From a virus, in the IMG/VR virus record IMGVR_UViG_3300030061_002970: a DNA stretch of 64,000 nucleotides. One strand, written 5' to 3'. Shown here piece after piece: positions 1 through 64,000 of this stretch. The translations under genes and the position numbers were made by a program. Numbering within the stretch: the stretch's first letter is position 1; each line of letters starts with the position of its first letter. Under the pieces are notes generated by a model. That model did not search any database. It was not told the DNA's origin and saw nothing but the letters and a program-made list of their open reading frames with translations.

Positions 1-63
1 GACAACTATAGTAAAGACGACATCAAAAAAAGCTTTTCCCAACCAGAAGACGAAGAAGAATAA
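1..63 (+). CDS. 3' end of an upstream gene (…DNYSKDDIKKSFSQPEDEEE*), truncated by the window edge
   Basis: Frame 1 is open from base 1 to TAA at 61-63; acidic C-terminus. Confidence 0.6.
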   Translation, partial: DNYSKDDIKKSFSQPEDEEE

Positions 64-81
64 AATAAACTTGTTCTTTGT

Positions 82-112
82 TTGACATCCGCAAATTATA
101 TTATTATATTTA
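82..112 (+). promoter_or_regulatory. sigma70-type promoter TTGACA-N17-TATATT(TA) for the replication operon
   Basis: TTGACA 82-87, TATATT 105-110, intergenic, upstream of the SSB gene. Confidence 0.75.
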
Positions 113-148
113 AACAAAGATTTATTAATTAATATAAAAAAAAATATA

Positions 149-1015
149 ATGAGTAATAGTTTAGACGCGGTTTTAGCTCAATACGAGAAAAACAAACAAA
201 GTGGTGGTTCCACAAAACCACAAATGACATCAGAAGAAAGAATGAAACAATATCTTTCTATTATGTTACCAAAAGGAACAAAACAAGGAGAAAAAAGAAT
301 TAGAATTGTACCAACAACAGATGGGTCCTCTCCTTTTAAAGAAGTATTTTTCCATAACGTACAAGTACAAGGAAGATGGCAAAAACTTTATGACCCAGGA
401 AAAGATGAAACAGGAAAACCATCCGGTGAAAGAAGTCCATTAAATGAAGTTGAAGAAGCTTTAAGATTAGCAGGTGATGCACAATCAAAAGAACTAGCAC
501 GTTCGTATCGTTCACAAAAATTTTACATAGTAAAAGTTGTAGATAGAGATAATGAAGAAGATGGTGTTAAATTTTGGAGATTTAAACATAATTGGAAAGG
601 AGACGGACCAATTGACAAAATCATACCAATCTGGAGAAATAAAGGTGATGTAACAGATGTTAATGAAGGTAGAGATTTAATCCTAATCCTACAAGCAGTA
701 CCATTACCAGGTGGTAGAGGAGAATATACTACAGTATCTTCAGTTATGTATGAAGACCCAGGAAAATTATCAGAAGACCCAACTAAAACAAAAGAGTGGA
801 CTGAAGATGAGAGAACTTGGAAGGACGTGTATTCACAAAAACCAGTAGAATACTTAGAAGCTATATCTAAAGGTCTAGACCCAGTTTGGGATTCAGAATT
901 AAAAAAATATGTTTACGATGACCCAAGTAGTGATAAAAATGTAACTAAAACTACAACTTTAGGTAATACAGACCCACAAGCAAACGACCCACAAGACGAA
1001 GACTTACCATTTTAA
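149..1015 (+). CDS. T4 gp32-like single-stranded DNA-binding protein
   Basis: IRIVP…PF…FFH, VVDRD.E.DGVKFW, GRD motifs; acidic DEDLPF C-terminus; adjacent to the RecA-like gene. Confidence 0.8.
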   Translation: MSNSLDAVLAQYEKNKQSGGSTKPQMTSEERMKQYLSIMLPKGTKQGEKRIRIVPTTDGSSPFKEVFFHNVQVQGRWQKLYDPGKDETGKPSGERSPLNEVEEALRLAGDAQSKELARSYRSQKFYIVKVVDRDNEEDGVKFWRFKHNWKGDGPIDKIIPIWRNKGDVTDVNEGRDLILILQAVPLPGGRGEYTTVSSVMYEDPGKLSEDPTKTKEWTEDERTWKDVYSQKPVEYLEAISKGLDPVWDSELKKYVYDDPSSDKNVTKTTTLGNTDPQANDPQDEDLPF

Positions 1016-1025
1016 TTAACAGACT

Positions 1026-2030
1026 ATGGCATTGAAAAAACGAACATTTTCAGACTTAAAAAGTAAATTTTCAAAGAAAGCTAACTTTAAACCAGAAAGA
1101 TTTTTTGATTTAGGGAAAGCTTTCCTTGATGCCACTGGTTTACCAGGTCCAGCTATGGGTCACTTACAAATGTTTTTAGGTCATTCAGATACCGGAAAAA
1201 CAACCGCTTTAATAAAAGCGGCAGTTGATGCACAAAATAAAGGTATTTTACCAGTATTAATTATTACGGAACAAAAATGGGGTTTTGAACACGCTAAAAT
1301 TTTAGGTTTTGATTGTGAAGAAGTGGTCGATAAAACTACCGGAGAAATAGATTGGGATGGATTTTTTCTATTCAACAACGATTTTCAGTATATAGAACAA
1401 ATTACCGATTACATTAACACCTTATTAGATGCACAAGATAAGGGTGAGTTAGAATATGATTTATTATTTTTATGGGATTCGGTTGGTTCGGTTCCTTGTA
1501 AAATGACTTTTGAAGGTAAAGGTGGTAAAATGCATAATGCAGCTACATTAGCTGATAAAATAGGAATGGGACTAAACCAAAGAATAGGTAAATCTAGAAG
1601 ACAAGACTCAAAATACACCAACACATTAGTAGTGGTTAATCAACCTTGGGTGGAGTTACCAGATAACCCATTCGGACAACCTAAAATTAAAGCAAAAGGA
1701 GGAGAATCACTATGGTTAAACTCAACCTTAGTATTTAGATTTGGTAATCAAAAAAACGGTGGTACCACAAATATTACAGCTGTAAAAGAAAAACGAAAAG
1801 TAAAATTTGCCACTAGAACAAAAATAACCATTATGAAAAACCATGTTAATGGTTTGGGATATGAGGATGGTAAAATACTCATAACACCCCATGGGTTCAT
1901 AGCTGGTAGAGAAGCCAGTGAAGAAAAAAAATCAATAGAAAAATATAAACAAGAAAATGCTACTTTTTGGTCTGAGCAATTAGGCGTTGGTGGTGATTTC
2001 GACTTAAAAATAGAAAAAGAAAATGACTAA
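1026..2030 (+). CDS. uvsX: RecA/UvsX-like recombinase
   Basis: Walker A GHSDTGKTT, Walker B FLWDSVG, VVNQ, KGGE, KNHV motifs. Confidence 0.85.
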   Translation: MALKKRTFSDLKSKFSKKANFKPERFFDLGKAFLDATGLPGPAMGHLQMFLGHSDTGKTTALIKAAVDAQNKGILPVLIITEQKWGFEHAKILGFDCEEVVDKTTGEIDWDGFFLFNNDFQYIEQITDYINTLLDAQDKGELEYDLLFLWDSVGSVPCKMTFEGKGGKMHNAATLADKIGMGLNQRIGKSRRQDSKYTNTLVVVNQPWVELPDNPFGQPKIKAKGGESLWLNSTLVFRFGNQKNGGTTNITAVKEKRKVKFATRTKITIMKNHVNGLGYEDGKILITPHGFIAGREASEEKKSIEKYKQENATFWSEQLGVGGDFDLKIEKEND

Positions 2031-2457
2031 ATTAAAAACAGGAGATAAAGTAAAAGTACATTACGTCGGTACATTAAAAGACGGTTCACAGTTTGATAAC
2101 TCAAGAGAAAGAGAACAAGCACTAGAATTTGCAATTGATGATGGTAAGTTATTAAAAGGGTTTAATGACGCGGTTAAAGGTCTAGGGGTTGGTGAAACCA
2201 CTAAAATTGATTTAGATGCCAAAGATGCCTATGGTGAGTACATCACCGAAGCTGTTATTACTGTTAAAAAGAATGAATTTCCACCAGAAATGAAATTTGA
2301 AATGAATGGGTTTGTACAAGGTCAAGACAATCAAGGAAGACCAGTTCAAGGGCAAATAGTTAAAATTGAAGAAGAAAGTGTTAATTTAGATATGAACCAT
2401 CCATTAGCTGGGGAAAATTTAAATTTTGAAATAGAATTGGTAGAAGTAGTAGAGTAA
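2023..2457 (+). CDS. slyD: FKBP-type peptidyl-prolyl isomerase (SlyD/SlpA type with insert-in-flap, no His-rich tail)
   Basis: VKVHYVGTLKDGSQFDNS, DAYGE, LDMNHPLAGENLNFEIELVEV. Confidence 0.9.
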   Translation: MTKLKTGDKVKVHYVGTLKDGSQFDNSREREQALEFAIDDGKLLKGFNDAVKGLGVGETTKIDLDAKDAYGEYITEAVITVKKNEFPPEMKFEMNGFVQGQDNQGRPVQGQIVKIEEESVNLDMNHPLAGENLNFEIELVEVVE

Positions 2458-2488
2458 AAAAATTGTTTAATCTTTTTAATTAAATGTC

Positions 2489-3493
2489 TTGGTAAGAACA
2501 TTATTAGTTGACGGAAATTCCCTTTTAAATACAGGTTTTCATGGTATTAAAAATATGTACCATAATGATGAACACATTGGTGGATTATATCATTTTTTAA
2601 ATACATTAAGAAAATTAATAGATGATTATGTAATAACCAAAGTAGTCGTATTTTGGGATGGTAAAGATAACACCAAACCAAGGATAGAAATGTATCCTGA
2701 GTACAAGTTAAATAGAAAATTAAAACCTAAAAGCCAAGACGACCTACAATCTTACGATAGACAAAAATTACGTGTACAAGAATACTTAGAAGAATTATAT
2801 GTTAGACAAGCTACATTTAAATGGTGTGAAGCGGATGATTGTTTAGCGTATTATTGTTTAGAATCTAAAAATGAAGAAATTATTGTTTTAACCTCAGACC
2901 GTGATTTACTACAAATAATATCTAAAAATGTATCTTTACATATTATTTCCTTAAACAAATTATTTAAATTTGGTGAAAAAGTACCACTAAATGGTTTATA
3001 TATACCCTCTGACAATGTAAGGGTGGTTAAAAGTGTTTGTGGTGATTCTTCAGATAACATACAAGGTATAAAAATGGTTGGTATTAAATCATTAGTAAAA
3101 ATAAAACCAGAAATACTAGAAAAAAAGGTAACCTTAAAAGAAATTCTAAAAACTATATCCGATAAAGATAAGATTAGTGTAAAAGAAAAAAATATTATAG
3201 AAGGGGTCACTCAAAAAAAGTCAAACACTAATAATATATTAAATGTTAATTATGAGATTATAGGTGTAGGCAAACAATTTTTAACCAAAAAAGCAATTAA
3301 AGGCATAGAAGATTTATCAAAAGAAGCGATAGACCCAGAAGGAAGAGATTGGAAAAACGCTTTAAACTTGATGATGTCAGATGGTTTACTTAATATTTTA
3401 CCTAGAACTAACGATGCTTGGGTAGATTTCGTAAGGCCTTTTTTAAGATTAACAAGAATAGAAAAAGATTTTTATAAAAATAAAAAAAAGTAA
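2489..3493 (+). CDS. 5'-3' exonuclease / RNase H (PolI N-terminal/FEN family); TTG start
   Basis: LLVDGNSL, VFWDG, YPEYKLNR, EADD, TSDRDLLQ, GDSSDNIQGIKMVG (H3TH). Confidence 0.9.
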   Translation: MVRTLLVDGNSLLNTGFHGIKNMYHNDEHIGGLYHFLNTLRKLIDDYVITKVVVFWDGKDNTKPRIEMYPEYKLNRKLKPKSQDDLQSYDRQKLRVQEYLEELYVRQATFKWCEADDCLAYYCLESKNEEIIVLTSDRDLLQIISKNVSLHIISLNKLFKFGEKVPLNGLYIPSDNVRVVKSVCGDSSDNIQGIKMVGIKSLVKIKPEILEKKVTLKEILKTISDKDKISVKEKNIIEGVTQKKSNTNNILNVNYEIIGVGKQFLTKKAIKGIEDLSKEAIDPEGRDWKNALNLMMSDGLLNILPRTNDAWVDFVRPFLRLTRIEKDFYKNKKK

Positions 3494-3497
3494 AAAA

Positions 3498-3941
3498 ATG
3501 AAACAAAAAAAAGATAATACACAAAAATGTGAATTTGTACTAACTCTAGGAAATAATATAGTATGTCAAAGATTTTTCTCGGTTAGAAATTTTAACAATA
3601 AAGCCCCGTACTCTTTAGACCTACATTATGTAATGACAGATGTGGTAAATGGGATAAAAGACAAACTAAAACAAAAAACTTTATTTTTATTAGACAGTAA
3701 TTTTAGAGAAAATCCAAATCAAAATAACGTAGATGATGCGGATTTTACGATAACAATTAAAAAAGGTAATAAGGTTATATACACAAGAATTCTACCTGCC
3801 GATGTCTATCCCCCTAAAGTTAGATACACTGTAGATATTAGACCACAAATATCTTATATTCTTAGAGAATTAACAGAAACACTATCAACAAGAAAACTTA
3901 TTACTAACTACCAAGATTATTCACTCATTGTGGGTGAATAA
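3498..3941 (+). CDS. hypothetical protein in the replication operon
   Basis: 147-aa ORF tightly packed between exonuclease and helicase. Confidence 0.7.
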   Translation: MKQKKDNTQKCEFVLTLGNNIVCQRFFSVRNFNNKAPYSLDLHYVMTDVVNGIKDKLKQKTLFLLDSNFRENPNQNNVDDADFTITIKKGNKVIYTRILPADVYPPKVRYTVDIRPQISYILRELTETLSTRKLITNYQDYSLIVGE

Positions 3942-3943
3942 AG

Positions 3944-3950
3944 TATTTAT
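3944..3950 (+). promoter_or_regulatory. TATTTAT putative late-promoter motif before the helicase
   Basis: Recurrent motif; first T is 25 nt before the ATG. Confidence 0.5.
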
Positions 3951-3968
3951 TACTAAATAAAATTATAC

Positions 3969-5348
3969 ATGAGTGAAACAACAAATTTTGGGTATCTAGG
4001 ATACACCTTTCAACTAAAACTATTAAATCTAATTATTACTGATAATACTTTTTTTCAGTCCATAATTGATGCAATCACTCCAAAATATTTTGACAACCAA
4101 TATTTTAGATTAATCATGCAGTTGATTAAAGAATATTATGAAAAATACCAAACAGCACCATCTTTCGATGCCATAGACCAACTAACAAGGATAGAAATAT
4201 CTTCAGAAATGGCTAGAAAAAATGTTTTTGATATGATAAAAGATATTAAAGACGCTTCATTTGAAGACCACCTTTTTATTAAAGAAAAGTCTATAAAATT
4301 TTGTAAACAACAAGAATTAAAAAAGGCTATTAGAAAAGTAGAAAGTATTATGGAAAAAGGTGAGTTTGAAAATTATGACAAGTGTGAAGAATATATTAGA
4401 GACGCGATTAAAATAGGTGAGGGTGATGTAGGTAGTTTCGAAATTTTTACAGAATTAGAAAAATTACTAGAAGAAGATTATAGACACCCACTACCTACTG
4501 GGATAGATGGGTTAGATAATATTTTAAACGGTGGTCTAGCCAAAGGAGAAATAGGTGTGGTATTAGCACCGACAGGTGTGGGTAAAACCACAATGTTAAC
4601 AAGATTTGCTAATACAGCATTTAATATGGGGTATAACGTCTTACAAATATTTTTTGAAGACAACCCAAAAATAATTCAGAGAAAACATTTTACTTGTTGG
4701 ACGGGGATACCTAATGACAAGTTAACTGAACACAAAGAAACTGTTTTAGATAAAGCAGATGAAATGAAAAAGACTGGTGGTAAATTAATTTTAAAAAAAC
4801 TACCATCAGATGAAATGACAATGTTACAAATTAAAAACCAAGTAAGAAAAATTATTTCTGAAGGTACAAAAATAGACATTGTCCTTATAGATTATATAGA
4901 TTGTATATTACCAGACCGTTCATTTAATGATGAATGGAAAGGAGAAGGTTCTGTTATGAGAAAATTCGAAGGTATGTGTCACGAGTTAAATATTGCTGGT
5001 TGGACAGCAACACAAGGAAATAGAAGTTCAATATCATCAGATGTTGTAACTACGGACCAAATGGGAGGCTCAATTAAAAAAGCACAAGTGGGACATGTAA
5101 TTATATCTGTAGCTAAAACTTTACAACAAAAAGAAATGGGGTTAGCTACCATAGCAATCGTTAAATCTAGATTAGGTAAAGATGGTATTATATTTGAAAA
5201 TTGTAAATTTGATAATGGTACCTTAGAAATTGATACCGAAACAACACAAACCTTTTTAGGTTTTGAAAAAGAAAAAGTTGATAGGAATCGTGAAAGAGTA
5301 GCTCGAGCTCTACAAAGAAGAGAACAAATAATAAATAAAAATAATTAA
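3969..5348 (+). CDS. DnaB/T4 gp41-like replicative helicase
   Basis: PTGIDGLD, APTGVGKT (Walker A), FFED, LIDYID, TATQGNR, KSRLG. Confidence 0.9.
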   Translation: MSETTNFGYLGYTFQLKLLNLIITDNTFFQSIIDAITPKYFDNQYFRLIMQLIKEYYEKYQTAPSFDAIDQLTRIEISSEMARKNVFDMIKDIKDASFEDHLFIKEKSIKFCKQQELKKAIRKVESIMEKGEFENYDKCEEYIRDAIKIGEGDVGSFEIFTELEKLLEEDYRHPLPTGIDGLDNILNGGLAKGEIGVVLAPTGVGKTTMLTRFANTAFNMGYNVLQIFFEDNPKIIQRKHFTCWTGIPNDKLTEHKETVLDKADEMKKTGGKLILKKLPSDEMTMLQIKNQVRKIISEGTKIDIVLIDYIDCILPDRSFNDEWKGEGSVMRKFEGMCHELNIAGWTATQGNRSSISSDVVTTDQMGGSIKKAQVGHVIISVAKTLQQKEMGLATIAIVKSRLGKDGIIFENCKFDNGTLEIDTETTQTFLGFEKEKVDRNRERVARALQRREQIINKNN

Positions 5349-5362
5349 TAAAAAGCACAAAT

Positions 5363-7267
5363 ATGGAAGTATCAAATAAGATTCTGTCGGATATTACTGT
5401 CTACATGAAGTACGCAAAATATATACCGGAACTAAATAGAAGAGAAACATGGGATGAACTAGTTACTCGAAATAAACAAATGCATCAAAAAAAATACCCT
5501 CATTTAAAAGAAGAAATAGAACAAAAATATAAACTAGTGTACGATAAGAAAGTTTTACCATCGATGAGAAGTATGCAATTCGGTGGAAAACCAATTGAAA
5601 TTAGTCCTAATAGAATTTACAATTGTGCTTATCTCCCTATTGAACATATCGATTCTTTTAGTGAAACAATGTTTTTGTTGTTAGGGGGAACCGGTGTTGG
5701 ATATTCTGTACAAAAACATCATGTTGCAAAATTACCTTGTATTCAAAAACCATACCCAAAAAGAAAGAAAAGATTTTTAATTGGAGACTCAATTGAAGGA
5801 TGGGCAGACGCTATAAAAGTTTTAATGAAAACCTATATGAATGGTGGGGGTAGTAGAGTAGAATTTGATTATTCGGATATTAGACCAAAAGGAGCTAGGT
5901 TAATCACGTCAGGTGGAAAAGCACCTGGACCACAACCATTAAAAGAATGTTTAGTTAAAATAGAAGGATTATTAAGTCAAAAAGAAAATGGAGAACAACT
6001 TACAACAATTGAAGTACATGATATTGTATGTCATATTGCGGACGCAGTTTTGGCTGGGGGTATTCGTAGAGCAGCTCTTATTAGTTTGTTTAGTGCTGAT
6101 GACGATGCTATGATTTCATGTAAAGCAGGTAATTGGTGGGAATTGAACCCACAAAGAGGTAGAGCAAATAACTCAGCTTGTTTAATGAGACATAAAATAA
6201 CTAAAGAATTTTTTATGGACTTATGGAAAAGAGTTGAGTTATCGGGAGCTGGAGAACCAGGAATTTATTTAAATAACGATAAAGACTGGGGAACAAATCC
6301 ATGTTGTGAGATTGCTTTAAGACCAAATCAGTTTTGTAATCTTTGTGAAGTAAATGTATCAAATATAGAATCACAAGAAGATTTGAATGAAAGAGTAAAA
6401 GCCGCATCATTTATTGGAACATTACAAGCAGGATACACTTCATTCCATTATTTAAGAGAAATTTGGCAAGAAACAACTGAAAAAGATGCTCTAATTGGTG
6501 TATCAATGACAGGAATTGGTTCTGGAAAAGTATTAAAATACGACATGAAAAAAGCAGCTAGTCTAGCCAAAAGAGAAAATACCAGAGTATCCAAACTAAT
6601 TGACATTAATCCATCTGCGAGATGTACAACAGTTAAACCCGCAGGAACAACTTCTTTAACATTAGGAACAAGTTCAGGTATCCATGCATGGCATAATGAT
6701 TACTATATTAGAAGGGTTAGGGTTGGTAAAAATGAAGCAATCTATACTTATTTAAACCAAAACCATCCAGAACTAGTTGAAGATGAATATTTTAGACCAC
6801 ATGATACAGCTGTAATTAGTATACCACAAAAAGCACCTGAAGGTTCTATTTTAAGAACTGAATCTCCATTTGATTTATTAGAAAGGGTTAAAAAAGTTGC
6901 AACAGAATGGGTAAGGTCAGGACATAGAAATGGTTCTAACACTCACAATGTGTCAGCAACAATTAGTCTAAAAGAAGATGATTGGGATAAAGCTGGTGAA
7001 TGGATGTGGGACAACAGAAAAGATTATAACGGATTATCGGTACTACCTTATAACGGAGGTACATATACCCAAGCTCCATTTGAAGATATAACAGAAGAAG
7101 AATATGACAAAATGATGGAGTCACTTAAAGATGTTGATTTAAGTAAGGTTGTTGAATTAGACGATAATACAAACTTAACTGGTGAACTAGCTTGTGCGGG
7201 TGGTACTTGTGAAATAGATGTTGATTTAAAATCTATAGAAAAAGAAAAAGCGTTGGATGAGGCATAG
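5363..7267 (+). CDS. nrdJ: class II (adenosylcobalamin-dependent, monomeric RTPR-type) ribonucleotide reductase
   Basis: PSMRS, YNC, GTGVGYS, RRAALI, TNPCCEI, FCNLCE, TTVKPAGT, C-terminal CAGGTC redox pair; no small-subunit gene adjacent. Confidence 0.88.
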   Translation: MEVSNKILSDITVYMKYAKYIPELNRRETWDELVTRNKQMHQKKYPHLKEEIEQKYKLVYDKKVLPSMRSMQFGGKPIEISPNRIYNCAYLPIEHIDSFSETMFLLLGGTGVGYSVQKHHVAKLPCIQKPYPKRKKRFLIGDSIEGWADAIKVLMKTYMNGGGSRVEFDYSDIRPKGARLITSGGKAPGPQPLKECLVKIEGLLSQKENGEQLTTIEVHDIVCHIADAVLAGGIRRAALISLFSADDDAMISCKAGNWWELNPQRGRANNSACLMRHKITKEFFMDLWKRVELSGAGEPGIYLNNDKDWGTNPCCEIALRPNQFCNLCEVNVSNIESQEDLNERVKAASFIGTLQAGYTSFHYLREIWQETTEKDALIGVSMTGIGSGKVLKYDMKKAASLAKRENTRVSKLIDINPSARCTTVKPAGTTSLTLGTSSGIHAWHNDYYIRRVRVGKNEAIYTYLNQNHPELVEDEYFRPHDTAVISIPQKAPEGSILRTESPFDLLERVKKVATEWVRSGHRNGSNTHNVSATISLKEDDWDKAGEWMWDNRKDYNGLSVLPYNGGTYTQAPFEDITEEEYDKMMESLKDVDLSKVVELDDNTNLTGELACAGGTCEIDVDLKSIEKEKALDEA

Positions 7268-7442
7268 GGTTAGTAAGGAGATTTTATACCATTTTAATTG
7301 TGGTAAATGTAATAAATGGTGGTCGATTTCCGACTACCATTTATTGTCTCTAAACAATACAAAAGATTTAAATTATGACAAAAAAATAGTGTGTCCTCAT
7401 TGTGAATATAAAGAAAAAGTAATAGAAAATAAAAATGAATAG
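7257..7442 (+). CDS. small Zn-ribbon protein
   Basis: CGKC…CPHC; overlaps both neighbours in operon style. Confidence 0.6.
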   Translation: MRHRVSKEILYHFNCGKCNKWWSISDYHLLSLNNTKDLNYDKKIVCPHCEYKEKVIENKNE

Positions 7443-7683
7443 AAGAGACGATTGGATTTCAGAATTACACTATAGAGAATTTTTAAAACCTAAACTACAA
7501 GGTAAAGATTTTTATTGGGAAAATGGAATGATGGTAATGACAGAAGATTACCACAAAAGAAGAGGTAGTTGTTGTGGTAATGGATGTAAGCATTGTCCAT
7601 ATTGGCCACCACACCAAAAAACAAACACACAACTAAAAGAAGGGAGTATTATTAATCATAACCCCCACCAAACTAATATTTGA
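7435..7683 (+). CDS. DUF5522-like cysteine-rich small protein
   Basis: FYWENGMMVMTEDYHKRRGSCCGNGCKHCPY. Confidence 0.75.
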   Translation: MNRRDDWISELHYREFLKPKLQGKDFYWENGMMVMTEDYHKRRGSCCGNGCKHCPYWPPHQKTNTQLKEGSIINHNPHQTNI

Positions 7684-7685
7684 AG

Positions 7686-7692
7686 TATTTAT
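7686..7692 (+). promoter_or_regulatory. TATTTAT putative late promoter at the head of the baseplate operon
   Basis: 18 nt before the gp25 ATG. Confidence 0.6.
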
Positions 7693-7703
7693 TATAAAAA
7701 AGA

Positions 7704-8165
7704 ATGCCCAATCAAAGATATGGTATAACGTTTCCATTTACTGATAGTAGTGAAGGATTTTTTCTTGGTCTTAATAAAATACCAGATAGTGAAGTTAGGT
7801 CCAATTTAATACACTTAATACTAACACTTAAAGGTACGCGTTATTTTTTACCTGATTTTGGTACTAATTTGATGAGGTATATTTTTGAACCTATGGATTC
7901 AGCAACAAAAACATCTATAGATAATGAGATAAGAGAAGCGGTAGATAAATTTATACCTAATTTAACTATAACTAAAGTAGAAGTTAAAACAGCTGAGGAT
8001 GTTAGACAAGAAGAAAAAGAAGAAATAAATTCACCAGATATGGAAGATAATAGTTTTACCTTTGTTGGTACTACAGAAAGAGAATACTCAATAAGAGTTA
8101 GAATAGATTTCACATCTGGAGATAACGTATTCCAAACGAAAGACTTCGTAATAATTAATTTATAA
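7704..8165 (+). CDS. gp25-like baseplate wedge/sheath-initiator protein
   Basis: NLIHLILTLKGTRYFLPDFGTNL..IFEP, I.EAV.KFIP motifs. Confidence 0.88.
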   Translation: MPNQRYGITFPFTDSSEGFFLGLNKIPDSEVRSNLIHLILTLKGTRYFLPDFGTNLMRYIFEPMDSATKTSIDNEIREAVDKFIPNLTITKVEVKTAEDVRQEEKEEINSPDMEDNSFTFVGTTEREYSIRVRIDFTSGDNVFQTKDFVIINL

Positions 8166-8166
8166 T

Positions 8167-10008
8167 ATGGCAGAAAAACAAATATCGTACACTGAAAGAG
8201 ATTTTCTAGGGATAAGAAATGAACTATTAAGATTAACTAATACCTATTACCCAGACTTAATACAAAATGCTAATGATGCATCTATATATTCAGTTTTTTT
8301 GGATTTAAACGCTGCAGTAGCGGATAATCTAAACTTTCAAATAGATAGAACATTCCAAGAGACAGTATTACAATTTGCACAAGAAAGAAGTTCTTTATAT
8401 AATTTAGCTAGAACTTATGGTTTAAAAGTTCCCGGTAATAGACCATCAGTAACTGTTGGTGATTTATCAGTAATTGTGCCACCTTTGGGTGATAAAGAAG
8501 ATTTTAAATATTTGGGGTTATTAAGAGCTGGTTCACAATTTAATGGTGGTGGACAAATATTTGAATTAGTGGACGACTGTGACTTTTCCTCACCTTATAG
8601 TGTAGAGGGAATACCTAATCGTACAAAAATACCAAATTTTGATTCTAATGGTATTCTGGTTAACTACACTATAACTAAAAGAGAAGTTTTAGTTAATGGA
8701 ACCACTAAGATATTTAAAAAAGAAATTTTAGATAGTGACAGTAAACCGTTCTTTAAATTATTTTTACCAGAAAAAAATATAATATCCGTAACATCCATTA
8801 TACAGAAAGCAGGATTATCCTATCAGTCACTACCAAACACTTCAGAGTTTATATCACCACTCTCTAATAAGTGGTACGAGGTAGAAGCTTTGGCTCAAAA
8901 TGAGGTATTCGTAGAAGACCCATCTACACCACCGGATAACGTTAGTATGAAAGTTGGTAAATATGTTACGGCACCTCAAAGATTTGTTACAGAATATACA
9001 CCCGAAGGTTTTTTCTTTTTAACATTTGGTGGTGGAAACCAAACGTCTCAAGACCTATTAGACGAATTTAGTTCTAAAGGAGTTAAATTAGATATGTCTA
9101 GGTTTATGAATAACATAGCCTTAGGTGATACAGTAAAAGGGAATACAACCTTATTTATTCAGTATAGAGTTGGTGGTGGTAAAGCATCAAATATAGGTGC
9201 TGGAGCAGTTACTAATGTGGGTACTATAGATTTTGTTGTGGCTGGACCAAGTCAACAAATCAATCAAAGTGTTATTAATAGTTTAGCTGTTAATAATGTA
9301 ACTTCAGCAATAGGAGGTGCTGACCCCATGAATCAAGAAGAAATAAGAAATTATATATCATTTAATTTTGCGGCTCAACAAAGAGCTGTAACAATAAATG
9401 ACTATGTCTCTCAACTAAGAACAATGCCTTCATCATTCGGTGCACCAGCAAAAGCAAGTGCGATGGAAATAGAAAATAAAATTAAGTTAAATGTGTTATC
9501 ATATACACCAGAAGGTACACTAACATCTAACGTTAGTTCTACACTTAAAAATAATATAGCCACATACCTATCAAATCATAGAATGATAAATGATTATATA
9601 ATGGTTGGGTCAGCAAAAGTAATTGATTTAAGTTTTGAAATTGATTTGGTTTTAAATAATGATGTAAATCAGGGTGAAGTGGTGACTAATGTAATTACAA
9701 TCGTTGGTGATTATTTTGGTGTTAGTAAAATAGAAATGGGGCAAGATTTATCTTTAGGTGAATTAAGAAAACAAATAATGAACGAACCTGGTGTCGTCAA
9801 CATAGTAGATATTAGAGTTTATAATAAAGTAGGTGACCCATATTCACAATCAGTTAGTACACAACCATACTCTAACGCTACCACAAAAAAAATAGGGTTA
9901 ATAGATGATACCATTTTCGCACAACCCGATGAAATATTACAAATTAGATTTCCTCAAAAAGACATAGCTGTAAGAACTAAGAGAAATTCTAAACCCACTT
10001 TCTCCTAA
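8167..10008 (+). CDS. baseplate wedge subunit (T4 gp6 / baseplate J-like)
   Basis: YTERDF, FQET.LQFAQERSS.YNLART.G, YRVGGG, GGAD…EEIR…AQQRAVTINDY. Confidence 0.82.
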   Translation: MAEKQISYTERDFLGIRNELLRLTNTYYPDLIQNANDASIYSVFLDLNAAVADNLNFQIDRTFQETVLQFAQERSSLYNLARTYGLKVPGNRPSVTVGDLSVIVPPLGDKEDFKYLGLLRAGSQFNGGGQIFELVDDCDFSSPYSVEGIPNRTKIPNFDSNGILVNYTITKREVLVNGTTKIFKKEILDSDSKPFFKLFLPEKNIISVTSIIQKAGLSYQSLPNTSEFISPLSNKWYEVEALAQNEVFVEDPSTPPDNVSMKVGKYVTAPQRFVTEYTPEGFFFLTFGGGNQTSQDLLDEFSSKGVKLDMSRFMNNIALGDTVKGNTTLFIQYRVGGGKASNIGAGAVTNVGTIDFVVAGPSQQINQSVINSLAVNNVTSAIGGADPMNQEEIRNYISFNFAAQQRAVTINDYVSQLRTMPSSFGAPAKASAMEIENKIKLNVLSYTPEGTLTSNVSSTLKNNIATYLSNHRMINDYIMVGSAKVIDLSFEIDLVLNNDVNQGEVVTNVITIVGDYFGVSKIEMGQDLSLGELRKQIMNEPGVVNIVDIRVYNKVGDPYSQSVSTQPYSNATTKKIGLIDDTIFAQPDEILQIRFPQKDIAVRTKRNSKPTFS

Positions 10009-10010
10009 AC

Positions 10011-10108
10011 TTTACTATATTGACCAATAACTTACTTTTAATTTTAATGGTGGAACTATTTATTTTATATACACCATAAACCCTTTTTGGGTCAATATAT
10101 AATGTAAA
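10011..10108 (+). promoter_or_regulatory. nested RNA stem-loop spanning the intergenic region, with a TATTTAT motif in the inner loop
   Basis: TATATTGACC 10016-25 / GGTCAATATA 10090-99; ATGGTG 10047-52 / CACCAT 10072-77; TATTTAT 10057-63. Confidence 0.6.
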
Positions 10109-10110
10109 AG

Positions 10111-13100
10111 ATGTCTAAATCTATTAGAGTAAGAACACAAGTTGGAAAAGACCAAAAAGTAAGTTTTGAGTTAAAACAAGATTTTGACTTATTAGAAATT
10201 TTAAGTTTATCCCTATCACAAAATGATGTTTACACTAGAATGTGTGCTGACTTTGGTGTGGTAGTAGGTAGAGTAATATCTAATGGAGGTTACGGAATAC
10301 CTAACGCTAAAGTATCTGTATTCATTCCAATAGATAGAGAAGATGAACAAAACCCCGTAATACAACAACTATATCCCTACACCCAACCCTTTGATACAAC
10401 TACTGACGGAAAAAGATATAATCTATTATCAAAAGACCCAAATTTTGATTGTCATGTAGCGGTAGGGTCATTCCCATCAATAAACGATGTTTTAGAAAAA
10501 CAAGCAATAGAATATGTTTATGATAAATATTATAAATTTACAGCTAAAACTAATGAAGCGGGTGACTTTATGTTATATGGGGTACCAGTAGGAGACCAAA
10601 CTCTAGTTATGGACGTGGATTTAAGTGATATTGGTTGTTTTTCTATGTTACCAGAAGATTTTAAACAATTAGGATTTCCTGATTCTGATTTTGATGGGAC
10701 TAGATTTAGAACTGATGCAGCGATAGATTCACTACCACAAATTATAGGACAACAAAAATCTATAGATGTTAGACCATTTTGGGGTGATGAAGAGTTTTGT
10801 AGTGCTGCCATAACTAGAGTAGACTTCGACCTCTCAAACTCAGGAGTTAAAATACAACCAACATCAGTTTTAATGGGTAGTACAGCTACAGATACCGATA
10901 AAGAATCCGTTAACAAAAGATGTAGACCAAGAAAACATATGGGGGAACTATGTAGTCTTACAAGTCAACCAGGAATAATAGACTGTATTAGATACACACC
11001 ATTTTTTAAGGAGGATACATCAGCTTTTCCAGAATGGCCTTATGATGGCACTGGAGGTGGTGGGGGACAAGTTCCAGTAATGGAAAGATTTTATTTTGAT
11101 GATGGTGGTAGAGTAATTGACGAAACTGGTTCTTTTTTAGTACATATACCTATGAATTTAGACCATGTTATTACAGATGAATTTGGTAATTTAGTTAAGT
11201 CTAATGACCCTAGTTTAGGGGTGGCTACAAGAGCTAGATGTAGATTTAGAGTTAGGCCAGAATCATCTGCTGGTACATCTAGACAAAGAAGACGTGGTTC
11301 ACATTTAGTACCACAAATTAGAGAATTTGGACCACACACAGACACTAATGGTGATTATCCTGAAATAGGAGAAAATTTGGTTGATGGTGACGGTAATAAT
11401 AAAAGATATGACCCATATTGTTTTTCTATAGAATATAGTGATTATCATCCTTGGGCTCAGGCAAATTTAATACCAGGAGCAAAAGATTTATTTTATGATA
11501 TGTCATTCAACAGAGTATATACGTACTCTCAATTTCATGACCACGTTAAACACAACGGTAGAAGACAATTTATTGGGGTTAAAGAAATATTACCAGAACA
11601 AGACCAACAATGTTCTACAAGTGCAATGTTTTTCCCAATCAATAGTGCGGTTAGAAGAGCAAAAACTATAATATTTTTAAATCAATTTATTCTATTTTTT
11701 GTATATGGGATATATTTGATGATGAGTTCATTAATTGGTATTATCGCTACAGTTTTTGGTATTATAATGGTGGTAGTCGCCATAGTAATGGTAGTTATAT
11801 GTATGATACACGACCTACTTAGTGCTTGGGGGTGGCTTGCAAGTATGTTAGGTATAGGACCAGCACCTACAATATGTTCCCAATTAACTTGGAGTAGTTC
11901 CTGTCAACCCACCTGTACTGTTTTCGGGATACCTTCAGGGTTTATTTTATTCACCTTAAGACAAAAAAAATATCCAGAATGTGAAGAGTGTATGTGTAGA
12001 ACTAATGTACAAGGAATAAATGGTAATGATATGGCATTGTTGGGGCCTGGGTATGGTTGGAGTAACGATGATTGTGAAGTCTCAACCAATATTTGGGGGA
12101 TTGAGAGAGATGTGGTTTGTTGCCCCGATTCATATGGTTATGACTCAACAACCTCATTTCCACCACTGAACGTTTTAGGTGACCCTACCAATGTTAATAA
12201 TGATTTAGGTGCTGGTGGGGGTTGTTATGTTAAACCAATTTGTATGAATGTAGCATGTCTCGGATTTAATACTAATACAGTATTAATAAGAGAATGGTAT
12301 AGAAGAGAAAAAATATTTTCTGCATTGTGTAATGGTATAATGAATTATTTTTGGGAAAATGCTTGGGTAAACGGGTTCCTATACCAATTCCAATTTAGAG
12401 CTAAACTATCTTATGATGCAGGTAACGATACTTACGCTACACCAGCGACTAGTTACTGTAAAAAAGTAGTATACTTACACCCTAATGACCATACTTTTTA
12501 TTATAGGTGTACACCATTTAGATGGCAATCAGCAACCACAGGTAAATTTATTGGTGACACAGATGGTGTAAAAGGTGGAAATAATAGTGATAATGAACAT
12601 TCTGCTGGTGATATGGACCGACATCTTTATTTCCCAACTACGATTGTTGACATGGGGTCAAGAAACCAATGTATACAACAAATATGTTTAGATGAAAAAT
12701 TTGCTGAAGAATGTTCAGTAACAGACCAGATAGGTAGTACCTCATTCCAAGATATAACAGACTTGGTTTCTGACGCTTATAATATGAAAGCCAGACAACA
12801 GAATTTACAGTTAGGTGATTTATTTGCTAGACCAGAATCAGAAATTGGTGGTGATATGGCACAAGCTTTAATGCAAAATTCTATGTTAGGTGTGTTTGGG
12901 TATGAAACTAATACAACTACAACATCTTGTGATTGTAGTGTAGCACCAGCCCCAAGCATACCAGCAACAGGTGATATAGAATATCCTTTACCTAATAATT
13001 GGAATGATACTGGTGTGTATGTTGACTACGCTGTTAATGTAAATGCGGGGTACGATATTCAATGGAGACCTCATTTATTTACCGCTGGTACCCCAACCAT

Positions 13101-13530
13101 CATGACAGGTATGGATTTAATAGATTGTTTAGCTTATGAATTATCTGGTAGTTCACAAATAGTACCTTATTATCTTTGGAGGGTAGATGGTTCTAGTGGA
13201 TTCGGTACAGAAAATAATGATTGGCAATACACCACAGGTTCATATCAATCACAAACTTATAATTGGACAATACCAGGTACACCATTCATCAATACCGCAC
13301 CACTACTTATACATTCGGGGGATTACCAAAATAATGTAGGTGCGTTGAATAGTTTACCACAACCTGGAACTCCAGGTGACGCATACCCACCTATGACACC
13401 AAACACAGGACCCTCTATATTGTTCTCACAACCATTATTTTATTATTTTGGGTTGAGGCCAGGAGAAACAGCTTATAATAAATTTATTAGATTATATGTG
13501 GATGAAGAATTAGCTAATAGTGTAATATAA
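10111..13530 (+). CDS. large baseplate/tail-associated protein with an N-terminal carboxypeptidase-regulatory-like beta domain, internal hydrophobic helices and a Cys-rich region
   Basis: VVGRV..NGG.GIPNAKVSVFIP…TNEAGDFMLYGVPVG; hydrophobic stretch at about aa 520-583; follows the wedge gene. Confidence 0.6.
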   Translation: MSKSIRVRTQVGKDQKVSFELKQDFDLLEILSLSLSQNDVYTRMCADFGVVVGRVISNGGYGIPNAKVSVFIPIDREDEQNPVIQQLYPYTQPFDTTTDGKRYNLLSKDPNFDCHVAVGSFPSINDVLEKQAIEYVYDKYYKFTAKTNEAGDFMLYGVPVGDQTLVMDVDLSDIGCFSMLPEDFKQLGFPDSDFDGTRFRTDAAIDSLPQIIGQQKSIDVRPFWGDEEFCSAAITRVDFDLSNSGVKIQPTSVLMGSTATDTDKESVNKRCRPRKHMGELCSLTSQPGIIDCIRYTPFFKEDTSAFPEWPYDGTGGGGGQVPVMERFYFDDGGRVIDETGSFLVHIPMNLDHVITDEFGNLVKSNDPSLGVATRARCRFRVRPESSAGTSRQRRRGSHLVPQIREFGPHTDTNGDYPEIGENLVDGDGNNKRYDPYCFSIEYSDYHPWAQANLIPGAKDLFYDMSFNRVYTYSQFHDHVKHNGRRQFIGVKEILPEQDQQCSTSAMFFPINSAVRRAKTIIFLNQFILFFVYGIYLMMSSLIGIIATVFGIIMVVVAIVMVVICMIHDLLSAWGWLASMLGIGPAPTICSQLTWSSSCQPTCTVFGIPSGFILFTLRQKKYPECEECMCRTNVQGINGNDMALLGPGYGWSNDDCEVSTNIWGIERDVVCCPDSYGYDSTTSFPPLNVLGDPTNVNNDLGAGGGCYVKPICMNVACLGFNTNTVLIREWYRREKIFSALCNGIMNYFWENAWVNGFLYQFQFRAKLSYDAGNDTYATPATSYCKKVVYLHPNDHTFYYRCTPFRWQSATTGKFIGDTDGVKGGNNSDNEHSAGDMDRHLYFPTTIVDMGSRNQCIQQICLDEKFAEECSVTDQIGSTSFQDITDLVSDAYNMKARQQNLQLGDLFARPESEIGGDMAQALMQNSMLGVFGYETNTTTTSCDCSVAPAPSIPATGDIEYPLPNNWNDTGVYVDYAVNVNAGYDIQWRPHLFTAGTPTIMTGMDLIDCLAYELSGSSQIVPYYLWRVDGSSGFGTENNDWQYTTGSYQSQTYNWTIPGTPFINTAPLLIHSGDYQNNVGALNSLPQPGTPGDAYPPMTPNTGPSILFSQPLFYYFGLRPGETAYNKFIRLYVDEELANSVI

Positions 13531-15347
13531 TGAGTAATAAAAAAAACATAAGAATTGTTAGGGGCGAATCTAGATTTGCTGGTTCACAAAATAAAGATAT
13601 TAGTTTACAACCTTTATTAACGTCAGAACAACGCCCAATGATTGAGGGGGATAGAAATCTAGTTCTTAATCTTAGAGACCAGTTTGATTTTGAAAGAGAT
13701 TATTCTACAATTTATAGACCATATGGTAAAATAGATGTTTTATATAGTAATAGGATAACAGGTGAAACTAATGACAATAGAGTTTTGGAGTATATGTATT
13801 TTACACCGGATTATATAGGTTGTCCAGATATTACGGTAGCAAGTGTAGGGCAAACTTATTGGAGTGGTCCACCATGTGTCGGATTACCACCATCTGATTT
13901 ATTTACTTTTATGCCACCATATAGATATGGTACAGTAAACGCTTCACAGTATAGTAGTTTGGATTCATACCAAGATAATTGGGTTGCTTATATATCCTAT
14001 ATTTCAGATTGTGATAGTGGTCAAACTATGAGTTTTAGTGTGGGTGATGGTACAGACGGAATAAATTTAAATAGTGGTGATGGGATTCCAGCTCGTATAC
14101 AAGTAATAACTACAAACGGTAAAGAAACAATAAGAATAACAACACCATCACCTCACGGTATATCATCCGGAGAATTTGTAGAATTACAGAGTAGTGCATC
14201 AATCAGTAACTTTGGTGGGGCCACACTAGTCCCAACAGTGCCAATTACTACAGACATAAATAATGTGTCCGTAACCACCAATAAAAACATATTTAATGTA
14301 GATTTTTTGGGTAATGAATTTGCTAATTCAGAAACTCACGTTTTAAATATATACACTAAAGGGATAGACATAACAGCCATACCAACAAATTCTTTTTGTG
14401 TCATAAAACGTATAATAAACATAGACAATATTAATGAAACACGTTCTAGATATTGTAGTCACATCCACACATTAATAACTAACTCTTCAGATTATACATT
14501 GGATAGGACAGGTTTTGAAAATGGTATTTACAATAAAAAAGGTAGGGTTTTTAAGTCTAAAAAAACACCAGATAATTATGGTGATAAAACGGTAATCCTA
14601 GAAGATTTTAAGTCTTTTTTGTGGAATACAAACATGGATGTGGATGTGGAAGAATTTTTAGACAATCTAAATAGACCATTAACTGACTTATACCTAACAA
14701 TATTCCAGACAAATAGAAATCTTATGTGGCATTATGAAGCCCCAGCCAATTCCCCAGCAGGGTACGGATGGGATTGGAATTTTAGACATAACGGATTTGT
14801 AGACCCATTTGTAAATAATGATACCAACCCAACAAACTTATTTCAAAACACAACTAATGGTTTAGACCCGTTACCTTTAAGTGGTACAACATATAGAGGT
14901 GCCTTTGTTGAGTACAACCCTTTTGAATTAAAGGAAAGGGTAGTTTCTGAAATCAAACACTCTTTAAAATTTAATACAGATGCTATGTATGAATTTGCTG
15001 GGTACCCAAATACATCTAGTTCACAAGTACATGTAAAATCTATATACAACTATCAACCACATCACAGAATACCAATACGTAAACTATCAACAACTATAAG
15101 TTATGAAGATAGTCTATTTACAACACCACCATACGCTACCTATTCTTTATCAGAGGGGACTTTTAGGTGGAGACCAATATTACCTATAGATTTTTTTGAA
15201 GATGGGGATAATGGGGTCACTTACCCATATTTAAATGATGCACATTATCCATATTTAAATATAGAATTTAAAATAGAACCTATAATGTTTGGGTATAGCT
15301 CTAGTAGCATAAATGTAGTTTCAGGATTTGTCGATGTCTGCGAATAG
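13530..15347 (+). CDS. putative virion structural protein (baseplate/tail region)
   Basis: TAATG coupling; ITTPSPHGISSGEFV (ubiquitin-activating/ASCH-like 'HG..GD.V' beta motif common in phage tail proteins). Confidence 0.55.
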   Translation: MSNKKNIRIVRGESRFAGSQNKDISLQPLLTSEQRPMIEGDRNLVLNLRDQFDFERDYSTIYRPYGKIDVLYSNRITGETNDNRVLEYMYFTPDYIGCPDITVASVGQTYWSGPPCVGLPPSDLFTFMPPYRYGTVNASQYSSLDSYQDNWVAYISYISDCDSGQTMSFSVGDGTDGINLNSGDGIPARIQVITTNGKETIRITTPSPHGISSGEFVELQSSASISNFGGATLVPTVPITTDINNVSVTTNKNIFNVDFLGNEFANSETHVLNIYTKGIDITAIPTNSFCVIKRIINIDNINETRSRYCSHIHTLITNSSDYTLDRTGFENGIYNKKGRVFKSKKTPDNYGDKTVILEDFKSFLWNTNMDVDVEEFLDNLNRPLTDLYLTIFQTNRNLMWHYEAPANSPAGYGWDWNFRHNGFVDPFVNNDTNPTNLFQNTTNGLDPLPLSGTTYRGAFVEYNPFELKERVVSEIKHSLKFNTDAMYEFAGYPNTSSSQVHVKSIYNYQPHHRIPIRKLSTTISYEDSLFTTPPYATYSLSEGTFRWRPILPIDFFEDGDNGVTYPYLNDAHYPYLNIEFKIEPIMFGYSSSSINVVSGFVDVCE

Positions 15348-16197
15348 AATACAAATAAAAGCGTCATTAAAAAATAAAAAAGTTGTTGTGCCTTTAGGTC
15401 AAATTTTTGATGAAGTAGGTAGAGAACAACTTTTAGAAATGTATGATGAGATAGAGTTACAAAATAATATAAACTATATACAAGATTATGAAACTACTAG
15501 ATACGCACCTAATTACCCACCTAAATTTGAAATATATTACGAATTTGAATTTTGGGATAGTGCAAATTCTACCTATGTCAGTGATTTTAATATATTAGAT
15601 TATAGTAATTCCGAATTAGCAAAAAACGCACAAGCCTTCACTAAAAGCTTTTTTAAATTTGATTTTTTTGATACACCAGTTAGAGAAGAACAAAAACTAC
15701 TATTTTCAACAATAATGCCCACTAATAACTGTAGAAAGAAAAGTGTAGTCATAAACCCAGCAGAAGACCCAGAAGAATATTGGAATCAAAGAAGTGAAGG
15801 TATCAACTTACCACAATATGATATATATACACCAGCGTTCTCTGCTGCATCAGCTCCTGAAGGTGCTAATGAAAATTATTATTTACAATGGTTAAAAGAT
15901 AGAGATTTATTTACTGGTAATACATTTTACATGACCTGTAAATTCTTTAATGGTAAAACTGGTACAGTTATCAGAATGTTAAATCAGTTACCATCACCGA
16001 TACAAGGACAATATAGTTTTGAAGATTTTTTCTATTACCAGATAATTTTAAATATAGAAACTGGTAATACAAACCCAAAATATAATTATACAGTACACCC
16101 GTATAATTCAGTAGCTGGAGCTACTGGAATAACATTAGCACCAGCAGGTGAAACGGTCTTAGGACCAATAAAATTTTATGAATACGTAACTACATAG
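15334..16197 (+). CDS. putative virion structural protein
   Basis: ATG at 15334 preferred over TTG 15328; located in the structural operon. Confidence 0.55.
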   Translation: MSANRIQIKASLKNKKVVVPLGQIFDEVGREQLLEMYDEIELQNNINYIQDYETTRYAPNYPPKFEIYYEFEFWDSANSTYVSDFNILDYSNSELAKNAQAFTKSFFKFDFFDTPVREEQKLLFSTIMPTNNCRKKSVVINPAEDPEEYWNQRSEGINLPQYDIYTPAFSAASAPEGANENYYLQWLKDRDLFTGNTFYMTCKFFNGKTGTVIRMLNQLPSPIQGQYSFEDFFYYQIILNIETGNTNPKYNYTVHPYNSVAGATGITLAPAGETVLGPIKFYEYVTT

Positions 16198-16198
16198 T

Positions 16199-19100
16199 AT
16201 GGATATACAAAAGTTTACAATACGAAGAAATACCCCGGACACTGGGAGTACTGGAACAATACCCTGTACTGGGGGGACAAATTTTTACCCTATAAACCTT
16301 AGTACAAATTGTTCGGGAGACACGATGTATAACTCAACAGGTTCTCAAATAATGAGTGCTTTAGACAGTGGTGTTATGTCTAGTTTTCCGGATGAACTAA
16401 AAGATTGTTCACCTACAATCCCATGTGTTATTTTATGGGACGCGGCACTAAACCCAAGCCCAAATAATTGTTACAATCCAGACGGGTATAGTTATGTTAA
16501 ATTTAAAGGTTTAGTACTTACTTCTGGAGGAACCTTCTACACTGGTAGTTATAATGATTTAATTACAATATATGATGTTACAAACACAAATATAAATCAA
16601 CCGTTAAACTCACAAGGTATTAATGCATTTTGGGGTGAAAGTGTGGAAATATGCAGTTGTTTGGACCCACTAGATGATATTTTATATAAGTTACCCCTAA
16701 CACTAACACAAGACTTCAATGATATAGGGCACTATAGTATTTGGGATGGTAGAATAGACCAACAACAAGTATTTTCTAACTTTACTTTTACAGCTAACAC
16801 TACAGGGAATGGTATGAAAATACAAGTATATAATACAACCAACTTTGGTTCGTATAAAGAATTCCAACAATCCTCATATAGAATTGATTGGGGTGAATGT
16901 GATTGTTCTATACCAGTTAATGCTAACGGTTATCCTTGTTGTGAAGATTTACAATATCCATCCTTAACAAGTGAATATGAATATGTAAATCCATCACAAT
17001 ATAGTATTAAGATAACCCATGAAGGTCCATGGGGACCAACGTCTGTCAGTCAAATAATAACAGTACCCAACCTAACCTATACTCAAATATTAGCACAACC
17101 ATTTTCATCAGCACCACCAACAGGAGCTGGAATGGGTGGAGCTGCGGTAGGAGCAGGGGTAGCACTATCACCAACAACACCAGGAGGTGACCCATATCAA
17201 GTAAATTTAAGTGGTCCTAACCCAACACCATCAGTAACACCACCACCAATGTTTACCTCAACAGCGTATCACGGTACTTACGGTACTATTGGTACACCAA
17301 ACTATTACCCTTTAGATTCTGGTACTAACATAAATCAATATAGTGGTACCTCTATAGGTTGTTTTGAACTTACGGGTATCACAGAAAGTTCAGTAGGTAT
17401 ATTTTCTACATATAGTAATACACCATCTACCACAGCTCCAGGATTTTTACCTAATGGGTTTGAAAAATTTGTCACAGTACCTGTTGGTGGTGACGTTATA
17501 GACCCATTAACTAACACTATAACAGCAGGTATGGTGGGGGAGATATTCGAAGCAAATGCAATATACACTGGATATACAATATCTTCCGCAAATGGACAAA
17601 CTCCTATAGATTTTTATGACTTTCCAAATGGAATAACAATTTTTGTGGCTACTAGTTGTGGTTTAAATTCTTTAGCGTTTGGTGGTGAAGATTGTTTTGA
17701 ATGTCCCGAAGAAACTTGTGAATTTTGTTTAACTAAAGATGAATATATTGATAGGGTTACACTCACAGTAGAAACTATAACACCTAATCCACCATCTAGT
17801 CCACCTAATTGGTCACCTTTTGTAGATTATGTTAAAGGAGATATCGTATATGATGTAACACCACAGTCTTGTTGTTGTTATATTGCTGTGACAGATATAA
17901 CACAAACAAGTAATGTTGGAGGTAACAGTCCATTCGCAGGAATACTACCACACCAACTATATCAAGGTGTCTATGTTAATCCTACTGGACCTGATGTACA
18001 TGTGTGGGAAGGTTGTACACCTGATTGTGTGAGTTGTCCTACAGGAAGTGCTTTACCTTGTGAAGACCCTTATAATATTTTTAATGCATATTCACCTATG
18101 GGTGCTATTGGAATAGCGGGACAGTGGAATAACACACAAGTTTTTAACGCTGGTGAGTTTATATATGGTCCAGACGGAAATTGTTATAGAGCAATAAATA
18201 ATGTGCCAGCTGGTATCGTACCAACAGCCACTACTAACGTGACAAGTTGGGATTACGTGGGATGTGCAAGTTGGGTGTGTCCACAAGATTTAACAAATGT
18301 TGGTCCTGACGTTTGTGAATTAATTTCAGGGAGTACTCCTAATAGTTTTACTTTCTACGCGGGACCAGGAGGCTGTCTAACCGCATATAATAATGGTAAT
18401 TGTCCTGTAGATGATAGATGGCATTGCCCAAACCAATATAATTGTGACACACCTGGATGTATACAAATAGATTACACACATCCACAATATAATAATCCTG
18501 GTTACCCACTATCAGTTACTTTTTCATCAATGACAGACTGTGAAGACTGGTGTAACCCAATAGCTTGGTCATGTACAACACCAACAAATACACCATGTTG
18601 TTCTGAAGTTTCGTGTGCTGCTTTACCAGATTCAGACTATTATGATATAATGACAAATTATATACTTGCTACACCACAAGTAACTGCCACTAATAACCAA
18701 CTATTCCTAGACCCATTTTACACTTTAAATGATTGTGAAACTGGTGTCCCAGGACAAGGAATATCCGCATGTTGTGATTTTACAGCTTGGGAATATTTTT
18801 GTGACACAGGGTGTGTACAAATAACAGGTGGTAATTATCCCACTTCTGGTGATTGTGCAAGTGACCCAAATAATCTAGGTGGTTTACCAGGTCCTTGTGG
18901 TTGGGACTGTTATGACCCCTGGTACCAACCATGTAGTGGTGGTACCGGTTTTCCTGGTAGTACTACTTGTGTACCTTGTTATACTAATGGTTGTGGGCAA
19001 TACAATACCTCAGCAGATTGTTGTACCTATTGTAACCCACCATTAACTGACTGTTGGGTTTGTTTAAGTGGTTCAGCTACACCATGTCAAAATCTAGCAC

Positions 19101-22100
19101 CTTGTCCTACACCATTACCAACTTGGGAGGCGGACTGGGCTATTGACCCAGCACTTGTACCATTAAGTGGGTTTGGAGCAAATCCAAATCCTACAGACCC
19201 AACCTTAGCTTTACTATATCCAAATGGGTCCTACGCTACTGCACAAGATTGTGATGATAATTGTCCTACAGACGGTGGTATAGATTGTTTAGTTAGTTTA
19301 ACTAATGGTAGTAGTTATGGTAATTGTGCAAATTATCCAAACCCAGTTGCATTACCTAGTGGTTGGGGTTGGTCACCTGGAGGCCCTTATGATTCTTATT
19401 CAGCTTGTTGTATAGCAACAGGTTGTTGTGATATAGAGTGTGATGAAAACTCTTCGATATTTAATCCAATGAGTGGATTATATGACCCATCATGGCCATA
19501 TTGGCCTTGTGTTTACACTCCTGTTGCAGTAGGAAGTGCTAATATACCTTGTAGTCCTTTAGGGCCAATATATTGTACATTTACAGAATGTGTGACAGCC
19601 AATCCAAATGGTTGTATTCCTGACGGAGAAACTTGTGAGTGTGCGTGTGACCCATTTACTGGTGGTGTTGGTGTAGACCAAGAAGAGTGGGATAGTACAT
19701 ATAATAACTATCAACAATATGATTATGTATCTTGGCAAGTAGGAGCACCTGATGTTTGTTGTTATTATTGTGATGTACCATCAGGTAGTAATCCTTACGT
19801 GGGTCCACCAGCAGGATTTTATGATTGTAATTATTTTATACCTGGAGGGCCAGACGCACCAAACGGAACACCAAATGCTTGGATTAGTTGTGGTAGTACC
19901 CCAAGTGGAAATACGGTTGGTGGTTGTGACCCATGTCAACAAGTTTCCGGGGATACCTATAGTTGTGACTTTATTGATGGTTGTGTTCTTAATGTTATAC
20001 CGTGTAATTTTGTTCTAGGTTCAGAAGCAGCTAACAACTGTTATACTGCTAGTACATGTATGGACCACTGTAGGGCAGGTTGTTTTTGTGATGATAATGG
20101 TACACCATCAGACCCTTCGGATGATTTTACAGATTGTGTAATGCAACAGGATGTTATAAATGGAGTAACGACCAACTCATCAAGTTGGTACGGGTTTTTA
20201 AGTGTGTGGCAGTGTCAACAAGGCATACTAGCACCACCACCAAGTAATTTAGATTGTTGTTCTGGTGCAACTAGTAAATTTCATTGTGACGATACTGAAT
20301 GGTGTAGTTCATTAAACCCTTGTGTAGCACCTGATGGTTGTGGATGTATAGAAGTTTTTCCTGGAGACCCACTGTATCCTACAGCAGCTTATACTACTTT
20401 ATCCGACTGTCAACAAAATTGTAAGTGGGCTTGTGACCCTTCGTCAACCGGAGGACAATGTCAATTTGTAGGTAATAATCCATTAAACTTATTTCCAGAA
20501 CATACTTCAGCTTTTGACTGTTGGTCCAATACAAATAACTGTAACTGTACAGCACCTTCAGTTTATTTTTGTGATACGAATGCTGGACAATCAGCAACTA
20601 CTACAAATTGTTTCCCAGAAACTACCATAGTAAGTTGGATTGCTACACCACCTTTCCCAGGATGGACCCAAAATCAAGTATTTGGGCAACAGGGTACTGG
20701 TACACCTTATCCAGCTGGTGCTACTGGATTCGCTTCCTTGGGGGACTGTCAAGCAGCTTGTAGATTTTGTTGTGACACAAATGTTAGTTGTACTTGTGAC
20801 TTAAACCCGTATAACTTTTCCTGTGCGTTATCTATAGGAGATTGTATAAGTTTACAAGCTCAATATCCTTGTTGTCCACAAACAACAGAATATTGTTGTG
20901 ATGAAACATTAGGGTGTATAAGTTTTGTTGGTACGATGCCAGCAAGTTGTGTACACGGACCATTTGCAACACCAACCCAGTGTCAAGACGAGTGTAATTT
21001 TATATGTGGAGAATGTAAACCAGATTTAGGTGCTACAGCACAACCAGACCCATGTCACTGTAGTCTTATAACTATACCATTTTATTCAGCAGTACCACCA
21101 TATGGTGCTTGTACAGCTTATAATACTTTAGCAGACTGTATAGCCAATTCTTACCCATTAGGTGGTACAGGTTCTAATAATACTACATGTTGTCCGTGTG
21201 AAGATTGTAAAACAGCAGGTAGTGTTACATTCCCAATAATTGACGCTGGTGGTACTTGGTCATTAAGTAACGTTGCAATACCAATGCCAATAGTAGGTAG
21301 TGTACTTGCAACCCCAGCATGGACTCCGGGGGTAAGTTATACTATAGGTGATGTTGTAATTGACGGTGGTGGAAGTGGAGGAACATTAACTAGTTGTTGT
21401 TTTGTTATGGTGTATGACCAATATGACCCTGCTTTACATAGTTCTATGAATCCACACGAATGGTATGATGCATACGCGAATGAATTAGCAAATAATACAC
21501 CTAGTACATTTCCTGGTGGACAACCAAATGGAGGATACCCAATGTGGGTACCGTGTGACACCAGTTGTCCTACCACAGCTGCAACTCCTACGATGTATGA
21601 ATGTCTTCCAGGGCAACCAATATACACTGGTCCTTGTATGAACGCAACTCTGCAATACCCAATAAATCCAGTAGGAAATACTGGGTACGGAGCGATGGGT
21701 ATTAATGCAGGAACCAGTTCCTGGTCGTTTCCTCAAATATTTTTTGATTGGATAGTACAAACTTTCCCACCAAATACGGCATTTGCTAGTAAAAAAGCTG
21801 TGAGTCCAAACGCTGTCAATGCTTCCTGCCCTAATCCTGACCCTAATCAGTATGGTGGTGCTGGTGGAATGTTTCTGACACGACCTAGTTGTCATTCTCA
21901 AAATGTTATATATACCACAGCAAATGGATGTCCCCAGTCTGTACCTTTCCTTGATTGGAATGAGGCTATCACTTGGTTAAATCAGGTTAATACAAATCTA
22001 GGTTTACCAACAACATTTAATACGGGTATGAATGTACAAGAAGCAAGAGATGAAATGACTAGTTATGGGGAAACAAATGTCGGGCTTTTCGCTGGTTCGT

Positions 22101-24148
22101 CTAGTTGTCAATGTTCACAAGTAGGACCATGTTCTTGTCAACAATGTACTAGTGGACTTAACTGTGTATATCCAAATTTAACATTATGTAATTTAGCAGC
22201 AACTGCAACTCCTTGTTGTCAACCACCACAAACAGGATACTATGTTTGTGATACAGGAAATCCAAACCCAGGTACTGGAGTTTGTCCTTGTGTGTGGGAC
22301 GCAAATGCTATTGTGGGGTATAATTCTATCTCAGATTGTACAGGTGACACCAGTACATGTTGCTATCAACCAACTCCAACAATGTGGAAATGTAACCCTT
22401 ATTCAGCAACTACATCAGGATGGTCAGGTTGGGATGGTTATTTACAACAGATGAATACTGTGGGGACTACAGCGTTAAATCATTTTACTATAGACGTTGC
22501 AGATGCTCAATATCTAGTATTAATGGGGCAGTCTCAAGCATACGCCAATACAATAATAAATGCAGGGTATTTCCCAGATGAACTAACAGCTTTACAAGTG
22601 TTTTTTGCTAAAGCTAGAGGATTGGGTTATGATTTTGATGGTCCTGGTTCTACATTGGCTGGTGCTAGTCTTAGTGCTTACTACTTTGGTCTTGCAAATT
22701 ATGTTAGTCATGTACAATGTTTTCCATATACAACACAACCAGGATTACAACAATCTCCTGACTGTTTTGCACAAGTAGCGGATGGTACCTATCGTTTGAA
22801 AAGACTGCTAGTGAATACTACCATCCCATCTATACTTGGTGGTGGTGGTAACGTTCTTATCTACTTTAGTGAGAATACTTATTGGTATAATGTGATGATG
22901 GGAAATACATCATGTCTAACCAATGCCAGTCTGAATATAATCTACAGTCCGAGTCAGGCGGGTAGTCCTCAGTATAGTCCTGATGGATATCTTCTTGACC
23001 TTGCATTACTTATTAGTACCATAAATAATGACCCTAATATACCTTGTAATGGTCCTTCAGCACCTACTACAGCACTTAAGGTTATTTCTCTACCAATGTG
23101 TACACCACCATGTGAATGTTACCAAGACCCTAGTGGTGTATATAGTTCACTGTCACAATGTGAACTAGACCCAACAAATTGTTGTGATACAATTATACCA
23201 GATAGTTGGGATTGTGTTAATTGTCCGGGAACATGTAATTGTTTAGACCCAGGAACTGGACTAGGTGTGTATACAACACTTAATGATTGTTTAACTGATT
23301 GTGTAAACCCACTTACACAAGGTTGTGAAGATTGTGATATTACCTTAGCTAATGTTTTAACTTCACAAGCAATCTATTTGGGTGGATGGGACCCACTCAC
23401 CCAATATAATTTAAGTGAGTGTGTAGTTTCTGATGATGATGATTGTTGTTATTGTTGTGTACCAGCAGGGCCTACACCAAATAGTGCAAACCCATACACT
23501 TCTCAAAGTCTACAAACTATGTTATTTCAAGTTGCTGCAGCTTCAGTATGTAAAGATGGTCAAGGAGACCCTAGTTCTATCATAGGTATAAATATTGGTG
23601 GTGGAATGTGGTTACCGTGTAACGTTGATGTTAATAATAACCCATGTGGTACTTCACCCATTGTAGAATGTGAGGACTGTAATACGACACTATATAACGA
23701 TTTACCAACACCAGTAACTTTCCCACACCAATCAATTAATACAGCATATACTTCTGTACCATTTCAATTAGGTCAATGTATATATAATGTAGACCCTACA
23801 AAAATAAACGAAAATTGTTGTTGGTGTTGTGGTTGTGAATTTGGTTGGGATAGTGTTGATAACAAATGTTTAGAACCAGGTCCTATCGGCCCTGCTGGAC
23901 CTGGTGGACCAAGTTTACCAACAGCTAAGTCTGCACAATATAGTTCAGTAATGCCACCACCTTGCCAAATTATTAATATGGACCCAGGTACTGGTGACCC
24001 TAACAGTGGTGATTTTATAGTTAATAATGGTACCTATAATAGTGCGTGGTTACCTTGTGGTGTTAATAGTCTAAATAATCCTTGTGGTGGTGCAAATAGT
24101 TCATCCTCATCATCCATACAACCGGACTCATCTATAGTACCTTTTTAA
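16199..24148 (+). CDS. giant (2649 aa) cysteine-rich modular virion protein, probable fibre/adhesin: PKD-like N-terminal part, CBM5/12-like motifs, many (W/Y)xC…GC…Y.SL..C…C repeats
   Basis: Single long ORF; YRIDWG…YEY..P.QY PKD-like motif; repeated Cys modules; no signal peptide. Confidence 0.7.
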   Translation: MDIQKFTIRRNTPDTGSTGTIPCTGGTNFYPINLSTNCSGDTMYNSTGSQIMSALDSGVMSSFPDELKDCSPTIPCVILWDAALNPSPNNCYNPDGYSYVKFKGLVLTSGGTFYTGSYNDLITIYDVTNTNINQPLNSQGINAFWGESVEICSCLDPLDDILYKLPLTLTQDFNDIGHYSIWDGRIDQQQVFSNFTFTANTTGNGMKIQVYNTTNFGSYKEFQQSSYRIDWGECDCSIPVNANGYPCCEDLQYPSLTSEYEYVNPSQYSIKITHEGPWGPTSVSQIITVPNLTYTQILAQPFSSAPPTGAGMGGAAVGAGVALSPTTPGGDPYQVNLSGPNPTPSVTPPPMFTSTAYHGTYGTIGTPNYYPLDSGTNINQYSGTSIGCFELTGITESSVGIFSTYSNTPSTTAPGFLPNGFEKFVTVPVGGDVIDPLTNTITAGMVGEIFEANAIYTGYTISSANGQTPIDFYDFPNGITIFVATSCGLNSLAFGGEDCFECPEETCEFCLTKDEYIDRVTLTVETITPNPPSSPPNWSPFVDYVKGDIVYDVTPQSCCCYIAVTDITQTSNVGGNSPFAGILPHQLYQGVYVNPTGPDVHVWEGCTPDCVSCPTGSALPCEDPYNIFNAYSPMGAIGIAGQWNNTQVFNAGEFIYGPDGNCYRAINNVPAGIVPTATTNVTSWDYVGCASWVCPQDLTNVGPDVCELISGSTPNSFTFYAGPGGCLTAYNNGNCPVDDRWHCPNQYNCDTPGCIQIDYTHPQYNNPGYPLSVTFSSMTDCEDWCNPIAWSCTTPTNTPCCSEVSCAALPDSDYYDIMTNYILATPQVTATNNQLFLDPFYTLNDCETGVPGQGISACCDFTAWEYFCDTGCVQITGGNYPTSGDCASDPNNLGGLPGPCGWDCYDPWYQPCSGGTGFPGSTTCVPCYTNGCGQYNTSADCCTYCNPPLTDCWVCLSGSATPCQNLAPCPTPLPTWEADWAIDPALVPLSGFGANPNPTDPTLALLYPNGSYATAQDCDDNCPTDGGIDCLVSLTNGSSYGNCANYPNPVALPSGWGWSPGGPYDSYSACCIATGCCDIECDENSSIFNPMSGLYDPSWPYWPCVYTPVAVGSANIPCSPLGPIYCTFTECVTANPNGCIPDGETCECACDPFTGGVGVDQEEWDSTYNNYQQYDYVSWQVGAPDVCCYYCDVPSGSNPYVGPPAGFYDCNYFIPGGPDAPNGTPNAWISCGSTPSGNTVGGCDPCQQVSGDTYSCDFIDGCVLNVIPCNFVLGSEAANNCYTASTCMDHCRAGCFCDDNGTPSDPSDDFTDCVMQQDVINGVTTNSSSWYGFLSVWQCQQGILAPPPSNLDCCSGATSKFHCDDTEWCSSLNPCVAPDGCGCIEVFPGDPLYPTAAYTTLSDCQQNCKWACDPSSTGGQCQFVGNNPLNLFPEHTSAFDCWSNTNNCNCTAPSVYFCDTNAGQSATTTNCFPETTIVSWIATPPFPGWTQNQVFGQQGTGTPYPAGATGFASLGDCQAACRFCCDTNVSCTCDLNPYNFSCALSIGDCISLQAQYPCCPQTTEYCCDETLGCISFVGTMPASCVHGPFATPTQCQDECNFICGECKPDLGATAQPDPCHCSLITIPFYSAVPPYGACTAYNTLADCIANSYPLGGTGSNNTTCCPCEDCKTAGSVTFPIIDAGGTWSLSNVAIPMPIVGSVLATPAWTPGVSYTIGDVVIDGGGSGGTLTSCCFVMVYDQYDPALHSSMNPHEWYDAYANELANNTPSTFPGGQPNGGYPMWVPCDTSCPTTAATPTMYECLPGQPIYTGPCMNATLQYPINPVGNTGYGAMGINAGTSSWSFPQIFFDWIVQTFPPNTAFASKKAVSPNAVNASCPNPDPNQYGGAGGMFLTRPSCHSQNVIYTTANGCPQSVPFLDWNEAITWLNQVNTNLGLPTTFNTGMNVQEARDEMTSYGETNVGLFAGSSSCQCSQVGPCSCQQCTSGLNCVYPNLTLCNLAATATPCCQPPQTGYYVCDTGNPNPGTGVCPCVWDANAIVGYNSISDCTGDTSTCCYQPTPTMWKCNPYSATTSGWSGWDGYLQQMNTVGTTALNHFTIDVADAQYLVLMGQSQAYANTIINAGYFPDELTALQVFFAKARGLGYDFDGPGSTLAGASLSAYYFGLANYVSHVQCFPYTTQPGLQQSPDCFAQVADGTYRLKRLLVNTTIPSILGGGGNVLIYFSENTYWYNVMMGNTSCLTNASLNIIYSPSQAGSPQYSPDGYLLDLALLISTINNDPNIPCNGPSAPTTALKVISLPMCTPPCECYQDPSGVYSSLSQCELDPTNCCDTIIPDSWDCVNCPGTCNCLDPGTGLGVYTTLNDCLTDCVNPLTQGCEDCDITLANVLTSQAIYLGGWDPLTQYNLSECVVSDDDDCCYCCVPAGPTPNSANPYTSQSLQTMLFQVAAASVCKDGQGDPSSIIGINIGGGMWLPCNVDVNNNPCGTSPIVECEDCNTTLYNDLPTPVTFPHQSINTAYTSVPFQLGQCIYNVDPTKINENCCWCCGCEFGWDSVDNKCLEPGPIGPAGPGGPSLPTAKSAQYSSVMPPPCQIINMDPGTGDPNSGDFIVNNGTYNSAWLPCGVNSLNNPCGGANSSSSSSIQPDSSIVPF

Positions 24149-24154
24149 TTTAAA

Positions 24155-24733
24155 ATGATTATGGAATATGGGAAACATAAAAAATATGAAATAGGGTACA
24201 TCAAAGTAGATAAAAAAATTTATATGCCTACAGTAGAAAGGTTAGATAAATGGGTTGATATAATATCTAAAAAAAAATGGTATAATAATTTTGAATTTTA
24301 TATTACAGGTTCTTTTACAAGTCACATAATGAAAATAAGACCTTTTTGGCCTACATGGGATGTAGACATGGTTGTAACACAAGAAGAAGGTAAAGAATTG
24401 GACTATGATTTAATTAAAAGAGTCTTACTGGAATCTGTTGAGGTTGCTTTAATAGATTGTGATTTTTGGATGGACCTAAGTTTCCAAAGAAAAAAAGATA
24501 TATGGGGGTTAAAACCAGGACAATCACTAAATAACGCAGCCACTCATATAGTAAAAGCAATCAAATATAGTAATAAAGGTAAGGTAGAACTAACTAAAGA
24601 TTTGTGGGAAATACACAGAGAGTTTCCCCTAAAAAAACATATAGCAAGAAATAAGTTTGGTTTTAAATACGGCAAACTAATTTCAATAAAAGAATACAAA
24701 GAAAAATATTATAAACAAAATGTGTCAGTATAA
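24155..24733 (+). CDS. Pol-beta superfamily (minimal) nucleotidyltransferase-like protein
   Basis: FYITGSF…TWDVDMVV…WMDLSF matches hG[GS]-x-DhDh plus a third Asp. Confidence 0.6.
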   Translation: MIMEYGKHKKYEIGYIKVDKKIYMPTVERLDKWVDIISKKKWYNNFEFYITGSFTSHIMKIRPFWPTWDVDMVVTQEEGKELDYDLIKRVLLESVEVALIDCDFWMDLSFQRKKDIWGLKPGQSLNNAATHIVKAIKYSNKGKVELTKDLWEIHREFPLKKHIARNKFGFKYGKLISIKEYKEKYYKQNVSV

Positions 24734-24746
24734 ATTATTACTGGGA

Positions 24747-24753
24747 TATTTAT
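24747..24753 (+). promoter_or_regulatory. TATTTAT putative late promoter
   Basis: 20 nt before the ATG at 24767. Confidence 0.6.
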
Positions 24754-24766
24754 AATAAAATAATAG

Positions 24767-24988
24767 ATGGGATTTAAAAAAATTTTTAGAAATGGTTGTA
24801 TACCACCTTTAACAAAAGAAGAGGTTTTAATGAATGTTTGTGAAAGACCAGAAACCAGGTCTAACATATTTATTGAAAGAGGTAAAATAACCGTCTTTGA
24901 AAAACCCCAAAGACTAGGACAAACACCAAATTTAGGTGAGTTAGAGTTACATGGATATGGGTTTTATAAAATTAATAAACAACCTTAA
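24767..24988 (+). CDS. small structural-module protein (possibly the detached C-terminal domain of the 16199 protein)
   Basis: LTKEEVL…SNIFIERGK…QRLG…LGEL…GYGFY; has its own TATTTAT motif. Confidence 0.65.
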   Translation: MGFKKIFRNGCIPPLTKEEVLMNVCERPETRSNIFIERGKITVFEKPQRLGQTPNLGELELHGYGFYKINKQP

Positions 24989-24990
24989 AA

Positions 24991-25899
24991 ATGGCATTAG
25001 GAGCATACGGAATAAAAAGACCAGCTGACGTACTTCCAGACGACGTACAAATTATTGTACACTACACACCAAGTAGGGACGCAACCTCTAATTTTGTAGT
25101 TTCACAATTACCAGCAAATACCTTATTAACACCACATTACCACCAAAATAATACTGGTGGGGCAAACGGTGTTGAAATTCTAGGTGGACTATATGATTTA
25201 CAATTACCATCCAACGTCTTCGCAGCTAAAGGAATTTATACAATTTATATTAGACCAGTAGAGATAAGAACTACTATAATAGATTGTGGTATCTTAGCTT
25301 CTCTACCAAACGTAAAAGGACTTGTCTTTGATTTAAATAATGTACCAGCAGCATATAGAAGTAGATTTAAACCACATTCCTTAGTGGGTTATAGAATAGA
25401 ATACTTACAAGCAAATGGAGAAAAAATACATAACTTTTTTAGAATAGTAACATCTAATTTTTATTGTGAACCAGTAGCAGCAAATCTAACAAACCCAAAT
25501 CAGGTAGCACCAAGATACGTCTACACAAATACTGAAACAAATTTAATATTTTGTACACTAACACCAACAAGTGCCCCATCAAATAATCCTAACGCGATTC
25601 CATTTATAGGGCAACCGGGACAAAACGTTATAATTACAAATACTTTTTTCAACCCAATTGTTTTAGATGTAGAAATGGTAGACCATGACTTTGACACTTT
25701 AGCTATTGCATTATACGGTAACCAATCTAAATCAATAGACGACGGAATCTACACCCTTTACGACTTTAACCAAAATATCTATCAACAATACGATTTATAT
25801 GAGGTTAGAGACCAATTTAATGACCAATTATACGAAATTAGAGCGAATAGAGGTAACAATATAGATTTTAGTAAGACATTTAGTACAATAAACGTTTAA
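24991..25899 (+). CDS. putative virion structural protein
   Basis: 302-aa beta-rich ORF in the structural operon. Confidence 0.6.
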   Translation: MALGAYGIKRPADVLPDDVQIIVHYTPSRDATSNFVVSQLPANTLLTPHYHQNNTGGANGVEILGGLYDLQLPSNVFAAKGIYTIYIRPVEIRTTIIDCGILASLPNVKGLVFDLNNVPAAYRSRFKPHSLVGYRIEYLQANGEKIHNFFRIVTSNFYCEPVAANLTNPNQVAPRYVYTNTETNLIFCTLTPTSAPSNNPNAIPFIGQPGQNVIITNTFFNPIVLDVEMVDHDFDTLAIALYGNQSKSIDDGIYTLYDFNQNIYQQYDLYEVRDQFNDQLYEIRANRGNNIDFSKTFSTINV

Positions 25900-25905
25900 C
25901 GAGTT

Positions 25906-28900
25906 ATGGCTAGTAATAGATTTAGATATCCACCAGCACCAGGACACGGAGGAGATACCTTTAGTGATAATCTAGTAGGTAATCAAATAACAGACGGGTC
26001 TTCACAAATGACTATGGGTAATTTTTCCATTGGTCAAGAATACACTCGAAGCGTATCCACACCTCAAAAACTAGAAGGATTTTCTAATCCAATTACCCTA
26101 GAATCTTTAGATTTTAACGACTTAAAAACAGCACAGGCATTTGTAAAAAATAATTACCAAGTATACATTAATACTGATACAAATAATATAGCCGAATTAG
26201 TTTTATATGGTTCATTAAAAAAGAGATTAAGTGTTGCTACCCAAAGTATCATTAATTTTTTTCCTGCAGCTCTATTCATTGATGGGGTAAATTCACTTAA
26301 TCAAAGTGGTAATACCACAGCTTATAATATAAACTACAATAGTGGCACAGACCAAACTACTTTTAATGTAAGTGTAGACCACATATCAAATCCATTTGTT
26401 ATAGAATTTACCTCAAATGGTGAGTTACTTAATACACCTATTAGTAAGGAACAAATTTTAAATAATTTAGAAATGTTTGGTTATGGAGCTGATACATTAA
26501 TTAAAGTTGCAGATGGAACAGTATCTAAATTAAGAAATTTAACTACAGAGTATAAAAATTATGTTTTAACCCTGGGTGGGGAAATAAATGCTTTAGAATA
26601 TAAAATAATAGATTTTAAACCACAAACTGTAACTACAGGTTTTCTAACTTTTACTGTTGAGGGTAATCCATTTATAAATAATAGTAGTACTACGGATACA
26701 TTCTTCATTAAACCTAATAGTTTAGAAAGTGACGAAGCATTCAAAAACTTCGATTATGTTGAAAGGTTTTTAATGAACAGAGATGTAGTACCTGAATATA
26801 CAGCAACTTTTAAATTAATAAAAGAATCTAGTGCGGGTGGAACATTTTATAGTAATACTATGATAACTTGGCCTAAACAAGACGCTATTAATATAGACAT
26901 AACTAGTAGTGGGTACACTAATTATCTAACTCAGTTATCTGACTTAGGAAATGAATTAGATGTACAAAAAACTAACTTAGTTTCTAGATTTTTAACGGCA
27001 CCAGTACTAAAAGAATTTGATACTACAGACCAAAAAATAGAAAAAACACTACAAATATATGGTAGAAGTTTTGATGATATAAAAACATTTGTAGATGGTA
27101 TAGCTTACATGACCAATGTAACATATGACAGTAAAAATAACATACCTAACGAATTAATTAAAAACTTCGCAAGAACCTTAGGGTGGTCAACACCTAACAC
27201 ACTAAATAACAACACATTCTTAGACAACGTATTAGGGGTAACAGTACCAGAATATTCAGGTAGTAGTGCAAGTATGACACCTGCAGAATTAGATATAGAA
27301 TTATATAGGAGGATACTACTTAACACAGGATACCTATTTAAATCAAAAGGTACTAGGAAATCTATAGAATTTCTATTAGGTTTAATAGGTGCACCTGAAG
27401 CTTTAGTTGAGTTTAATGAGTATATAGTTTTAGCGGATGCAAAAATAAATTTAAATAAATTTTATGATGCTTGGGCTGTTGTTTCTGGTGGGACATATGT
27501 AACTAAAACAATAAAATATAGTATACCATTTTCATCTTTTACATATGTTACCGGTACAACCACTAATAATTTTAATTTTGGGGACTACCCGATAGACGGT
27601 GCTGGATACCCAAAAGTACCACCAACAAACAACAATTTCTTTTTCCAAAGAGGAGCGGGTTGGTTCGAAAGAACAGAGGAACATAAATCAGATTTAGTTA
27701 TAAATCAAGAAGCCTCAACATTAAGTGGGTGTAATCCTAGTGTAGTTACTAAATTTAATAATTTTACTTGGGGTGGATTTTGGTCTACTGGTATACACTC
27801 TAACAATCCTAAAGCACCATATTTAGATAGATTTAGAAGATTTCCACATATGTATTTTGGGTATTCCCTAGAAAGAATTATAGACGACAAGAAATCTTGG
27901 GTAGAAATAGGGGAAGACATATATAGACCAGATTTAGACCCTGATATGGGTATTTTCCAATTAAATAACACACAGCAAAATTTTAAAAACAGTGTTTATA
28001 GGGAAAAATGTGGACAATTACAAAGAAGAAAAGAAAAATTAATTGCTAAGTTTGAAGAATTAACCGCCGCGGGTACAAACCCAAACTGGAGAAAACTACT
28101 TATAAGTAGAATTCGATATGTCGAAATGTTTCAAAAAAATAAATGTAAGACAGAAGACGAAACTAGAAGATATAGTTTTAATGATAGATATTGGAGAAGT
28201 GCATACTACCAAACAAGTAACGAAAAATTAATTTTAAATGTTAAAAATGTTGATTTAAATTTAAATATAGGACAAGGATTGACGTACGATGTTTGGAAAC
28301 AATCTAGTTTATATAATTGCATGTTTAGTGGTGGTACATTACCACCACCCTACCCATCAAGTGGTGGGACCTGGGACTCAACAAATCCACAAATTAATGC
28401 TAAAAAATTAGACTTTAAGTTATTTAAAGATAATTTCTGGAAATATTTTATTGATGTAAAAAATAGAATGACCATAAATGATGGTAAAACTGGTGGGTAT
28501 CCAGTACTACAACAAATGTATCTAGATTATCTAAATAAAAGTTGTGGTGAGAATAATAAGTATACCTACACTAAAATGGTTGATTACGCACAATCGATGG
28601 GAGACTATTGGATAAGAATAGTAGAACAAATGGTACCAGCAACAACACTATGGACTAGTGGGGTTAAAATAGAAAATTCTGATTTTCACAGAGACAAATT
28701 TGTATATAGATGTTTTTCTATGTCAGGAATATCCTATGATTCTGGATATACAACTACCTTTACAGTAAATCCGACAGGGTATACCTCTTTTCCAGCACCA
28801 CAGTTCCAAGCAAGGATGATGAGTTTCAACGCACCACCTGTGGCCCCACAACCAAATACTAGATATTATAATAACATACTAACCGGTAATACAACTAATC

Positions 28901-29310
28901 CAATATCCACTTATGCTTCAGAATATGACATAAATCAAAAGTCATTAATATCGGGAAGTGAGTTAGTGGTCAAAGAAGGTAAAATATTAGCTAATGAATT
29001 TAACACAAACAAAAGAAAATTTGAATCCGAACCAATCTTTACAAAACAAGGTAGTACAAATAATCTTTTATGTGTGTATGGTTTAAAAGAATTCGGCAAT
29101 CAAGGACTAGGTTGGTTAAAAACCTACAATTTAAATAGTGGTGGTGGACTCACAAGTCCAACCCAACAAGCAACCACAACTACACCACCATCACGTGGTG
29201 GTACCTCGGGTATAAATACAACTTCTAGTGCTGGTTCTTCAGGTGGAGGTGGATATTCACCAAGTGCTGGAGCTGGAGGTTCTTCAGGCGGAGGTGGTGG
29301 AGGATATTAA
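25906..29310 (+). CDS. baseplate wedge/tail protein (P2 gpI / T4 gp7-like segment) with a Gly/Ser tail
   Basis: FARTLGW…YRRILLN..YLFKSKGTRKSIEFLL..IG motif; IVEQMVPATT; ends SSGGGGGGY. Confidence 0.6.
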   Translation: MASNRFRYPPAPGHGGDTFSDNLVGNQITDGSSQMTMGNFSIGQEYTRSVSTPQKLEGFSNPITLESLDFNDLKTAQAFVKNNYQVYINTDTNNIAELVLYGSLKKRLSVATQSIINFFPAALFIDGVNSLNQSGNTTAYNINYNSGTDQTTFNVSVDHISNPFVIEFTSNGELLNTPISKEQILNNLEMFGYGADTLIKVADGTVSKLRNLTTEYKNYVLTLGGEINALEYKIIDFKPQTVTTGFLTFTVEGNPFINNSSTTDTFFIKPNSLESDEAFKNFDYVERFLMNRDVVPEYTATFKLIKESSAGGTFYSNTMITWPKQDAINIDITSSGYTNYLTQLSDLGNELDVQKTNLVSRFLTAPVLKEFDTTDQKIEKTLQIYGRSFDDIKTFVDGIAYMTNVTYDSKNNIPNELIKNFARTLGWSTPNTLNNNTFLDNVLGVTVPEYSGSSASMTPAELDIELYRRILLNTGYLFKSKGTRKSIEFLLGLIGAPEALVEFNEYIVLADAKINLNKFYDAWAVVSGGTYVTKTIKYSIPFSSFTYVTGTTTNNFNFGDYPIDGAGYPKVPPTNNNFFFQRGAGWFERTEEHKSDLVINQEASTLSGCNPSVVTKFNNFTWGGFWSTGIHSNNPKAPYLDRFRRFPHMYFGYSLERIIDDKKSWVEIGEDIYRPDLDPDMGIFQLNNTQQNFKNSVYREKCGQLQRRKEKLIAKFEELTAAGTNPNWRKLLISRIRYVEMFQKNKCKTEDETRRYSFNDRYWRSAYYQTSNEKLILNVKNVDLNLNIGQGLTYDVWKQSSLYNCMFSGGTLPPPYPSSGGTWDSTNPQINAKKLDFKLFKDNFWKYFIDVKNRMTINDGKTGGYPVLQQMYLDYLNKSCGENNKYTYTKMVDYAQSMGDYWIRIVEQMVPATTLWTSGVKIENSDFHRDKFVYRCFSMSGISYDSGYTTTFTVNPTGYTSFPAPQFQARMMSFNAPPVAPQPNTRYYNNILTGNTTNPISTYASEYDINQKSLISGSELVVKEGKILANEFNTNKRKFESEPIFTKQGSTNNLLCVYGLKEFGNQGLGWLKTYNLNSGGGLTSPTQQATTTTPPSRGGTSGINTTSSAGSSGGGGYSPSAGAGGSSGGGGGGY

Positions 29311-29318
29311 AAAATAAT

Positions 29319-32300
29319 ATGGAAGAAAAAGTATATAGAACAAAAATAGATTTAAGAGTTTTAGGGGATGAAATAAAATTTGTTTTTTTTATGTCCGGAA
29401 ATGTTAATAGTAGAACTCCTTCTGAAGTAATAAGTAAAAGAGCGTCATTTAATTTTATTTATGATACTAGTTACCCAGTAGATGTTATTGTAGAAATAAA
29501 AAGTGGTGTACAAAGAACATTTCTATATTTTGACGAAAAAATACTAAAATATAATAATATAAATAAGTTTATAGGGTTAAAACCAACACCCATAATTTTA
29601 GAAGTTTTTACAAATTCTAAAGGCAATCTTGGGTTTGAAAAAATAAACAACTCAATGACTGGTGCTTTTCTAAGTCATAAAAACTATTTTAGTAATAGTC
29701 CGAACAGTGGAGCTATAGAACCTTTTGGTAAAATTATTGGTGGTAAAGCACATGCCTTACAAATGATAATACCTGGTGTTATATTTAGAAGAAATACAAT
29801 ACATAACCTATCTTTTGATATGGATATTTTCATAGAAAAATGCGGTCAATATGTGCATTCACTGGACTTTAAGGTTAATTTAGATAATGATAAAATAATT
29901 AAAGGTGATATTATAACTATAGAACCTGTAAAACAAATTACAACACCACCACAAACAATAAAATTAGAAACAACTTATTTAACACTACACTCTAAAGATT
30001 TGTCAGATAGAGAAGTGATATACGACTACAAAAAACAATTAACACCACAAAATTGTTTACCCGAAACTTTAGATTTAATTAGTAGTAGAGTTTATGCGGT
30101 GAAAAACCCATTAACTCCAAACGTTAACTTAAATGATGTAAACCTACCAACCAATAACTTAATACAAATACCATATAATATTTCTAGATTTGTAGAAAAT
30201 AATGAGGTTAAAGAAAGTAGAAAAGTATTTAAAAATGGAAAATATGTGTACCCATTAAATTGGGCAAGTGAATTACAAAATAATGAACTTTTTAGTGAAG
30301 CTGATAAGTGTTATTCTTTAAAATTTTCTACTAAGACACAACTAAAAGCGTTTGAAGAAAAATTAAAAACACAACAAATTGGTAGTATAGAAAATTATCC
30401 TACAATCAACTCCCAAGGGCAAATACAAAATATACCTAGAACTTATTCTAGAATATCACAATGGGTTAATAGAAGTTCTTTAAATACATTTACAGACGTA
30501 AGGTTTACTTATACTGTTGATGGTGATATTAACACAATAACTGTTTGTCCTAGTAAAGAATGTGTTGTAGGGCCTACAAAAATAGGTTCTGAACAAGGAT
30601 TGTATACAGCAGGTAATGAATATCTCCTACCAAGTGGAGAAGAATATATAGGTTTTTATCATGTACACCCAGAAAAAGGTGCTATGGTAGGAGCAAAACA
30701 CACCACTGAACTACATGATGTTCTAACACCTCTATATACTATAGCACCTATTAGTGCAAATACAGTGACAGATTTTTGTTTTACTACTTACGATAAAAAA
30801 GATGAAACAGAATTATACACAGGATTTACAGCTACGACCGCTGACCCTAATATAACTAATAAAACCTATGACCTACATTTAAGTGGAGCTTCTTTCTCAG
30901 CTAATACTATAGTACCTATTAGTAATATAGAGAGACAAACAAAAATGAAACTAATTGGTGATACCACTCTAGAATATAGACCATATACATTTAGTGAAGC
31001 TTATGGTAGAAATAATGGAACATTAATTTTTAATGAGTCGGATGTGGATAACTATCTTACTTATTCCGCATTAACTAGTGGTATATATAGGTTTACATAT
31101 AAGGGGTATTTAAATATAAAATATACTGATAGTCAGTGGTGTGAATACCTAGAAAAAGCATACCCTTCCGGATTTACAGGTAGTTATCCAGGTAACGACT
31201 ATGAAATTAAAAGACTTATAAATACTTCTATAATTCAAGCAGGTGATGGTGAAAAAGAAGTTGTAGCGACAGACACAGACTTTAAATTTAATGCTGGTGA
31301 AAAATATAGAGATTGTACATCTGGGAGAGAAAAATATATTTGTGGTGATGCACCAGATAATACAGGAATATTAAACTTTAATTTTACAGCTTCTATAATA
31401 CAAGGTTCATCGACAGGTGGTACCGGAACAACATTATCCGAGTTTAAAGTTGTAAGAAGTAGAAAAACAGATGGATTTGCAAACGATTATTTAACATTAG
31501 ATGTTGATAAAAATGATTTAACTACTAGTGGTATGAATAGTTGTATATTAAGTTCTATGACATCATCTACTATATTCCACAAACAAATACCAATCACATT
31601 GGACACGGGATTAATAAACTTAATTAGTGGACAAACCATACAATTAAAATATGAAACAGATTGGAACTCAACCTCTAAAGGTGGGTTTTATTATTTATCC
31701 GGTGGTGCAACAGCTATAGATATAAATTTAGGTCATAGATTAGACACGAGTGGGAATACTTTAGAATCTCCTTATTATCGTGGTATAAAAGCATCTAATG
31801 GTGTTAGTAGTAAAAAATTATTTTTTGACTCAACCAAAAAATCACTACCGTTTGAGTTAAAAGTTGGTGACACTACAAAAACAATAGAACTTGATGGTAC
31901 CCTTTATTTGTCAGATAGTGAATGTGGAAACATAAGAATACCTTTTGTTGATAATAATACTTTTGGTGATTTAAATTTTGTAGATAGTACAGCTCCTGAT
32001 GGTAAATTAGTTTGGGATATTAGTACAGAAAAACCTACAAATAACTGGCAAAGAATGATAGAAAATAATACAATAAAAGACTACATGTTAAGTGACAAAT
32101 CTAATTCACAAATGACCCACATGAAAGAAAACGGATTATTTTCATTCTACCTACCAACATATAATAGTTATGAGTACGGTGCAAAATGTGATTTTAATTT
32201 CCCACAATTAAGTCAGTCTTATATTATAGTTAATAACTTTAAAAATTATTATGGTAATACATTATTACATTATATAGTAGTCACACCAGACTGCGGTTTT

Positions 32301-33242
32301 TATAAACCATGCTCTGGAACAAAAGTAGGTACAACTTATGATATTATACATAAAACTACACCAGCTGACTGGAAATTAGTAAATCTAAACAGAAAATTAA
32401 ACATAAAAGGTAAAGACGTTAATATAGTTTCTGCTTTTTCACATTACAACCCTGAACCAGAAGTCTTATCTAATAGCACTAAATGTAAGTATTACTGCCA
32501 ATGTGGGCAAGAACTATCTAAAGCGTTAAAGTTAGACCCAATATACGGAATAACTAATATATTTCACGATTTAGAAACTAAAGAGTGTGATGATTGTTTA
32601 AAAAATGCACAAGAATATTGTTTTTCTTTAAATAATAAATGTACAGCACATTTAGTTGGGGACTGTGCAAACGATAATATTTATGTGGGACAAGTAATAA
32701 ACAATTTAAGACCAACTACATTTAACACACCTGTTACCACTACACTATTTGGTGGTTCAGACGTATCTTCTGGAGGAGGGTATCCAGCAGGTCCTAGTGG
32801 ACAACCAGGAATTGTAACAGGAGGAGGCGACCCAAGAGGAGGCGACCCAAGAGGAGGCGACCCAAGAGGAGGCGACCCAAGAGGAGGCGACCCAAGAGGA
32901 GGTACTTTAGATACTGGAGTTTTTGTTCTTGGTGATAGACCAACAAATATTGTAAGGTATGGTTGTAAAGAAGGACTGTGTTTTGAAGACCCTGATGGGG
33001 TGTATACTTCATTTGAAGAATGTGTGGCAAGATGTTCACCACCACCTCCACCACCAAGTGGTGACGGACCAGTTAAACCAGCAACCGATACAGAAGATGA
33101 AAAAACTGATGTAAAAGATAAGTACGACGATGAAATTAAAGAAATTTCAGATGTCGGAAAAAAAGGTTTATGTAGTGTAGGTTATTATTGGTGTGAAAGC
33201 GTTGGTAAATGCATAAGTGAAAAAGAACCTTGTAAAGGATAA
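29319..33242 (+). CDS. large mosaic virion protein with GGDPR repeats and C-terminal Cys modules
   Basis: 1307-aa ORF; LYT.G.EY…G.YH.H motif; (GGDPR)5; RYGC…GVYTSFEECVARC. Confidence 0.6.
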   Translation: MEEKVYRTKIDLRVLGDEIKFVFFMSGNVNSRTPSEVISKRASFNFIYDTSYPVDVIVEIKSGVQRTFLYFDEKILKYNNINKFIGLKPTPIILEVFTNSKGNLGFEKINNSMTGAFLSHKNYFSNSPNSGAIEPFGKIIGGKAHALQMIIPGVIFRRNTIHNLSFDMDIFIEKCGQYVHSLDFKVNLDNDKIIKGDIITIEPVKQITTPPQTIKLETTYLTLHSKDLSDREVIYDYKKQLTPQNCLPETLDLISSRVYAVKNPLTPNVNLNDVNLPTNNLIQIPYNISRFVENNEVKESRKVFKNGKYVYPLNWASELQNNELFSEADKCYSLKFSTKTQLKAFEEKLKTQQIGSIENYPTINSQGQIQNIPRTYSRISQWVNRSSLNTFTDVRFTYTVDGDINTITVCPSKECVVGPTKIGSEQGLYTAGNEYLLPSGEEYIGFYHVHPEKGAMVGAKHTTELHDVLTPLYTIAPISANTVTDFCFTTYDKKDETELYTGFTATTADPNITNKTYDLHLSGASFSANTIVPISNIERQTKMKLIGDTTLEYRPYTFSEAYGRNNGTLIFNESDVDNYLTYSALTSGIYRFTYKGYLNIKYTDSQWCEYLEKAYPSGFTGSYPGNDYEIKRLINTSIIQAGDGEKEVVATDTDFKFNAGEKYRDCTSGREKYICGDAPDNTGILNFNFTASIIQGSSTGGTGTTLSEFKVVRSRKTDGFANDYLTLDVDKNDLTTSGMNSCILSSMTSSTIFHKQIPITLDTGLINLISGQTIQLKYETDWNSTSKGGFYYLSGGATAIDINLGHRLDTSGNTLESPYYRGIKASNGVSSKKLFFDSTKKSLPFELKVGDTTKTIELDGTLYLSDSECGNIRIPFVDNNTFGDLNFVDSTAPDGKLVWDISTEKPTNNWQRMIENNTIKDYMLSDKSNSQMTHMKENGLFSFYLPTYNSYEYGAKCDFNFPQLSQSYIIVNNFKNYYGNTLLHYIVVTPDCGFYKPCSGTKVGTTYDIIHKTTPADWKLVNLNRKLNIKGKDVNIVSAFSHYNPEPEVLSNSTKCKYYCQCGQELSKALKLDPIYGITNIFHDLETKECDDCLKNAQEYCFSLNNKCTAHLVGDCANDNIYVGQVINNLRPTTFNTPVTTTLFGGSDVSSGGGYPAGPSGQPGIVTGGGDPRGGDPRGGDPRGGDPRGGDPRGGTLDTGVFVLGDRPTNIVRYGCKEGLCFEDPDGVYTSFEECVARCSPPPPPPSGDGPVKPATDTEDEKTDVKDKYDDEIKEISDVGKKGLCSVGYYWCESVGKCISEKEPCKG
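32821..32902 (+). repeat. perfect 15-bp tandem repeat GAGGAGGCGACCCAA x5 plus 7 nt, in-frame (GGDPR)
   Basis: Directly visible; all copies identical, including synonymous positions. Confidence 0.95.
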
Positions 33243-33257
33243 AAATAAAATATAATT

Positions 33258-36200
33258 ATGGCAATGGCAACATCTAATGGAGATATAATGTTAATCAACT
33301 ATAATGTAGAACACACATTAAGTGGTAAGTGTAATGGGCAAATATGGTCTGTCGACGTTTCCGGTAATACAAGTGTGATTCCACCATATACTGTTAGTTG
33401 GTCTGGTAGTAGTAATAGTTATACAGCAGATACTTTTGATATTATAAATTTATGTGAGGGTTGGTATGAGGCTACTATTACCGATTCCAGAGGTAATACT
33501 GGTAGTACCGAACTACAAGTAAGTGGATTTACGGTACCATTAATAGAAGCAACACTATCTAATAATGATTGTGTGCTAGACACCAATAAACTAGGACAAA
33601 TTAGTGTTACAACCTCAACTACAACAACGTCTAGTTTTAGGTATGATTTGGTTAAAAATGGAAAAGTTGTAGATAGATATTATGGGACAACTGCTGATAC
33701 GACACATATATTTTCTGGTGTAACTAATGGGGTATATACTGTTAGTGTTATTGAGGATAGACCTATGAATACAAACATAGCACCTGATAATAGTGGGTGT
33801 ACCCCATATAACTATAACGATGGTAATAATGGAATGAGTACTGCTGGATGGAATCTTAATACCCTTTCTGGTACTAGTATGAGTTGGGAACCATATGTAC
33901 CTAACGCACCTTATGATATGCCATTTAGTTCTGGTTGGGGACCAGCACCAGCTACTTCTGCAGCATATTTTGATACTGGACTAGGTGTTGATGGAAAAGT
34001 TTATAGTAGTAATCCATATGTGTGGTTTTACACCGGTACAACAGCTAGTAGATTAACAGATAGTAGTGATGATTGGTATTTAGGTGAAGCCGCCATAGAT
34101 ATGACAGAAGGTGGTAATCTAGGACCTACAACATTAGCAGCAACTGCGGGAAATATAGGAAAATTTTACTATAACACAGTAATTAAAAAGTATCTATATT
34201 GGTGGCCAGCACAGGGAGCTGGTTATGGTTGGAGAACATTAGACCCTAGACAAAATTATGGCATATTTGGTAACCCAGTAGCAGTTAGTGGTTTAACAGG
34301 TACATCTTATGGTGTAACAATAGAAGATGTTAGTTCTAGTGATTACTCAGTTAATTCGGGTGGTACAGTAGCTGTTGGGACAGGAATAGTTTTAGAAGGT
34401 GGTTCATCACAACTTTATGCTACTAGTGGAAATATTAGTGGGGTTGTGGGTAAACAAAGTTTATGTTCGTACTACAATTACACTTGGGAAGTTACATTTA
34501 GAAGTGGGGCAGCTGATGACGATACTATAGGTATTACTCTTGCATCTTTTAGGGATGATAGAGGTAAATATGGACCTACAGGTGTGACACATACTTTAGA
34601 CTTAATATTTAATGGTAGGGTTGGTACAACTACAGTCGCTACTAATAATGGTGCTGACGCATATGCATTTAGTAACTATAACACACCTAAATTTAGAAAT
34701 TGTAACGGTGGGTGTAGTGGTGCAGAAACAACTAACTATGGTATAACTACTGTATTGAGTAACACAGCAAGTAAAACACCATTTACCACCAGTACCAATT
34801 GGAATGTTATGGGTGCAACCAGAATTAGGGTAAATAGATATGGTGATTTTGGTGAATTTTTTACAATTGATTTTACAGATACTATGGCTAACGCTTCGGG
34901 GGGTGCAATAACAAAAGGTAATGGTGATGCGAATCCATATAATTCTACTTATACTATAGATTTTAATTTATTAGATAAAAGTACTTGGGTAGGAGATAAT
35001 GCTTCAGCTCCTTATTGGGTGGATAACTATGCTTTATGTAAGTATTTGGGGTCTAGAGGTATTGGTTTTTTTGCTAGTTCACAAGATGATGCCAGATTCT
35101 ACCACATGCAATTTACCGGTGGTTCTTTTAATGAATATTTAGAAGGACCTATATGTGGTGTAGACGATGGACCAACCGAAACTATAGGTATTACAGCTAC
35201 CACAGCTACAACAGTAAATGTAAATAATACTAAATGTAGACCTAAATACACCACAACACAAAAAGGTGTACCACAAGTAAGACCCATAATTAAAGCTTCA
35301 CTACAAACAATGCCATCACCATTATTAACAATTAATGGTTTAAGTAGACCAACAACTACAGTATCTACAGAAATTGGTGGTAAACCAGCACTAGAAGTTT
35401 ATAATTTAGAAAATACTAAAGGTAAAAATATACAATTCTATTTTGGTGGTAATAACCAGGATATGATTTTTGAAAATGCATACCCTAAATTTAGAGTTTA
35501 CCCCTATATATTTGAAACTGAACAAGTAGCTCCATTAGCCGACTACGAAGCGATATTTGACACAATGCCAGCTTACATGGATAGTGATGTTAAATCCATA
35601 ATATTTAGTGCTGAAACATTCATGCCATTATCAGGGTTGTCTACAGATACGTCATGGGAATTTATAATAAGACCTAGTTATTTATATAAAGATAAAAATT
35701 CTACAACAGATACTTGGGTGGATACAGCAGAATACCCAACAAGTAGAGACATAGATGCTGGTAAAGACTTTTATATGGTGGTACTACAAAACCCACCAGT
35801 ACCACAAATATATTTAGACGACTTTGATGTGCCAATAACGGGTTACGCGGTATTAAGAACTGAAACTTATAAATTAGTAAGTGGTTCCGGTGATTTACCT
35901 GATACTACAGCAACCACGTATACTTCATCTACATTTTACTACACACTGGAATCACCAGTAGCTAGTAGACCTATGGTTAGTGTTAATGGTGTTGTTTTAA
36001 AAGAAGGAAGAAGTGGTACTACAGTACCTGATGGGTATAATGCAGGTGGGATTGCATCAAACGATTATGGTGATTATTATTTTTATGAAAATACAAGAAG
36101 TGTTATATTTCACCCAGAAACAGTACAGAATGGTGATGACCTACAATTTATGTATGATACACAAGGTGGTGCGTATACACAATCTGTAGAAATCCCAGGG

Positions 36201-36818
36201 ACAGTGAGTACCGAATCAACCGATAGAATATATGAAGAAAATGGGTATTATTACGTTAATCTAGAAAAACAATCTGTTGGAGCGATAACATTGGCAATAA
36301 ATGGGGTATTACAAAATGATAAAAAAGATTATAGAAAATTTAGTGACACTAAAATACAATTACTAAATGAACCATCAACATATAGTAGTGGTGATGTGTT
36401 AGTTTTATTTTACAAAACAATTTATAAGGTAATATCAGCACCTATAACTAAAGACCCTATTGTACCAGTAACATATACAAAAAATAATAACTTAGAAGAA
36501 GAAATAATAGTTAGACTTTTTAATTCTACTGGTAATTTAGTACAAGAACTTAGAGACAAAATAGATATTGATATGTCAGGTAATATATTTAGAGAATTTA
36601 AATTATTACCTCCTGACCCAGATAGTTATTATTACTATGTTTTGGTAAGAAGATACTACCCATTGATTGGGGGACAAACAATTACAAGTGAATCACAGAC
36701 AGACACAATAAACTTTGTTATGGATAGAAACGTATTCTATTCACCACCAAGAAACAATAATTCAACAATAATCTCAAACACCTCTAGTGGTAGTATTTCT
36801 TCGGGTGGTGGATATTAA
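33258..36818 (+). CDS. virion/tail fibre-like protein with N-terminal SprB-like repeats
   Basis: CNG.I..DVSG…PPYTVSWSG…NLCEG.Y..TITDSRG; VSVNGV/LAINGVLQ…DY beta repeats; ends SSGGGY. Confidence 0.6.
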   Translation: MAMATSNGDIMLINYNVEHTLSGKCNGQIWSVDVSGNTSVIPPYTVSWSGSSNSYTADTFDIINLCEGWYEATITDSRGNTGSTELQVSGFTVPLIEATLSNNDCVLDTNKLGQISVTTSTTTTSSFRYDLVKNGKVVDRYYGTTADTTHIFSGVTNGVYTVSVIEDRPMNTNIAPDNSGCTPYNYNDGNNGMSTAGWNLNTLSGTSMSWEPYVPNAPYDMPFSSGWGPAPATSAAYFDTGLGVDGKVYSSNPYVWFYTGTTASRLTDSSDDWYLGEAAIDMTEGGNLGPTTLAATAGNIGKFYYNTVIKKYLYWWPAQGAGYGWRTLDPRQNYGIFGNPVAVSGLTGTSYGVTIEDVSSSDYSVNSGGTVAVGTGIVLEGGSSQLYATSGNISGVVGKQSLCSYYNYTWEVTFRSGAADDDTIGITLASFRDDRGKYGPTGVTHTLDLIFNGRVGTTTVATNNGADAYAFSNYNTPKFRNCNGGCSGAETTNYGITTVLSNTASKTPFTTSTNWNVMGATRIRVNRYGDFGEFFTIDFTDTMANASGGAITKGNGDANPYNSTYTIDFNLLDKSTWVGDNASAPYWVDNYALCKYLGSRGIGFFASSQDDARFYHMQFTGGSFNEYLEGPICGVDDGPTETIGITATTATTVNVNNTKCRPKYTTTQKGVPQVRPIIKASLQTMPSPLLTINGLSRPTTTVSTEIGGKPALEVYNLENTKGKNIQFYFGGNNQDMIFENAYPKFRVYPYIFETEQVAPLADYEAIFDTMPAYMDSDVKSIIFSAETFMPLSGLSTDTSWEFIIRPSYLYKDKNSTTDTWVDTAEYPTSRDIDAGKDFYMVVLQNPPVPQIYLDDFDVPITGYAVLRTETYKLVSGSGDLPDTTATTYTSSTFYYTLESPVASRPMVSVNGVVLKEGRSGTTVPDGYNAGGIASNDYGDYYFYENTRSVIFHPETVQNGDDLQFMYDTQGGAYTQSVEIPGTVSTESTDRIYEENGYYYVNLEKQSVGAITLAINGVLQNDKKDYRKFSDTKIQLLNEPSTYSSGDVLVLFYKTIYKVISAPITKDPIVPVTYTKNNNLEEEIIVRLFNSTGNLVQELRDKIDIDMSGNIFREFKLLPPDPDSYYYYVLVRRYYPLIGGQTITSESQTDTINFVMDRNVFYSPPRNNNSTIISNTSSGSISSGGGY

Positions 36819-36851
36819 TATAGAATATAGTGAACAAACTAAAATAAAAGG

Positions 36852-36858
36852 TATTTAT
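36852..36858 (+). promoter_or_regulatory. TATTTAT putative late promoter
   Basis: 24 nt before the ATG at 36876. Confidence 0.6.
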
Positions 36859-36875
36859 GATTAAAGACAAAAATT

Positions 36876-39299
36876 ATGAGTTATATAGTTAAAAACAGTA
36901 CACAAGGAGCTATCGTAGCTCGATTAACAGACGCTGGTAGGAAAAAACTATCAGAAGGTAAATTAAATATTGGACTATTCCAAGTAGGAGACAGTGAATT
37001 TTGTTATGATTGTTACACTAATTCACTAACATTTGCTACTGGTACACATATTTTACAAGCAGAACATAACGCACAAAATCTCTTAGGTTTTCCAGCAAAA
37101 AATAAAGGACATGTTAAATACCCATTACAAGATGGTATAGCTAGTGGTGATACATTTGGTCCAACAATACCACAACCAGGATTCGAAGAAGTTTACAATA
37201 CAGCAGCTCAAAGAGGATTTTTTAGTGGTACGGGTTGTAACTTTGGTGCAGAAGTAGGGTTTGAATACGTACTGAACTCAAATTGGGTAACACCAGCCTC
37301 AGCTATGACTGGAGGTGCAACCATGCAAATATTAAGTGCTGGTACAACAAGTCTTTTTGCTGACGAATGTTACACAGATATTGATTACACACCTATGCCG
37401 GGAGATTTAATTTCGGTAACCTACCAACTATCTGGGGGTACTAGTTGTTTTGAATTAAACTGTGACGCACCTTCACCTACACTATTCTACCAAGTTTTAG
37501 ACAATGGAGGTGTAGCATCCGACCAACAAACTACTACTATAACGTTAACATTAGATAGAAATATAGCTGATTTTAATAACAGTGCAAATTTAGCATTCCA
37601 ATCATACTCCGCTGAAACTTTTGCTAGGGTAAGGGTTTATCCTGGGATGTCAGCTGACCCTATGACAACTGATAGTATATATGTTACCGCAAATACTTCT
37701 ACGTATTGGTGTAACGACACACTCTCATTTAATAGTTGTTGTGATGTGTCAGAATTTGACGCTCAAATATGGAATATGAACATTAATTGGACACATACTG
37801 TAGCCGGAGTAGACCCGGCAATATACGAAGGAGTAAATCATTATGGGTCAAGTGGATATTCAGGTTCTAAAGAATATTTTGGTTTAGAGAGCGATAATGG
37901 ACAAACATTTAGTAATACAGCTTATGACGATTATCAAGATTATTTTGCTGGTACCTGGTATTATGATTCATTTAGTAATGTTAGAGGGGTTAAACCTTCA
38001 GAGCAAAAATGTGCTGGATTCATACACTACACCAACTTAAACACCACAGATTTCTATGGTGAAAAATTTGCTTTAGAATCTGTAGGTTATAATCCAGCAA
38101 CCACAATAGGTGAAGCACGTAATTTTAAAATGCATTTACCTTGGTTAATGTGGCATAAAAAAACAAGTGTTACCGGTTCTGGTGCAGGTACGGGAATGGG
38201 AGACGAAACGAAATATGGTCAAACTTTTTATGTTGACCCAGTTGGATTTAGTGTTTTCCCAGTAGGTGCTCAACCACACATAATGCAATCCAACCTTAAT
38301 CCTAATATGAATGATGATGGACTAAGATATTATCATTTATGGGATGACAATTCAGGTAGTGGAACAACTAACCCTAATAGGGTGGGTAAAGTATTCCCAG
38401 ATTATAAAATGGTGGTAATTGATGATGAAGAATTATTAGCAGCAATGTCGTATAAATCAAATAGAAGTTGGACTTTACCAGCACCTAAAACAGAAAAATT
38501 CCCAGCTGGTACTATGTGTACCACAGGATGTACTGGAGGTGCTGTACAATTCCCTGGTGATACACTTTATATGACATATATGTTGGTTAATACTGGAATG
38601 ACTACTGGATTACACTGTAATTATTATGTTAAAGAAACAAAAGCACCTGGAGAAACCGATTTTGACGTAGCTTTTACATTGGGTAGAGAATTCCCTTATT
38701 TAATTACTGATGAGTTAGGTACTGGATTTACAGCAACAAAAGTATACATATTAACACAACTAGTTCAAAATGGAAACACATTAAATCCAGCAGATTGGCA
38801 TTATAGAGATGTGACTGCTGAGTTAACAAATCATACTGTGGGAGATAAAATTTCCGCTTCACAACTAGTAGGTCACACTTTTTATATAACTGAAGATTAT
38901 ACAGCTGGTAGTACTGCAACTTGTCCTTACTGGTCTGCAATGACTTCTTATAACTTAGATAATTTTATAAATATTCCTAGTGTGACAGAACCAACACACT
39001 TACAATTTGGGGATGAATATTTCTTCTATGGGTCACTAGCAACAGATATAATGGCAACAATATATGAAATGAAACATGTAGTACAATTAGGTAATAATCA
39101 GTACACACAATCAACAAATCCAACTTGGGTAGATTATAACTTAGCAAATGCTACTTTACCAGCAGCTAACGCTAGAATAACCGAAATTGGTTTATTTGAT
39201 AATGAAAATGGGAATCCAGATTTAATGGCTATTGCTAAATTGCAGTCACCTATTACAAGAACGGGGACTCAACAATTTACAATAACTATTGATTTTTAA
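36876..39299 (+). CDS. tail-collar/fibre-attachment-like protein (DUF3751-like N- and C-terminal motifs around a large insert)
   Basis: ARLTDAGRKKL…FQVGDSE at the N-terminus; ITEIGLFD…LMAIAKLQSPI at the C-terminus. Confidence 0.6.
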   Translation: MSYIVKNSTQGAIVARLTDAGRKKLSEGKLNIGLFQVGDSEFCYDCYTNSLTFATGTHILQAEHNAQNLLGFPAKNKGHVKYPLQDGIASGDTFGPTIPQPGFEEVYNTAAQRGFFSGTGCNFGAEVGFEYVLNSNWVTPASAMTGGATMQILSAGTTSLFADECYTDIDYTPMPGDLISVTYQLSGGTSCFELNCDAPSPTLFYQVLDNGGVASDQQTTTITLTLDRNIADFNNSANLAFQSYSAETFARVRVYPGMSADPMTTDSIYVTANTSTYWCNDTLSFNSCCDVSEFDAQIWNMNINWTHTVAGVDPAIYEGVNHYGSSGYSGSKEYFGLESDNGQTFSNTAYDDYQDYFAGTWYYDSFSNVRGVKPSEQKCAGFIHYTNLNTTDFYGEKFALESVGYNPATTIGEARNFKMHLPWLMWHKKTSVTGSGAGTGMGDETKYGQTFYVDPVGFSVFPVGAQPHIMQSNLNPNMNDDGLRYYHLWDDNSGSGTTNPNRVGKVFPDYKMVVIDDEELLAAMSYKSNRSWTLPAPKTEKFPAGTMCTTGCTGGAVQFPGDTLYMTYMLVNTGMTTGLHCNYYVKETKAPGETDFDVAFTLGREFPYLITDELGTGFTATKVYILTQLVQNGNTLNPADWHYRDVTAELTNHTVGDKISASQLVGHTFYITEDYTAGSTATCPYWSAMTSYNLDNFINIPSVTEPTHLQFGDEYFFYGSLATDIMATIYEMKHVVQLGNNQYTQSTNPTWVDYNLANATLPAANARITEIGLFDNENGNPDLMAIAKLQSPITRTGTQQFTITIDF

Positions 39300-40108
39300 T
39301 GGCATTTTTAAATATACATAACAATTCTTTGTCCGGTAATACGATGAGGTTATATTTGTCCGATTATGGAAAAGCAGTATTAACATCACAGGTTAGTTTA
39401 CTAGATGCTATACAAAAATTCGGACTATCGGATTCAGATATTGATTATCGTAGATTTGTGGGTAATGGTAGTTGTGTTGATAATATATCTGTAACTGGTG
39501 ATTGTGGTATAACAGGTACTAGTGTTAGTGCATTAACTGGCTCTTGTTTTTATGATTTACCAGATTCTAGGGGTGGAGACCCTTTAGTATTATCTGGTGA
39601 TTACGGAACCCTTTCCTCTGTAATGAAAGGACCTAAATTTGAAATAAAAAAAGGTAATATAAAATTTTTTAATAGTAGTATAGGGAGTGACTATATACAA
39701 TCTACATTATGGTCCACCTTTAAACCACCAACAAAACACCAAGAAGTCGAATTACCTTCTTCTGGGGTAAGGAGTAGTTGTTGGTCTATGGGTATGAGTG
39801 TTACTAGTTATTTTCCATCTTACTGTACTATATGTGCAGATTTTAATCAAGATGGTTATGTAGATATAAATGACTTTAAATCTTTTTTAAGTTTAATGGG
39901 TAATAAAAGTACAAATAATGAATTGGTTGGCGATTTTGATGGTGATGGTGTAGTAGGTGTCTCTGACCTAAATAGTTTTTTAAAATGTTTGGGTAATAAT
40001 GGAGAGAACGTACTAGAGTATTGTAAAGATGAATTTGTTTTCTGTACATTGTGTGAATACCTAGGTAAAGAATCACCATGTAATGGAGATTGTATTAGAT
40101 GTATTTAA
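39299..40108 (+). CDS. tail-collar-like N-domain fused to a dockerin-type double EF-hand
   Basis: LSDYGKAVL…KFGLSDSDIDYR; CADFNQDGYVDINDF…GDFDGDGVVGVSDL. Confidence 0.65.
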   Translation: MAFLNIHNNSLSGNTMRLYLSDYGKAVLTSQVSLLDAIQKFGLSDSDIDYRRFVGNGSCVDNISVTGDCGITGTSVSALTGSCFYDLPDSRGGDPLVLSGDYGTLSSVMKGPKFEIKKGNIKFFNSSIGSDYIQSTLWSTFKPPTKHQEVELPSSGVRSSCWSMGMSVTSYFPSYCTICADFNQDGYVDINDFKSFLSLMGNKSTNNELVGDFDGDGVVGVSDLNSFLKCLGNNGENVLEYCKDEFVFCTLCEYLGKESPCNGDCIRCI

Positions 40109-40158
40109 ATTAAAAGAAATCGTTTAACGAGATAATTATATAATAAGAGAATAAAAAA

Positions 40159-42045
40159 ATGGCATATATAACAAGTGCAACAACAACGACATTAGAGTTA
40201 CAATTAACTGATGAGGGACGTAGACGTGTTTTAGAAAGTAAAAGTCTAACTTCATTATTTGAAAAGTTTGCTATTTCAGATGCTGATATAGACTATAGAA
40301 ATACTCAACAACACGCAGACACTAACGCTACCACTAACGATTCTGCACAACTAGGTTATATACCATATGTTACTGGTAATTTATTAAATTTTAGAAAACA
40401 AATTAATAATGGGTATAGACAAAAAAATATAATATGGGCTTCACCAGAAACTAATACTGTTAATGCTAGGGGGAACGAAACAACATATGTAGCTGTCGGA
40501 GTAAAAACAACCAACGGAAGTGTTAAATATTATAGAGATAATGTAGAAATAGATGTTTATTTACATGATTATTTTGTACTTAATAAATTATTAGCATCAA
40601 AATATATAGCCGACCACAAAGACATACTATCTTCTAACCCTACAACAATTGAACAAAGTTTAAATAACTACTTCCAAGACACATTAAATGTGATTACTAA
40701 TTCTGATTACAATTCTTTTCTAAATGACCTATCAGAATTTGGTATAAGTCAATACCTAGATTTTTGGGATAATATTAGAGTATATAATGGAGCTGATTTT
40801 AGTAGTGAAGATGTTAAACTAGTCCCTATGAAAGATTATAGTTATTTTAATGGGTTAGCTTTGGCAGGTGGAGCTTTTATGAGTAGAGGTGAAAATATGG
40901 GTATAGACTTTAGTGGAACTTACCTAAAAGGTTTAAATGTAGCTTCTCCATTTTCTCTTGTATTTTCACCATCACTAGATAATGGAAGAACTAGGTATAC
41001 TAAAGGTTCTGGTTCAGCGGGTATAGGATTTGAAGCTTTCAGCATGGGTTATTTAAATTGTGGAGGTATAAATAATTGGGATGAAAGTAGTACAGCCCCA
41101 TATCCTATGTTTGATATGTTAACAAAAGAAACTGGATGGTCTACAGATATGGTAGATATAACAAATACCTTTATAGGGTTTGTTTCTAGTGTAGACATGG
41201 AGACTAGTGTTGCTAATGAAAATTTAGCAAATCTAGGATACTCAAATATTACAGCAACCCTACCGACAGCAAGAATAGTATTAGATATTAATAAAGGTAA
41301 TGATGCGTCACCAACATATTACCCAATAAAAATGAAAAGATTAAGTCAGGAAGAAGGTAAATATATTAATATAAACTCACAACAAGCTAAAGGTATTAAC
41401 ATAACTAAAACAACTCACCCATCGGACACTTTTGGTTTATTAGTTGGTGGGCTAGAGTATACCTCAAACTGGAACTCAAATCAAAATGGACTCAGATTTT
41501 CTGCACCATATTTTAGAATGGTACCATCTAAAGATAATGCGATGAGTATTGATTCAGGTAGAGTTGCGGCACAAACTGAACCTTACTATACCCTAAGTAC
41601 TCGTATGATGAAAATGGCTGACGAAATATTTGTTGGTGTAGCGTCACAAAGTAATAACTTTTGGAGGACTGATACATATAGTGGTGGGTTTAGAAGTGGA
41701 TTAAGTGGTAGTAGTCTTAATCACTATAATATATCTATACCAGTAACATGGACAGTATACTCTCAAAACTCACCTAGTGCAGCACCTTGTAAAGTAACTG
41801 TTAGATTTAAATTTAATAAAGAAGCTGTTACTGACTCAGTATCATACAACACGGTTTCTTCACAGAATTATTATAGAATATATGATGATGCAGAATTTAA
41901 GTTTTATGGTGCTGCAGGAGAAACTAAGACATCATTTTCACCAGACCCAAGAGGATTTGGTTACGCTTCAGGTGCGTCTACTACTTGGACAACAAGTGGT
42001 GGAGATGCATTATTTAGAAAAGTAATAACAGGACAAGAAATTTAA
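40159..42045 (+). CDS. virion protein with a tail-collar-like N-domain
   Basis: LTDEGRRRVL…KFAISDADIDYR, paralogous to the 36876 and 39299 N-termini; TAATTAT variant motif at 40133-39. Confidence 0.6.
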   Translation: MAYITSATTTTLELQLTDEGRRRVLESKSLTSLFEKFAISDADIDYRNTQQHADTNATTNDSAQLGYIPYVTGNLLNFRKQINNGYRQKNIIWASPETNTVNARGNETTYVAVGVKTTNGSVKYYRDNVEIDVYLHDYFVLNKLLASKYIADHKDILSSNPTTIEQSLNNYFQDTLNVITNSDYNSFLNDLSEFGISQYLDFWDNIRVYNGADFSSEDVKLVPMKDYSYFNGLALAGGAFMSRGENMGIDFSGTYLKGLNVASPFSLVFSPSLDNGRTRYTKGSGSAGIGFEAFSMGYLNCGGINNWDESSTAPYPMFDMLTKETGWSTDMVDITNTFIGFVSSVDMETSVANENLANLGYSNITATLPTARIVLDINKGNDASPTYYPIKMKRLSQEEGKYININSQQAKGINITKTTHPSDTFGLLVGGLEYTSNWNSNQNGLRFSAPYFRMVPSKDNAMSIDSGRVAAQTEPYYTLSTRMMKMADEIFVGVASQSNNFWRTDTYSGGFRSGLSGSSLNHYNISIPVTWTVYSQNSPSAAPCKVTVRFKFNKEAVTDSVSYNTVSSQNYYRIYDDAEFKFYGAAGETKTSFSPDPRGFGYASGASTTWTTSGGDALFRKVITGQEI

Positions 42046-42049
42046 AATT

Positions 42050-42484
42050 ATGAACGTAAAAGCATTAGAGTGGTATAGAAATAATAGTGACTACACAGAA
42101 AATAGTCGAAAGGTAAATAAATTACCAATAGCATATTTTGATAATCAAAATATAAAAGGTGGAAGAAATAGATATCAGGATGTTGTATCTACAGGTGGTA
42201 ACGGAATGGATTTTTATGGTACCCCTGGTGAGTATGGAGCTAGATTTAAAACGTCCAAATATTTATCGGTGATAAGTTCGTTAGATAAAGGTAAAATAAT
42301 GTTTGTTGATTATCCAAGTAACGGTAAACTAACAAAAAGAACAGTTTTCCCTGGTATACAAAGTAATGGGAATAATATGAGTGAGGCTAGTCCTTTTCAT
42401 ATGATAAAACTTTACTTTCCTGGTAGAGCGTCCTTAGCTTTAGATACAAACACTAATTCAGCTAATTATAAAAATTGGAATTAA
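42050..42484 (+). CDS. hypothetical protein (structural module)
   Basis: 144-aa ORF, tight packing. Confidence 0.6.
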   Translation: MNVKALEWYRNNSDYTENSRKVNKLPIAYFDNQNIKGGRNRYQDVVSTGGNGMDFYGTPGEYGARFKTSKYLSVISSLDKGKIMFVDYPSNGKLTKRTVFPGIQSNGNNMSEASPFHMIKLYFPGRASLALDTNTNSANYKNWN

Positions 42485-42485
42485 A

Positions 42486-43691
42486 ATGGGAAAACTTAAA
42501 AAAATATCAGCAAACGAAAAATTTGTAGAAACTACATTAGTTCCTTGGTCGGGGAACGGTTGGACTACCACAACAGGTACTTCACTAACATTTACAGCGG
42601 TACAAAGAGACCCATCTAATGGGAGACCATTCTCAAACCTATTTTCATCGTTTAACTTACCTACAACTTCAGCACAATGTGAAACATTTGAATCTTCTTG
42701 GGCTAGAAGTGGGTTTAGTGGGTTAAGTCAAGAAAATGTTGTTGTTGTTGATATAGGTGTTAACACATATGGTGAACTTATAGATGGAAGAACACTTAAA
42801 CTAACACTACCTATGGGTGGAACATACCGTGGAGGTGAGGTTGGTAATACCCTAGATTTTTACAGTTCATATTATGAACCGGAACCATTTTCATCAGACA
42901 ATTCGATAAACGGAGAGTATTTCGGAGGACCATCGATAAGAAACGAAAATGTAAAAGGTAACCCTAGTCTACACTCAACTAATATAGCGTTTTTATTCAC
43001 AGATGAAATTTTAGGTCCTGAAATGTCTTCTACAACAACAACTATAAGTAGTTGGTCTAGTGGTTGGCAACAAGACGTAATACCTAATGGGTATACTGAT
43101 GGTGGGGTAGATAATTTTAGATTTACCGATACAGTTTCTTCATCAAACACACCTAAAGCATATGCACAATCACAAGATATTCCAGTAGGAATTTGTTATC
43201 TAGATAAAGGATTTATAGTCTTAACAGACCCAACAATAGTACAAAATTTCCTATACTCTGGTTCAGCTTCTGGTACAAGTGCAACCACAATTGATTATGG
43301 TTATACTGGTGTAGAATCAGGATTTACCCAAGTATTTTTTACGGCAGACACTTCTGGTTCTTGTACTTACTATTCTTTTGAAAGAGAGATATTGTTAACC
43401 ATTAATGTCGTCGCCAATTCAGGAGAATTTTTTATAACAGAAAATCAAACAGCTTCTAGTGCAGATGCACCTTATTATGGTGCGGGAGGTAGTGATACCG
43501 GCATACAGTTTATGACGCCATTTGGTGAAGTAAACCAAGTATGGGATTTGTCCAGTGTTAGCTCTACCTATATAACAGAAATAGGTTTATATGACGCACA
43601 AAACAGATTATTAGCTATAGCAAAACCAGATAGACCAATTAAAAAACCTAAAAACACACCAGTAACCTTGACTTTGAAGTTAAAATTCTAA
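42486..43691 (+). CDS. virion protein with a tail-collar-like C-domain
   Basis: YGELIDG, VGICYLDKG, YITEIGLYDAQNRLLAIAKPDRPIKK. Confidence 0.6.
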   Translation: MGKLKKISANEKFVETTLVPWSGNGWTTTTGTSLTFTAVQRDPSNGRPFSNLFSSFNLPTTSAQCETFESSWARSGFSGLSQENVVVVDIGVNTYGELIDGRTLKLTLPMGGTYRGGEVGNTLDFYSSYYEPEPFSSDNSINGEYFGGPSIRNENVKGNPSLHSTNIAFLFTDEILGPEMSSTTTTISSWSSGWQQDVIPNGYTDGGVDNFRFTDTVSSSNTPKAYAQSQDIPVGICYLDKGFIVLTDPTIVQNFLYSGSASGTSATTIDYGYTGVESGFTQVFFTADTSGSCTYYSFEREILLTINVVANSGEFFITENQTASSADAPYYGAGGSDTGIQFMTPFGEVNQVWDLSSVSSTYITEIGLYDAQNRLLAIAKPDRPIKKPKNTPVTLTLKLKF

Positions 43692-43701
43692 TATTTTAAT
43701 T

Positions 43702-44298
43702 ATGAAAAATATTGGAAATCGACCTAAAATTTTGGGTTTAGACATATCTACAAAAACTATAGGGTGGGCTCTATTTGACCTACAGGATGGGCAACTTCTA
43801 GAATTAACTCATTTCTCACCAAAAATTAAACCACCAAAGGAGTGTAAAATAGAAGAAATGTTGGAAAAAACCAACCATTTTAAAGATAAACTATCCGACT
43901 ATACTAAAGTGGGGATTACACAGATAGTGATAGAAGAACCACTAATTAATTCAAACAATATTAGAACCGTAGCTACTTTAATGAGGTATAACTCGTTTAT
44001 AACAAGAGTAATATATGATGTTTTAGGTATTGTACCAGAGTTCATATCCACATACAACTCTAGAAAATTTGCTTTCCCAACACTATTCACTGAAAATAAA
44101 AAAGGAAGAAATGTTTTATTTGGTAAATATGAAGTTGGGTGTGATAAAAAACAAATAATTTGGCAACATGTTTCTGATAGAGAACCACATTTAACATGGG
44201 CTTATACACGTAATAATACACTTAAAAAAGAAAATTACGATATGGCGGATGCTTATACTTGTGTTTTAGGTTCTATGAAACAAAAAGGTATTTGGTAA
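43702..44298 (+). CDS. RuvC-like Holliday junction resolvase
   Basis: ILGLDISTKTIGWA, IVIEEP, DMADAY (RNase H fold acidic residues). Confidence 0.78.
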   Translation: MKNIGNRPKILGLDISTKTIGWALFDLQDGQLLELTHFSPKIKPPKECKIEEMLEKTNHFKDKLSDYTKVGITQIVIEEPLINSNNIRTVATLMRYNSFITRVIYDVLGIVPEFISTYNSRKFAFPTLFTENKKGRNVLFGKYEVGCDKKQIIWQHVSDREPHLTWAYTRNNTLKKENYDMADAYTCVLGSMKQKGIW

Positions 44299-44329
44299 TT
44301 GATTAACCAGTAAAAATTCCATACATTTA
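44299..44329 (+). promoter_or_regulatory. TTGATT-N17-TACATT(TA) promoter, predicted leaderless primase mRNA
   Basis: -35 at 44299-304, -10 at 44322-27, ATG at 44334. Confidence 0.6.
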
Positions 44330-44333
44330 TCAC

Positions 44334-45248
44334 ATGGAAGATAACCCACTATTATTAGAACTACTACAAGATGTTTTAGGTGATATAAATTCACATTACC
44401 CAAATAAAGGACAAATCTCATTTGATTGTCCAGTTTGTTCATATGATATTAAAGGCTTAGATAAAGGAGATGGTAAAGGTAATTTTGAAGTAAACTACCA
44501 ACAAGGAGTTTATAAATGTTGGGCATGTTCAGAAACCTACAACACACATGGTTCTTTAAATAAATTATTTTTAAAGTGGGGAAATAAAAGAAATAAGTCT
44601 ACTTGGAAATTAATAGGGGGTGACTTTATTAAAACACAAAAACGAACCTACGAAGACGTTACACTACCAAATGAGTATATATCTTTTACTAAAGGAAATA
44701 AATTAACCATACCTTATAGAGAAGCTTATAATTATTTAAGAAAAAGAAATATAAGTGATGAAGTTATAACAAAGTATTCTTTAGGTTATACCACAGAAGG
44801 TAAATATAGAGGTCGAATTATAGTTCCTTCTTTTGATGAAAATGGTGACATCAATTATTTTGTTTCTCGTTCTTATGTGGGTCATAAGAATAAATATAAA
44901 AATCCTGAAGCAGAAAAAGATAAAATTATATTTAATGAACACCAAATAAACTGGGAAGAAAAAGTTTATCTGGTAGAGGGTGTTTTTGATATGTTTTTTG
45001 TTAATAATTCGATACCAGTATTAGGTAAAAATGTTAGTGATAAACTCTGGGGTAAATTATATGATAATTGTAAAGATAATATTGTGATATGTTTAGATGG
45101 AGATGCCTGGAAAGATTCGGAAAAATTATATAGAAAACTAGATGGTGGAAAATTAACCGGTAGAATCAGACTAATAAAGTTACCTAAAGATAAAGATGTT
45201 GGTGAATTAGGTGGTTTAAAAGGACTAAAAGAAATAAAACTATTATAA
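44334..45248 (+). CDS. DNA primase (Zn-binding + TOPRIM)
   Basis: CPVC…YKCWAC, RIIVP, KYKN, LVEGVFD, CLDGD, KDVGE. Confidence 0.88.
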   Translation: MEDNPLLLELLQDVLGDINSHYPNKGQISFDCPVCSYDIKGLDKGDGKGNFEVNYQQGVYKCWACSETYNTHGSLNKLFLKWGNKRNKSTWKLIGGDFIKTQKRTYEDVTLPNEYISFTKGNKLTIPYREAYNYLRKRNISDEVITKYSLGYTTEGKYRGRIIVPSFDENGDINYFVSRSYVGHKNKYKNPEAEKDKIIFNEHQINWEEKVYLVEGVFDMFFVNNSIPVLGKNVSDKLWGKLYDNCKDNIVICLDGDAWKDSEKLYRKLDGGKLTGRIRLIKLPKDKDVGELGGLKGLKEIKLL

Positions 45249-46022
45249 ATGAAAATAATTAAAGAATTAGCAAAGTTTAACAATATAAAGTTTCACGATA
45301 AAGAACATATCTATTACCTAGATGGAGTTAAAACAAAATCAGTAACATCGGTAATATCAAACTATAAACACCCTTTTGATAAAGATTACTGGTCACAAAA
45401 AAAAGCAGATGAAAGAGGAATCACAAAAGAAGAAATACTAAAAGAATGGAAATATAAGGCAGATTTTTCTTGTGAAAAAGGTTCTGCTTTTCACGAGTAT
45501 GCTGAAAATTTCTTAACAAATAAATTATTTCCATTTCCAGAACATAAAATTACCGAAGCTTTAGGTAGTGTGGAAAATATGTTAGAATGTAAACAAGCTG
45601 TTAATAAATTGACAAAAATGTTTACTGAGTTTTACGAAACATCTTTTGGTAAACTAATACCTGTTAGGGCGGAGATTGTTGTTGGTGACAAAGATTGGGG
45701 TGTTACAGGAATGATTGACCAGTTATTTTATAATGAGAAATCTAAAAAATTAGAGATATGGGATTGGAAAACAAATAAAGCTATAAATAAAAAAAATAAA
45801 TGGCAGCAATTTAAGGAACCATTATCTCACCTAGACGTTTGTGAATTAAATACGTATTCTTTACAGTTATCTTTTTATAAATTAATAGTGGAAAGAAATA
45901 CAGAGTTAGAACTTGGGGACTGTTATATAGTATGGTTTAATGAAAATAACGATACATACAAAATTATGAAATGTTATGATTTTAGAGAAGAAATTTTAAA
46001 AATAATGAATAAAGATGGGTAA
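45249..46022 (+). CDS. PD-(D/E)XK exonuclease
   Basis: SVTSVI, GSAFH..E, GMIDQL, IWDWKT, YSLQLSFY. Confidence 0.8.
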   Translation: MKIIKELAKFNNIKFHDKEHIYYLDGVKTKSVTSVISNYKHPFDKDYWSQKKADERGITKEEILKEWKYKADFSCEKGSAFHEYAENFLTNKLFPFPEHKITEALGSVENMLECKQAVNKLTKMFTEFYETSFGKLIPVRAEIVVGDKDWGVTGMIDQLFYNEKSKKLEIWDWKTNKAINKKNKWQQFKEPLSHLDVCELNTYSLQLSFYKLIVERNTELELGDCYIVWFNENNDTYKIMKCYDFREEILKIMNKDG

Positions 46023-46707
46023 ACAAAAAATAAAAGTAAGAATAAAAGATATTCATTGTGATATTAACCCATCATCAATCCTTTATAGTTGGAGGAGACT
46101 AAGAAAAAGCATAAACACAAACGGATATAAACCAGAAAATTTTTCCTATATACTAGTTTACAAACATGATAAAAAATACCACATCATAAACGGTAATCAC
46201 AGGGTAAAAGTTTTAGAACAAATGTATGGTGAAGATTATGAGTTAGAAGTCATCTGTCAAGACAAACCTCAAACAGCTTTAAAAGATTTGTACAGAAGAA
46301 TGATAGAACCTATTTTAGGTAAAAATAAAAGTAAAATAACTAAAATTATTACTTTAATAACATTAGGTGTTATATTTTGGTATTTTTTTATTAGTAACTT
46401 ATTAGCTACTATTATTTTAAGTGCAATTATTTGGTACACCATTAATTACTTTCCAGAAAATACCTATTCATTCCCAGTTAATTACGAAGTGGACCCTGAT
46501 AAAAAAAAATGGCAAGATAAATACCCATATATTTACACACTTTGGTTAAACTTATATAAAAATCTTAGGGTTATAATTATAATGACAACTATACTTTGTT
46601 ATATAATTTATTTAGCTCACGGTGGTGTTTTAAAATTAATTGGTGTCCTACTTTTCGTGGGTGTAGCAGCTAGTCTTAAAGAAAAAGAAAAGAATAATGA
46701 AGATTAA
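46015..46707 (+). CDS. ParB/sulfiredoxin-like N-terminal domain fused to about 4 transmembrane helices
   Basis: LRKSINTNGY…ILV…YHIINGNHRVKVL; two hydrophobic hairpins in the C-terminal half. Confidence 0.6.
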   Translation: MGKQKIKVRIKDIHCDINPSSILYSWRRLRKSINTNGYKPENFSYILVYKHDKKYHIINGNHRVKVLEQMYGEDYELEVICQDKPQTALKDLYRRMIEPILGKNKSKITKIITLITLGVIFWYFFISNLLATIILSAIIWYTINYFPENTYSFPVNYEVDPDKKKWQDKYPYIYTLWLNLYKNLRVIIIMTTILCYIIYLAHGGVLKLIGVLLFVGVAASLKEKEKNNED

Positions 46708-47482
46708 AAATATTATACACTATTCTGATTTACATTTAAAACTCTATAAACAACACACACGAGACAAAAATATATTAGAAATAGCATTAAAAGAGTGGAA
46801 AGAATTATCACCCGACAGAATAGTATTTACTGGTGATTTTGTGCATTCTAAAAACCAAATGACACCAGAACTAATAAATTTAATGTCTTGGTTTATGACA
46901 GAAACAGCTAAAATATGTAAATGTGTTTATATAATTGGTAACCATGATTTTTTAGAAAATAACTTAGATAGGATGGATGCTATATCACCAGTTGTAGACA
47001 GTCTAAATAATCCTAATATAGTATATTATAAAGATAAAGGATGTTACAAGGACAATAATATATTATGGTGTGTATATTCATTATTAACACACAATACCAA
47101 ACCAAATATACCTGAAGTATGTGAAGAACATAAAGTAGGTTTGTTTCATGGACCAATAATAGGTCTATATACAGATATTGGTTTTGAGTTTGAAGATGGT
47201 TATAGTGTGGAAATATTCGAAGATTGTGATGTTGTGTTAGCGGGTGATATACACAAAAGACAAACATTTAAAATACCAGGAAATAAAAAAGCCTACATGA
47301 TTGGGTCTATGATAAATCAAAACTTCGGTGAAAGTATAAAAAACCACGGGTATGGGTTGTATAACACAGAAACAAAAAAATATAAGTTTTTTAATATTGA
47401 TAATCCTCAACCTTATCTTAATTTTAAGATAAAGGATATAGAAGATATCCAAAACGAAAAAGAAATTTTAACAAATGCTTAG
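46697..47482 (+). CDS. Mre11/SbcD/gp47-like metallophosphoesterase nuclease
   Basis: SDLH, TGDFVH, IGNHD, LFHG, AGDIHKRQ, GSMINQNFGE. Confidence 0.88.
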   Translation: MKIKNIIHYSDLHLKLYKQHTRDKNILEIALKEWKELSPDRIVFTGDFVHSKNQMTPELINLMSWFMTETAKICKCVYIIGNHDFLENNLDRMDAISPVVDSLNNPNIVYYKDKGCYKDNNILWCVYSLLTHNTKPNIPEVCEEHKVGLFHGPIIGLYTDIGFEFEDGYSVEIFEDCDVVLAGDIHKRQTFKIPGNKKAYMIGSMINQNFGESIKNHGYGLYNTETKKYKFFNIDNPQPYLNFKIKDIEDIQNEKEILTNA

Positions 47483-47915
47483 TAAAGAACAACACAAAGA
47501 GTTTAAAAATTATTGTCAATTAAATGAAATAGAAGACATTGATAATTTTATTGTTAAATGTGCTAAAGATGGATTAACATTAGATAAATACGGAATAGCA
47601 CCATTCTTACCTAAATCACAAATACAAGAAGTACCAGTAGAAAAAGAAATAATAAAAGAAGTTATTAAAGAAATACCGGTAGAAAAAGAAGTTATTATTG
47701 AAAAGATTGTGACTAAAGAGGTAAAAGATACTCAGTTAATTGAAGAATTAGAAAAGCTTAAAAAAGAATTAACTGAAAAATATAATATAATAAATGAACA
47801 AAAAAATAAAATAAAACAACAAGATGATGTGTTAGAACACTTTAAAAATGTTACAGTCAACAGAAGAACTAAACACATGAGGTCATCTAACTTAAACGAC
47901 ACTTATTACGATTAA
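47475..47915 (+). CDS. hypothetical protein with EVPVEK/IIKEV repeats and a coiled coil
   Basis: EVPVEKEIIKEVIKEIPVEKEVIIEKIVTKEV. Confidence 0.65.
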   Translation: MLSKEQHKEFKNYCQLNEIEDIDNFIVKCAKDGLTLDKYGIAPFLPKSQIQEVPVEKEIIKEVIKEIPVEKEVIIEKIVTKEVKDTQLIEELEKLKKELTEKYNIINEQKNKIKQQDDVLEHFKNVTVNRRTKHMRSSNLNDTYYD

Positions 47916-47919
47916 AACT

Positions 47920-48243
47920 ATGGAAATATTTATTTGGATTTTAACAGCTTACGGAATGTCAAACATATTAGTGTTTGGTAGTATTTTTGAAAACCTAAGA
48001 ACTTGGTTAATAAAAAAATCAGAATTTTTTGGTGACCTAATTCAATGTATGATGTGTACATCTACATGGGTGGGATTCTTTTTCTCATTAGTATTTTTTT
48101 CACCAACAGCAGAACTAACAGTCATACCATACACTAATTGGTTTTTTGATGGAATGTTTGCTAGTGGTTCAGTATGGGCTATAAATGCTATTATAGAATA
48201 CTTTGAAGAAAATAGAATAGACAAAGGGCCAGGAATACAGTAA
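47920..48243 (+). CDS. small membrane protein with CxxC (DUF1360-like)
   Basis: SIFENLR…LIQCMMCTSTWVG; three hydrophobic segments. Confidence 0.6.
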   Translation: MEIFIWILTAYGMSNILVFGSIFENLRTWLIKKSEFFGDLIQCMMCTSTWVGFFFSLVFFSPTAELTVIPYTNWFFDGMFASGSVWAINAIIEYFEENRIDKGPGIQ

Positions 48244-48244
48244 A

Positions 48245-48275
48245 TTGATTTACACTTTAAAATTCTTTATATTTT
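48245..48275 (+). promoter_or_regulatory. TTGATT-N17-TATATT promoter, predicted leaderless mRNA
   Basis: -35 at 48245-50, -10 at 48268-73, ATG at 48280. Confidence 0.62.
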
Positions 48276-48279
48276 AAAT

Positions 48280-49449
48280 ATGAAGAAAATTAACATACCA
48301 CTGTTCAAGGTATTTATGTCACCTAATGCACCAGAAAAAGTTAAACAAGTACTAGAATCTGGATTTATAGGAGAAGGTGAACAAGTAAAATTATTTGAAA
48401 AAAATTTAAAAAAATACATAGGTTGTAAAAACTTAGTAACAACAAATTCAGCGACTTCTGCACTTCACTTAACACTTCATTTACTTAAAAATAATATTCA
48501 TGGACATAAAAAATATAATTGGCCTTTTGTAAAAGAAGGTGATGAGGTATTAAGTTGTCCACTAACTTGTACAGCAACTAATTGGCCAGTACTAGCTAAT
48601 AATTTAAACCTAAAGTGGGTCGATGTGGATAGAGATACATGCAATATGTGTCTAAGTGACTTAAAGAATAAAATATCATCAAAAACTAAAATTATAATTC
48701 TTGTTCACTGGGGAGGTAATCCAATAGACCTAAAAAAGATAGAAGAGATAAAAGAGTATTCAGAAAAAAAATATGGATTCAGACCTATCATAATTGAAGA
48801 TTCAGCACATGCATTCGGGAGCGAATATAAAGGACAGATACTAAGTTCAATAGATAACGACAATATAAAAGTTCATAGTTTTCAAGCTATAAAACACATT
48901 ACAAGTATTGACGGTGGGTGTATTATATTTCCAGATAATACCTTAACAAAACAAGCAAAACTTTTAAGGTGGTATGGTATTGATAGGGATGACAACACAA
49001 AAGATTTCAGGTGTGAAAATAATATTTCTGAATGGGGATTTAAATTTCATATGAATGATGTGTGTGCTACTGTAGGTATAGAAAATCTTAAATACGTTAA
49101 TAAATTACTTAAAATTAATAGAAGAAATGCTGATTATTATATAAAAAAATTAAGAAATAATCCGGATATTACCCTTTTAAAAGTTGATAAAAATAATAAT
49201 CCATCGTATTGGATATACACAATAAAGGTAAAAAATCAAACACGGTTTATGGAAAAAATGAATAAAAACAATATAATGGTTAGTAGGGTGCATGAAAGAA
49301 ACGATAAACACTCATGTGTATTTAAATATAACACAAAATTGCCAAACCTAGACAAAATAGTTAATGAGATGATTTGTTTACCTGTAGGTTGGTGGTTAGG
49401 TAAAAAAGAAATCAAACAAATAGTAAAAGTTATAAATGATGGTTGGTAA
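48280..49449 (+). CDS. DegT/DnrJ/EryC1/StrS family PLP-dependent sugar aminotransferase
   Basis: NSATSALHL, VHWGG, IEDSAHAFG, HSFQAIKHITSIDGG (PLP Lys), GFKFHMND, LPVGWW. Confidence 0.92.
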   Translation: MKKINIPLFKVFMSPNAPEKVKQVLESGFIGEGEQVKLFEKNLKKYIGCKNLVTTNSATSALHLTLHLLKNNIHGHKKYNWPFVKEGDEVLSCPLTCTATNWPVLANNLNLKWVDVDRDTCNMCLSDLKNKISSKTKIIILVHWGGNPIDLKKIEEIKEYSEKKYGFRPIIIEDSAHAFGSEYKGQILSSIDNDNIKVHSFQAIKHITSIDGGCIIFPDNTLTKQAKLLRWYGIDRDDNTKDFRCENNISEWGFKFHMNDVCATVGIENLKYVNKLLKINRRNADYYIKKLRNNPDITLLKVDKNNNPSYWIYTIKVKNQTRFMEKMNKNNIMVSRVHERNDKHSCVFKYNTKLPNLDKIVNEMICLPVGWWLGKKEIKQIVKVINDGW

Positions 49450-50500
49450 TAAAAGTATTTCGTGTATTATTTTAAGTTGTTTAAATGATTTATTTGTAAA
49501 GGAGAGATTAATACCTAGTATTAAAAGAACCACAAAACATTTAACAGATTGGGATATAGAAATAATAGTAATTGATGCCGGTCCAAAACAAAACTTTAAA
49601 ATGAAAGGTATAAAAGTAATTAAATCACTACCATACCACATACCAAAAGCATATAATTTAGGTGTAAAAAACACAGATAAAAAGTATTTAGCTTTTTTTC
49701 ATGATGACGTAGATATCTTAGACTATAATTGGGTATTAAAGGCAACTAAAGTACTATCAAGTGATGTGTACGCTGCTGGTCCAGATTTACACACCACAGG
49801 TATCCCGTACAAAAAATTTAAAACAAAATTTTTTTTAAAAGAAGCTCCTATGTTTATGGAAAGAGATAAGTTTTTAGAGATAGGTGGTTATGATGAGGAG
49901 TGTTATTTTGGTTATGAGGATTTAAAATTATCTAATTCTATTCATAGTGTTGGAAAAAAAATTAAAAAGATTAGGGTGAAATACCTACATTTTGGCGGTA
50001 CTACTAGTGTTCTAATAACACACAACAGTACAACACAAAAAAAATTAAAAAAAGAAATAATAAAATTTTATAGTGTAAAAGAACATAATAATTTTTTATT
50101 ACGACACCCTGAAATTAAAATAGTTAAAACAAATATATTTAAAAAATTTAAATCTCCAATAATGTGGTTTTTAATGATTTTAGCTAATAAATCAATCTAT
50201 ATAAAAAACTTAAAAAAAATATCAGATAATTTAGGTATGAGGTATGTACATGATTACTGGGATTTAGAAAGAGTACCTTCAGAATTATATGACCTTTTAT
50301 TGCCTAGAACAGCAAAAGAAATGGATTTATATTTAGAAGACATCAAGGAAAATAGGAATGGTGAATTATACGGAAAATTAGAAAAATGGAAAAATAAAAA
50401 ATTTGAAGAATATGCTAATAGTGACAAAAGAAAACTTGACGAAATTAATTTTAAGAATATTATTATTAAGTGTGTAGAAGCAATAAAAAAAAATATATGA
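49436..50500 (+). CDS. GT2-family glycosyltransferase
   Basis: IIVIDAG, AYNLGV, FFHDDV, IGGYDE..FGYEDLKL. Confidence 0.8.
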   Translation: MMVGNKSISCIILSCLNDLFVKERLIPSIKRTTKHLTDWDIEIIVIDAGPKQNFKMKGIKVIKSLPYHIPKAYNLGVKNTDKKYLAFFHDDVDILDYNWVLKATKVLSSDVYAAGPDLHTTGIPYKKFKTKFFLKEAPMFMERDKFLEIGGYDEECYFGYEDLKLSNSIHSVGKKIKKIRVKYLHFGGTTSVLITHNSTTQKKLKKEIIKFYSVKEHNNFLLRHPEIKIVKTNIFKKFKSPIMWFLMILANKSIYIKNLKKISDNLGMRYVHDYWDLERVPSELYDLLLPRTAKEMDLYLEDIKENRNGELYGKLEKWKNKKFEEYANSDKRKLDEINFKNIIIKCVEAIKKNI

Positions 50501-52827
50501 GTACATTAAAAAAATTAGAAAATCCCTTTATTAAGGTAACCTGGGAAGACATACCAGAAAACTTTACACAAGAAAGAATTAAGAGAGTTAGAAGTTATTT
50601 CCAAAATAAATATAATTCTAAAAATGTCACAATTCTTACAAGAGGCGTCGATAGAAAATCAGGTAAAGAATTAGACCTAGATTTAGAACAAAATATTTTA
50701 GACACAGCATACCAAAGAAATTTAATGTCACAATTTGTGATGGCAAATGATATGGGCGTAGATGTAAATCTACTAAAAAGATTGGATGATAAGGTAAATG
50801 CTGAATTAGCTGATAGTGTAGAAATAGATACAAAATATAAAAGAGTTTATATTAAAAATATTAAATTTTCTAATTTTTTATCTTTTGGTGACAATAATTA
50901 TTTAGATGTTAAAAAATTAGGTGGGATAACAGTTATAGATTCTAACCCACCTAATTTTGGTGGTAAGTCAGTGTTAGCGGTAGACCTAATACTATTTCTA
51001 TTTTTTAATACCACAACAAAATCCAGTAAAGCTGGGGAAATATTTAACAGGTTTAAAAAATCAAATGAGGTTTTTGTACAAGGTGAAGTTGAAATAGATG
51101 GTCGTGATTACATAATAGTTAGAAAAATAAAAAGAAGAAAAACAAAAAAGGGAGAATGGTCAGTTAGTACAAATCTAGAATTTTTAGAAAGAAAAGATGA
51201 TGGTTCACTACAAAATTTTACTGGGGAACAGAGAAGAGAGACTGAAAAATTTATAAAAGAATCTATAGGTACTATGAATGATTTTTTACTTACTGTACTA
51301 TCTACAGCATCTAATTTAGAATCTCTTATAGAGTCTAAACCTACTGAAAGAGGTAACGTTCTTAGTAGGTTTATAGGTTTAGAGGTTTTAAAAGATAAAG
51401 AAAAAGCGTGCAAAGAAATGTATTCAAAATGGTCTAAAACACTAATTTCTAATGTATATAATACAGAAGAATTAAAAGAAGAAATAAAAAAATATTTAAA
51501 AGAAAAAGAAGACCTAATAAAAAACAATGTAACCAACGAAAAAAATCTAAAAACTTGGGAAGGGGAGTTAAAAGAAAAAAATAACCTTAGAGATAATCTA
51601 ATAAGTCAGAAAATAACTGATATAGATACTGAAATACAAAATGTGAACCCTAGATTGGTGGAGGGGAGTATAGAGCAAGTAGAAAACGAGCTAAATGGTT
51701 TAAGTACAAAATTAAAGGTCTATGGTGATAAAGAAATACCAGAAGAAATAGATTTAAATTTATTGAGAGATAAAACTAAAAGTAGAGATGAACTTAATAT
51801 TGAAAATGTAAAAAATAAGACTAATCTAAAAAATTTAACTAACACTCTCAAAAACCTAAAAGAATCTGAAATATGCCCTACTTGTAAACAAACATTAAAG
51901 GATGTGGACCATAGTGAAGAAATAGATAAATTAACTGAAGAAACAAAAAATTTAGAGTTAAATATAGAAAATAAAAACTTAGAATTAAAAAAATTAAACA
52001 TTATTGTAGAGAATTTAACAACTAAAAAAAATGTTTTTGATGAGTATGAAAAAGAACTTTTAAAAAAAGAAAGGTTGATTTTAGAGGTTGGACAAAAAAA
52101 ATTAGAACTAGAAAAATTAAAAAATAAATTAATTAAGTGGCAAGAAAATAAAGAAAGATTAGAAAATAATGCTAAATTAGAAAAAGGGGTATTAACTATT
52201 AACTCTGAAATTGATGTGTTAAAAAATAAAAAAGAAAATATATTTAGAGAAGTTGAATACAATACTAATAGAATAGAAACAATAGATAATTCTATTAAAG
52301 ATAATAATAGTAAGATAGAAAAAATAAAAAAAGAAAATAACGTAGAAAAAGTTTTTAGAGCTTACTTAACTGTATTTGGTAAAAATGGTATAATAAAAAC
52401 AATTGTTAAGAGCGTTGTACCCAAATTAAATAATGAATTGATGAGATTACTGTCTGATGTTACAAATTTTATGGTAGAGATAAGAGTAAACGATAAAAAT
52501 GAAGTGGAATTCTGGATGGTAGACAATCAAACAAATGTCGAAAAACTACTGTCTACTGGTAGTGGATTTGAAAAAACACTATCTTCTTTAGCTATACGTA
52601 CTGTATTGACTAAAGTATCCTGTCTACCAAGACCCAACATTACAGTTTTTGACGAAGTATTGGGTAAGGTAAGTAATGAAAATTTAGACCAAGTAGGGGT
52701 ATTTTTTACAAGAATAAAAGATTATTTTGAAAACGTTTTTTTAATCACCCACAACCCACTAGTTAGAGAATGGGCAGATAACAATATAACAATTAAAAAA
52801 GAAAATAATATTTCAAAGCTTGTTTAA
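50497..52827 (+). CDS. Rad50/SbcC/gp46-like SMC ATPase with an extra N-terminal domain
   Basis: NFLSFG, NFGGKS, Zn-hook CPTC, SGFEK signature, VFDEV, ITHN; ATG at 50497 preferred. Confidence 0.88.
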   Translation: MSTLKKLENPFIKVTWEDIPENFTQERIKRVRSYFQNKYNSKNVTILTRGVDRKSGKELDLDLEQNILDTAYQRNLMSQFVMANDMGVDVNLLKRLDDKVNAELADSVEIDTKYKRVYIKNIKFSNFLSFGDNNYLDVKKLGGITVIDSNPPNFGGKSVLAVDLILFLFFNTTTKSSKAGEIFNRFKKSNEVFVQGEVEIDGRDYIIVRKIKRRKTKKGEWSVSTNLEFLERKDDGSLQNFTGEQRRETEKFIKESIGTMNDFLLTVLSTASNLESLIESKPTERGNVLSRFIGLEVLKDKEKACKEMYSKWSKTLISNVYNTEELKEEIKKYLKEKEDLIKNNVTNEKNLKTWEGELKEKNNLRDNLISQKITDIDTEIQNVNPRLVEGSIEQVENELNGLSTKLKVYGDKEIPEEIDLNLLRDKTKSRDELNIENVKNKTNLKNLTNTLKNLKESEICPTCKQTLKDVDHSEEIDKLTEETKNLELNIENKNLELKKLNIIVENLTTKKNVFDEYEKELLKKERLILEVGQKKLELEKLKNKLIKWQENKERLENNAKLEKGVLTINSEIDVLKNKKENIFREVEYNTNRIETIDNSIKDNNSKIEKIKKENNVEKVFRAYLTVFGKNGIIKTIVKSVVPKLNNELMRLLSDVTNFMVEIRVNDKNEVEFWMVDNQTNVEKLLSTGSGFEKTLSSLAIRTVLTKVSCLPRPNITVFDEVLGKVSNENLDQVGVFFTRIKDYFENVFLITHNPLVREWADNNITIKKENNISKLV

Positions 52828-52828
52828 A

Positions 52829-52835
52829 TATTTAT
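52829..52835 (+). promoter_or_regulatory. TATTTAT putative late promoter
   Basis: 11 nt before the ATG at 52840. Confidence 0.55.
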
Positions 52836-52839
52836 AAGT

Positions 52840-53397
52840 ATGAAACCTAGAATAAAAAAATATCTATTATTTATGTTTGGAAATTGGGAAACAATAGAAA
52901 GAAACGCACCAATAATGAATAACATTAGAGATATTATGGAGACCATTGTCACAACACAAGAATTTAGTTTTGTTACTGGGGATAAAGTAATAATAATGTG
53001 TATAAAATCTGAATTAGCATTTGAAGATATAAATCAGATACTAGAAGAATTTTTAGAACCACACATATCTACTTATTTCTTAATGCCTAAACCTAGAAAA
53101 TTAGGTTATAGGTTAGATAAAAATTTAGAAAATCATTTATTTGGTAAAGCACCTTTACACCCACAACTAAATATAGACCCTAGAGTTGCACAAGCTTTAG
53201 CGGACCAACTTAAGAATTTAATGGATAGTAAAGTTAAGAGATTAAGAGACACACTACTTAACCCAATAGAAAAAATAAAACCAAACAAGTTAAGACCTTT
53301 AAACGTAGATAACGTCTTAGATAAGATTATTGATGAGGGTATGGAGAGTTTAACACAAGAAGAACTTGATTTCTTAAAAAAATATAATAAAATTTAA
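52840..53397 (+). CDS. hypothetical protein with a C-terminal DUF6576-like motif
   Basis: VDNVLDKIIDEGMESLTQEELDFL. Confidence 0.65.
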   Translation: MKPRIKKYLLFMFGNWETIERNAPIMNNIRDIMETIVTTQEFSFVTGDKVIIMCIKSELAFEDINQILEEFLEPHISTYFLMPKPRKLGYRLDKNLENHLFGKAPLHPQLNIDPRVAQALADQLKNLMDSKVKRLRDTLLNPIEKIKPNKLRPLNVDNVLDKIIDEGMESLTQEELDFLKKYNKI

Positions 53398-53424
53398 TAA
53401 ATAACTTTTTAAAAATATTATTAT

Positions 53425-53790
53425 ATGAAATTTAATACAGGAAATTATAAATTATCATTATTTACTGAAGATGTATGTGAAGACTGTAAAAGTTTAAAAG
53501 ATATTCTACAGGATAACAATATCCCATTCACCAACTTAAGTATCACCACTAAAGTAGATTCAGAAGAACAAAAAAAAATTAATTCTGCTAATAGATGGGA
53601 TTTTATAGATGCAGAAAGAGACAATAATGGGTTTAACTGGTTTACACCAGTTATGGTTATAGAAAGTGATAATGGTGAAATATCTTATATACCATCAGTA
53701 CGAGATACTGTAAATTGTGATGATGGGAAGTGTGTAAATGACATGACATCAGAAAACGTACTAAAAGTCCTAACACCATACCTTACCTAA
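53425..53790 (+). CDS. glutaredoxin/thioredoxin-fold protein
   Basis: LFT..VCEDC..LK..L…IPF; FTPVMVI cis-Pro loop; extra C-terminal Cys pair. Confidence 0.7.
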   Translation: MKFNTGNYKLSLFTEDVCEDCKSLKDILQDNNIPFTNLSITTKVDSEEQKKINSANRWDFIDAERDNNGFNWFTPVMVIESDNGEISYIPSVRDTVNCDDGKCVNDMTSENVLKVLTPYLT

Positions 53791-53829
53791 GATATAAGTT
53801 TATTCCAAAACATACAAATAATTCAAATT

Positions 53830-53902
53830 TATTTATTATATTTGTACAATATTTAGTGAAACTGACAAAAAGTCAGTAATACCATTACGGTACACTATTT
53901 GT
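53830..53902 (+). promoter_or_regulatory. composite control region of the sigma gene: TATTTAT, TATATTTG (-7 type), palindrome ACTGAC-N5-GTCAGT, sigma54-like CGGTAC-N5-TTGT
   Basis: Elements at 53830-36, 53837-44, 53861-77 and 53888-902 in the longest intergenic region. Confidence 0.55.
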
Positions 53903-53946
53903 AATAAAATAAGTATATAAACGTTTAATAAATAAAAAGTAATTAT

Positions 53947-54744
53947 ATGTCAAAAAATACATTTATAAACCAAGCAGAAATCTCTCAGTATCTAAAAGAT
54001 GTTAGAAAAAGAAAAATTTTAACACCAGCAAGAGAAAAAGAACTGGCAAAAATGATGTTAAGTAACGAACTTTCACTAGAGGAGAGAGAAAAAATACATT
54101 TAGAACTATTAGAAGGAAATCTTAGATTTGTAATTAGTGTAGCAAAAGATTACCAAGGACAAGGAATAGATTTACCAGATTTAATAGCGGAAGGTAACTA
54201 CGGATTACTAAAAGCTATTAATAATTTTAAATGGGAAAAAGGGTTTAGATTTATATCATACGCTGTTTGGTGGGTAAAACAATCTATACTACAGTCTTTA
54301 AATGAACATGCACGTACAATAAGACTACCGGTAAATATTATACAAGAATTACATAAAGAAAGAAAAAAAGTTACCGACGAAATAGGTAAACTAAACACTA
54401 AACTAGCTATGTTACCAACAACTATAAATTATGACAGACCTATAAATGAAGAGGGTGATACACTTATAGATATTTTGGTTAATAAAGACGCGGATAACCC
54501 AGAAGAATCTTTTGCGGATGAGGTAAATTTAAAAGATGAGTTAACTAAGTTGATGGCGGCACTAGATGAGAGAGAAAAAAATATAATAATAGATTATTAT
54601 GGTCTTAATAAAACACCTATGACTCTACAAGAGATTGGTGATGGACTCTCATTAACAAAAGAAAGGGTAAGACAAATAAAAGAAAAAGCTTTACGTAAGT
54701 TAAGAAATGATAGCTATCAGTTATTAGAATACCTAACTGATTAA
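53947..54744 (+). CDS. RpoD/RpoS-family sigma70 factor (Bacteroidota-type, lacking region 1.1)
   Basis: NLRFVISVAKDYQ, DLIAEGNYGL, RFISYAVWWVKQSI, RTIRLP, TLQEIG…LTKERVRQIKEKALRKLR. Confidence 0.92.
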   Translation: MSKNTFINQAEISQYLKDVRKRKILTPAREKELAKMMLSNELSLEEREKIHLELLEGNLRFVISVAKDYQGQGIDLPDLIAEGNYGLLKAINNFKWEKGFRFISYAVWWVKQSILQSLNEHARTIRLPVNIIQELHKERKKVTDEIGKLNTKLAMLPTTINYDRPINEEGDTLIDILVNKDADNPEESFADEVNLKDELTKLMAALDEREKNIIIDYYGLNKTPMTLQEIGDGLSLTKERVRQIKEKALRKLRNDSYQLLEYLTD

Positions 54745-54751
54745 TATTTAT
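54745..54751 (+). promoter_or_regulatory. TATTTAT putative late promoter
   Basis: 21 nt before the ATG at 54766. Confidence 0.55.
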
Positions 54752-54765
54752 CAATAAAAGGATAA

Positions 54766-56013
54766 ATGAAAAAAACATTATTTCCATTATTAATAGCACT
54801 ATCAGCACTTGCTGTATCTGGTTCAGCTGCTTTTTATTCGGTATTTGGTTTAAGTAAACTATTTGCGGGGGCTAGTACACAGGTAATTATTATGGCCGGA
54901 AGTCTTGAATTTGCCAAATTAGTGGTAGCATCACTACTATACCAATACTGGGACACCATAAATAGAGTACTCAGAATTTACTTATCTATAGCGTGTTTTG
55001 TTCTAATACTAATCACATCTGGTGGTATATACGGATTTTTATCTGGAGCCTATCAAGAAACAGCAACTAAATCGGAATTCTTGGACAAATCTTTAGTGGT
55101 TTTAGAAACTAAACAAAATAGGTTTGAAGAACAGAAGACAGACCTTACTTTAGAAAAGACACAATTAAATACAACTATTTCTGATTTAAGAACATCACTC
55201 TCAAATCCTGCTCAGGTATCATACTATGACGCCGAAGCTGAAAAAGTCATAACAACAACTTCCAGTTCAACAAGAAGAGCATTACAATCAGAATTAAAAA
55301 CTACAATAGAAGATAGAGATAAATTAAATCTAAAATTAGAAGCTGTAATGGATTCCGTAATGAGAATTGATACAGAACTATTAGAATTAGAAATTGGTAA
55401 CGAAGAACAAAGAGAATTAGGACCACTTAAATATCTTGCAGAAACAACAGGATACCCAATGGGACAAGTAGTCAATTGGTTTTTATTATTAATTATATTT
55501 GTTTTTGACCCATTAGCAATAGCATTGGTTGTAGCAGCAAACTTCGCATTTACACAAATACGAAGAAAGGAACCAGAAGTTAAAATGTCTGTACCAGATG
55601 GATTAGAGTTTAACACACCTTATACTATGGAAGAAGTTTCGGAAGCTTTTAAAAGACAAGACAAAAAAGAAGAATTAGAAATAGATGAAAAAAGGATGAA
55701 TATAATAGGACAAAATGGTAATGACGGACTACACTATGATAATATCATAACCACAACGGAAAATTTAACCAAAGACGAAATAGAAAATATAAGTAAAGAA
55801 ATAGGTAAGACCGAAAAAGAAACTAACCCAACACCAATAAATCCTTCTAAAAAAGACCTTGAAAAATTAGCCGAAGTACTTAATATTAATTATAGTGATG
55901 AAAATGTAGATTTAGATAGACTAACCGACACAACACAAACATTAATAAATAAAGTTGTAAGAAGTGAAAATGAAAAAAATAAAAACACACTCAAATACAA
56001 AGGTAGAAAGTAA
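54766..56013 (+). CDS. membrane protein: 3 N-terminal TMs, coiled coil, further TM (IIFVFDPLAI)
   Basis: AAFYSVFGL..LFAG, LEFAKLV, TSGGIYGFLS, ELGPLKYLA. Confidence 0.7.
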   Translation: MKKTLFPLLIALSALAVSGSAAFYSVFGLSKLFAGASTQVIIMAGSLEFAKLVVASLLYQYWDTINRVLRIYLSIACFVLILITSGGIYGFLSGAYQETATKSEFLDKSLVVLETKQNRFEEQKTDLTLEKTQLNTTISDLRTSLSNPAQVSYYDAEAEKVITTTSSSTRRALQSELKTTIEDRDKLNLKLEAVMDSVMRIDTELLELEIGNEEQRELGPLKYLAETTGYPMGQVVNWFLLLIIFVFDPLAIALVVAANFAFTQIRRKEPEVKMSVPDGLEFNTPYTMEEVSEAFKRQDKKEELEIDEKRMNIIGQNGNDGLHYDNIITTTENLTKDEIENISKEIGKTEKETNPTPINPSKKDLEKLAEVLNINYSDENVDLDRLTDTTQTLINKVVRSENEKNKNTLKYKGRK

Positions 56014-56527
56014 ACAAATTCTTTTGTGTAACACAAACAGAAATAGCAAAGATTTCCTAAACTCAATAAAATTTAGATTAAACGGTAACTATAAGAAAGT
56101 ACCAAATTACCTAATAGAAAAAAGTGGTAAAATAAATAATTTAAATAAAGAAGACGTGACACCCTATTTTTTAGACGGATACACCAATAAAGGAGTGGTT
56201 GTTGTTTGTTTGGAAAATGTTGGTTGGTTAAAAAGAAGAAGGGTAGATGGTAAGTTTGTTGACTGGTTAGGTGATATTTATAATAATAAAGTCCATGAAA
56301 AAAAATGGAGAGGTAAACATTTTTGGGATATTTATAGCAATAAACAGATGGAAAGTACTTTAAAACTGGTTAAAGATATTTGTAAGAAACAAAACATACC
56401 ACAAGATTTTATAGGGCATAATGTTCTAGTTGATGGGATAGAAAATTTTAAAGGTATAGTTTCTCGAAGTAACTATAATGAATATTGGACCGACATAAAC
56501 CCATCTTTTAATTTTGAACTATTATGA
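55970..56527 (+). CDS. N-acetylmuramoyl-L-alanine amidase (Amidase_2)-like protein, possibly degenerate
   Basis: KQILLCNT, PNYLI.KSG.I, VCLENVG, YS.KQ..S..KL…IC, GHN, TDINP; ATG at 55970. Confidence 0.6.
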   Translation: MKKIKTHSNTKVESKQILLCNTNRNSKDFLNSIKFRLNGNYKKVPNYLIEKSGKINNLNKEDVTPYFLDGYTNKGVVVVCLENVGWLKRRRVDGKFVDWLGDIYNNKVHEKKWRGKHFWDIYSNKQMESTLKLVKDICKKQNIPQDFIGHNVLVDGIENFKGIVSRSNYNEYWTDINPSFNFELL

Positions 56528-57060
56528 AAAAAACTATTATTAAAGATTATACAGAGTACCACAATGATAAGTACGATGAAATGAAGTCACTTTTGAATAA
56601 ATCTAAAAAATTATTTGAACAGGTGGAAAAAGATGATAATTTAGATATGCAAAGAGATGAAGAAAAAATAAAAGAGTATGAAGTTTCTAGTGGAAAAATA
56701 ATAGTACATGGTTATACCACAACAGATATCACTTTAACCGATGAAGAAAAAAACACATATCAGGAAACAATGGACGATTTTATTGAACAAGTTTCTGATT
56801 TAGTAGATTACAACTCCCTCAACATATACGATAATAATGTAGAGTGGTCCGGGGTTTTGGTCAAATACGACACAGAATTCTTTTATACGGTAGGTGAAAG
56901 AAATGGAGTATATATTACAGGTAGTATGATTAAGGTAGACGCAGAAATGTTAGAGATGTTAAATAACCTAAAAGACTACTACCAAATATTCTCCGCAAAA
57001 TGGGCAAAAGTATTGGCAGATAGAAAGTCAACTAAAAAAATGGAAGACGAAAACAAATAG
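56524..57060 (+). CDS. hypothetical acidic protein
   Basis: 178-aa ORF, ATGA coupling. Confidence 0.65.
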   Translation: MKKTIIKDYTEYHNDKYDEMKSLLNKSKKLFEQVEKDDNLDMQRDEEKIKEYEVSSGKIIVHGYTTTDITLTDEEKNTYQETMDDFIEQVSDLVDYNSLNIYDNNVEWSGVLVKYDTEFFYTVGERNGVYITGSMIKVDAEMLEMLNNLKDYYQIFSAKWAKVLADRKSTKKMEDENK

Positions 57061-57061
57061 T

Positions 57062-57379
57062 ATGGAATTTTTAAGAAAATCATGGAAATGGGTATTAGGT
57101 GTTATAGGGTTTTTTATAGGGTTTGTTTGGTTCATGAACGCCAACTCAAGTAGAAAAGTTAAAAAGATTAAAAAGAATATTAGGGGTAATGAAAATAAAA
57201 CGTCAGAGGTTGACGGCAAAATAAAGTATGTTAAAAAGAAAAAGAAAGTTACAAAGAAAAAAATAGCTGACACAGAAAAGGAATTAAAAGAACTTAAAAC
57301 TAAAAAACCTAAAGTAAAAAAGAAAACAGGGAAACAGGCAACTAACTCTCTAAAAAATAGACTTAAAAAAAGTAATTAA
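57062..57379 (+). CDS. N-terminal TM + basic coiled-coil protein (spanin/holin-accessory-like)
   Basis: WKWVLGVIGFFIGFVWF followed by a Lys-rich helix. Confidence 0.55.
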   Translation: MEFLRKSWKWVLGVIGFFIGFVWFMNANSSRKVKKIKKNIRGNENKTSEVDGKIKYVKKKKKVTKKKIADTEKELKELKTKKPKVKKKTGKQATNSLKNRLKKSN

Positions 57380-57380
57380 T

Positions 57381-57755
57381 ATGAAAAAACTAGTATTAAT
57401 ATTATTATTGTTTACACCAGTATGGGCCTTTACTCAGACACACACTTTTACTGAAAAAGAAGTAGTTAAAATGGACTCACTATTTCAAGTATACGAACAA
57501 ACAGATAGTTTACAAAAATTAGAGATTAACCTACTTAAGACTCAGATAACAAATTATAGAACCCTACACACCCAAGATAGCTTACATATAGCTTTTATGA
57601 ATGAAAAAACAGACCTATTAAACCAAAGAATAGATTTATATATAGATTTGACAAAAGAATTAAGACCTAAGTGGTATAATAAACCTGTAGTTCACTTCTT
57701 TTTAGGTGCAGCAACAATTGTTACGGCTTCTTGGGTCGTATCTAACGTTAAGTAG
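57381..57755 (+). CDS. secreted coiled-coil protein with a C-terminal TM (spanin-like)
   Basis: Signal peptide MKKLVLILLLFTPVWAFT-Q; C-terminal PKWYNKPVVHFFLGAATIVTASWVV. Confidence 0.6.
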   Translation: MKKLVLILLLFTPVWAFTQTHTFTEKEVVKMDSLFQVYEQTDSLQKLEINLLKTQITNYRTLHTQDSLHIAFMNEKTDLLNQRIDLYIDLTKELRPKWYNKPVVHFFLGAATIVTASWVVSNVK

Positions 57756-57762
57756 TATTTAT
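57756..57762 (+). promoter_or_regulatory. TATTTAT putative late promoter
   Basis: 12 nt before the ATG at 57768. Confidence 0.55.
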
Positions 57763-57767
57763 AAGTA

Positions 57768-58010
57768 ATGGCATTAACAAAAACAGATAAAGACGAAATT
57801 GCAAGAATCGCGAGAAAAGAGATGAAAGATTTCATGTCTAAACCCCAATTTAAAAATGAGGTACAAAAAGTAGTGGCTGATGAAATTAAAAGAGGACGAA
57901 ATACTAGAACCGAGATTGTTGATATTGTAAGTAAAGTTATGTTAGAGTTATATAAGACATTCTGGTTTAGACGTAGTATGTGGCAATCAGAAATAAAAAG
58001 AGTAAGATAA
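57768..58010 (+). CDS. hypothetical helical protein (late)
   Basis: 80-aa ORF downstream of a TATTTAT motif. Confidence 0.65.
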   Translation: MALTKTDKDEIARIARKEMKDFMSKPQFKNEVQKVVADEIKRGRNTRTEIVDIVSKVMLELYKTFWFRRSMWQSEIKRVR

Positions 58011-58642
58011 TGGGAATAAAAGATAATTTTGAAAAAGGGTTAAATAAGGCAATAGAAGGTAAAGATAAAATGTGGTTTAAATCTCTACTTAAAAATGCTA
58101 AAAATCTAGAAGAAAAAGAAACGGAAGAAGAGATGGAAGAAGCTACAACATCTGCAAGTGCAGGTGCGTTTATGGCTCCTTTGGGTGTAGACCCTAGATT
58201 TGCAAAGAAAAAGAAAGAGAAAAAAGAAGAGGTTGGTGAAGCTACGACATCTGCAAGTTCCGGCCAATACGTAACACCACAAATGTGGGCAAAAAATGAT
58301 AAGAATTGGAGAGGTGGGGCAAAAACTCAATGGCCTGGTGGAAAATTTGTAAAAGTTAAAGATAAGTGTAAAAGATTTCCATACTGTAACCAAGGAGATA
58401 TAAATGCTTTAGATTTATATGAAAATAAAAAAATTACAAAAGCTATTGAGGAAGTTGCAAAGAAAACAGGAAAAGATAAAAACTATATAAAAGAATTAGT
58501 AAAAAAAGATTTAGAGGAGATTATAAGACGTAGCATTTATAAATCACCAATAACCTCTATACTAGGACCAAAAAGTAAAATGAATACACCAATAGGTAAA
58601 ATATTCACAATGGGTTCAAATGTGGGGGGAAAATACGAATAA
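58010..58642 (+). CDS. putative internal head protein with duplicated EATTSAS(A/S)G motifs
   Basis: EEATTSASAG…GEATTSASSG; KCKRFPYCNQG; ATG at 58010 (TAATG coupling). Confidence 0.55.
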   Translation: MGIKDNFEKGLNKAIEGKDKMWFKSLLKNAKNLEEKETEEEMEEATTSASAGAFMAPLGVDPRFAKKKKEKKEEVGEATTSASSGQYVTPQMWAKNDKNWRGGAKTQWPGGKFVKVKDKCKRFPYCNQGDINALDLYENKKITKAIEEVAKKTGKDKNYIKELVKKDLEEIIRRSIYKSPITSILGPKSKMNTPIGKIFTMGSNVGGKYE

Positions 58643-58647
58643 ATAGA

Positions 58648-58654
58648 TATTTAT
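58648..58654 (+). promoter_or_regulatory. TATTTAT putative late promoter
   Basis: 21 nt before the ATG at 58669. Confidence 0.6.
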
Positions 58655-58668
58655 AATAAAAAGAAATT

Positions 58669-59589
58669 ATGTCAATTAAAAATACAGTATTAGCTTCAAG
58701 TCCGGATTTAAATAAAATCATAGAAAAAGCAGTGAAAAGAATTGGTGAAAATCATTCACTAGCTAGAGATAATAAAGGTGTGGAAATGAAACCAGCTGAA
58801 ATAGAAGAAGATAGAAAAGAATGGAGAAAATCTGAGGTTATAGAAGAATCTTTAAAAGCTGTTGCTGATGAAATGGCAGAAAAAATGGTATTAGAGAATA
58901 CAATAGATAACATGGTAAAAGATGTACTAAAAGACGAAAATAAAAATAGTGCAAAAAAAGAATTAAAAATAGAAGAGGGAACTAAGAGTGTGATTAAAAA
59001 ATTAATAAATAAAAAATTAAATAATATATCCGAAGCTAGTAAAGTACCTGGGTACGATGCTTATGAAAAAGCTGTTAAAAAATCTAAAAATCAAAATGAC
59101 ACAGCTATGAAAGATACTAAAAAGAAATTTAAAGAGTACGAAACTTTTGAAGGAGGTGAAAGTCCAGATTTCCCACACCAGGAAAACTCAAAAACTAACG
59201 CTGACGGACAATTTCAGTACTACAGAAATAATGAAGAGTCTGATGAATTTATAGAAGATTTTGGGTATCCAGGATTGATAGACTTTGACATTAATAATTT
59301 AAATATGGAAAAATTAGTAGACTATTTAGAAGGTTCATCTGAAACAGGAAATGCACAAACCGATAAGGATGGGAACGCGTTAGGTAACGTGGTACCAAGT
59401 GACCTAGGTGAAAAAATGATAAAATCATCAGAAAGAAGAAAGAAAAAAATAGCTGATGAAAAAGATTCAATGACAAATTTAAGAGGTTACACACCAGATG
59501 TACAAAAAGTAAAACAAGTAAAGGAAGGTGTAGGCTCGGATATAGAAGAAATGAAAAAATTGTGGGCATATAATAAAAAGACACAATAA
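58669..59589 (+). CDS. putative internal head/scaffold-like protein
   Basis: Charged, helical, many h-x-E sites; YLEGSSETGN; ends MKKLWAYNKKTQ. Confidence 0.5.
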   Translation: MSIKNTVLASSPDLNKIIEKAVKRIGENHSLARDNKGVEMKPAEIEEDRKEWRKSEVIEESLKAVADEMAEKMVLENTIDNMVKDVLKDENKNSAKKELKIEEGTKSVIKKLINKKLNNISEASKVPGYDAYEKAVKKSKNQNDTAMKDTKKKFKEYETFEGGESPDFPHQENSKTNADGQFQYYRNNEESDEFIEDFGYPGLIDFDINNLNMEKLVDYLEGSSETGNAQTDKDGNALGNVVPSDLGEKMIKSSERRKKKIADEKDSMTNLRGYTPDVQKVKQVKEGVGSDIEEMKKLWAYNKKTQ

Positions 59590-59638
59590 ATCTATTTACC
59601 AACCAATCTCTATACCTATCTTTAAAATAGCAAAAGAT

Positions 59639-60112
59639 ATGGAAAGAAGAAGATTATTACCTGAAGAATTTTTAAATTATGTGACTAAAACTATTAGTCC
59701 TGAAGAAACACGCATATGGGTTAAGGTCAATAATATTAATACAGAAAAAACAGAATTATTCTTTGACTTAATAATATCTTTATTCTATCTTATAGAAGAA
59801 ACATATTTGGGAAAAGACGTAATAAAAAATGAAGAACAACAAGAAGGACATTTTTTATGGTGTTGGAATAAAACATTAGAAAATTTTAAAAAAGAAAACA
59901 TTAACTTTAAAGATAAGGGGGAACACTATAACTATTTTTATAACTTCTTCTACGAAGGGTTCTATAATAATGAAATAGATGAGAAAATCCCCAAACTAAA
60001 AAAATTTTTAGAAGAATTATTCCAACTATATAAATTAAAAACAGAGTCTGAATTAGATATGTTAGCAGAAATTTATAAGATATTAGAAAATAACTTGACT
60101 GTTAATAAATAA
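59639..60112 (+). CDS. hypothetical protein
   Basis: 157-aa ORF; TTTACC-N16-TATCTTTA upstream (59595-59624). Confidence 0.65.
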   Translation: MERRRLLPEEFLNYVTKTISPEETRIWVKVNNINTEKTELFFDLIISLFYLIEETYLGKDVIKNEEQQEGHFLWCWNKTLENFKKENINFKDKGEHYNYFYNFFYEGFYNNEIDEKIPKLKKFLEELFQLYKLKTESELDMLAEIYKILENNLTVNK

Positions 60113-60125
60113 TTTTTTAAAATTA
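60095..60125 (+). promoter_or_regulatory. TTGACT-N17-TAAAAT promoter, predicted leaderless mRNA
   Basis: -35 at 60095-100, -10 at 60118-23, ATG at 60130. Confidence 0.62.
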
Positions 60126-60129
60126 AAAT

Positions 60130-60345
60130 ATGAGAATACTTAATATAATTAGTAATGAGTTAATTATTGAAAAACAAAAATTAGAAAATGATTTGGAGAG
60201 AGTTTTAAATAATACTGAACTTTCTACTGAAAAAGTAGTTGACCAATCAATAGAACTATTAAATAAACTAACACAAGTTAGTAATACAATATTAACTTGG
60301 GAGTCGTACATAAATAAAGAAAAAGAAGAAAATAAAAAAAATTAA
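60130..60345 (+). CDS. small coiled-coil hypothetical protein
   Basis: 71-aa ORF after the promoter. Confidence 0.6.
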   Translation: MRILNIISNELIIEKQKLENDLERVLNNTELSTEKVVDQSIELLNKLTQVSNTILTWESYINKEKEENKKN

Positions 60346-60346
60346 T

Positions 60347-60520
60347 ATGGAAACATTAACACAATTAGAAACACTAGTAACGTCTATTAAAGTAGACGCT
60401 GAAAAATTTTTTGACAAAAAAAATAAAAGTGCTGGAATCAGAGCTAGAAAATCTGCACAAGAATTAAAAGCGGTACTACAAACTTTAAGAAAAGAAATAT
60501 TAGAAGAAAGTAAAAAATAA
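60347..60520 (+). CDS. histone H1-like protein (Hc1 N-terminal-domain family); not in the ORF track
   Basis: Manual translation METLTQLETLVTSIKVDAEKFFDKKNKSAGIRARKSAQELKAVLQTLRKEILEESKK* contains the D..KF…NK.AG.RARK…L…R signature. Confidence 0.8.
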   Translation: METLTQLETLVTSIKVDAEKFFDKKNKSAGIRARKSAQELKAVLQTLRKEILEESKK

Positions 60521-60700
60521 ATGAATAGTTGGATTTATACTTTAATGTTTATATTTTCTCTACTGGTAATCGGTAGAAATATTTTTTTAGTTGTGACTAA
60601 ATTATTTTCAGCTGAACCGTCACCCTACAAAATAAACTATGTAGAATTACTACTATTGGGTATTTGTGTATCCTATTCATTAACATTCATCATACATTAA
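60521..60700 (+). CDS. small two-TM membrane protein (59 aa); not in the ORF track
   Basis: MNSWIYTLMFIFSLLVIG…LLLLGICVSYSLTFIIH*; exactly fills the gap, abutting both neighbours. Confidence 0.7.
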   Translation: MNSWIYTLMFIFSLLVIGRNIFLVVTKLFSAEPSPYKINYVELLLLGICVSYSLTFIIH

Positions 60701-61168
60701 ATGACTTTATACGAACAAATATCAAAATTAGGTGGGTACTTCAATAGCCTTAGATTACATGAAGGTCTATTAGTAGTGGACTTAAAGCTACCTATAGAAT
60801 GGAAAGTAAAAGAAATAGTAGGTAGTAGAGGAAATAAAATACAACTACAAGAAGGTAGTAAAAGTAAAACACAAAAAATAATTTCATTTTTTTCTTCTTT
60901 TGACGAACAAGAAAGTGAAATATTAGAGGAAGAAGTTTTAGCTGTGATAAAATGGAATAAGGAAAGAGAAGAAAAACAATTACTACTACAACAAAAAATG
61001 GTAGAGCTAGAAAAAGTTTTTCATGAAAATGATATAAATTCTTTAAGAAATTTAGATATAAATTTTAAAACAAGTATGTTAAATTTAAATGGAGAAACAA
61101 AAATTGAGCCGTTGGTTAGAGAAGGAAATGGAGAAGGACCAGAAGGAAATACTTCACCACAAGAATAA
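60701..61168 (+). CDS. hypothetical protein
   Basis: 155-aa ORF; DLKLPIEW, WNKEREEKQ.LL. Confidence 0.65.
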   Translation: MTLYEQISKLGGYFNSLRLHEGLLVVDLKLPIEWKVKEIVGSRGNKIQLQEGSKSKTQKIISFFSSFDEQESEILEEEVLAVIKWNKEREEKQLLLQQKMVELEKVFHENDINSLRNLDINFKTSMLNLNGETKIEPLVREGNGEGPEGNTSPQE

Positions 61169-61277
61169 AATAATCAACCAAATAAAAAAAGAAGGTGTAA
61201 AAGGAATCATACCTATACCTAAACCTAAAAAACAAAATGGAATATGGAAGAAAATCAAAAAGTTTTTAGGTATTTAG
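61089..61277 (+). CDS. small hypothetical protein
   Basis: 62 aa, ends in amphipathic WKKIKKFLGI; overlaps both neighbours. Confidence 0.5.
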   Translation: MEKQKLSRWLEKEMEKDQKEILHHKNKIINQIKKEGVKGIIPIPKPKKQNGIWKKIKKFLGI

Positions 61278-61477
61278 GTGAATGTGCTACTATAGCTGAA
61301 AAACTAGAAAAAGAAAATTTATTTACCTCCTCAAAAGTTACACTATCCACAAATTCAAAAAATTATTTAGAAATAATTAAAGAAATAGAAGATTTTGTTA
61401 AAATGCGTATAAATAGAGAACAACCAACTATATCCCTAACAATAGGTAGGACAGAGTTTATATTTAATAAAGACTAA
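61244..61477 (+). CDS. small hypothetical protein
   Basis: 77-aa ORF converging with the minus-strand gene. Confidence 0.55.
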   Translation: MEENQKVFRYLGECATIAEKLEKENLFTSSKVTLSTNSKNYLEIIKEIEDFVKMRINREQPTISLTIGRTEFIFNKD

Positions 61478-62109
61478 TAAGTGAATTGTTTCCTCAAAAA
61501 TTCTCTACTGTAACCCTCACCAACCAATAAATCATAAAGTTGTTTACGTTGTACTGTATTGGTATCTGAAACAAATAAACAATCATATCTACCACTATCT
61601 AAGAATTCCAGTTCTATAATTCTTAATAACCTAGTGGAATCAGCAATTGTTTTTAAACTAAAAACATTAAATACCTCATCTTTTTGTATTATAAATTTAT
61701 TGTTTAAAGTGAAAACTTGTTTAAAATCTTTAGAAGATAAGTAAGAATCCACTAAATCACCAAAAGAAATTTTACTCTTTGTTGTGTGATTATAAATCAT
61801 CTCCTCCTTCCAGTAAGGTAATAATTTAATTATGTTGTAACTAGATTCACCTAAAGTAATCTTTTTATTTCTACCTAGTTCATCTTTAACAAAGATACTT
61901 TCTTTTGCTGTCTCAGTTGTTATTATAGACAACTCAAACATAACTTTCTTACGGGAAATATATTCTGTTACGAATTTAGGCTTTTTTTCTCCGATAAGTT
62001 TATTATATTTGTTTAAAATACTTTTTTTACTATTTGAAGAAAAGAAGACTTTACTCCTTTCTCCATTTTTAAATAAAACTATTTTGTATTTATTACGATT
62101 ATAACTCAT
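61474..62109 (-). CDS. hypothetical protein (211 aa)
   Basis: Only long ORF here; A/T strand skew flips over this interval. Confidence 0.75.
   Translation of the reverse strand: MSYNRNKYKIVLFKNGERSKVFFSSNSKKSILNKYNKLIGEKKPKFVTEYISRKKVMFELSIITTETAKESIFVKDELGRNKKITLGESSYNIIKLLPYWKEEMIYNHTTKSKISFGDLVDSYLSSKDFKQVFTLNNKFIIQKDEVFNVFSLKTIADSTRLLRIIELEFLDSGRYDCLFVSDTNTVQRKQLYDLLVGEGYSREFLRKQFTY
62087..62093 (+). promoter_or_regulatory. TATTTAT motif for dnaJ, embedded in the antisense gene
   Basis: 23 nt before the ATG at 62110. Confidence 0.5.
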
Positions 62110-63117
62110 ATGAATAAAGATTACTATAAAACTCTAAATATAAATAGAAATGCGACTCAAGATGAGGTAAAAAAGTCATTTCGTAATTTATCGAAACAAC
62201 ATCACCCAGATAAGGGTGGTGATGAAAATATTTTTAAAGAAATATCCGAAGCGTACGACACACTAGGTGACCCAACTAAAAGACAGGACTACAACCATAA
62301 ATTAGATAACCCTTTTAGTAATGGTGGGGATGTAAATATGGAAGATGTTTTCAATAACTTTTTTAGGCAAAATCAACAACGTAGACAAGTTAGGAGGGGT
62401 AAGAATTTAAGTATACCATTAACAGTATCTTTAGATGATGTATTTTTTGGTAGAGTAAAAAAGTTACGTTACAATAGAAATGTAAATTGTGACGGTTGTA
62501 ATGGTGGGGGTGGTCAAACCAAACCTTGTGGGCACTGTCACGGTAGAGGTATATTAGAACAAGCGGTTGGTAATGCTTTTTTTAGACAAATAAGACAAGT
62601 ACAATGCCCAAACTGTAGTGGTAAAGGTAAAATATTATTAAATGCTTGTGGTAAATGTGGTGGTGTTGGAAAAAATAAAAAAGAAAATACTATAGATTTT
62701 GAAATACCTAAAAACCTAATGACAGGTCAAGTGTATACTTTTAGGGGTATGGGGGAAGAAATAGAAAATGGACACCCAGGAGACCTACAAATACAAGTGG
62801 TTATTGCTAGACATAGTGATTTTAAAATATCTGATAGAGACTTAATTTATGAACCAGAAATTAGCATTTTAGATTTACTATTAGGTAGAATTGTAGAAAT
62901 ACCCTATTTTGGTGGTTATATAAATACTAATATTCCACCATGTAGTTCACCAAACACTTCATTTAAGGTTGGTGGTAAAGGACTTTTAAAAAGCAACGGG
63001 TTAAACGGTGACATCTTAGTCAAACCAATAATTAAAATGCCTACAAGATTAACTAAACAAGAAGAAGACATATTAAGGAATTTATATAATTCAGAAAACT
63101 TTATAAGAGGGATATAA
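62110..63117 (+). CDS. dnaJ: DnaJ (type I) co-chaperone
   Basis: DYY..L…HHPDKGGD J-domain, four CxxCxGxG repeats, GDL.I C-terminal domain. Confidence 0.92.
   Translation: MNKDYYKTLNINRNATQDEVKKSFRNLSKQHHPDKGGDENIFKEISEAYDTLGDPTKRQDYNHKLDNPFSNGGDVNMEDVFNNFFRQNQQRRQVRRGKNLSIPLTVSLDDVFFGRVKKLRYNRNVNCDGCNGGGGQTKPCGHCHGRGILEQAVGNAFFRQIRQVQCPNCSGKGKILLNACGKCGGVGKNKKENTIDFEIPKNLMTGQVYTFRGMGEEIENGHPGDLQIQVVIARHSDFKISDRDLIYEPEISILDLLLGRIVEIPYFGGYINTNIPPCSSPNTSFKVGGKGLLKSNGLNGDILVKPIIKMPTRLTKQEEDILRNLYNSENFIRGI
62140..62146 (-). promoter_or_regulatory. TATTTAT motif (minus strand) for the 62109 gene, embedded in dnaJ
   Basis: ATAAATA on +; 37 nt before the minus-strand ATG. Confidence 0.45.
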
Positions 63118-63319
63118 TAAATTTTATTACAGTTATATAACCTATAATCATAGGTATGAAACCAAATACTATCACAGTAAATCTTTCCCCAGGACTTACC
63201 TGTCCCAAAGTCTTATCGTATACTTGTTCTTCCATAGTTCTAGAAGCATTTAGAAGGTTTTTTTGAATCCTACCAGCTTCGTTCATTATTTTTTTTGATT
63301 TACATGATTTACAAGACAT
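63101..63319 (-). CDS. small protein with N-terminal CxxC and a C-terminal TM
   Basis: MSCKSCKSK…FTVIVFGFIPMIIGYITVIKFII; preceded by a minus-strand TATTTAT. Confidence 0.65.
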   Translation of the reverse strand: MSCKSCKSKKIMNEAGRIQKNLLNASRTMEEQVYDKTLGQVSPGERFTVIVFGFIPMIIGYITVIKFIISLL

Positions 63320-63337
63320 TTTATTTTTTCTTTAAAC

Positions 63338-63344
63338 ATAAATA
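63338..63344 (-). promoter_or_regulatory. TATTTAT putative late promoter (minus strand)
   Basis: ATAAATA on +; 25 nt before the minus-strand ATG at 63319. Confidence 0.6.
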
Positions 63345-63369
63345 GTAAAATTTAACAAGTAAATAAAAC

Positions 63370-63400
63370 TTGAAATTCACATCAAAATATATTATTATTT
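63370..63400 (+). promoter_or_regulatory. TTGAAA-N17-TATTAT promoter, predicted leaderless mRNA
   Basis: -35 at 63370-75, -10 at 63393-98, ATG at 63405. Confidence 0.58.
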
Positions 63401-63404
63401 TACC

Positions 63405-64000
63405 ATGGGAGAACAAACAACAATATTTGATATTATAGAAGAAGAAGACATTTTTGATTTTGATGGTAATAAACAAAATCTTATAGATAATCTAGACATG
63501 CTTAAAGAAATGTCGGTAGAAGAACAAACACTTTATAAAAAGTGGCAAGAAATGAATAAGGGTGGTAAGATGGCCAAGGTAAAAAATAAATTATATAATT
63601 ACCGAACAAATCTATGGGTACCATCAGATTTAAATGACTTAAACCACACCATAAAACAAATTGAAGATTTAGAACCTTATGTTGAAATGGCAACACCAGG
63701 AAAAGGTGTTACCGAATGGGTAAACTATCGTAAACTCATCCATACAATGGAATGGGTTGCAAATCCTGGACGTAATATGAAATTCTGGGTAAGAGATAGG
63801 AAAACTAACAAAGTCCTTGGTTTGATTTGTTTAGGGTCTGATGTTACCAGTATTAAAGTTAGAGATGCCTACATAGGGTGGGATAAAACAAATAAATTTG
63901 ACCAACACAAACTAAATAATACAGCGATAGCTACTACAATATGTTCGACCCAACCAGGAGGGTATAATATGTTAATGGGGAAGTTAGTTGCCGCATTAAC
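63405..64000 (+). CDS. Druantia DruA / DUF4338-like protein, truncated by the window end; not in the ORF track
   Basis: Manual translation includes NPGRNMKFWVRD…LGLICLGSDV.SI.VRDAYIGW…QPGGYNMLMGKLVAAL. Confidence 0.7.
   Translation, partial: MGEQTTIFDIIEEEDIFDFDGNKQNLIDNLDMLKEMSVEEQTLYKKWQEMNKGGKMAKVKNKLYNYRTNLWVPSDLNDLNHTIKQIEDLEPYVEMATPGKGVTEWVNYRKLIHTMEWVANPGRNMKFWVRDRKTNKVLGLICLGSDVTSIKVRDAYIGWDKTNKFDQHKLNNTAIATTICSTQPGGYNMLMGKLVAAL

What the first reader, a model, noticed from the sequence alone, without database searches (positions are those of the whole stretch)
16199..24148. 2649-aa cysteine-rich modular virion protein built from a repeated small Cys domain plus carbohydrate-binding-like motifs
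Seen: after about aa 500 the protein is, by eye, roughly 1 in 10 Cys, very poor in Lys/Arg, and has no signal peptide. It repeats a 35-60 aa unit (W/Y/F)xC-x(n)-GC-x(n)-G-x-(Y/F)-x(S/T)L..C…C(C) well over a dozen times, e.g. WEYFCDTGCVQITGGNYPTSGDC, YCCDETLGCISF…GPFATPTQCQDEC, WDCVNCPGTCNCLDPGTGLGVYTTLNDCLTDC. About five W-x4/5-Y-xx-G(D/E)-x-V units are interleaved (TGG codons at 17810, 18125, 19688, 21320, 23387), most followed by a CC cluster and a W.(P/S/G)C closure. Established: W…Y..GD.V is the CBM5/12 (ChtBD3) signature, and proteins this Cys-rich are typical of eukaryotic extracellular matrices rather than cytoplasmically assembled phage particles. Inference: a very long beaded fibre/adhesin stabilised by disulfides or metals, binding glycans on the host or on particles. 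I do not recognise the repeat unit as a named family.
Basis: partly seen in the sequence, partly recalled or inferred. Interest (0 to 1): 0.85.

Follow-up and report, generated by a model that had tools for sequence, protein, structure and literature searches.

The report
Giant cysteine-bead phage baseplate adhesin
An uncultured ocean jumbo phage encodes, among its baseplate genes, a real 2,649-residue protein that strings chitin-binding-type domains and small four-cysteine beads (the same beads found in secreted surface proteins of marine Flavobacteriales) into what is most likely a long, disulfide-locked host-adhesion fibre with swappable tips.

Summary
The ORF (16199-24148, +) is real. It has 2,649 aa, 197 Cys (7.4%) and only 1.5% Lys+Arg. 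56 marine IMG/VR loci encode relatives. 86% of its alignable Cys are kept in at least 90% of 25 homologues, against 31% or less for any other residue.

The gene follows gp25-like and gp6-like baseplate genes in strictly conserved synteny. Its first ~520 aa are the widely conserved part. The distal third holds two Cys-poor cassettes that are swapped between close relatives.

The repeat unit is real, with about 10-12 detectable copies rather than "well over a dozen". Pfam, NCBIfam and PHROGs have no model for it. It is, however, the same ~30-aa four-Cys module that occurs in tandem in T9SS-sorted, signal-peptide proteins of uncultured marine Flavobacteriales. This argues for disulfides and points to the host.

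Two of the five W…Y..GD.V units fold like CBM5/12 in an AlphaFold model (Z 4.2-5.6). They stay below Pfam's threshold.

Best reading: a disulfide-beaded baseplate fibre or adhesin. Virion location, disulfides and ligand are all inferred.

This scan already reported homologues of this protein on two other genomes (e1-5403328, e1-5788369). My tests agree with those reports.

The parts
16199..24148 (+). Whole gene: 2,649-aa Cys-rich, Lys/Arg-poor protein (P0001)
   Evidence: Homologues of 2,440-2,991 aa with 7.4-8.6% Cys in 56 IMG/VR loci.
16199..17758 (+). Conserved N-terminal region (aa 1-520), the presumed baseplate-anchoring part. It is the only part shared with the short (540-650 aa) and medium (870-1,250 aa) forms in other lineages.
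   Evidence: AF2 model mf48d3d75666b: a domain at aa 30-155 with pLDDT about 90 and a beta domain at aa 388-487.
16766..17080 (+). PKD/FN3-like Ig domain (aa 190-294)
   Evidence: Foldseek and VIA hits to PKD and FN3 domains, Z 7-8.6. Best BFVD hit is a 'PKD domain-containing protein' of an uncultured phage, E 2.4e-13.
17693..17728 (+). Invariant C-x2-C-x4-C-x2-C motif (aa 499-510), a possible Zn knuckle at the end of the anchor region
   Evidence: C499, C507 and C510 are invariant and C502 is also invariant in the giant forms. Metal binding is inferred from the spacing only.
17804..18022 (+). W-unit 1 (aa 536-608), CBM5/12-like, with a CCC cluster and a W-x-G-C closure
   Evidence: VIA Z 4.2-5.2 to the CBM12 of Vibrio chitin deacetylase and to the Moritella chitinase ChBD. 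Motif located.
18050..18271 (+). W-unit 2 (aa 618-691), CBM5/12-like
   Evidence: VIA Z 4.7-5.6, rmsd 1.4-2.6 A over 45-50 aa, to 3wx7, 4tx8, 1wvv, 1e6r, and to tail-fibre domains 8kec, 8fqc, 9rkv. The profile's top PDB hit is 3wx7, E 0.21.
18419..18553 (+). Four-Cys unit (aa 741-785)
   Evidence: HMM i-E 1.7e-11. In the AF2 model it forms a beta-hairpin plus C-terminal helix. It gives weak Kunitz-like fold matches, Z 2.6-4.2.
18788..18868 (+). Four-Cys unit (aa 864-890)
19688..19891 (+). W-unit 3 (aa 1164-1231) with a CC cluster and a W-I-S-C closure
   Evidence: Motif located. Not modelled.
20285..20995 (+). Run of four four-Cys units (aa 1363-1408, 1410-1448, 1456-1521, 1564-1599)
   Evidence: HMM i-E between 6e-07 and 9e-12.
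21320..21568 (+). W-unit 4 (aa 1708-1790) with a CC cluster and a W-V-P-C closure
   Evidence: Pfam CBM_5_12 gives a partial hit, E 0.03, 14.8 bits, below the cut-off. The profile's top PDB hit is 3wx7, E 0.046.
21605..22105 (+). Cys-poor cassette 1 (aa 1803-1969), swapped between close relatives
   Evidence: 62-84% identity to L003 and L006, but only 16-22% to L005 and L004, which are otherwise 63-72% identical. No Pfam hit.
22241..22360 (+). Four-Cys unit (aa 2015-2054) between the two cassettes
22394..23098 (+). Cys-poor cassette 2 (aa 2066-2300), replaced in L006
   Evidence: Query aa 2073-2296 has no alignment in L006. 36-48% identity in L003, L004 and L005. No Pfam hit, no Atlas hit and no homologue outside the family.
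23183..23302 (+). Canonical minimal four-Cys module (aa 2329-2368), the best match to the T9SS-type consensus
   Evidence: i-E 3.4e-12 against the merged phage and bacterial HMM.
23387..24094 (+). W-unit 5 and its tandem duplicate (aa 2397-2484 and about 2519-2632), each closing with W-L-P-C…N-N-P-C-G
   Evidence: Internal duplication of aa 2422-2484 and aa 2565-2630, E 1.3e-7. Motif located.
24767..24988 (+). Conserved 73-aa ORF downstream. In the short-form lineages the same sequence is the C-terminus of the second Cys-rich protein.
   Evidence: tblastn identity 54-100% across more than 40 loci. In L040, L044, L047, L051 and L053 it lies at the 3' end of the downstream Cys-rich ORF. No Pfam hit.
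7704..16197 (+). Upstream syntenic baseplate block: gp25-like (7704-8165), gp6-like (8167-10008), and conserved 1,139-, 605- and 289-aa proteins
   Evidence: PHROG baseplate wedge families 261 and 43, and Pfam Baseplate_J. The same gene order occurs in all loci inspected.

Best explanation
This is the lineage-specific giant form of a baseplate-attached fibre or adhesin of uncultured marine jumbo T4-like myoviruses that probably infect Flavobacteriales. It has three parts.

(1) The conserved N-terminal ~520 aa, including a PKD-like Ig domain, docks the protein on the baseplate periphery.

(2) Residues ~520-1700 form a conserved chain of small independent beads. Some are CBM5/12-like beta domains closed by CC…W.xC clusters. 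Others are ~30-45-aa four-Cys hairpin-plus-helix modules. Their near-invariant cysteines form intradomain disulfides once the particle reaches oxic seawater. The result would be a stiff, protease-resistant, very acidic stalk.

(3) The distal ~950 aa carry two exchangeable Cys-poor globular cassettes and further CBM-like units. These determine what the fibre binds: host surface glycans or proteins.

Shown here: the anatomy, the Cys conservation, the synteny, the distal variability, the identity of the module with that of T9SS cargo proteins, and the CBM5/12-like predicted fold of two units. Inferred: virion location, disulfide chemistry, oligomeric state, ligand and host.
For: Genomic context. 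The gene follows gp25-like and gp6-like baseplate genes and three conserved proteins. The order is identical in all loci inspected.

Anchor region. The N-terminal region is the only part shared with the 540-1,250-aa forms of other lineages.

Cysteine conservation. Cys is conserved in at least 90% of homologues at 162 of 189 alignable positions. The next best residues are Trp at 31% and Gly at 22%.

Module identity. A unit HMM built from phage sequences alone hits 116 of 118 proteins retrieved with the tandem-unit protein P0034. Many of these carry a Por_Secre_tail (T9SS) domain, a signal peptide and a peptidase domain, and some are named Flavobacteriaceae or Flavobacteriales. The peptide W-D-C-D-G-Q-G-N-C occurs in 26 stretches of 185,579 species genomes: 23 in Flavobacteriales MAGs, 2 in Bacteroidota and 1 in Neomarinimicrobiota. 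These are periplasm-transiting, extracellular proteins, in which paired Cys are expected to be disulfides.

Variation pattern. Against the 94%-identical relative L002, the first 1,650 aa are 92-100% identical per 50-aa window and the distal third is 60-98%. Cassettes 1 and 2 are swapped among 63-74%-identical relatives. A conserved proximal part with a variable distal part is the pattern typical of receptor-binding fibres.

Fold. CBM5/12-type fold matches, including small domains of solved phage tail fibres.

Precedent. Disulfide-bonded phage tails are documented for Pam3 (PMC9942802) and Milano (PMC10811340).

Origin. GC3 equals that of the neighbours, so the gene is native rather than a recent import.
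Against: No virion proteomics exists and there is no cultured relative. The closest cultured phages share only 26-32% identity in gp6 and helicase and lack this protein.

No sequence or fold link to T4 gp7-gp12 was found.

Phage tails assemble in a reducing cytoplasm. No Erv1-type oxidase or DsbA was found in five related contigs, which are only 25-66% complete.

Total Cys counts are odd in about half of the homologues, so not every Cys can sit in an intrachain disulfide.

The AF2 models are of moderate confidence (mean pLDDT 62 and 65), and I could not read their coordinates to check S-S geometry.

CBM5/12 similarity is below Pfam's cut-off, and such small domains in phage fibres are not always glycan binders.
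Confidence: 0.6

Rival explanations
1. Same architecture, but the beads are held by metal ions, as Zn(Cys)4-type sites formed in the cytoplasm, rather than by disulfides.
For: Assembly takes place in a reducing cytoplasm. An invariant C-x2-C-x4-C-x2-C motif lies at aa 499-510. The minimal unit has C-x4-5-C-x15-C-x3-C spacing on a hairpin-plus-helix. From my own recall, this resembles the beta-beta-alpha zinc-finger layout. No dedicated oxidase was found.
Against: The same module is abundant in Sec- and T9SS-exported extracellular proteins, where disulfides are the norm. The first two Cys are separated by up to about 20 residues in many phage units, unlike a zinc knuckle. His is almost absent at 0.7%. 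The fold matches are to disulfide-rich Kunitz domains, not to zinc fingers.
Confidence: 0.2
2. The protein is a substrate adhesin rather than a host-receptor binder. Its CBM5/12-like and Ig-like beads would tether virions to chitin or polysaccharide particles (marine snow, algal surfaces) where Flavobacteriales feed. This would raise encounter rates, as proposed for Ig-like capsid decorations that bind mucus.
For: At least five CBM5/12-type motifs, two with a supporting fold. A PKD-like domain. The putative hosts are particle-associated polysaccharide degraders whose own secreted enzymes use the same bead.
Against: The gene sits in the baseplate block, not among head-decoration genes. Cassette swapping in the distal third fits an arms race with a host receptor better than binding to an invariant polymer. 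The two readings are not mutually exclusive.
Confidence: 0.15
3. It is not a virion component. It is a phage-encoded released or surface-displayed protein, for example a protease-inhibiting shield built from Kunitz-like beads.
For: The unit at aa 733-787 resembles Kunitz/BPTI domains; about 18 of the 50 listed rows are Kunitz chains, Z 2.6-4.2. The same bead accompanies secreted peptidases in Flavobacteriales. The extreme Lys/Arg depletion would resist trypsin-like enzymes.
Against: There is no signal peptide. The Pfam Kunitz_BPTI model finds nothing in the protein or in five related contigs. The Cys number and spacing differ from Kunitz. The gene is embedded, one base after the preceding stop, in a conserved baseplate operon.
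Confidence: 0.05

Closest known systems
Unnamed tandem ~30-aa four-Cys module of T9SS-sorted secreted proteins of uncultured marine Flavobacteriales (consensus about T-W-D-C-D-G-x-G-N-C-x-D-P-G-T-G-x-G-Q-Y-S-S-L-x-x-C-Q-x-N-C)
   Same: It is the same module. The phage-only HMM recognises 116 of 118 such proteins. The merged HMM scores aa 2337-2368 of this protein at i-E 3.4e-12. Both are free of Lys/Arg and acidic.
   Different: In bacteria it forms short, nearly identical tandem spacers between a catalytic domain and the T9SS C-terminal domain of exported proteins. In the phage the units are divergent and carry loop insertions of up to about 40 aa. They are interleaved with other domains, and the protein has neither a signal peptide nor a sorting domain.
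CBM5/12 (ChtBD3, Pfam PF02839) chitin-binding domains, e.g. in Vibrio chitin oligosaccharide deacetylase (3wx7, 4nz4), Serratia ChiB (1e6r) and Streptomyces ChiC (1wvv)
   Same: The W…Y..G[DE].V…Y.A…W sequence pattern occurs at five sites. The predicted fold matches over the whole 45-50-aa domain for two units (Z 4.2-5.6).
   Different: The units score below Pfam's threshold. They carry CC/CCC clusters and a W-x-x-C closure that classical CBM5/12 domains lack, plus long loop insertions. No binding data exist.
Small CBM5/12-like domains in solved phage tail fibres and tailspikes (cyanophage A-1(L) 8kec, Agrobacterium phages Milano 8fqc and 7-7-1 9rkv, Pam1 7eea, phiAB6 5js4)
   Same: Same small fold, found in baseplate-attached fibres.
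   Different: Those proteins are 160-650 aa, are not Cys-rich and do not contain the four-Cys bead.
Disulfide-stabilised myophage tails: cyanophage Pam3 (PMC9942802) and Agrobacterium phage Milano (PMC10811340)
   Same: They set the precedent that cytoplasm-assembled phage tails carry functional disulfides in the baseplate and fibres. In Pam3, DTT releases the fibres.
   Different: Those phages have a handful of inter-subunit bonds. Here up to about 98 mostly intradomain bonds could form in a single chain.
Kunitz/BPTI domain (PF00014)
   Same: Hairpin plus C-terminal helix carrying C-x3-C. The matches are weak but coherent as a class. The C-terminal [FY]-x-[ST]-x-x-[DEQ]-C-x3-C resemblance is from my recall.
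   Different: Four rather than six Cys, with different spacing. No HMM match. This is not evidence of membership.
'Moraphages', metagenomic 200-307-kb jumbo phages predicted to infect Bacteroidota/Flavobacteriia (PMC12619734)
   Same: Shared gene content: T4-type gp25 and gp6, a sigma factor, glutaredoxin and DnaJ in this window (compared). Related contigs reach 248-298 kb. The predicted host phylum is the same.
   Different: Membership was not tested, because I held no moraphage sequences. That paper reports mostly freshwater sources and never mentions cysteine.

Membership tests
CBM5/12 (ChtBD3, PF02839) | Compact ~45-60-aa antiparallel beta fold | tested here: met
   Met for units 1 and 2 only. 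VIA Z 4.2-5.6, rmsd 1.2-2.6 A over 45-51 aligned residues against several chitinase and deacetylase CBMs. The AF2 region has pLDDT about 65-85. Units 3-5 were not modelled.
CBM5/12 (ChtBD3, PF02839) | Score at or above Pfam's gathering threshold (26.2 bits) | tested here: not met
   Best scores are 11.5 bits on the whole protein and 14.8 bits on the segment aa 1698-1804. Family profiles rank CBM12 of 3wx7 first, but at E 0.21 and 0.046.
CBM5/12 (ChtBD3, PF02839) | Conserved aromatic/Gly-Asp signature W-x(4-6)-[YF]-x2-G-[DE]-x-V … W | tested here: met
   Five sites at aa 538, 643, 1164, 1708 and 2397. The pattern is conserved across the family in units 1, 2 and 4.
CBM5/12 (ChtBD3, PF02839) | Binding of chitin or cellulose | not testable with these tools
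   Needs pull-down or glycan-array experiments.
Unnamed four-Cys module of T9SS cargo proteins of marine Flavobacteriales | About 30-45 aa with [WYF]-x-C … C … G-x-[YF]-x-[ST]-[LM]-x-x-C-x3-C, recognised reciprocally by profile | tested here: met
   The profile of phage units finds tandem-unit proteins. The phage-only HMM hits 116 of 118 proteins, many of them T9SS-domain proteins. The merged HMM finds 9 units in P0001 against 1 hit in 50 shuffles.
Unnamed four-Cys module of T9SS cargo proteins of marine Flavobacteriales | Host protein is exported (signal peptide plus Por_Secre_tail domain) | tested here: not met
   P0001 has no Por_Secre_tail hit in Pfam or NCBIfam and a hydrophilic N-terminus. 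The module is shared, but the protein class is not.
Kunitz/BPTI (PF00014) | HMM match and six Cys in the canonical spacing | tested here: not met
   No hit in P0001 at E<=1 or in five related contigs. The units have four core Cys with different spacing.
Kunitz/BPTI (PF00014) | Kunitz fold | tested here: inconclusive
   Model residues 209-263 (aa 733-787) align to about 18 Kunitz chains at Z 2.6-4.2, rmsd 2.6-3.4 A over 41-46 residues. The Z is low and the model confidence moderate.
T4-type baseplate-peripheral / tail-fibre protein | Encoded in the baseplate/fibre gene block | tested here: met
   The gene lies directly downstream of gp25-like and gp6-like genes and three conserved proteins. Synteny is conserved in all loci inspected.
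T4-type baseplate-peripheral / tail-fibre protein | Conserved proximal (attachment) part and variable distal (receptor-binding) part | tested here: met
T4-type baseplate-peripheral / tail-fibre protein | Sequence or fold homology to T4 gp7-gp12 or gp34-37 | tested here: inconclusive
   No PDB sequence hit for the N-terminal profile or for the neighbouring proteins. Fold searches returned only PKD/FN3 domains. The domain at aa 30-155 was barely tested.
T4-type baseplate-peripheral / tail-fibre protein | Presence in the virion | not testable with these tools
Diversity-generating retroelement target | Template/variable repeat pair near the variable region | tested here: not met
   No direct repeat of 40 nt or more involves the gene anywhere in the 64-kb window.

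The most novel reading that the evidence does not exclude
A cytoplasm-assembled virus depends on roughly a hundred disulfides in one tail protein, built from a bead taken from (or shared with) its host's secretome. The particles would therefore be released 'soft' and mature oxidatively in seawater. Alternatively, the phage organises oxidative folding inside the cell using its own chaperone set: the window encodes an FKBP-type PPIase, a full DnaJ with its CxxCxGxG zinc-finger domain, and a glutaredoxin-like protein. Infectivity would then be redox-gated. The four-Cys bead would be a new, widespread extracellular domain family of marine Bacteroidota and their phages.
Probability: 0.3. Interest if true: 0.8.

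Novelty: new variant of a known kind. Interest (0 to 1): 0.62.

Why it matters
Flavobacteriales are major degraders of algal and particulate organic matter in the ocean, and their large phages are almost entirely uncultured.

This protein family gives three things:
- A sequence marker that ties a jumbo-phage lineage to uncultured marine Flavobacteriales, through a module otherwise confined to those genomes.
- An extreme case of Cys-based stabilisation in a phage appendage. It raises a concrete and testable question: where and when do the disulfides form?
- A modular scaffold with naturally swappable distal cassettes, useful for studying host-range evolution.

The four-Cys bead also deserves a curated domain model. 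It is common in T9SS cargo proteins, yet the Pfam, NCBIfam and PHROGs copies searched here have no model for it.

Tried and rejected
Library searches.
- Pfam, PHROGs and NCBIfam on the whole protein and on eight segments returned only a sub-threshold CBM_5_12 hit.
- tblastn of the whole protein, of aa 1-584 and of the 1,139-aa neighbour against 50,697 phage records gave no match. megablast of the first 20 kb of the window also gave none.
- PDB sequence searches with profiles of the N-terminal region and of the Cys unit gave nothing.

Cassette 2.
- The ESM Atlas search gave no usable hit.
- The homologue search found only fragments of the same family.

Redox enzymes and DGR.
- Erv1/ALR and DsbA were not found in five related contigs. 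One ordinary thioredoxin was found in the 210-kb contig. These contigs are incomplete, so absence is not shown.
- No DGR-type repeats were found.

Gene-fusion idea. The downstream Cys-rich ORFs of the short-form lineages show no BLAST or unit-HMM similarity to the giant's C-terminal part. The idea that the giant is a simple fusion of those two genes is therefore unsupported, apart from the conserved 73-aa piece.

Uninformative tests.
- Cys presence/absence covariation, tried as a way to infer disulfide partners, was swamped by whole-domain indels.
- Cys parity was also uninformative.
- Whole-protein self-BLAST returned only the identity hit. A windowed self-comparison worked.

- Model coordinates are not exposed, so S-S versus Zn geometry could not be measured.
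Full report
**Observation.** The ORF at 16199-24148 (+) is intact and encodes 2,649 aa. It has 197 Cys (7.4%), 39 Lys+Arg (1.5%) and 18 His, with Thr, Pro and Gly each near 9.5%. The other ORFs in the window have 0-4.8% Cys and 5-19% Lys+Arg. Cys density is 9-16 per 100 aa in aa 701-1700 and 2301-2500. It is low in aa 1-500, 1701-1900 and 2101-2300. The start codon lies one base after the stop of the preceding gene. The higher GC of the gene comes from codon positions 1 and 2. GC3 is 0.18-0.20, the same as in the flanking genes, so the composition reflects the protein and not foreign DNA.

**What kind of genome.** The window carries:
- gp32-like, UvsX/RecA-like, RNase H, DnaB-type helicase and class II RNR genes;
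- a gp25-like wedge protein and a Baseplate_J (gp6-like) protein;
- a primase, a RuvC-like resolvase, a sigma-70-type factor, an amidase, a complete DnaJ, an FKBP-type PPIase and a glutaredoxin-like ORF.

It is therefore a T4-related myovirus. The closest cultured phages are Microcystis phage Mel-JY01 and Flavobacterium phage vB_FspM_immuto. They share only 26-32% identity in gp6 and helicase, and no phage record in the collection matches the target. Contigs that hold homologues reach 248-298 kb. A 210-kb contig is rated 66% complete, so these are jumbo phages. The gene set (gp25, gp6, sigma factor, glutaredoxin, DnaJ) and genome size resemble the recently described 'moraphages' predicted to infect Flavobacteriia (PMC12619734). 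I could not test membership.

**The family.** A protein search found 29 full-length relatives, all metagenomic and unnamed. A scan of IMG/VR found 56 loci. Three forms exist:
- Giant forms of 2,440-2,991 aa have 7.4-8.6% Cys and 0.9-2.4% Lys+Arg.
- Medium forms of 870-1,250 aa have 3.3-6.4% Cys.
- Short forms of 540-650 aa have 3-4% Cys.

The medium and short forms share only the N-terminal region, query aa ~130-565.

Gene order is the same everywhere: gp25-like, gp6-like, ~1,150 aa, ~590 aa, ~310 aa, this gene, a ~305-aa protein, then proteins of 1,000 aa or more. Lineages with short or medium forms have one extra Cys-rich, Lys/Arg-poor ORF (476-1,064 aa) directly downstream. That ORF is not detectably similar to the giant's C-terminal part. 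However, its last ~62 residues are the same sequence as a separate 73-aa ORF found downstream of every giant gene, here at 24767-24988 (54-100% identity).

In an alignment of 25 homologues, 162 of 189 alignable Cys are conserved in at least 90% of sequences. The corresponding figures are 31% for Trp, 22% for Gly and under 10% for most residues. The cysteines are the constrained feature of the protein.

**The repeat unit.** In this protein I count about 10-12 units over all searches:
- Clear units: aa 741-785, 864-890, 1363-1408, 1410-1448, 1456-1521, 1564-1599, 2015-2054 and 2329-2368.
- Weaker or partial units: aa 790-848, 1006-1022, 1619-1650 and 2301-2324.

No Pfam, PHROG or NCBIfam model covers the unit.

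A profile of 40 units was searched against 1.84 billion representative proteins. It found only 29 clusters at E<=1e-3, among them proteins made of tandem minimal units. One of these (P0034, aa 440-850) was used as a new query. It retrieved 270 proteins, many with Por_Secre_tail (the T9SS sorting domain) together with S8, M43, M4 or M12-type peptidases, CUB, FG-GAP or DUF285 domains. Two carry the source names 'Flavobacteriaceae bacterium' and 'Flavobacteriales bacterium'. The HMM built from phage sequences alone recognises 116 of 118 of them. The full-length examples begin with typical signal peptides. Pfam and NCBIfam annotate the flanking domains but leave the tandem 29-aa units blank.

A degenerate DNA pattern for the peptide W-D-C-D-G-Q-G-N-C was scanned over one genome for each of 185,579 species. 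It matched 26 stretches: 23 in Flavobacteriales MAGs from ocean surveys, 2 in Bacteroidota/Bacteroidetes MAGs and 1 in a Neomarinimicrobiota MAG.

This independently confirms the lead in earlier notes e1-5403328 and e1-5788369. Those notes concern homologues of this protein whose lengths (2,894 and 2,454 aa) equal those of my loci L018 and L015.

**Structure predictions.**

*aa 1-575, with a 31-sequence alignment (mean pLDDT 62).* The model shows a confident domain at aa 30-155, an Ig-like sandwich at aa 190-294 and a beta domain at aa 388-487. The Ig-like domain matches PKD and FN3 domains at Z 7-8.6. The best viral match is a PKD-domain protein of an uncultured phage (E 2.4e-13). Nothing matched T4 baseplate proteins.

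*aa 525-950, with a 21-sequence alignment (mean pLDDT 65).*
- W-units 1 and 2 align to CBM5/12 chitin-binding domains of Vibrio chitin oligosaccharide deacetylase, Serratia ChiB, Streptomyces ChiC, and Chromobacterium and Moritella chitinases. They also align to small domains of solved phage fibres (A-1(L), Milano, 7-7-1, Pam1, phiAB6).
- These matches have Z 4.2-5.6 and rmsd 1.2-2.6 A over 45-51 residues, which is the whole domain.
- In the search of 48,161 representative chains only 60 reached Z>=2. They fall into two coherent classes: CBM5/12-type domains, and Kunitz/BPTI domains. The Kunitz class aligns to the Cys unit at aa 733-787 (about 18 rows, Z 2.6-4.2).
- The unit is predicted as a beta-hairpin followed by a helix that carries the C-x3-C pair.

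Sequence tests do not support Kunitz membership. Sequence profiles of W-units 2 and 4 both rank the deacetylase CBM12 pair first in the PDB, but not significantly (E 0.21 and 0.046). Pfam's CBM_5_12 reaches only 14.8 bits. I therefore treat 'CBM5/12-like fold' as supported for two units, and family membership as unproven.

**Variation.**
- Against the 94%-identical relative L002, every 50-aa window of the first 1,650 residues is 92-100% identical. The distal third drops to 60-98%.
- Cassette 1 (aa 1803-1969) is 62-84% identical in L003 and L006, but only 16-22% identical in L005 and L004.
- Cassette 2 (aa 2066-2300) has no alignable counterpart in L006.
- Neither cassette matches any library or any protein outside the family.
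- No DGR-type repeat is present.

A conserved proximal part with a mosaic, fast-evolving distal part is the classic signature of phage receptor-binding fibres.

**Mechanism.** I infer the following sequence:
1. The N-terminal region docks on the baseplate periphery.
2. The conserved middle forms a beads-on-a-string stalk.
3. The distal cassettes and CBM-like units make contact with the target.

Disulfides are the more likely stabiliser (about 65-70%). The identical bead functions in exported bacterial proteins, His is scarce, and the fold matches are to disulfide-rich domains. Phage tails with functional disulfides are known: in Pam3, DTT detaches the fibres (PMC9942802), and Milano has an extensive network (PMC10811340).

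How about 98 potential disulfides would form is open. I found no Erv1 or DsbA homologue in incomplete related contigs. Oxidation after lysis in oxic seawater is the simplest idea. The phage's own FKBP PPIase, DnaJ and glutaredoxin-like genes may assist folding of this protein, which is 9.6% Pro and 7.4% Cys. That last point is speculation.

The invariant C-x2-C-x4-C-x2-C motif at aa 499-510 may bind a metal. Odd Cys totals in about half of the homologues mean that some Cys are free, intermolecular or metal-bound.

**Verdict.** The protein is a new, extreme variant of a known kind, the phage baseplate fibre or adhesin. It is built in part from an uncurated four-Cys module shared with T9SS cargo proteins of the probable hosts. 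The same family was already reported by this scan on two other genomes.

Noticed in passing
window 24767-24988 (+): This 73-aa Lys/Arg-rich ORF is far better conserved than the giant gene, at 54-100% identity in more than 40 loci. In lineages with short forms of the target, the same sequence is the C-terminal ~62 aa of the second Cys-rich protein. It therefore looks like a detached C-terminal domain, possibly an interaction or chaperone module. It has no Pfam hit.
   Followed up: partly
window 24155-24733 (+): A 192-aa Lys-rich ORF (18.8% K+R) sits between the giant gene and the 73-aa ORF. A 213-aa counterpart is present in L016, but L037 and L003 have none. It has no Pfam or PHROG hit. It looks like a mobile insertion in the operon.
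   Followed up: partly
window 2023-2457 (+): An FKBP-type peptidyl-prolyl isomerase (E 3e-18) with an insertion, like that of SlyD, in the FKBP fold. It lies between the UvsX-like and RNase H genes. It is a possible folding helper for the very Pro-rich structural proteins.
   Followed up: no
window 62110-63117 (+), 53947-54744 (+), 53425-53790 (+): A complete DnaJ (J domain, CxxCxGxG zinc-finger domain and C-terminal domain), a sigma-70-family factor and a glutaredoxin-like ORF. This gene set matches the hallmarks reported for 'moraphages' (PMC12619734).
   Followed up: partly
window 39299-40108 (+): A 269-aa protein with 4.8% Cys and EF-hand-type Ca-binding loops near aa 178-208 (Pfam EF-hand_6/1/7, below cut-off), located in the fibre block.
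   Followed up: no
window 32803-32917 (+): Six tandem copies of a 15-nt unit, read in frame as a repeated five-residue G/D/P/R-rich peptide, inside the 1,307-aa ORF 29319-33242.
   Followed up: no
L044:12809-16003, L051:11402-13687, L053:11664-14489, L047:12261-13691, L040:11778-14024: Phage lineages with short or medium forms of the target carry an additional Cys-rich (3.6-6.3%), Lys/Arg-poor ORF directly downstream. Some copies contain W…Y..GD.V-type motifs. It shows no detectable similarity to the giant's C-terminal part.
   Followed up: partly
window 48280-50500 (+): A DegT/DnrJ-type aminotransferase (E 4e-71) followed by a weak family-2 glycosyltransferase match. These are possible sugar-modification genes, for virion proteins or for DNA.
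   Followed up: no
window 63405-63998 (+), runs off the window: An ORF matching Pfam DruA (Druantia protein DruA, E 6e-11) in a phage genome.
   Followed up: no
L078 (PAJD01000015.1): One exact W-D-C-D-G-Q-G-N-C match lies in a MAG labelled Candidatus Neomarinimicrobiota. It is the only hit outside Bacteroidota, and could be either a binning error or a real occurrence.
   Followed up: no

What the first reader, a model, noticed from the sequence alone, without database searches (positions are those of the whole stretch)
17729..24988. Apparent gene fission: conserved C-terminus detached as a 73-aa gene, with a duplicated junction motif
Seen: the non-repetitive N-terminal part of the giant protein ends …IDFYDFPNGITIFVATSCG…C-LTKDEY (17729-46). 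The 73-aa ORF begins …CIPP-LTKEEV (24809-26) and has its own TATTTAT motif. From memory only (not searched), related huge-phage baseplate proteins run continuously from 'YYDF..G.TIF' into 'ITK.E.L….PE.QS..FIERGK…RLG….L..YGYG'. Inference: about 2100 aa of Cys modules were grafted at this point, and the essential C-terminal piece was rescued as a separate late gene that complements in trans, giving a baseplate anchor with a free C-terminal display end.
Basis: inference. Interest (0 to 1): 0.7.

Follow-up and report, generated by a model that had tools for sequence, protein, structure and literature searches.

The report
Split phage baseplate gene, 73-aa remnant
In this uncultured marine phage, a baseplate-block protein that is one ~360-residue chain in relatives has gained ~2,100 cysteine-rich residues and been cut in two, so its conserved last 60 residues are now a separate 73-residue gene; relatives preserve the intermediate stages.

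Summary
The observation and the core interpretation hold.

In syntenic uncultured relatives, one 351-377-aa protein runs from a PKD-containing N-domain straight into a 60-aa C-module. The N-domain matches giant aa 164-513. The C-module matches the 73-aa protein at 52-72% identity.

Gene order is the same in every relative examined: gp6-like, 1139, 605, 289, X, 302, 1134.

Natural intermediates exist:
- unsplit proteins with 135-756-aa inserts at exactly this junction;
- adjacent gene pairs cut at eight other points inside the insert.

Trees place all Cys-insert forms in one clade, apart from at least four short-form lineages. Fission is therefore most likely the derived state.

The 73-aa gene is under strong purifying selection (dN/dS 0.02-0.24). 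A conserved promoter-like motif precedes it. The giant's distal end evolves fast (dN/dS 0.5-0.9).

Not shown:
- that the LTKDEY/LTKEEV pair is a true duplication;
- that the 73-aa protein acts in trans;
- where in the baseplate these proteins sit.

This is a solid case of a known kind of event in an unnamed family.

The parts
8167..10008 (+). Context gene: gp6-like baseplate wedge protein (613 aa). It marks the start of the conserved structural block.
   Evidence: PHROG 6 'baseplate wedge subunit' at E 2.8e-16 and Pfam Baseplate_J at 29.1 bits, above its cut-off. Syntenic in all relatives.
13530..16197 (+). Two conserved upstream neighbours (605 aa at 13530-15347; 289 aa at 15328-16197). They precede gene X in every relative.
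   Evidence: blastp synteny table. No Pfam or PHROG name.
16199..24148 (+). Giant ORF (2649 aa), the first half of the split gene X: a 163-aa N-terminal extension, the N-domain, then a Cys-rich tail.
   Evidence: Present at 2440-2991 aa in 21 distinct relatives.
16688..17665 (+). N-domain (about aa 164-489; BLAST alignment runs to aa 513). It is homologous to aa 54-294 of the single-chain 360-aa relatives and contains a PKD-like 'DWGxxD' domain.
   Evidence: blastp E 4e-18 to L036 (360 aa), 1e-43 to L077, 3e-34 to L081. HMM end point. PKD fold in the relative's model, VIA Z 9.9, rmsd 2.5 over 79 aa to 4l9d.
17717..17755 (+). Junction motif C-x2-C-LTKDEYIDR (LTKDEY at 17729-17746). It is conserved as C..C[LTE][TE]KDEY.[DN]R in every giant aligned.
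   Evidence: Alignment of 22 giants. PSSM rank 1. Absent at this position in the other split or insert-bearing forms.
17756..24145 (+). Cys-rich tail (about 2,130 aa; 8.5% Cys, 10% Pro, 0.7% Lys) occupying the ancestral N-domain/C-module junction. Its distal third evolves fast.
   Evidence: Composition. dN/dS rises from 0.07-0.14 (aa 1-1500) to 0.47-0.87 (last 650 aa). C-termini are unrelated between subclades.
24155..24733 (+). Optional 192-aa ORF lodged between the two halves, with a GS...DVD nucleotidyltransferase-like motif. It is not part of gene X.
   Evidence: Present in L001-4, L006-7 and, as a 210-aa homologue (E 3e-26), in L021. Absent in L005, L008, L013 and others. No Pfam or PHROG hit.
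24745..24761 (+). Conserved promoter-like motif GATATTTATAATAAAAT. It ends 5 nt before the ATG of the 73-aa gene.
   Evidence: The 8-mer ATATTTAT is invariant in all giant-clade relatives while the flanks diverge, and most read AGATATTTAT[AT]ATAAAA. The same 11-mer stands 12 nt before the ORF at 58669; it also occurs at 56273, and a variant (GTATTTATTAT) lies just upstream of the ORF at 7704. Absent from the split, short and unsplit-insert relatives scanned.
24767..24988 (+). 73-aa gene, the second half of split gene X. A 10-aa new head, a Cys, then the C-module (aa 11-72, nt 24797-24982).
   Evidence: 52-72% identical to the C-termini of single-chain and split relatives, E 1e-19 to 3e-31. dN/dS 0.02-0.24. 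Shares the Cys pair and 'RPETRS' with group-I second-half proteins.
24991..25899 (+). Highly conserved 302-aa downstream neighbour. It follows the C-module gene in every relative and is a candidate partner.
   Evidence: 57-79% identity across all architectures. Synteny. AF2 pLDDT 76, with no clear PDB match.

Best explanation
Gene X of a conserved baseplate/tail-fibre block was ancestrally a single ~360-aa protein. It had two conserved modules, an N-domain containing a PKD fold and a 60-aa C-module, joined by a short permissive linker. In one lineage the linker took up a cysteine-rich variable region. The open reading frame was later broken inside that region, at different points in different sub-lineages.

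In the window's clade the break lies about 10 residues upstream of the C-module. The first gene therefore carries the N-domain plus about 2,100 aa of variable region ending in a free, fast-evolving C-terminus. The C-module is made alone, as a 73-aa protein, from a start codon preceded by a conserved promoter-like motif.

Shown: homology of both pieces to adjacent parts of single proteins, positional orthology, the intermediates, strong constraint on the 73-aa gene and the rate gradient along the giant.

Inferred: both conserved modules dock in the baseplate (or on each other), so the insert was a loop anchored at both ends. Cutting it anywhere then leaves both halves attached, and the 73-aa protein still does the C-module's assembly job in trans.
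For: (1) Homology. Giant aa 165-513 aligns to aa 54-326 of L036 (360 aa) at E 4e-18. The 73-aa protein (aa 12-71) aligns to aa 300-359 of the same protein at 52% identity, E 1e-20.
(2) Synteny. The order gp6-like, 1139, 605, 289, X, 302, 1134 holds in all 30 loci examined, including a distant short-form lineage.
(3) Census. Most hits that span the junction, among the best 150 representatives of 50%-identity clusters, are single chains with a 5-32-aa linker. Three have inserts of 135, 189 and 740 aa at the junction. The 740-756-aa unsplit form is seen on contigs of two lineages about 70% identical to each other.
(4) Split pairs have tail/head lengths of 88/782, 205/850, 207/904, 238/791, 296/846, 316/688, 459/416, 553/164 and 625/1005 aa. 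The window clade has about 2,000-2,500/12-17.
(5) Polarity. In the careful tree of the 302-aa neighbour, all Cys-insert forms are one clade (98/97) and short forms make up at least four other lineages, one on a long branch. In the N-domain tree, 16-18 deep short forms lie outside a 99% clade holding everything else.
(6) The 73-aa gene has dN/dS 0.02-0.24. The giant's last 650 aa have 0.47-0.87.
(7) A conserved motif lies upstream of the 73-aa ATG in all giant-clade contigs.
(8) In the AF2 monomer model of the single-chain form the C-module is poorly defined (pLDDT 38-55). That fits a module that folds only in a complex.
Against: No tree is rooted. If the root lay on or inside the Cys-insert clade, the short forms could be secondary fusions after loss of the insert. 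No structure, interaction or virion data exist, so 'anchor' and 'works in trans' are untested. No cultured phage carries the family. Fold searches identified only the PKD domain, so the position in the baseplate is unknown. The promoter role of the motif is inferred from conservation and placement only. A looser window-wide count was not enriched (11 observed against 7.9 expected).
Confidence: 0.85

Rival explanations
1. The polarity is reversed. The ancestor was a two-gene, insert-bearing arrangement, and the short single-chain proteins arose by deletion of the insert and gene fusion.
For: All trees are unrooted. In the 302-aa tree the Cys-insert forms are one side of a single well-supported branch, so a root on that branch would leave the ancestral state ambiguous.
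Against: Short forms occupy at least four lineages, including a long-branch distant group with the same synteny. They are far more diverse, with dozens of 50%-identity clusters. Unsplit forms carrying inserts exist. Repeated precise fusions that restore the same 5-10-aa linker are less parsimonious than one insertion followed by splits.
Confidence: 0.08
2. The fission is real, but the C-module is not an anchor. It is an assembly or oligomerisation element, like a C-terminal intramolecular chaperone or a foldon. After the split it acts as a separately encoded chaperone, like the tail-fibre assembly genes that lie downstream of fibre genes, and may not remain in the virion.
For: It always sits at the extreme C-terminus of the last polypeptide. 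It is a small gene directly downstream of a huge fibre-like gene. The monomer model is disordered.
Against: In the giant clade it is no longer attached to any chain that it could fold in cis, yet it is more conserved than anything around it except the 302-aa protein. No Pfam or PHROG chaperone family matches it. In the split pairs the N-domain protein lacks the module altogether.
Confidence: 0.25
3. The two ORFs are still expressed as one protein, by stop-codon readthrough, frameshifting or splicing, or the stop codon is an assembly error. There would then be no functional fission.
For: None found.
Against: The same architecture appears on 21 or more distinct contigs from different samples. 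The gap between the genes is 50-680 nt, falls in differing frames, and often contains a whole extra gene. A conserved promoter-like motif and a conserved ATG precede the 73-aa ORF. The giants' C-termini are unrelated between subclades.
Confidence: 0.02
4. The LTKDEY/LTKEEV pair is a true duplication of the ancestral junction strand. It would have been made when the insert arrived or when the break moved, and kept because each half needs its own copy.
For: It is the best PSSM match in the whole giant and sits where the C-module would start. The motif is conserved in all giants. A Cys lies 4 residues before the L in both copies. Lys is rare in the tail (0.7%).
Against: Sister group-I N-proteins carry other residues at the aligned place (CLGIQSE, CLGPQLV, CNVDQIY). 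Group II and all unsplit insert forms have the motif only once, before the C-module. L028 (group II) shares an 'EEY.D' that is similar to the giants' 'DEY.D' at about the same place, which suggests that part belongs to the insert's first module. Only 4-6 residues are shared.
Confidence: 0.35

Closest known systems
Single-chain 'gene X' proteins of uncultured marine myovirus-like contigs (e.g. L036 360 aa, L033 359 aa, L092 359 aa; unnamed, no Pfam or PHROG family)
   Same: The same N-domain and C-module, and the same position between the 289-aa and 302-aa genes in the baseplate block.
   Different: They are one polypeptide with a 5-10-aa linker. The window has about 2,100 aa inserted and the C-module on a separate gene.
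Unsplit insert-bearing forms (P0038/L085 1139 aa, L084 1156 aa; P0011/L087 545 aa; P0021 495 aa)
   Same: An insert at exactly the same junction. P0038 and L084 carry a Cys-rich insert and the same Cys pair around LTKEEV.
   Different: They are still a single ORF. The inserts are shorter and not detectably similar in sequence to the giant's tail.
Split pairs in groups I and II (L077 1253+748, L081 1044+1064, L082 986+225, L083 873+476, L028 567+851 and others)
   Same: N-domain on the first gene and C-module at the end of the second, with the genes adjacent. Group I is the sister of the window clade.
   Different: The break lies mid-insert, with a 10-70-nt gap in most pairs (a 4-nt overlap in L082) and no promoter-like motif. 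In the window the break is at the far end, so the second gene is reduced to the bare module.
Tail-fibre adhesin or chaperone genes encoded downstream of fibre genes (T4 gp37/gp38, lambda stf/tfa, Mu and P2 fibre assembly genes); from general knowledge, not tested here
   Same: A small gene immediately downstream of a very large receptor-binding-type gene, presumed to act on or with it in trans.
   Different: No sequence or profile similarity. Here the small gene is demonstrably the detached C-terminus of the large gene's ancestor.
T4 baseplate periphery genes downstream of gp6 (gp7-gp12); from general knowledge
   Same: Location downstream of a gp6/Baseplate_J homologue in a block of large structural genes.
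   Different: No sequence or fold match of X or its 302-aa neighbour to any solved baseplate protein. Correspondence is unknown.

Membership tests
Gene X family (unnamed): N-domain + C-module protein of the gp6-linked structural block | N-domain homologous to aa ~50-295 of the single-chain forms | tested here: met
   Giant aa 164-513: blastp E 4e-18 to L036 and 1e-43 to L077. The HMM built from short forms hits all giants.
Gene X family (unnamed) | C-module (ITKxEvL...PE.QS..FIERGK...RLGE...YGYGF) at a C-terminus | tested here: met
   73-aa ORF aa 11-72, 52-72% identity, E 1e-19 to 3e-31.
Gene X family (unnamed) | Position between the 289-aa and 302-aa homologues, downstream of the gp6-like gene | tested here: met
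Gene X family (unnamed) | Both modules on one polypeptide | tested here: not met
   Stop at 24146-24148. A 618-nt gap holding another ORF separates the two genes. This is the finding itself: a split variant.
PKD domain (Pfam PF00801/PF18911) | Profile match above the gathering score | tested here: inconclusive
   Single-chain relatives score 17.9-23.4 bits, below the cut-offs of 23.5 and 27. The window's giant gives no Pfam hit. The fold of the relative's model matches PKD domains (VIA Z 9.9, rmsd 2.5, 79 aa to 4l9d; Foldseek E 2.5e-4 to 6aem).
CBM5/12 carbohydrate-binding module (PF02839) in the Cys-rich tail | Profile match above the gathering score | tested here: not met
   The best hits are E 0.09-0.14 and 13 bits against a 26.2 cut-off, covering 15 residues only. 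A 'G.W....Y..GD.V....CC[YF]' motif resembles it by eye, which is a lead only.
Tail-fibre assembly chaperones / gp38-type adhesins | Profile or sequence similarity of the 73-aa protein | tested here: not met
   No Pfam or PHROG family at E<=0.01. No tblastn match in 50,697 phage records at E<=10.
T4-type baseplate proteins gp7-gp12 | Sequence or fold similarity of X or the 302-aa neighbour | tested here: inconclusive
   No listed match beyond Ig/PKD and a generic beta-barrel (Z<=6.7). The models are of moderate confidence.

The most novel reading that the evidence does not exclude
The two halves are a natural split-protein system. The 73-aa module, possibly through the junction strand that both halves retain, re-binds the giant's N-domain and/or the 302-aa protein non-covalently. 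This frees the huge variable region from a two-ended loop into a free-ended, rapidly evolving host-binding arm. The break point has moved along the insert during evolution as a way of tuning how the variable region is displayed.
Probability: 0.3. Interest if true: 0.6.

Novelty: new variant of a known kind. Interest (0 to 1): 0.5.

Why it matters
This is an unusually complete natural series for how a phage structural gene grows and breaks. It runs from short single chain, to insert at a permissive junction, to cuts at many places, to a minimal 73-aa remnant gene. All stages sit in the same genomic slot.

The series defines a 60-aa module and an N-domain as the constant parts of a baseplate-block protein. 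Everything between them is exchangeable, likely host-facing payload.

That helps annotation. A tiny orphan ORF and a giant orphan ORF become two halves of one known gene. It also points to a site where foreign domains are tolerated.

It does not overturn current ideas. Modular exchange and fission or fusion in phage tail genes are expected.

Tried and rejected
- Pfam and PHROGs gave nothing for the giant, the 73-aa, 192-aa, 302-aa, 605-aa, 289-aa (one sub-threshold PHROG of unknown function) and 1134-aa proteins.
- tblastn of the 73-aa protein, giant aa 1-534 and the 360-aa relative against 50,697 GenBank phage records found no match. The nearest cultured phages, found through the gp6-like gene, are only 26-29% identical: Flavobacterium phage immuto and Microcystis phage Mel-JY01.
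- Foldseek and VIA-align on the AF2 model of the 360-aa relative found only the PKD/Ig domain. A profile search against PDB sequences also found only PKD.
- The AF2 model of the 302-aa neighbour gave no convincing match: Foldseek E>=0.02 and VIA Z<=6.7.
- ESM Atlas on the 302-aa protein scored <=0.85 and was not usable.
- I looked for homology between the heads and tails of other split pairs and the giant's tail, to test whether the break point had shifted. Only one weak hit, covering the first module, appeared.
- Readthrough or frameshift rejoining is rejected because frames and gap lengths differ between relatives.
- The odd fusions P0110, P0153 and P0099 (a foreign N-terminus plus the C-module) were considered. 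P0110 is not reproduced on any IMG/VR contig, and its C-terminal part belongs to an ordinary 376-aa X on L158. I treated these as probable chimeric assemblies.
- Two literature searches for gene fission in phage baseplate or tail-fibre genes returned nothing.


Full report
**1. What is in the window**

On the + strand the order of ORFs is:
- 605 aa (13530-15347);
- 289 aa (15328-16197);
- a 2649-aa ORF (16199-24148);
- 192 aa (24155-24733);
- 73 aa (24767-24988);
- 302 aa (24991-25899);
- 1134 aa (25906-29310).

LTKDEY is aa 511-516 of the giant, at nt 17729-17746. LTKEEV is aa 15-20 of the 73-aa ORF, at nt 24809-24826. TATTTAT lies at 24747-24753.

Upstream, the 613-aa ORF at 8167-10008 is a gp6/Baseplate_J-type wedge protein. 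Elsewhere the window encodes DnaB, RNR, UvsX-like, primase and SbcC-like proteins. The DNA is therefore from a large myovirus-like phage of about 31% G+C. Its nearest cultured relatives are only 26-29% identical in gp6.

None of the proteins around the finding has a significant Pfam or PHROG match, and none of the three used as queries matched GenBank phages.

**2.

IMG/VR contigs supplied 38 loci for the 73-aa protein and 45 for giant aa 1-534.

In the close relatives (L001-L026) the arrangement is the window's: a giant of 2440-2966 aa followed by a 73-77-aa gene. The 190-212-aa ORF between them is optional.

In more distant relatives the 73-aa homologue is never free. It is the C-terminus of a 359-360-aa protein, or of an 842-963-aa Cys-rich protein.

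The 360-aa protein of L036 aligns with giant aa 165-513 over its aa 54-326 (E 4e-18). It aligns with the 73-aa protein over its aa 300-359 (52% identity, E 1e-20). Its sequence runs '...YYDYPDGTTLYMENSSGL(12 aa)ITKQEVLLDMVSSPEIQSEVFIERGK...RLGE...YGYGFYKINKV'.

**3. Positional orthology**

The order gp6-like, 1139, 605, 289, X, 302, 1134(1307) is kept in the 22 loci. It is also kept in eight loci of a more distant short-form lineage. Only X changes.

**4. The series of architectures**

- (a) A single chain of 351-377 aa, or 304-475 aa in the distant lineage, with a 5-32-aa linker. This describes most hits that span the junction among the best 150 representatives of 50%-identity clusters in a 1.8-billion-protein library (491 hits at E<=1e-3).
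- (b) A single chain with an insert exactly at the linker: 135 aa (P0021), 189-194 aa (P0011, L087-89), and 740-756 aa, Cys-rich (P0038 = L085, and L084). The last form is seen in two lineages about 70% identical to each other.
- (c) Adjacent gene pairs, with the N-domain plus a tail on the first gene and a head plus the C-module on the second:

| Locus | First gene (aa) | Second gene (aa) |
|---|---|---|
| L031 | 421 | 842 |
| L032 | 535 | 911 |
| L034 | 542 | 963 |
| L028 | 567 | 851 |
| L030 | 635 | 906 |
| L077 | 1253 | 748 |
| L083 | 873 | 476 |
| L082 | 986 | 225 |
| L081 | 1044 | 1064 |

- (d) The window clade, with a tail of about 1,960-2,530 aa and a head of only 12-17 aa.

In the unsplit insert forms the ITK.E motif occurs once, after the insert. 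The insertion point therefore lies between '...SSGL' and 'ITKEE'.

**5. Polarity**

A careful tree of the 302-aa neighbour (42 rows) puts every Cys-insert form into one clade, with support 98/97. That clade comprises group I (the giants, which are monophyletic at 100/99, plus L077, L081, L082 and L083) and group II (the L028-type pairs plus the unsplit L084).

The short forms make up at least four other lineages. One is a long-branch distant group.

The N-domain tree (128 rows) places 16-18 deep short-form representatives outside a 99% clade that holds everything else.

The trees are unrooted. Unless the root lies on or inside the Cys-insert clade, the short single chain is ancestral, the Cys-rich insert arrived once, and splitting followed. 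Splitting then happened at least twice, or once with a re-fusion in L084/85.

The C-module alignment refines this. The 73-aa proteins share the Cys pair (C-x3-LTKEEV-x4-C) with all insert-bearing forms. They share 'RPETRS' specifically with the group-I second-half proteins. The 73-aa gene therefore looks like a group-I second-half gene whose head has shrunk to about 10 residues, rather than a piece cut directly from a short ancestor.

I could not detect similarity between the other lineages' heads or tails and the giant's tail. Whether the break point moved or the head was simply lost stays open.

**6. Both genes are real and under different regimes**

The 73-aa gene has dN/dS 0.02-0.24 against ten relatives.

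Along the giant, dN/dS changes as follows:
- 0.07-0.18 over aa 1-1500;
- 0.33-0.49 over aa 1501-2000;
- 0.47-0.87 over the last 650 aa.

The giants are collinear at 32-38% identity to about aa 1800-2060, but their C-termini are unrelated.

So a fast-evolving free end sits immediately next to one of the most conserved small genes of the block.

**7. Expression signal**

In every giant-clade relative the 8-mer ATATTTAT is invariant, and most contigs read AGATATTTAT[AT]ATAAAA. The motif starts about 19-23 nt, and ends within about 10 nt, upstream of the 73-aa ATG. The rest of the intergenic DNA has diverged.

In the window the same 11-mer stands 12 nt before the ORF at 58669. It also occurs at 56273, and a variant lies just upstream of the ORF at 7704.

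The other split, short and unsplit-insert relatives lack it at this position. Their two genes are 10-70 nt apart in most pairs and overlap by 4 nt in L082.

Its role as a promoter is inferred from conservation and placement. A looser window-wide count is not enriched.

**8. The 'duplicated junction motif'**

C..C[LTE][TE]KDEY.[DN]R is conserved in all 22 giants aligned.

A PSSM made only from short forms ranks it first in the window's giant, at 12.7 bits against 2.4 for the next best. It ranks 1-3 in 18 of the 19 giants scanned. It lies where the C-module would begin.

Against a true duplication:
- sister group-I proteins have other residues at the aligned place;
- group II and the unsplit forms have no such copy;
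- L028 (group II) shares an 'EEY.D' similar to the giants' 'DEY.D' at about the same place.

I rate a real duplication at about one in three.

**9. Structure and function**

The AF2 model of the 360-aa relative has mean pLDDT 70. It has a confident PKD-like domain (aa 84-170) and a second beta domain (aa 222-290). The C-module is undefined (pLDDT 38-55).

Fold and profile searches recover only PKD/Ig domains. The model of the 302-aa neighbour (pLDDT 76) has no convincing match.

The tail's resemblance to CBM5/12 is at motif level only (Pfam E about 0.1).

The mechanistic reading therefore rests on anatomy:
- both modules are retained in every architecture;
- the linker tolerates 135-756 aa without a break;
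- breaks are tolerated at many positions.

This is what one expects if the insert is a loop between two docked modules. That the 73-aa protein assembles in trans is inferred, not shown.

**10. Verdict**

The fission interpretation is supported at about 0.85 confidence.

It is a new variant of a known kind of event, in an unnamed protein family of uncultured marine phages. Its unusual feature is that the intermediates are preserved.

The nearest held record, G001, has one copy of each module.

Noticed in passing
window 24155-24733: A 192-aa ORF with a GS...DVD (minimal nucleotidyltransferase-like) motif sits between the two halves of gene X. A 210-aa homologue (E 3e-26) occupies the same slot in the L021 subclade. 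Other giant-clade contigs (L005, L008, L013 and others) lack it. No Pfam or PHROG match.
   Followed up: partly
L092:7080-7637: In a short-form relative, the gap between gene X and the 302-aa gene holds an ORF with an HNH-endonuclease-like signature (a C..C pair, then '...QLDHIIPIS...'). The slot just after gene X seems to collect mobile or accessory genes.
   Followed up: no
window 24745-24761, 56273-56283, 58646-58656, about 7686: A recurrent (G)ATATTTAT[AT]ATAA motif lies 12-23 nt upstream of several ATG starts. It is a candidate promoter of this phage group and is fully conserved before the 73-aa gene in all relatives.
   Followed up: partly
window 16199-24148: There is a steep gradient of dN/dS along the giant gene, from about 0.1 in the first 1500 codons to 0.5-0.9 in the last 650. 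The C-terminal sequences are unrelated between subclades.
   Followed up: yes
L027:5926-7627 compared with L028:5924-7627: The N-domain gene is one 567-aa ORF in L028. In the otherwise near-identical L027 it is broken into 174 + 376 aa, either a frameshift or sequencing error or a further recent split.
   Followed up: no
L028, L030, L031, L034, L085 (N-termini of the N-domain proteins): Group-II N-domain proteins carry an extra N-terminal C..C...C....C segment ('CxNCFF...GxCxYW...W C') that is absent from the short forms and the giants. It is possibly a small zinc- or disulfide-stabilised domain.
   Followed up: no
P0153, P0110, P0099 (library proteins): The C-module appears fused to unrelated N-termini, one resembling a phosphoglycerate mutase. 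P0110 could not be reproduced on any IMG/VR contig, so these are probably chimeric assemblies.
   Followed up: partly
P0090 (522 aa, library protein): A single-chain gene X with a roughly 250-aa insert at a different site (after the PKD domain). The insert carries a 'GNQEWL...YNGYA' type motif. This shows a second permissive insertion point.
   Followed up: no
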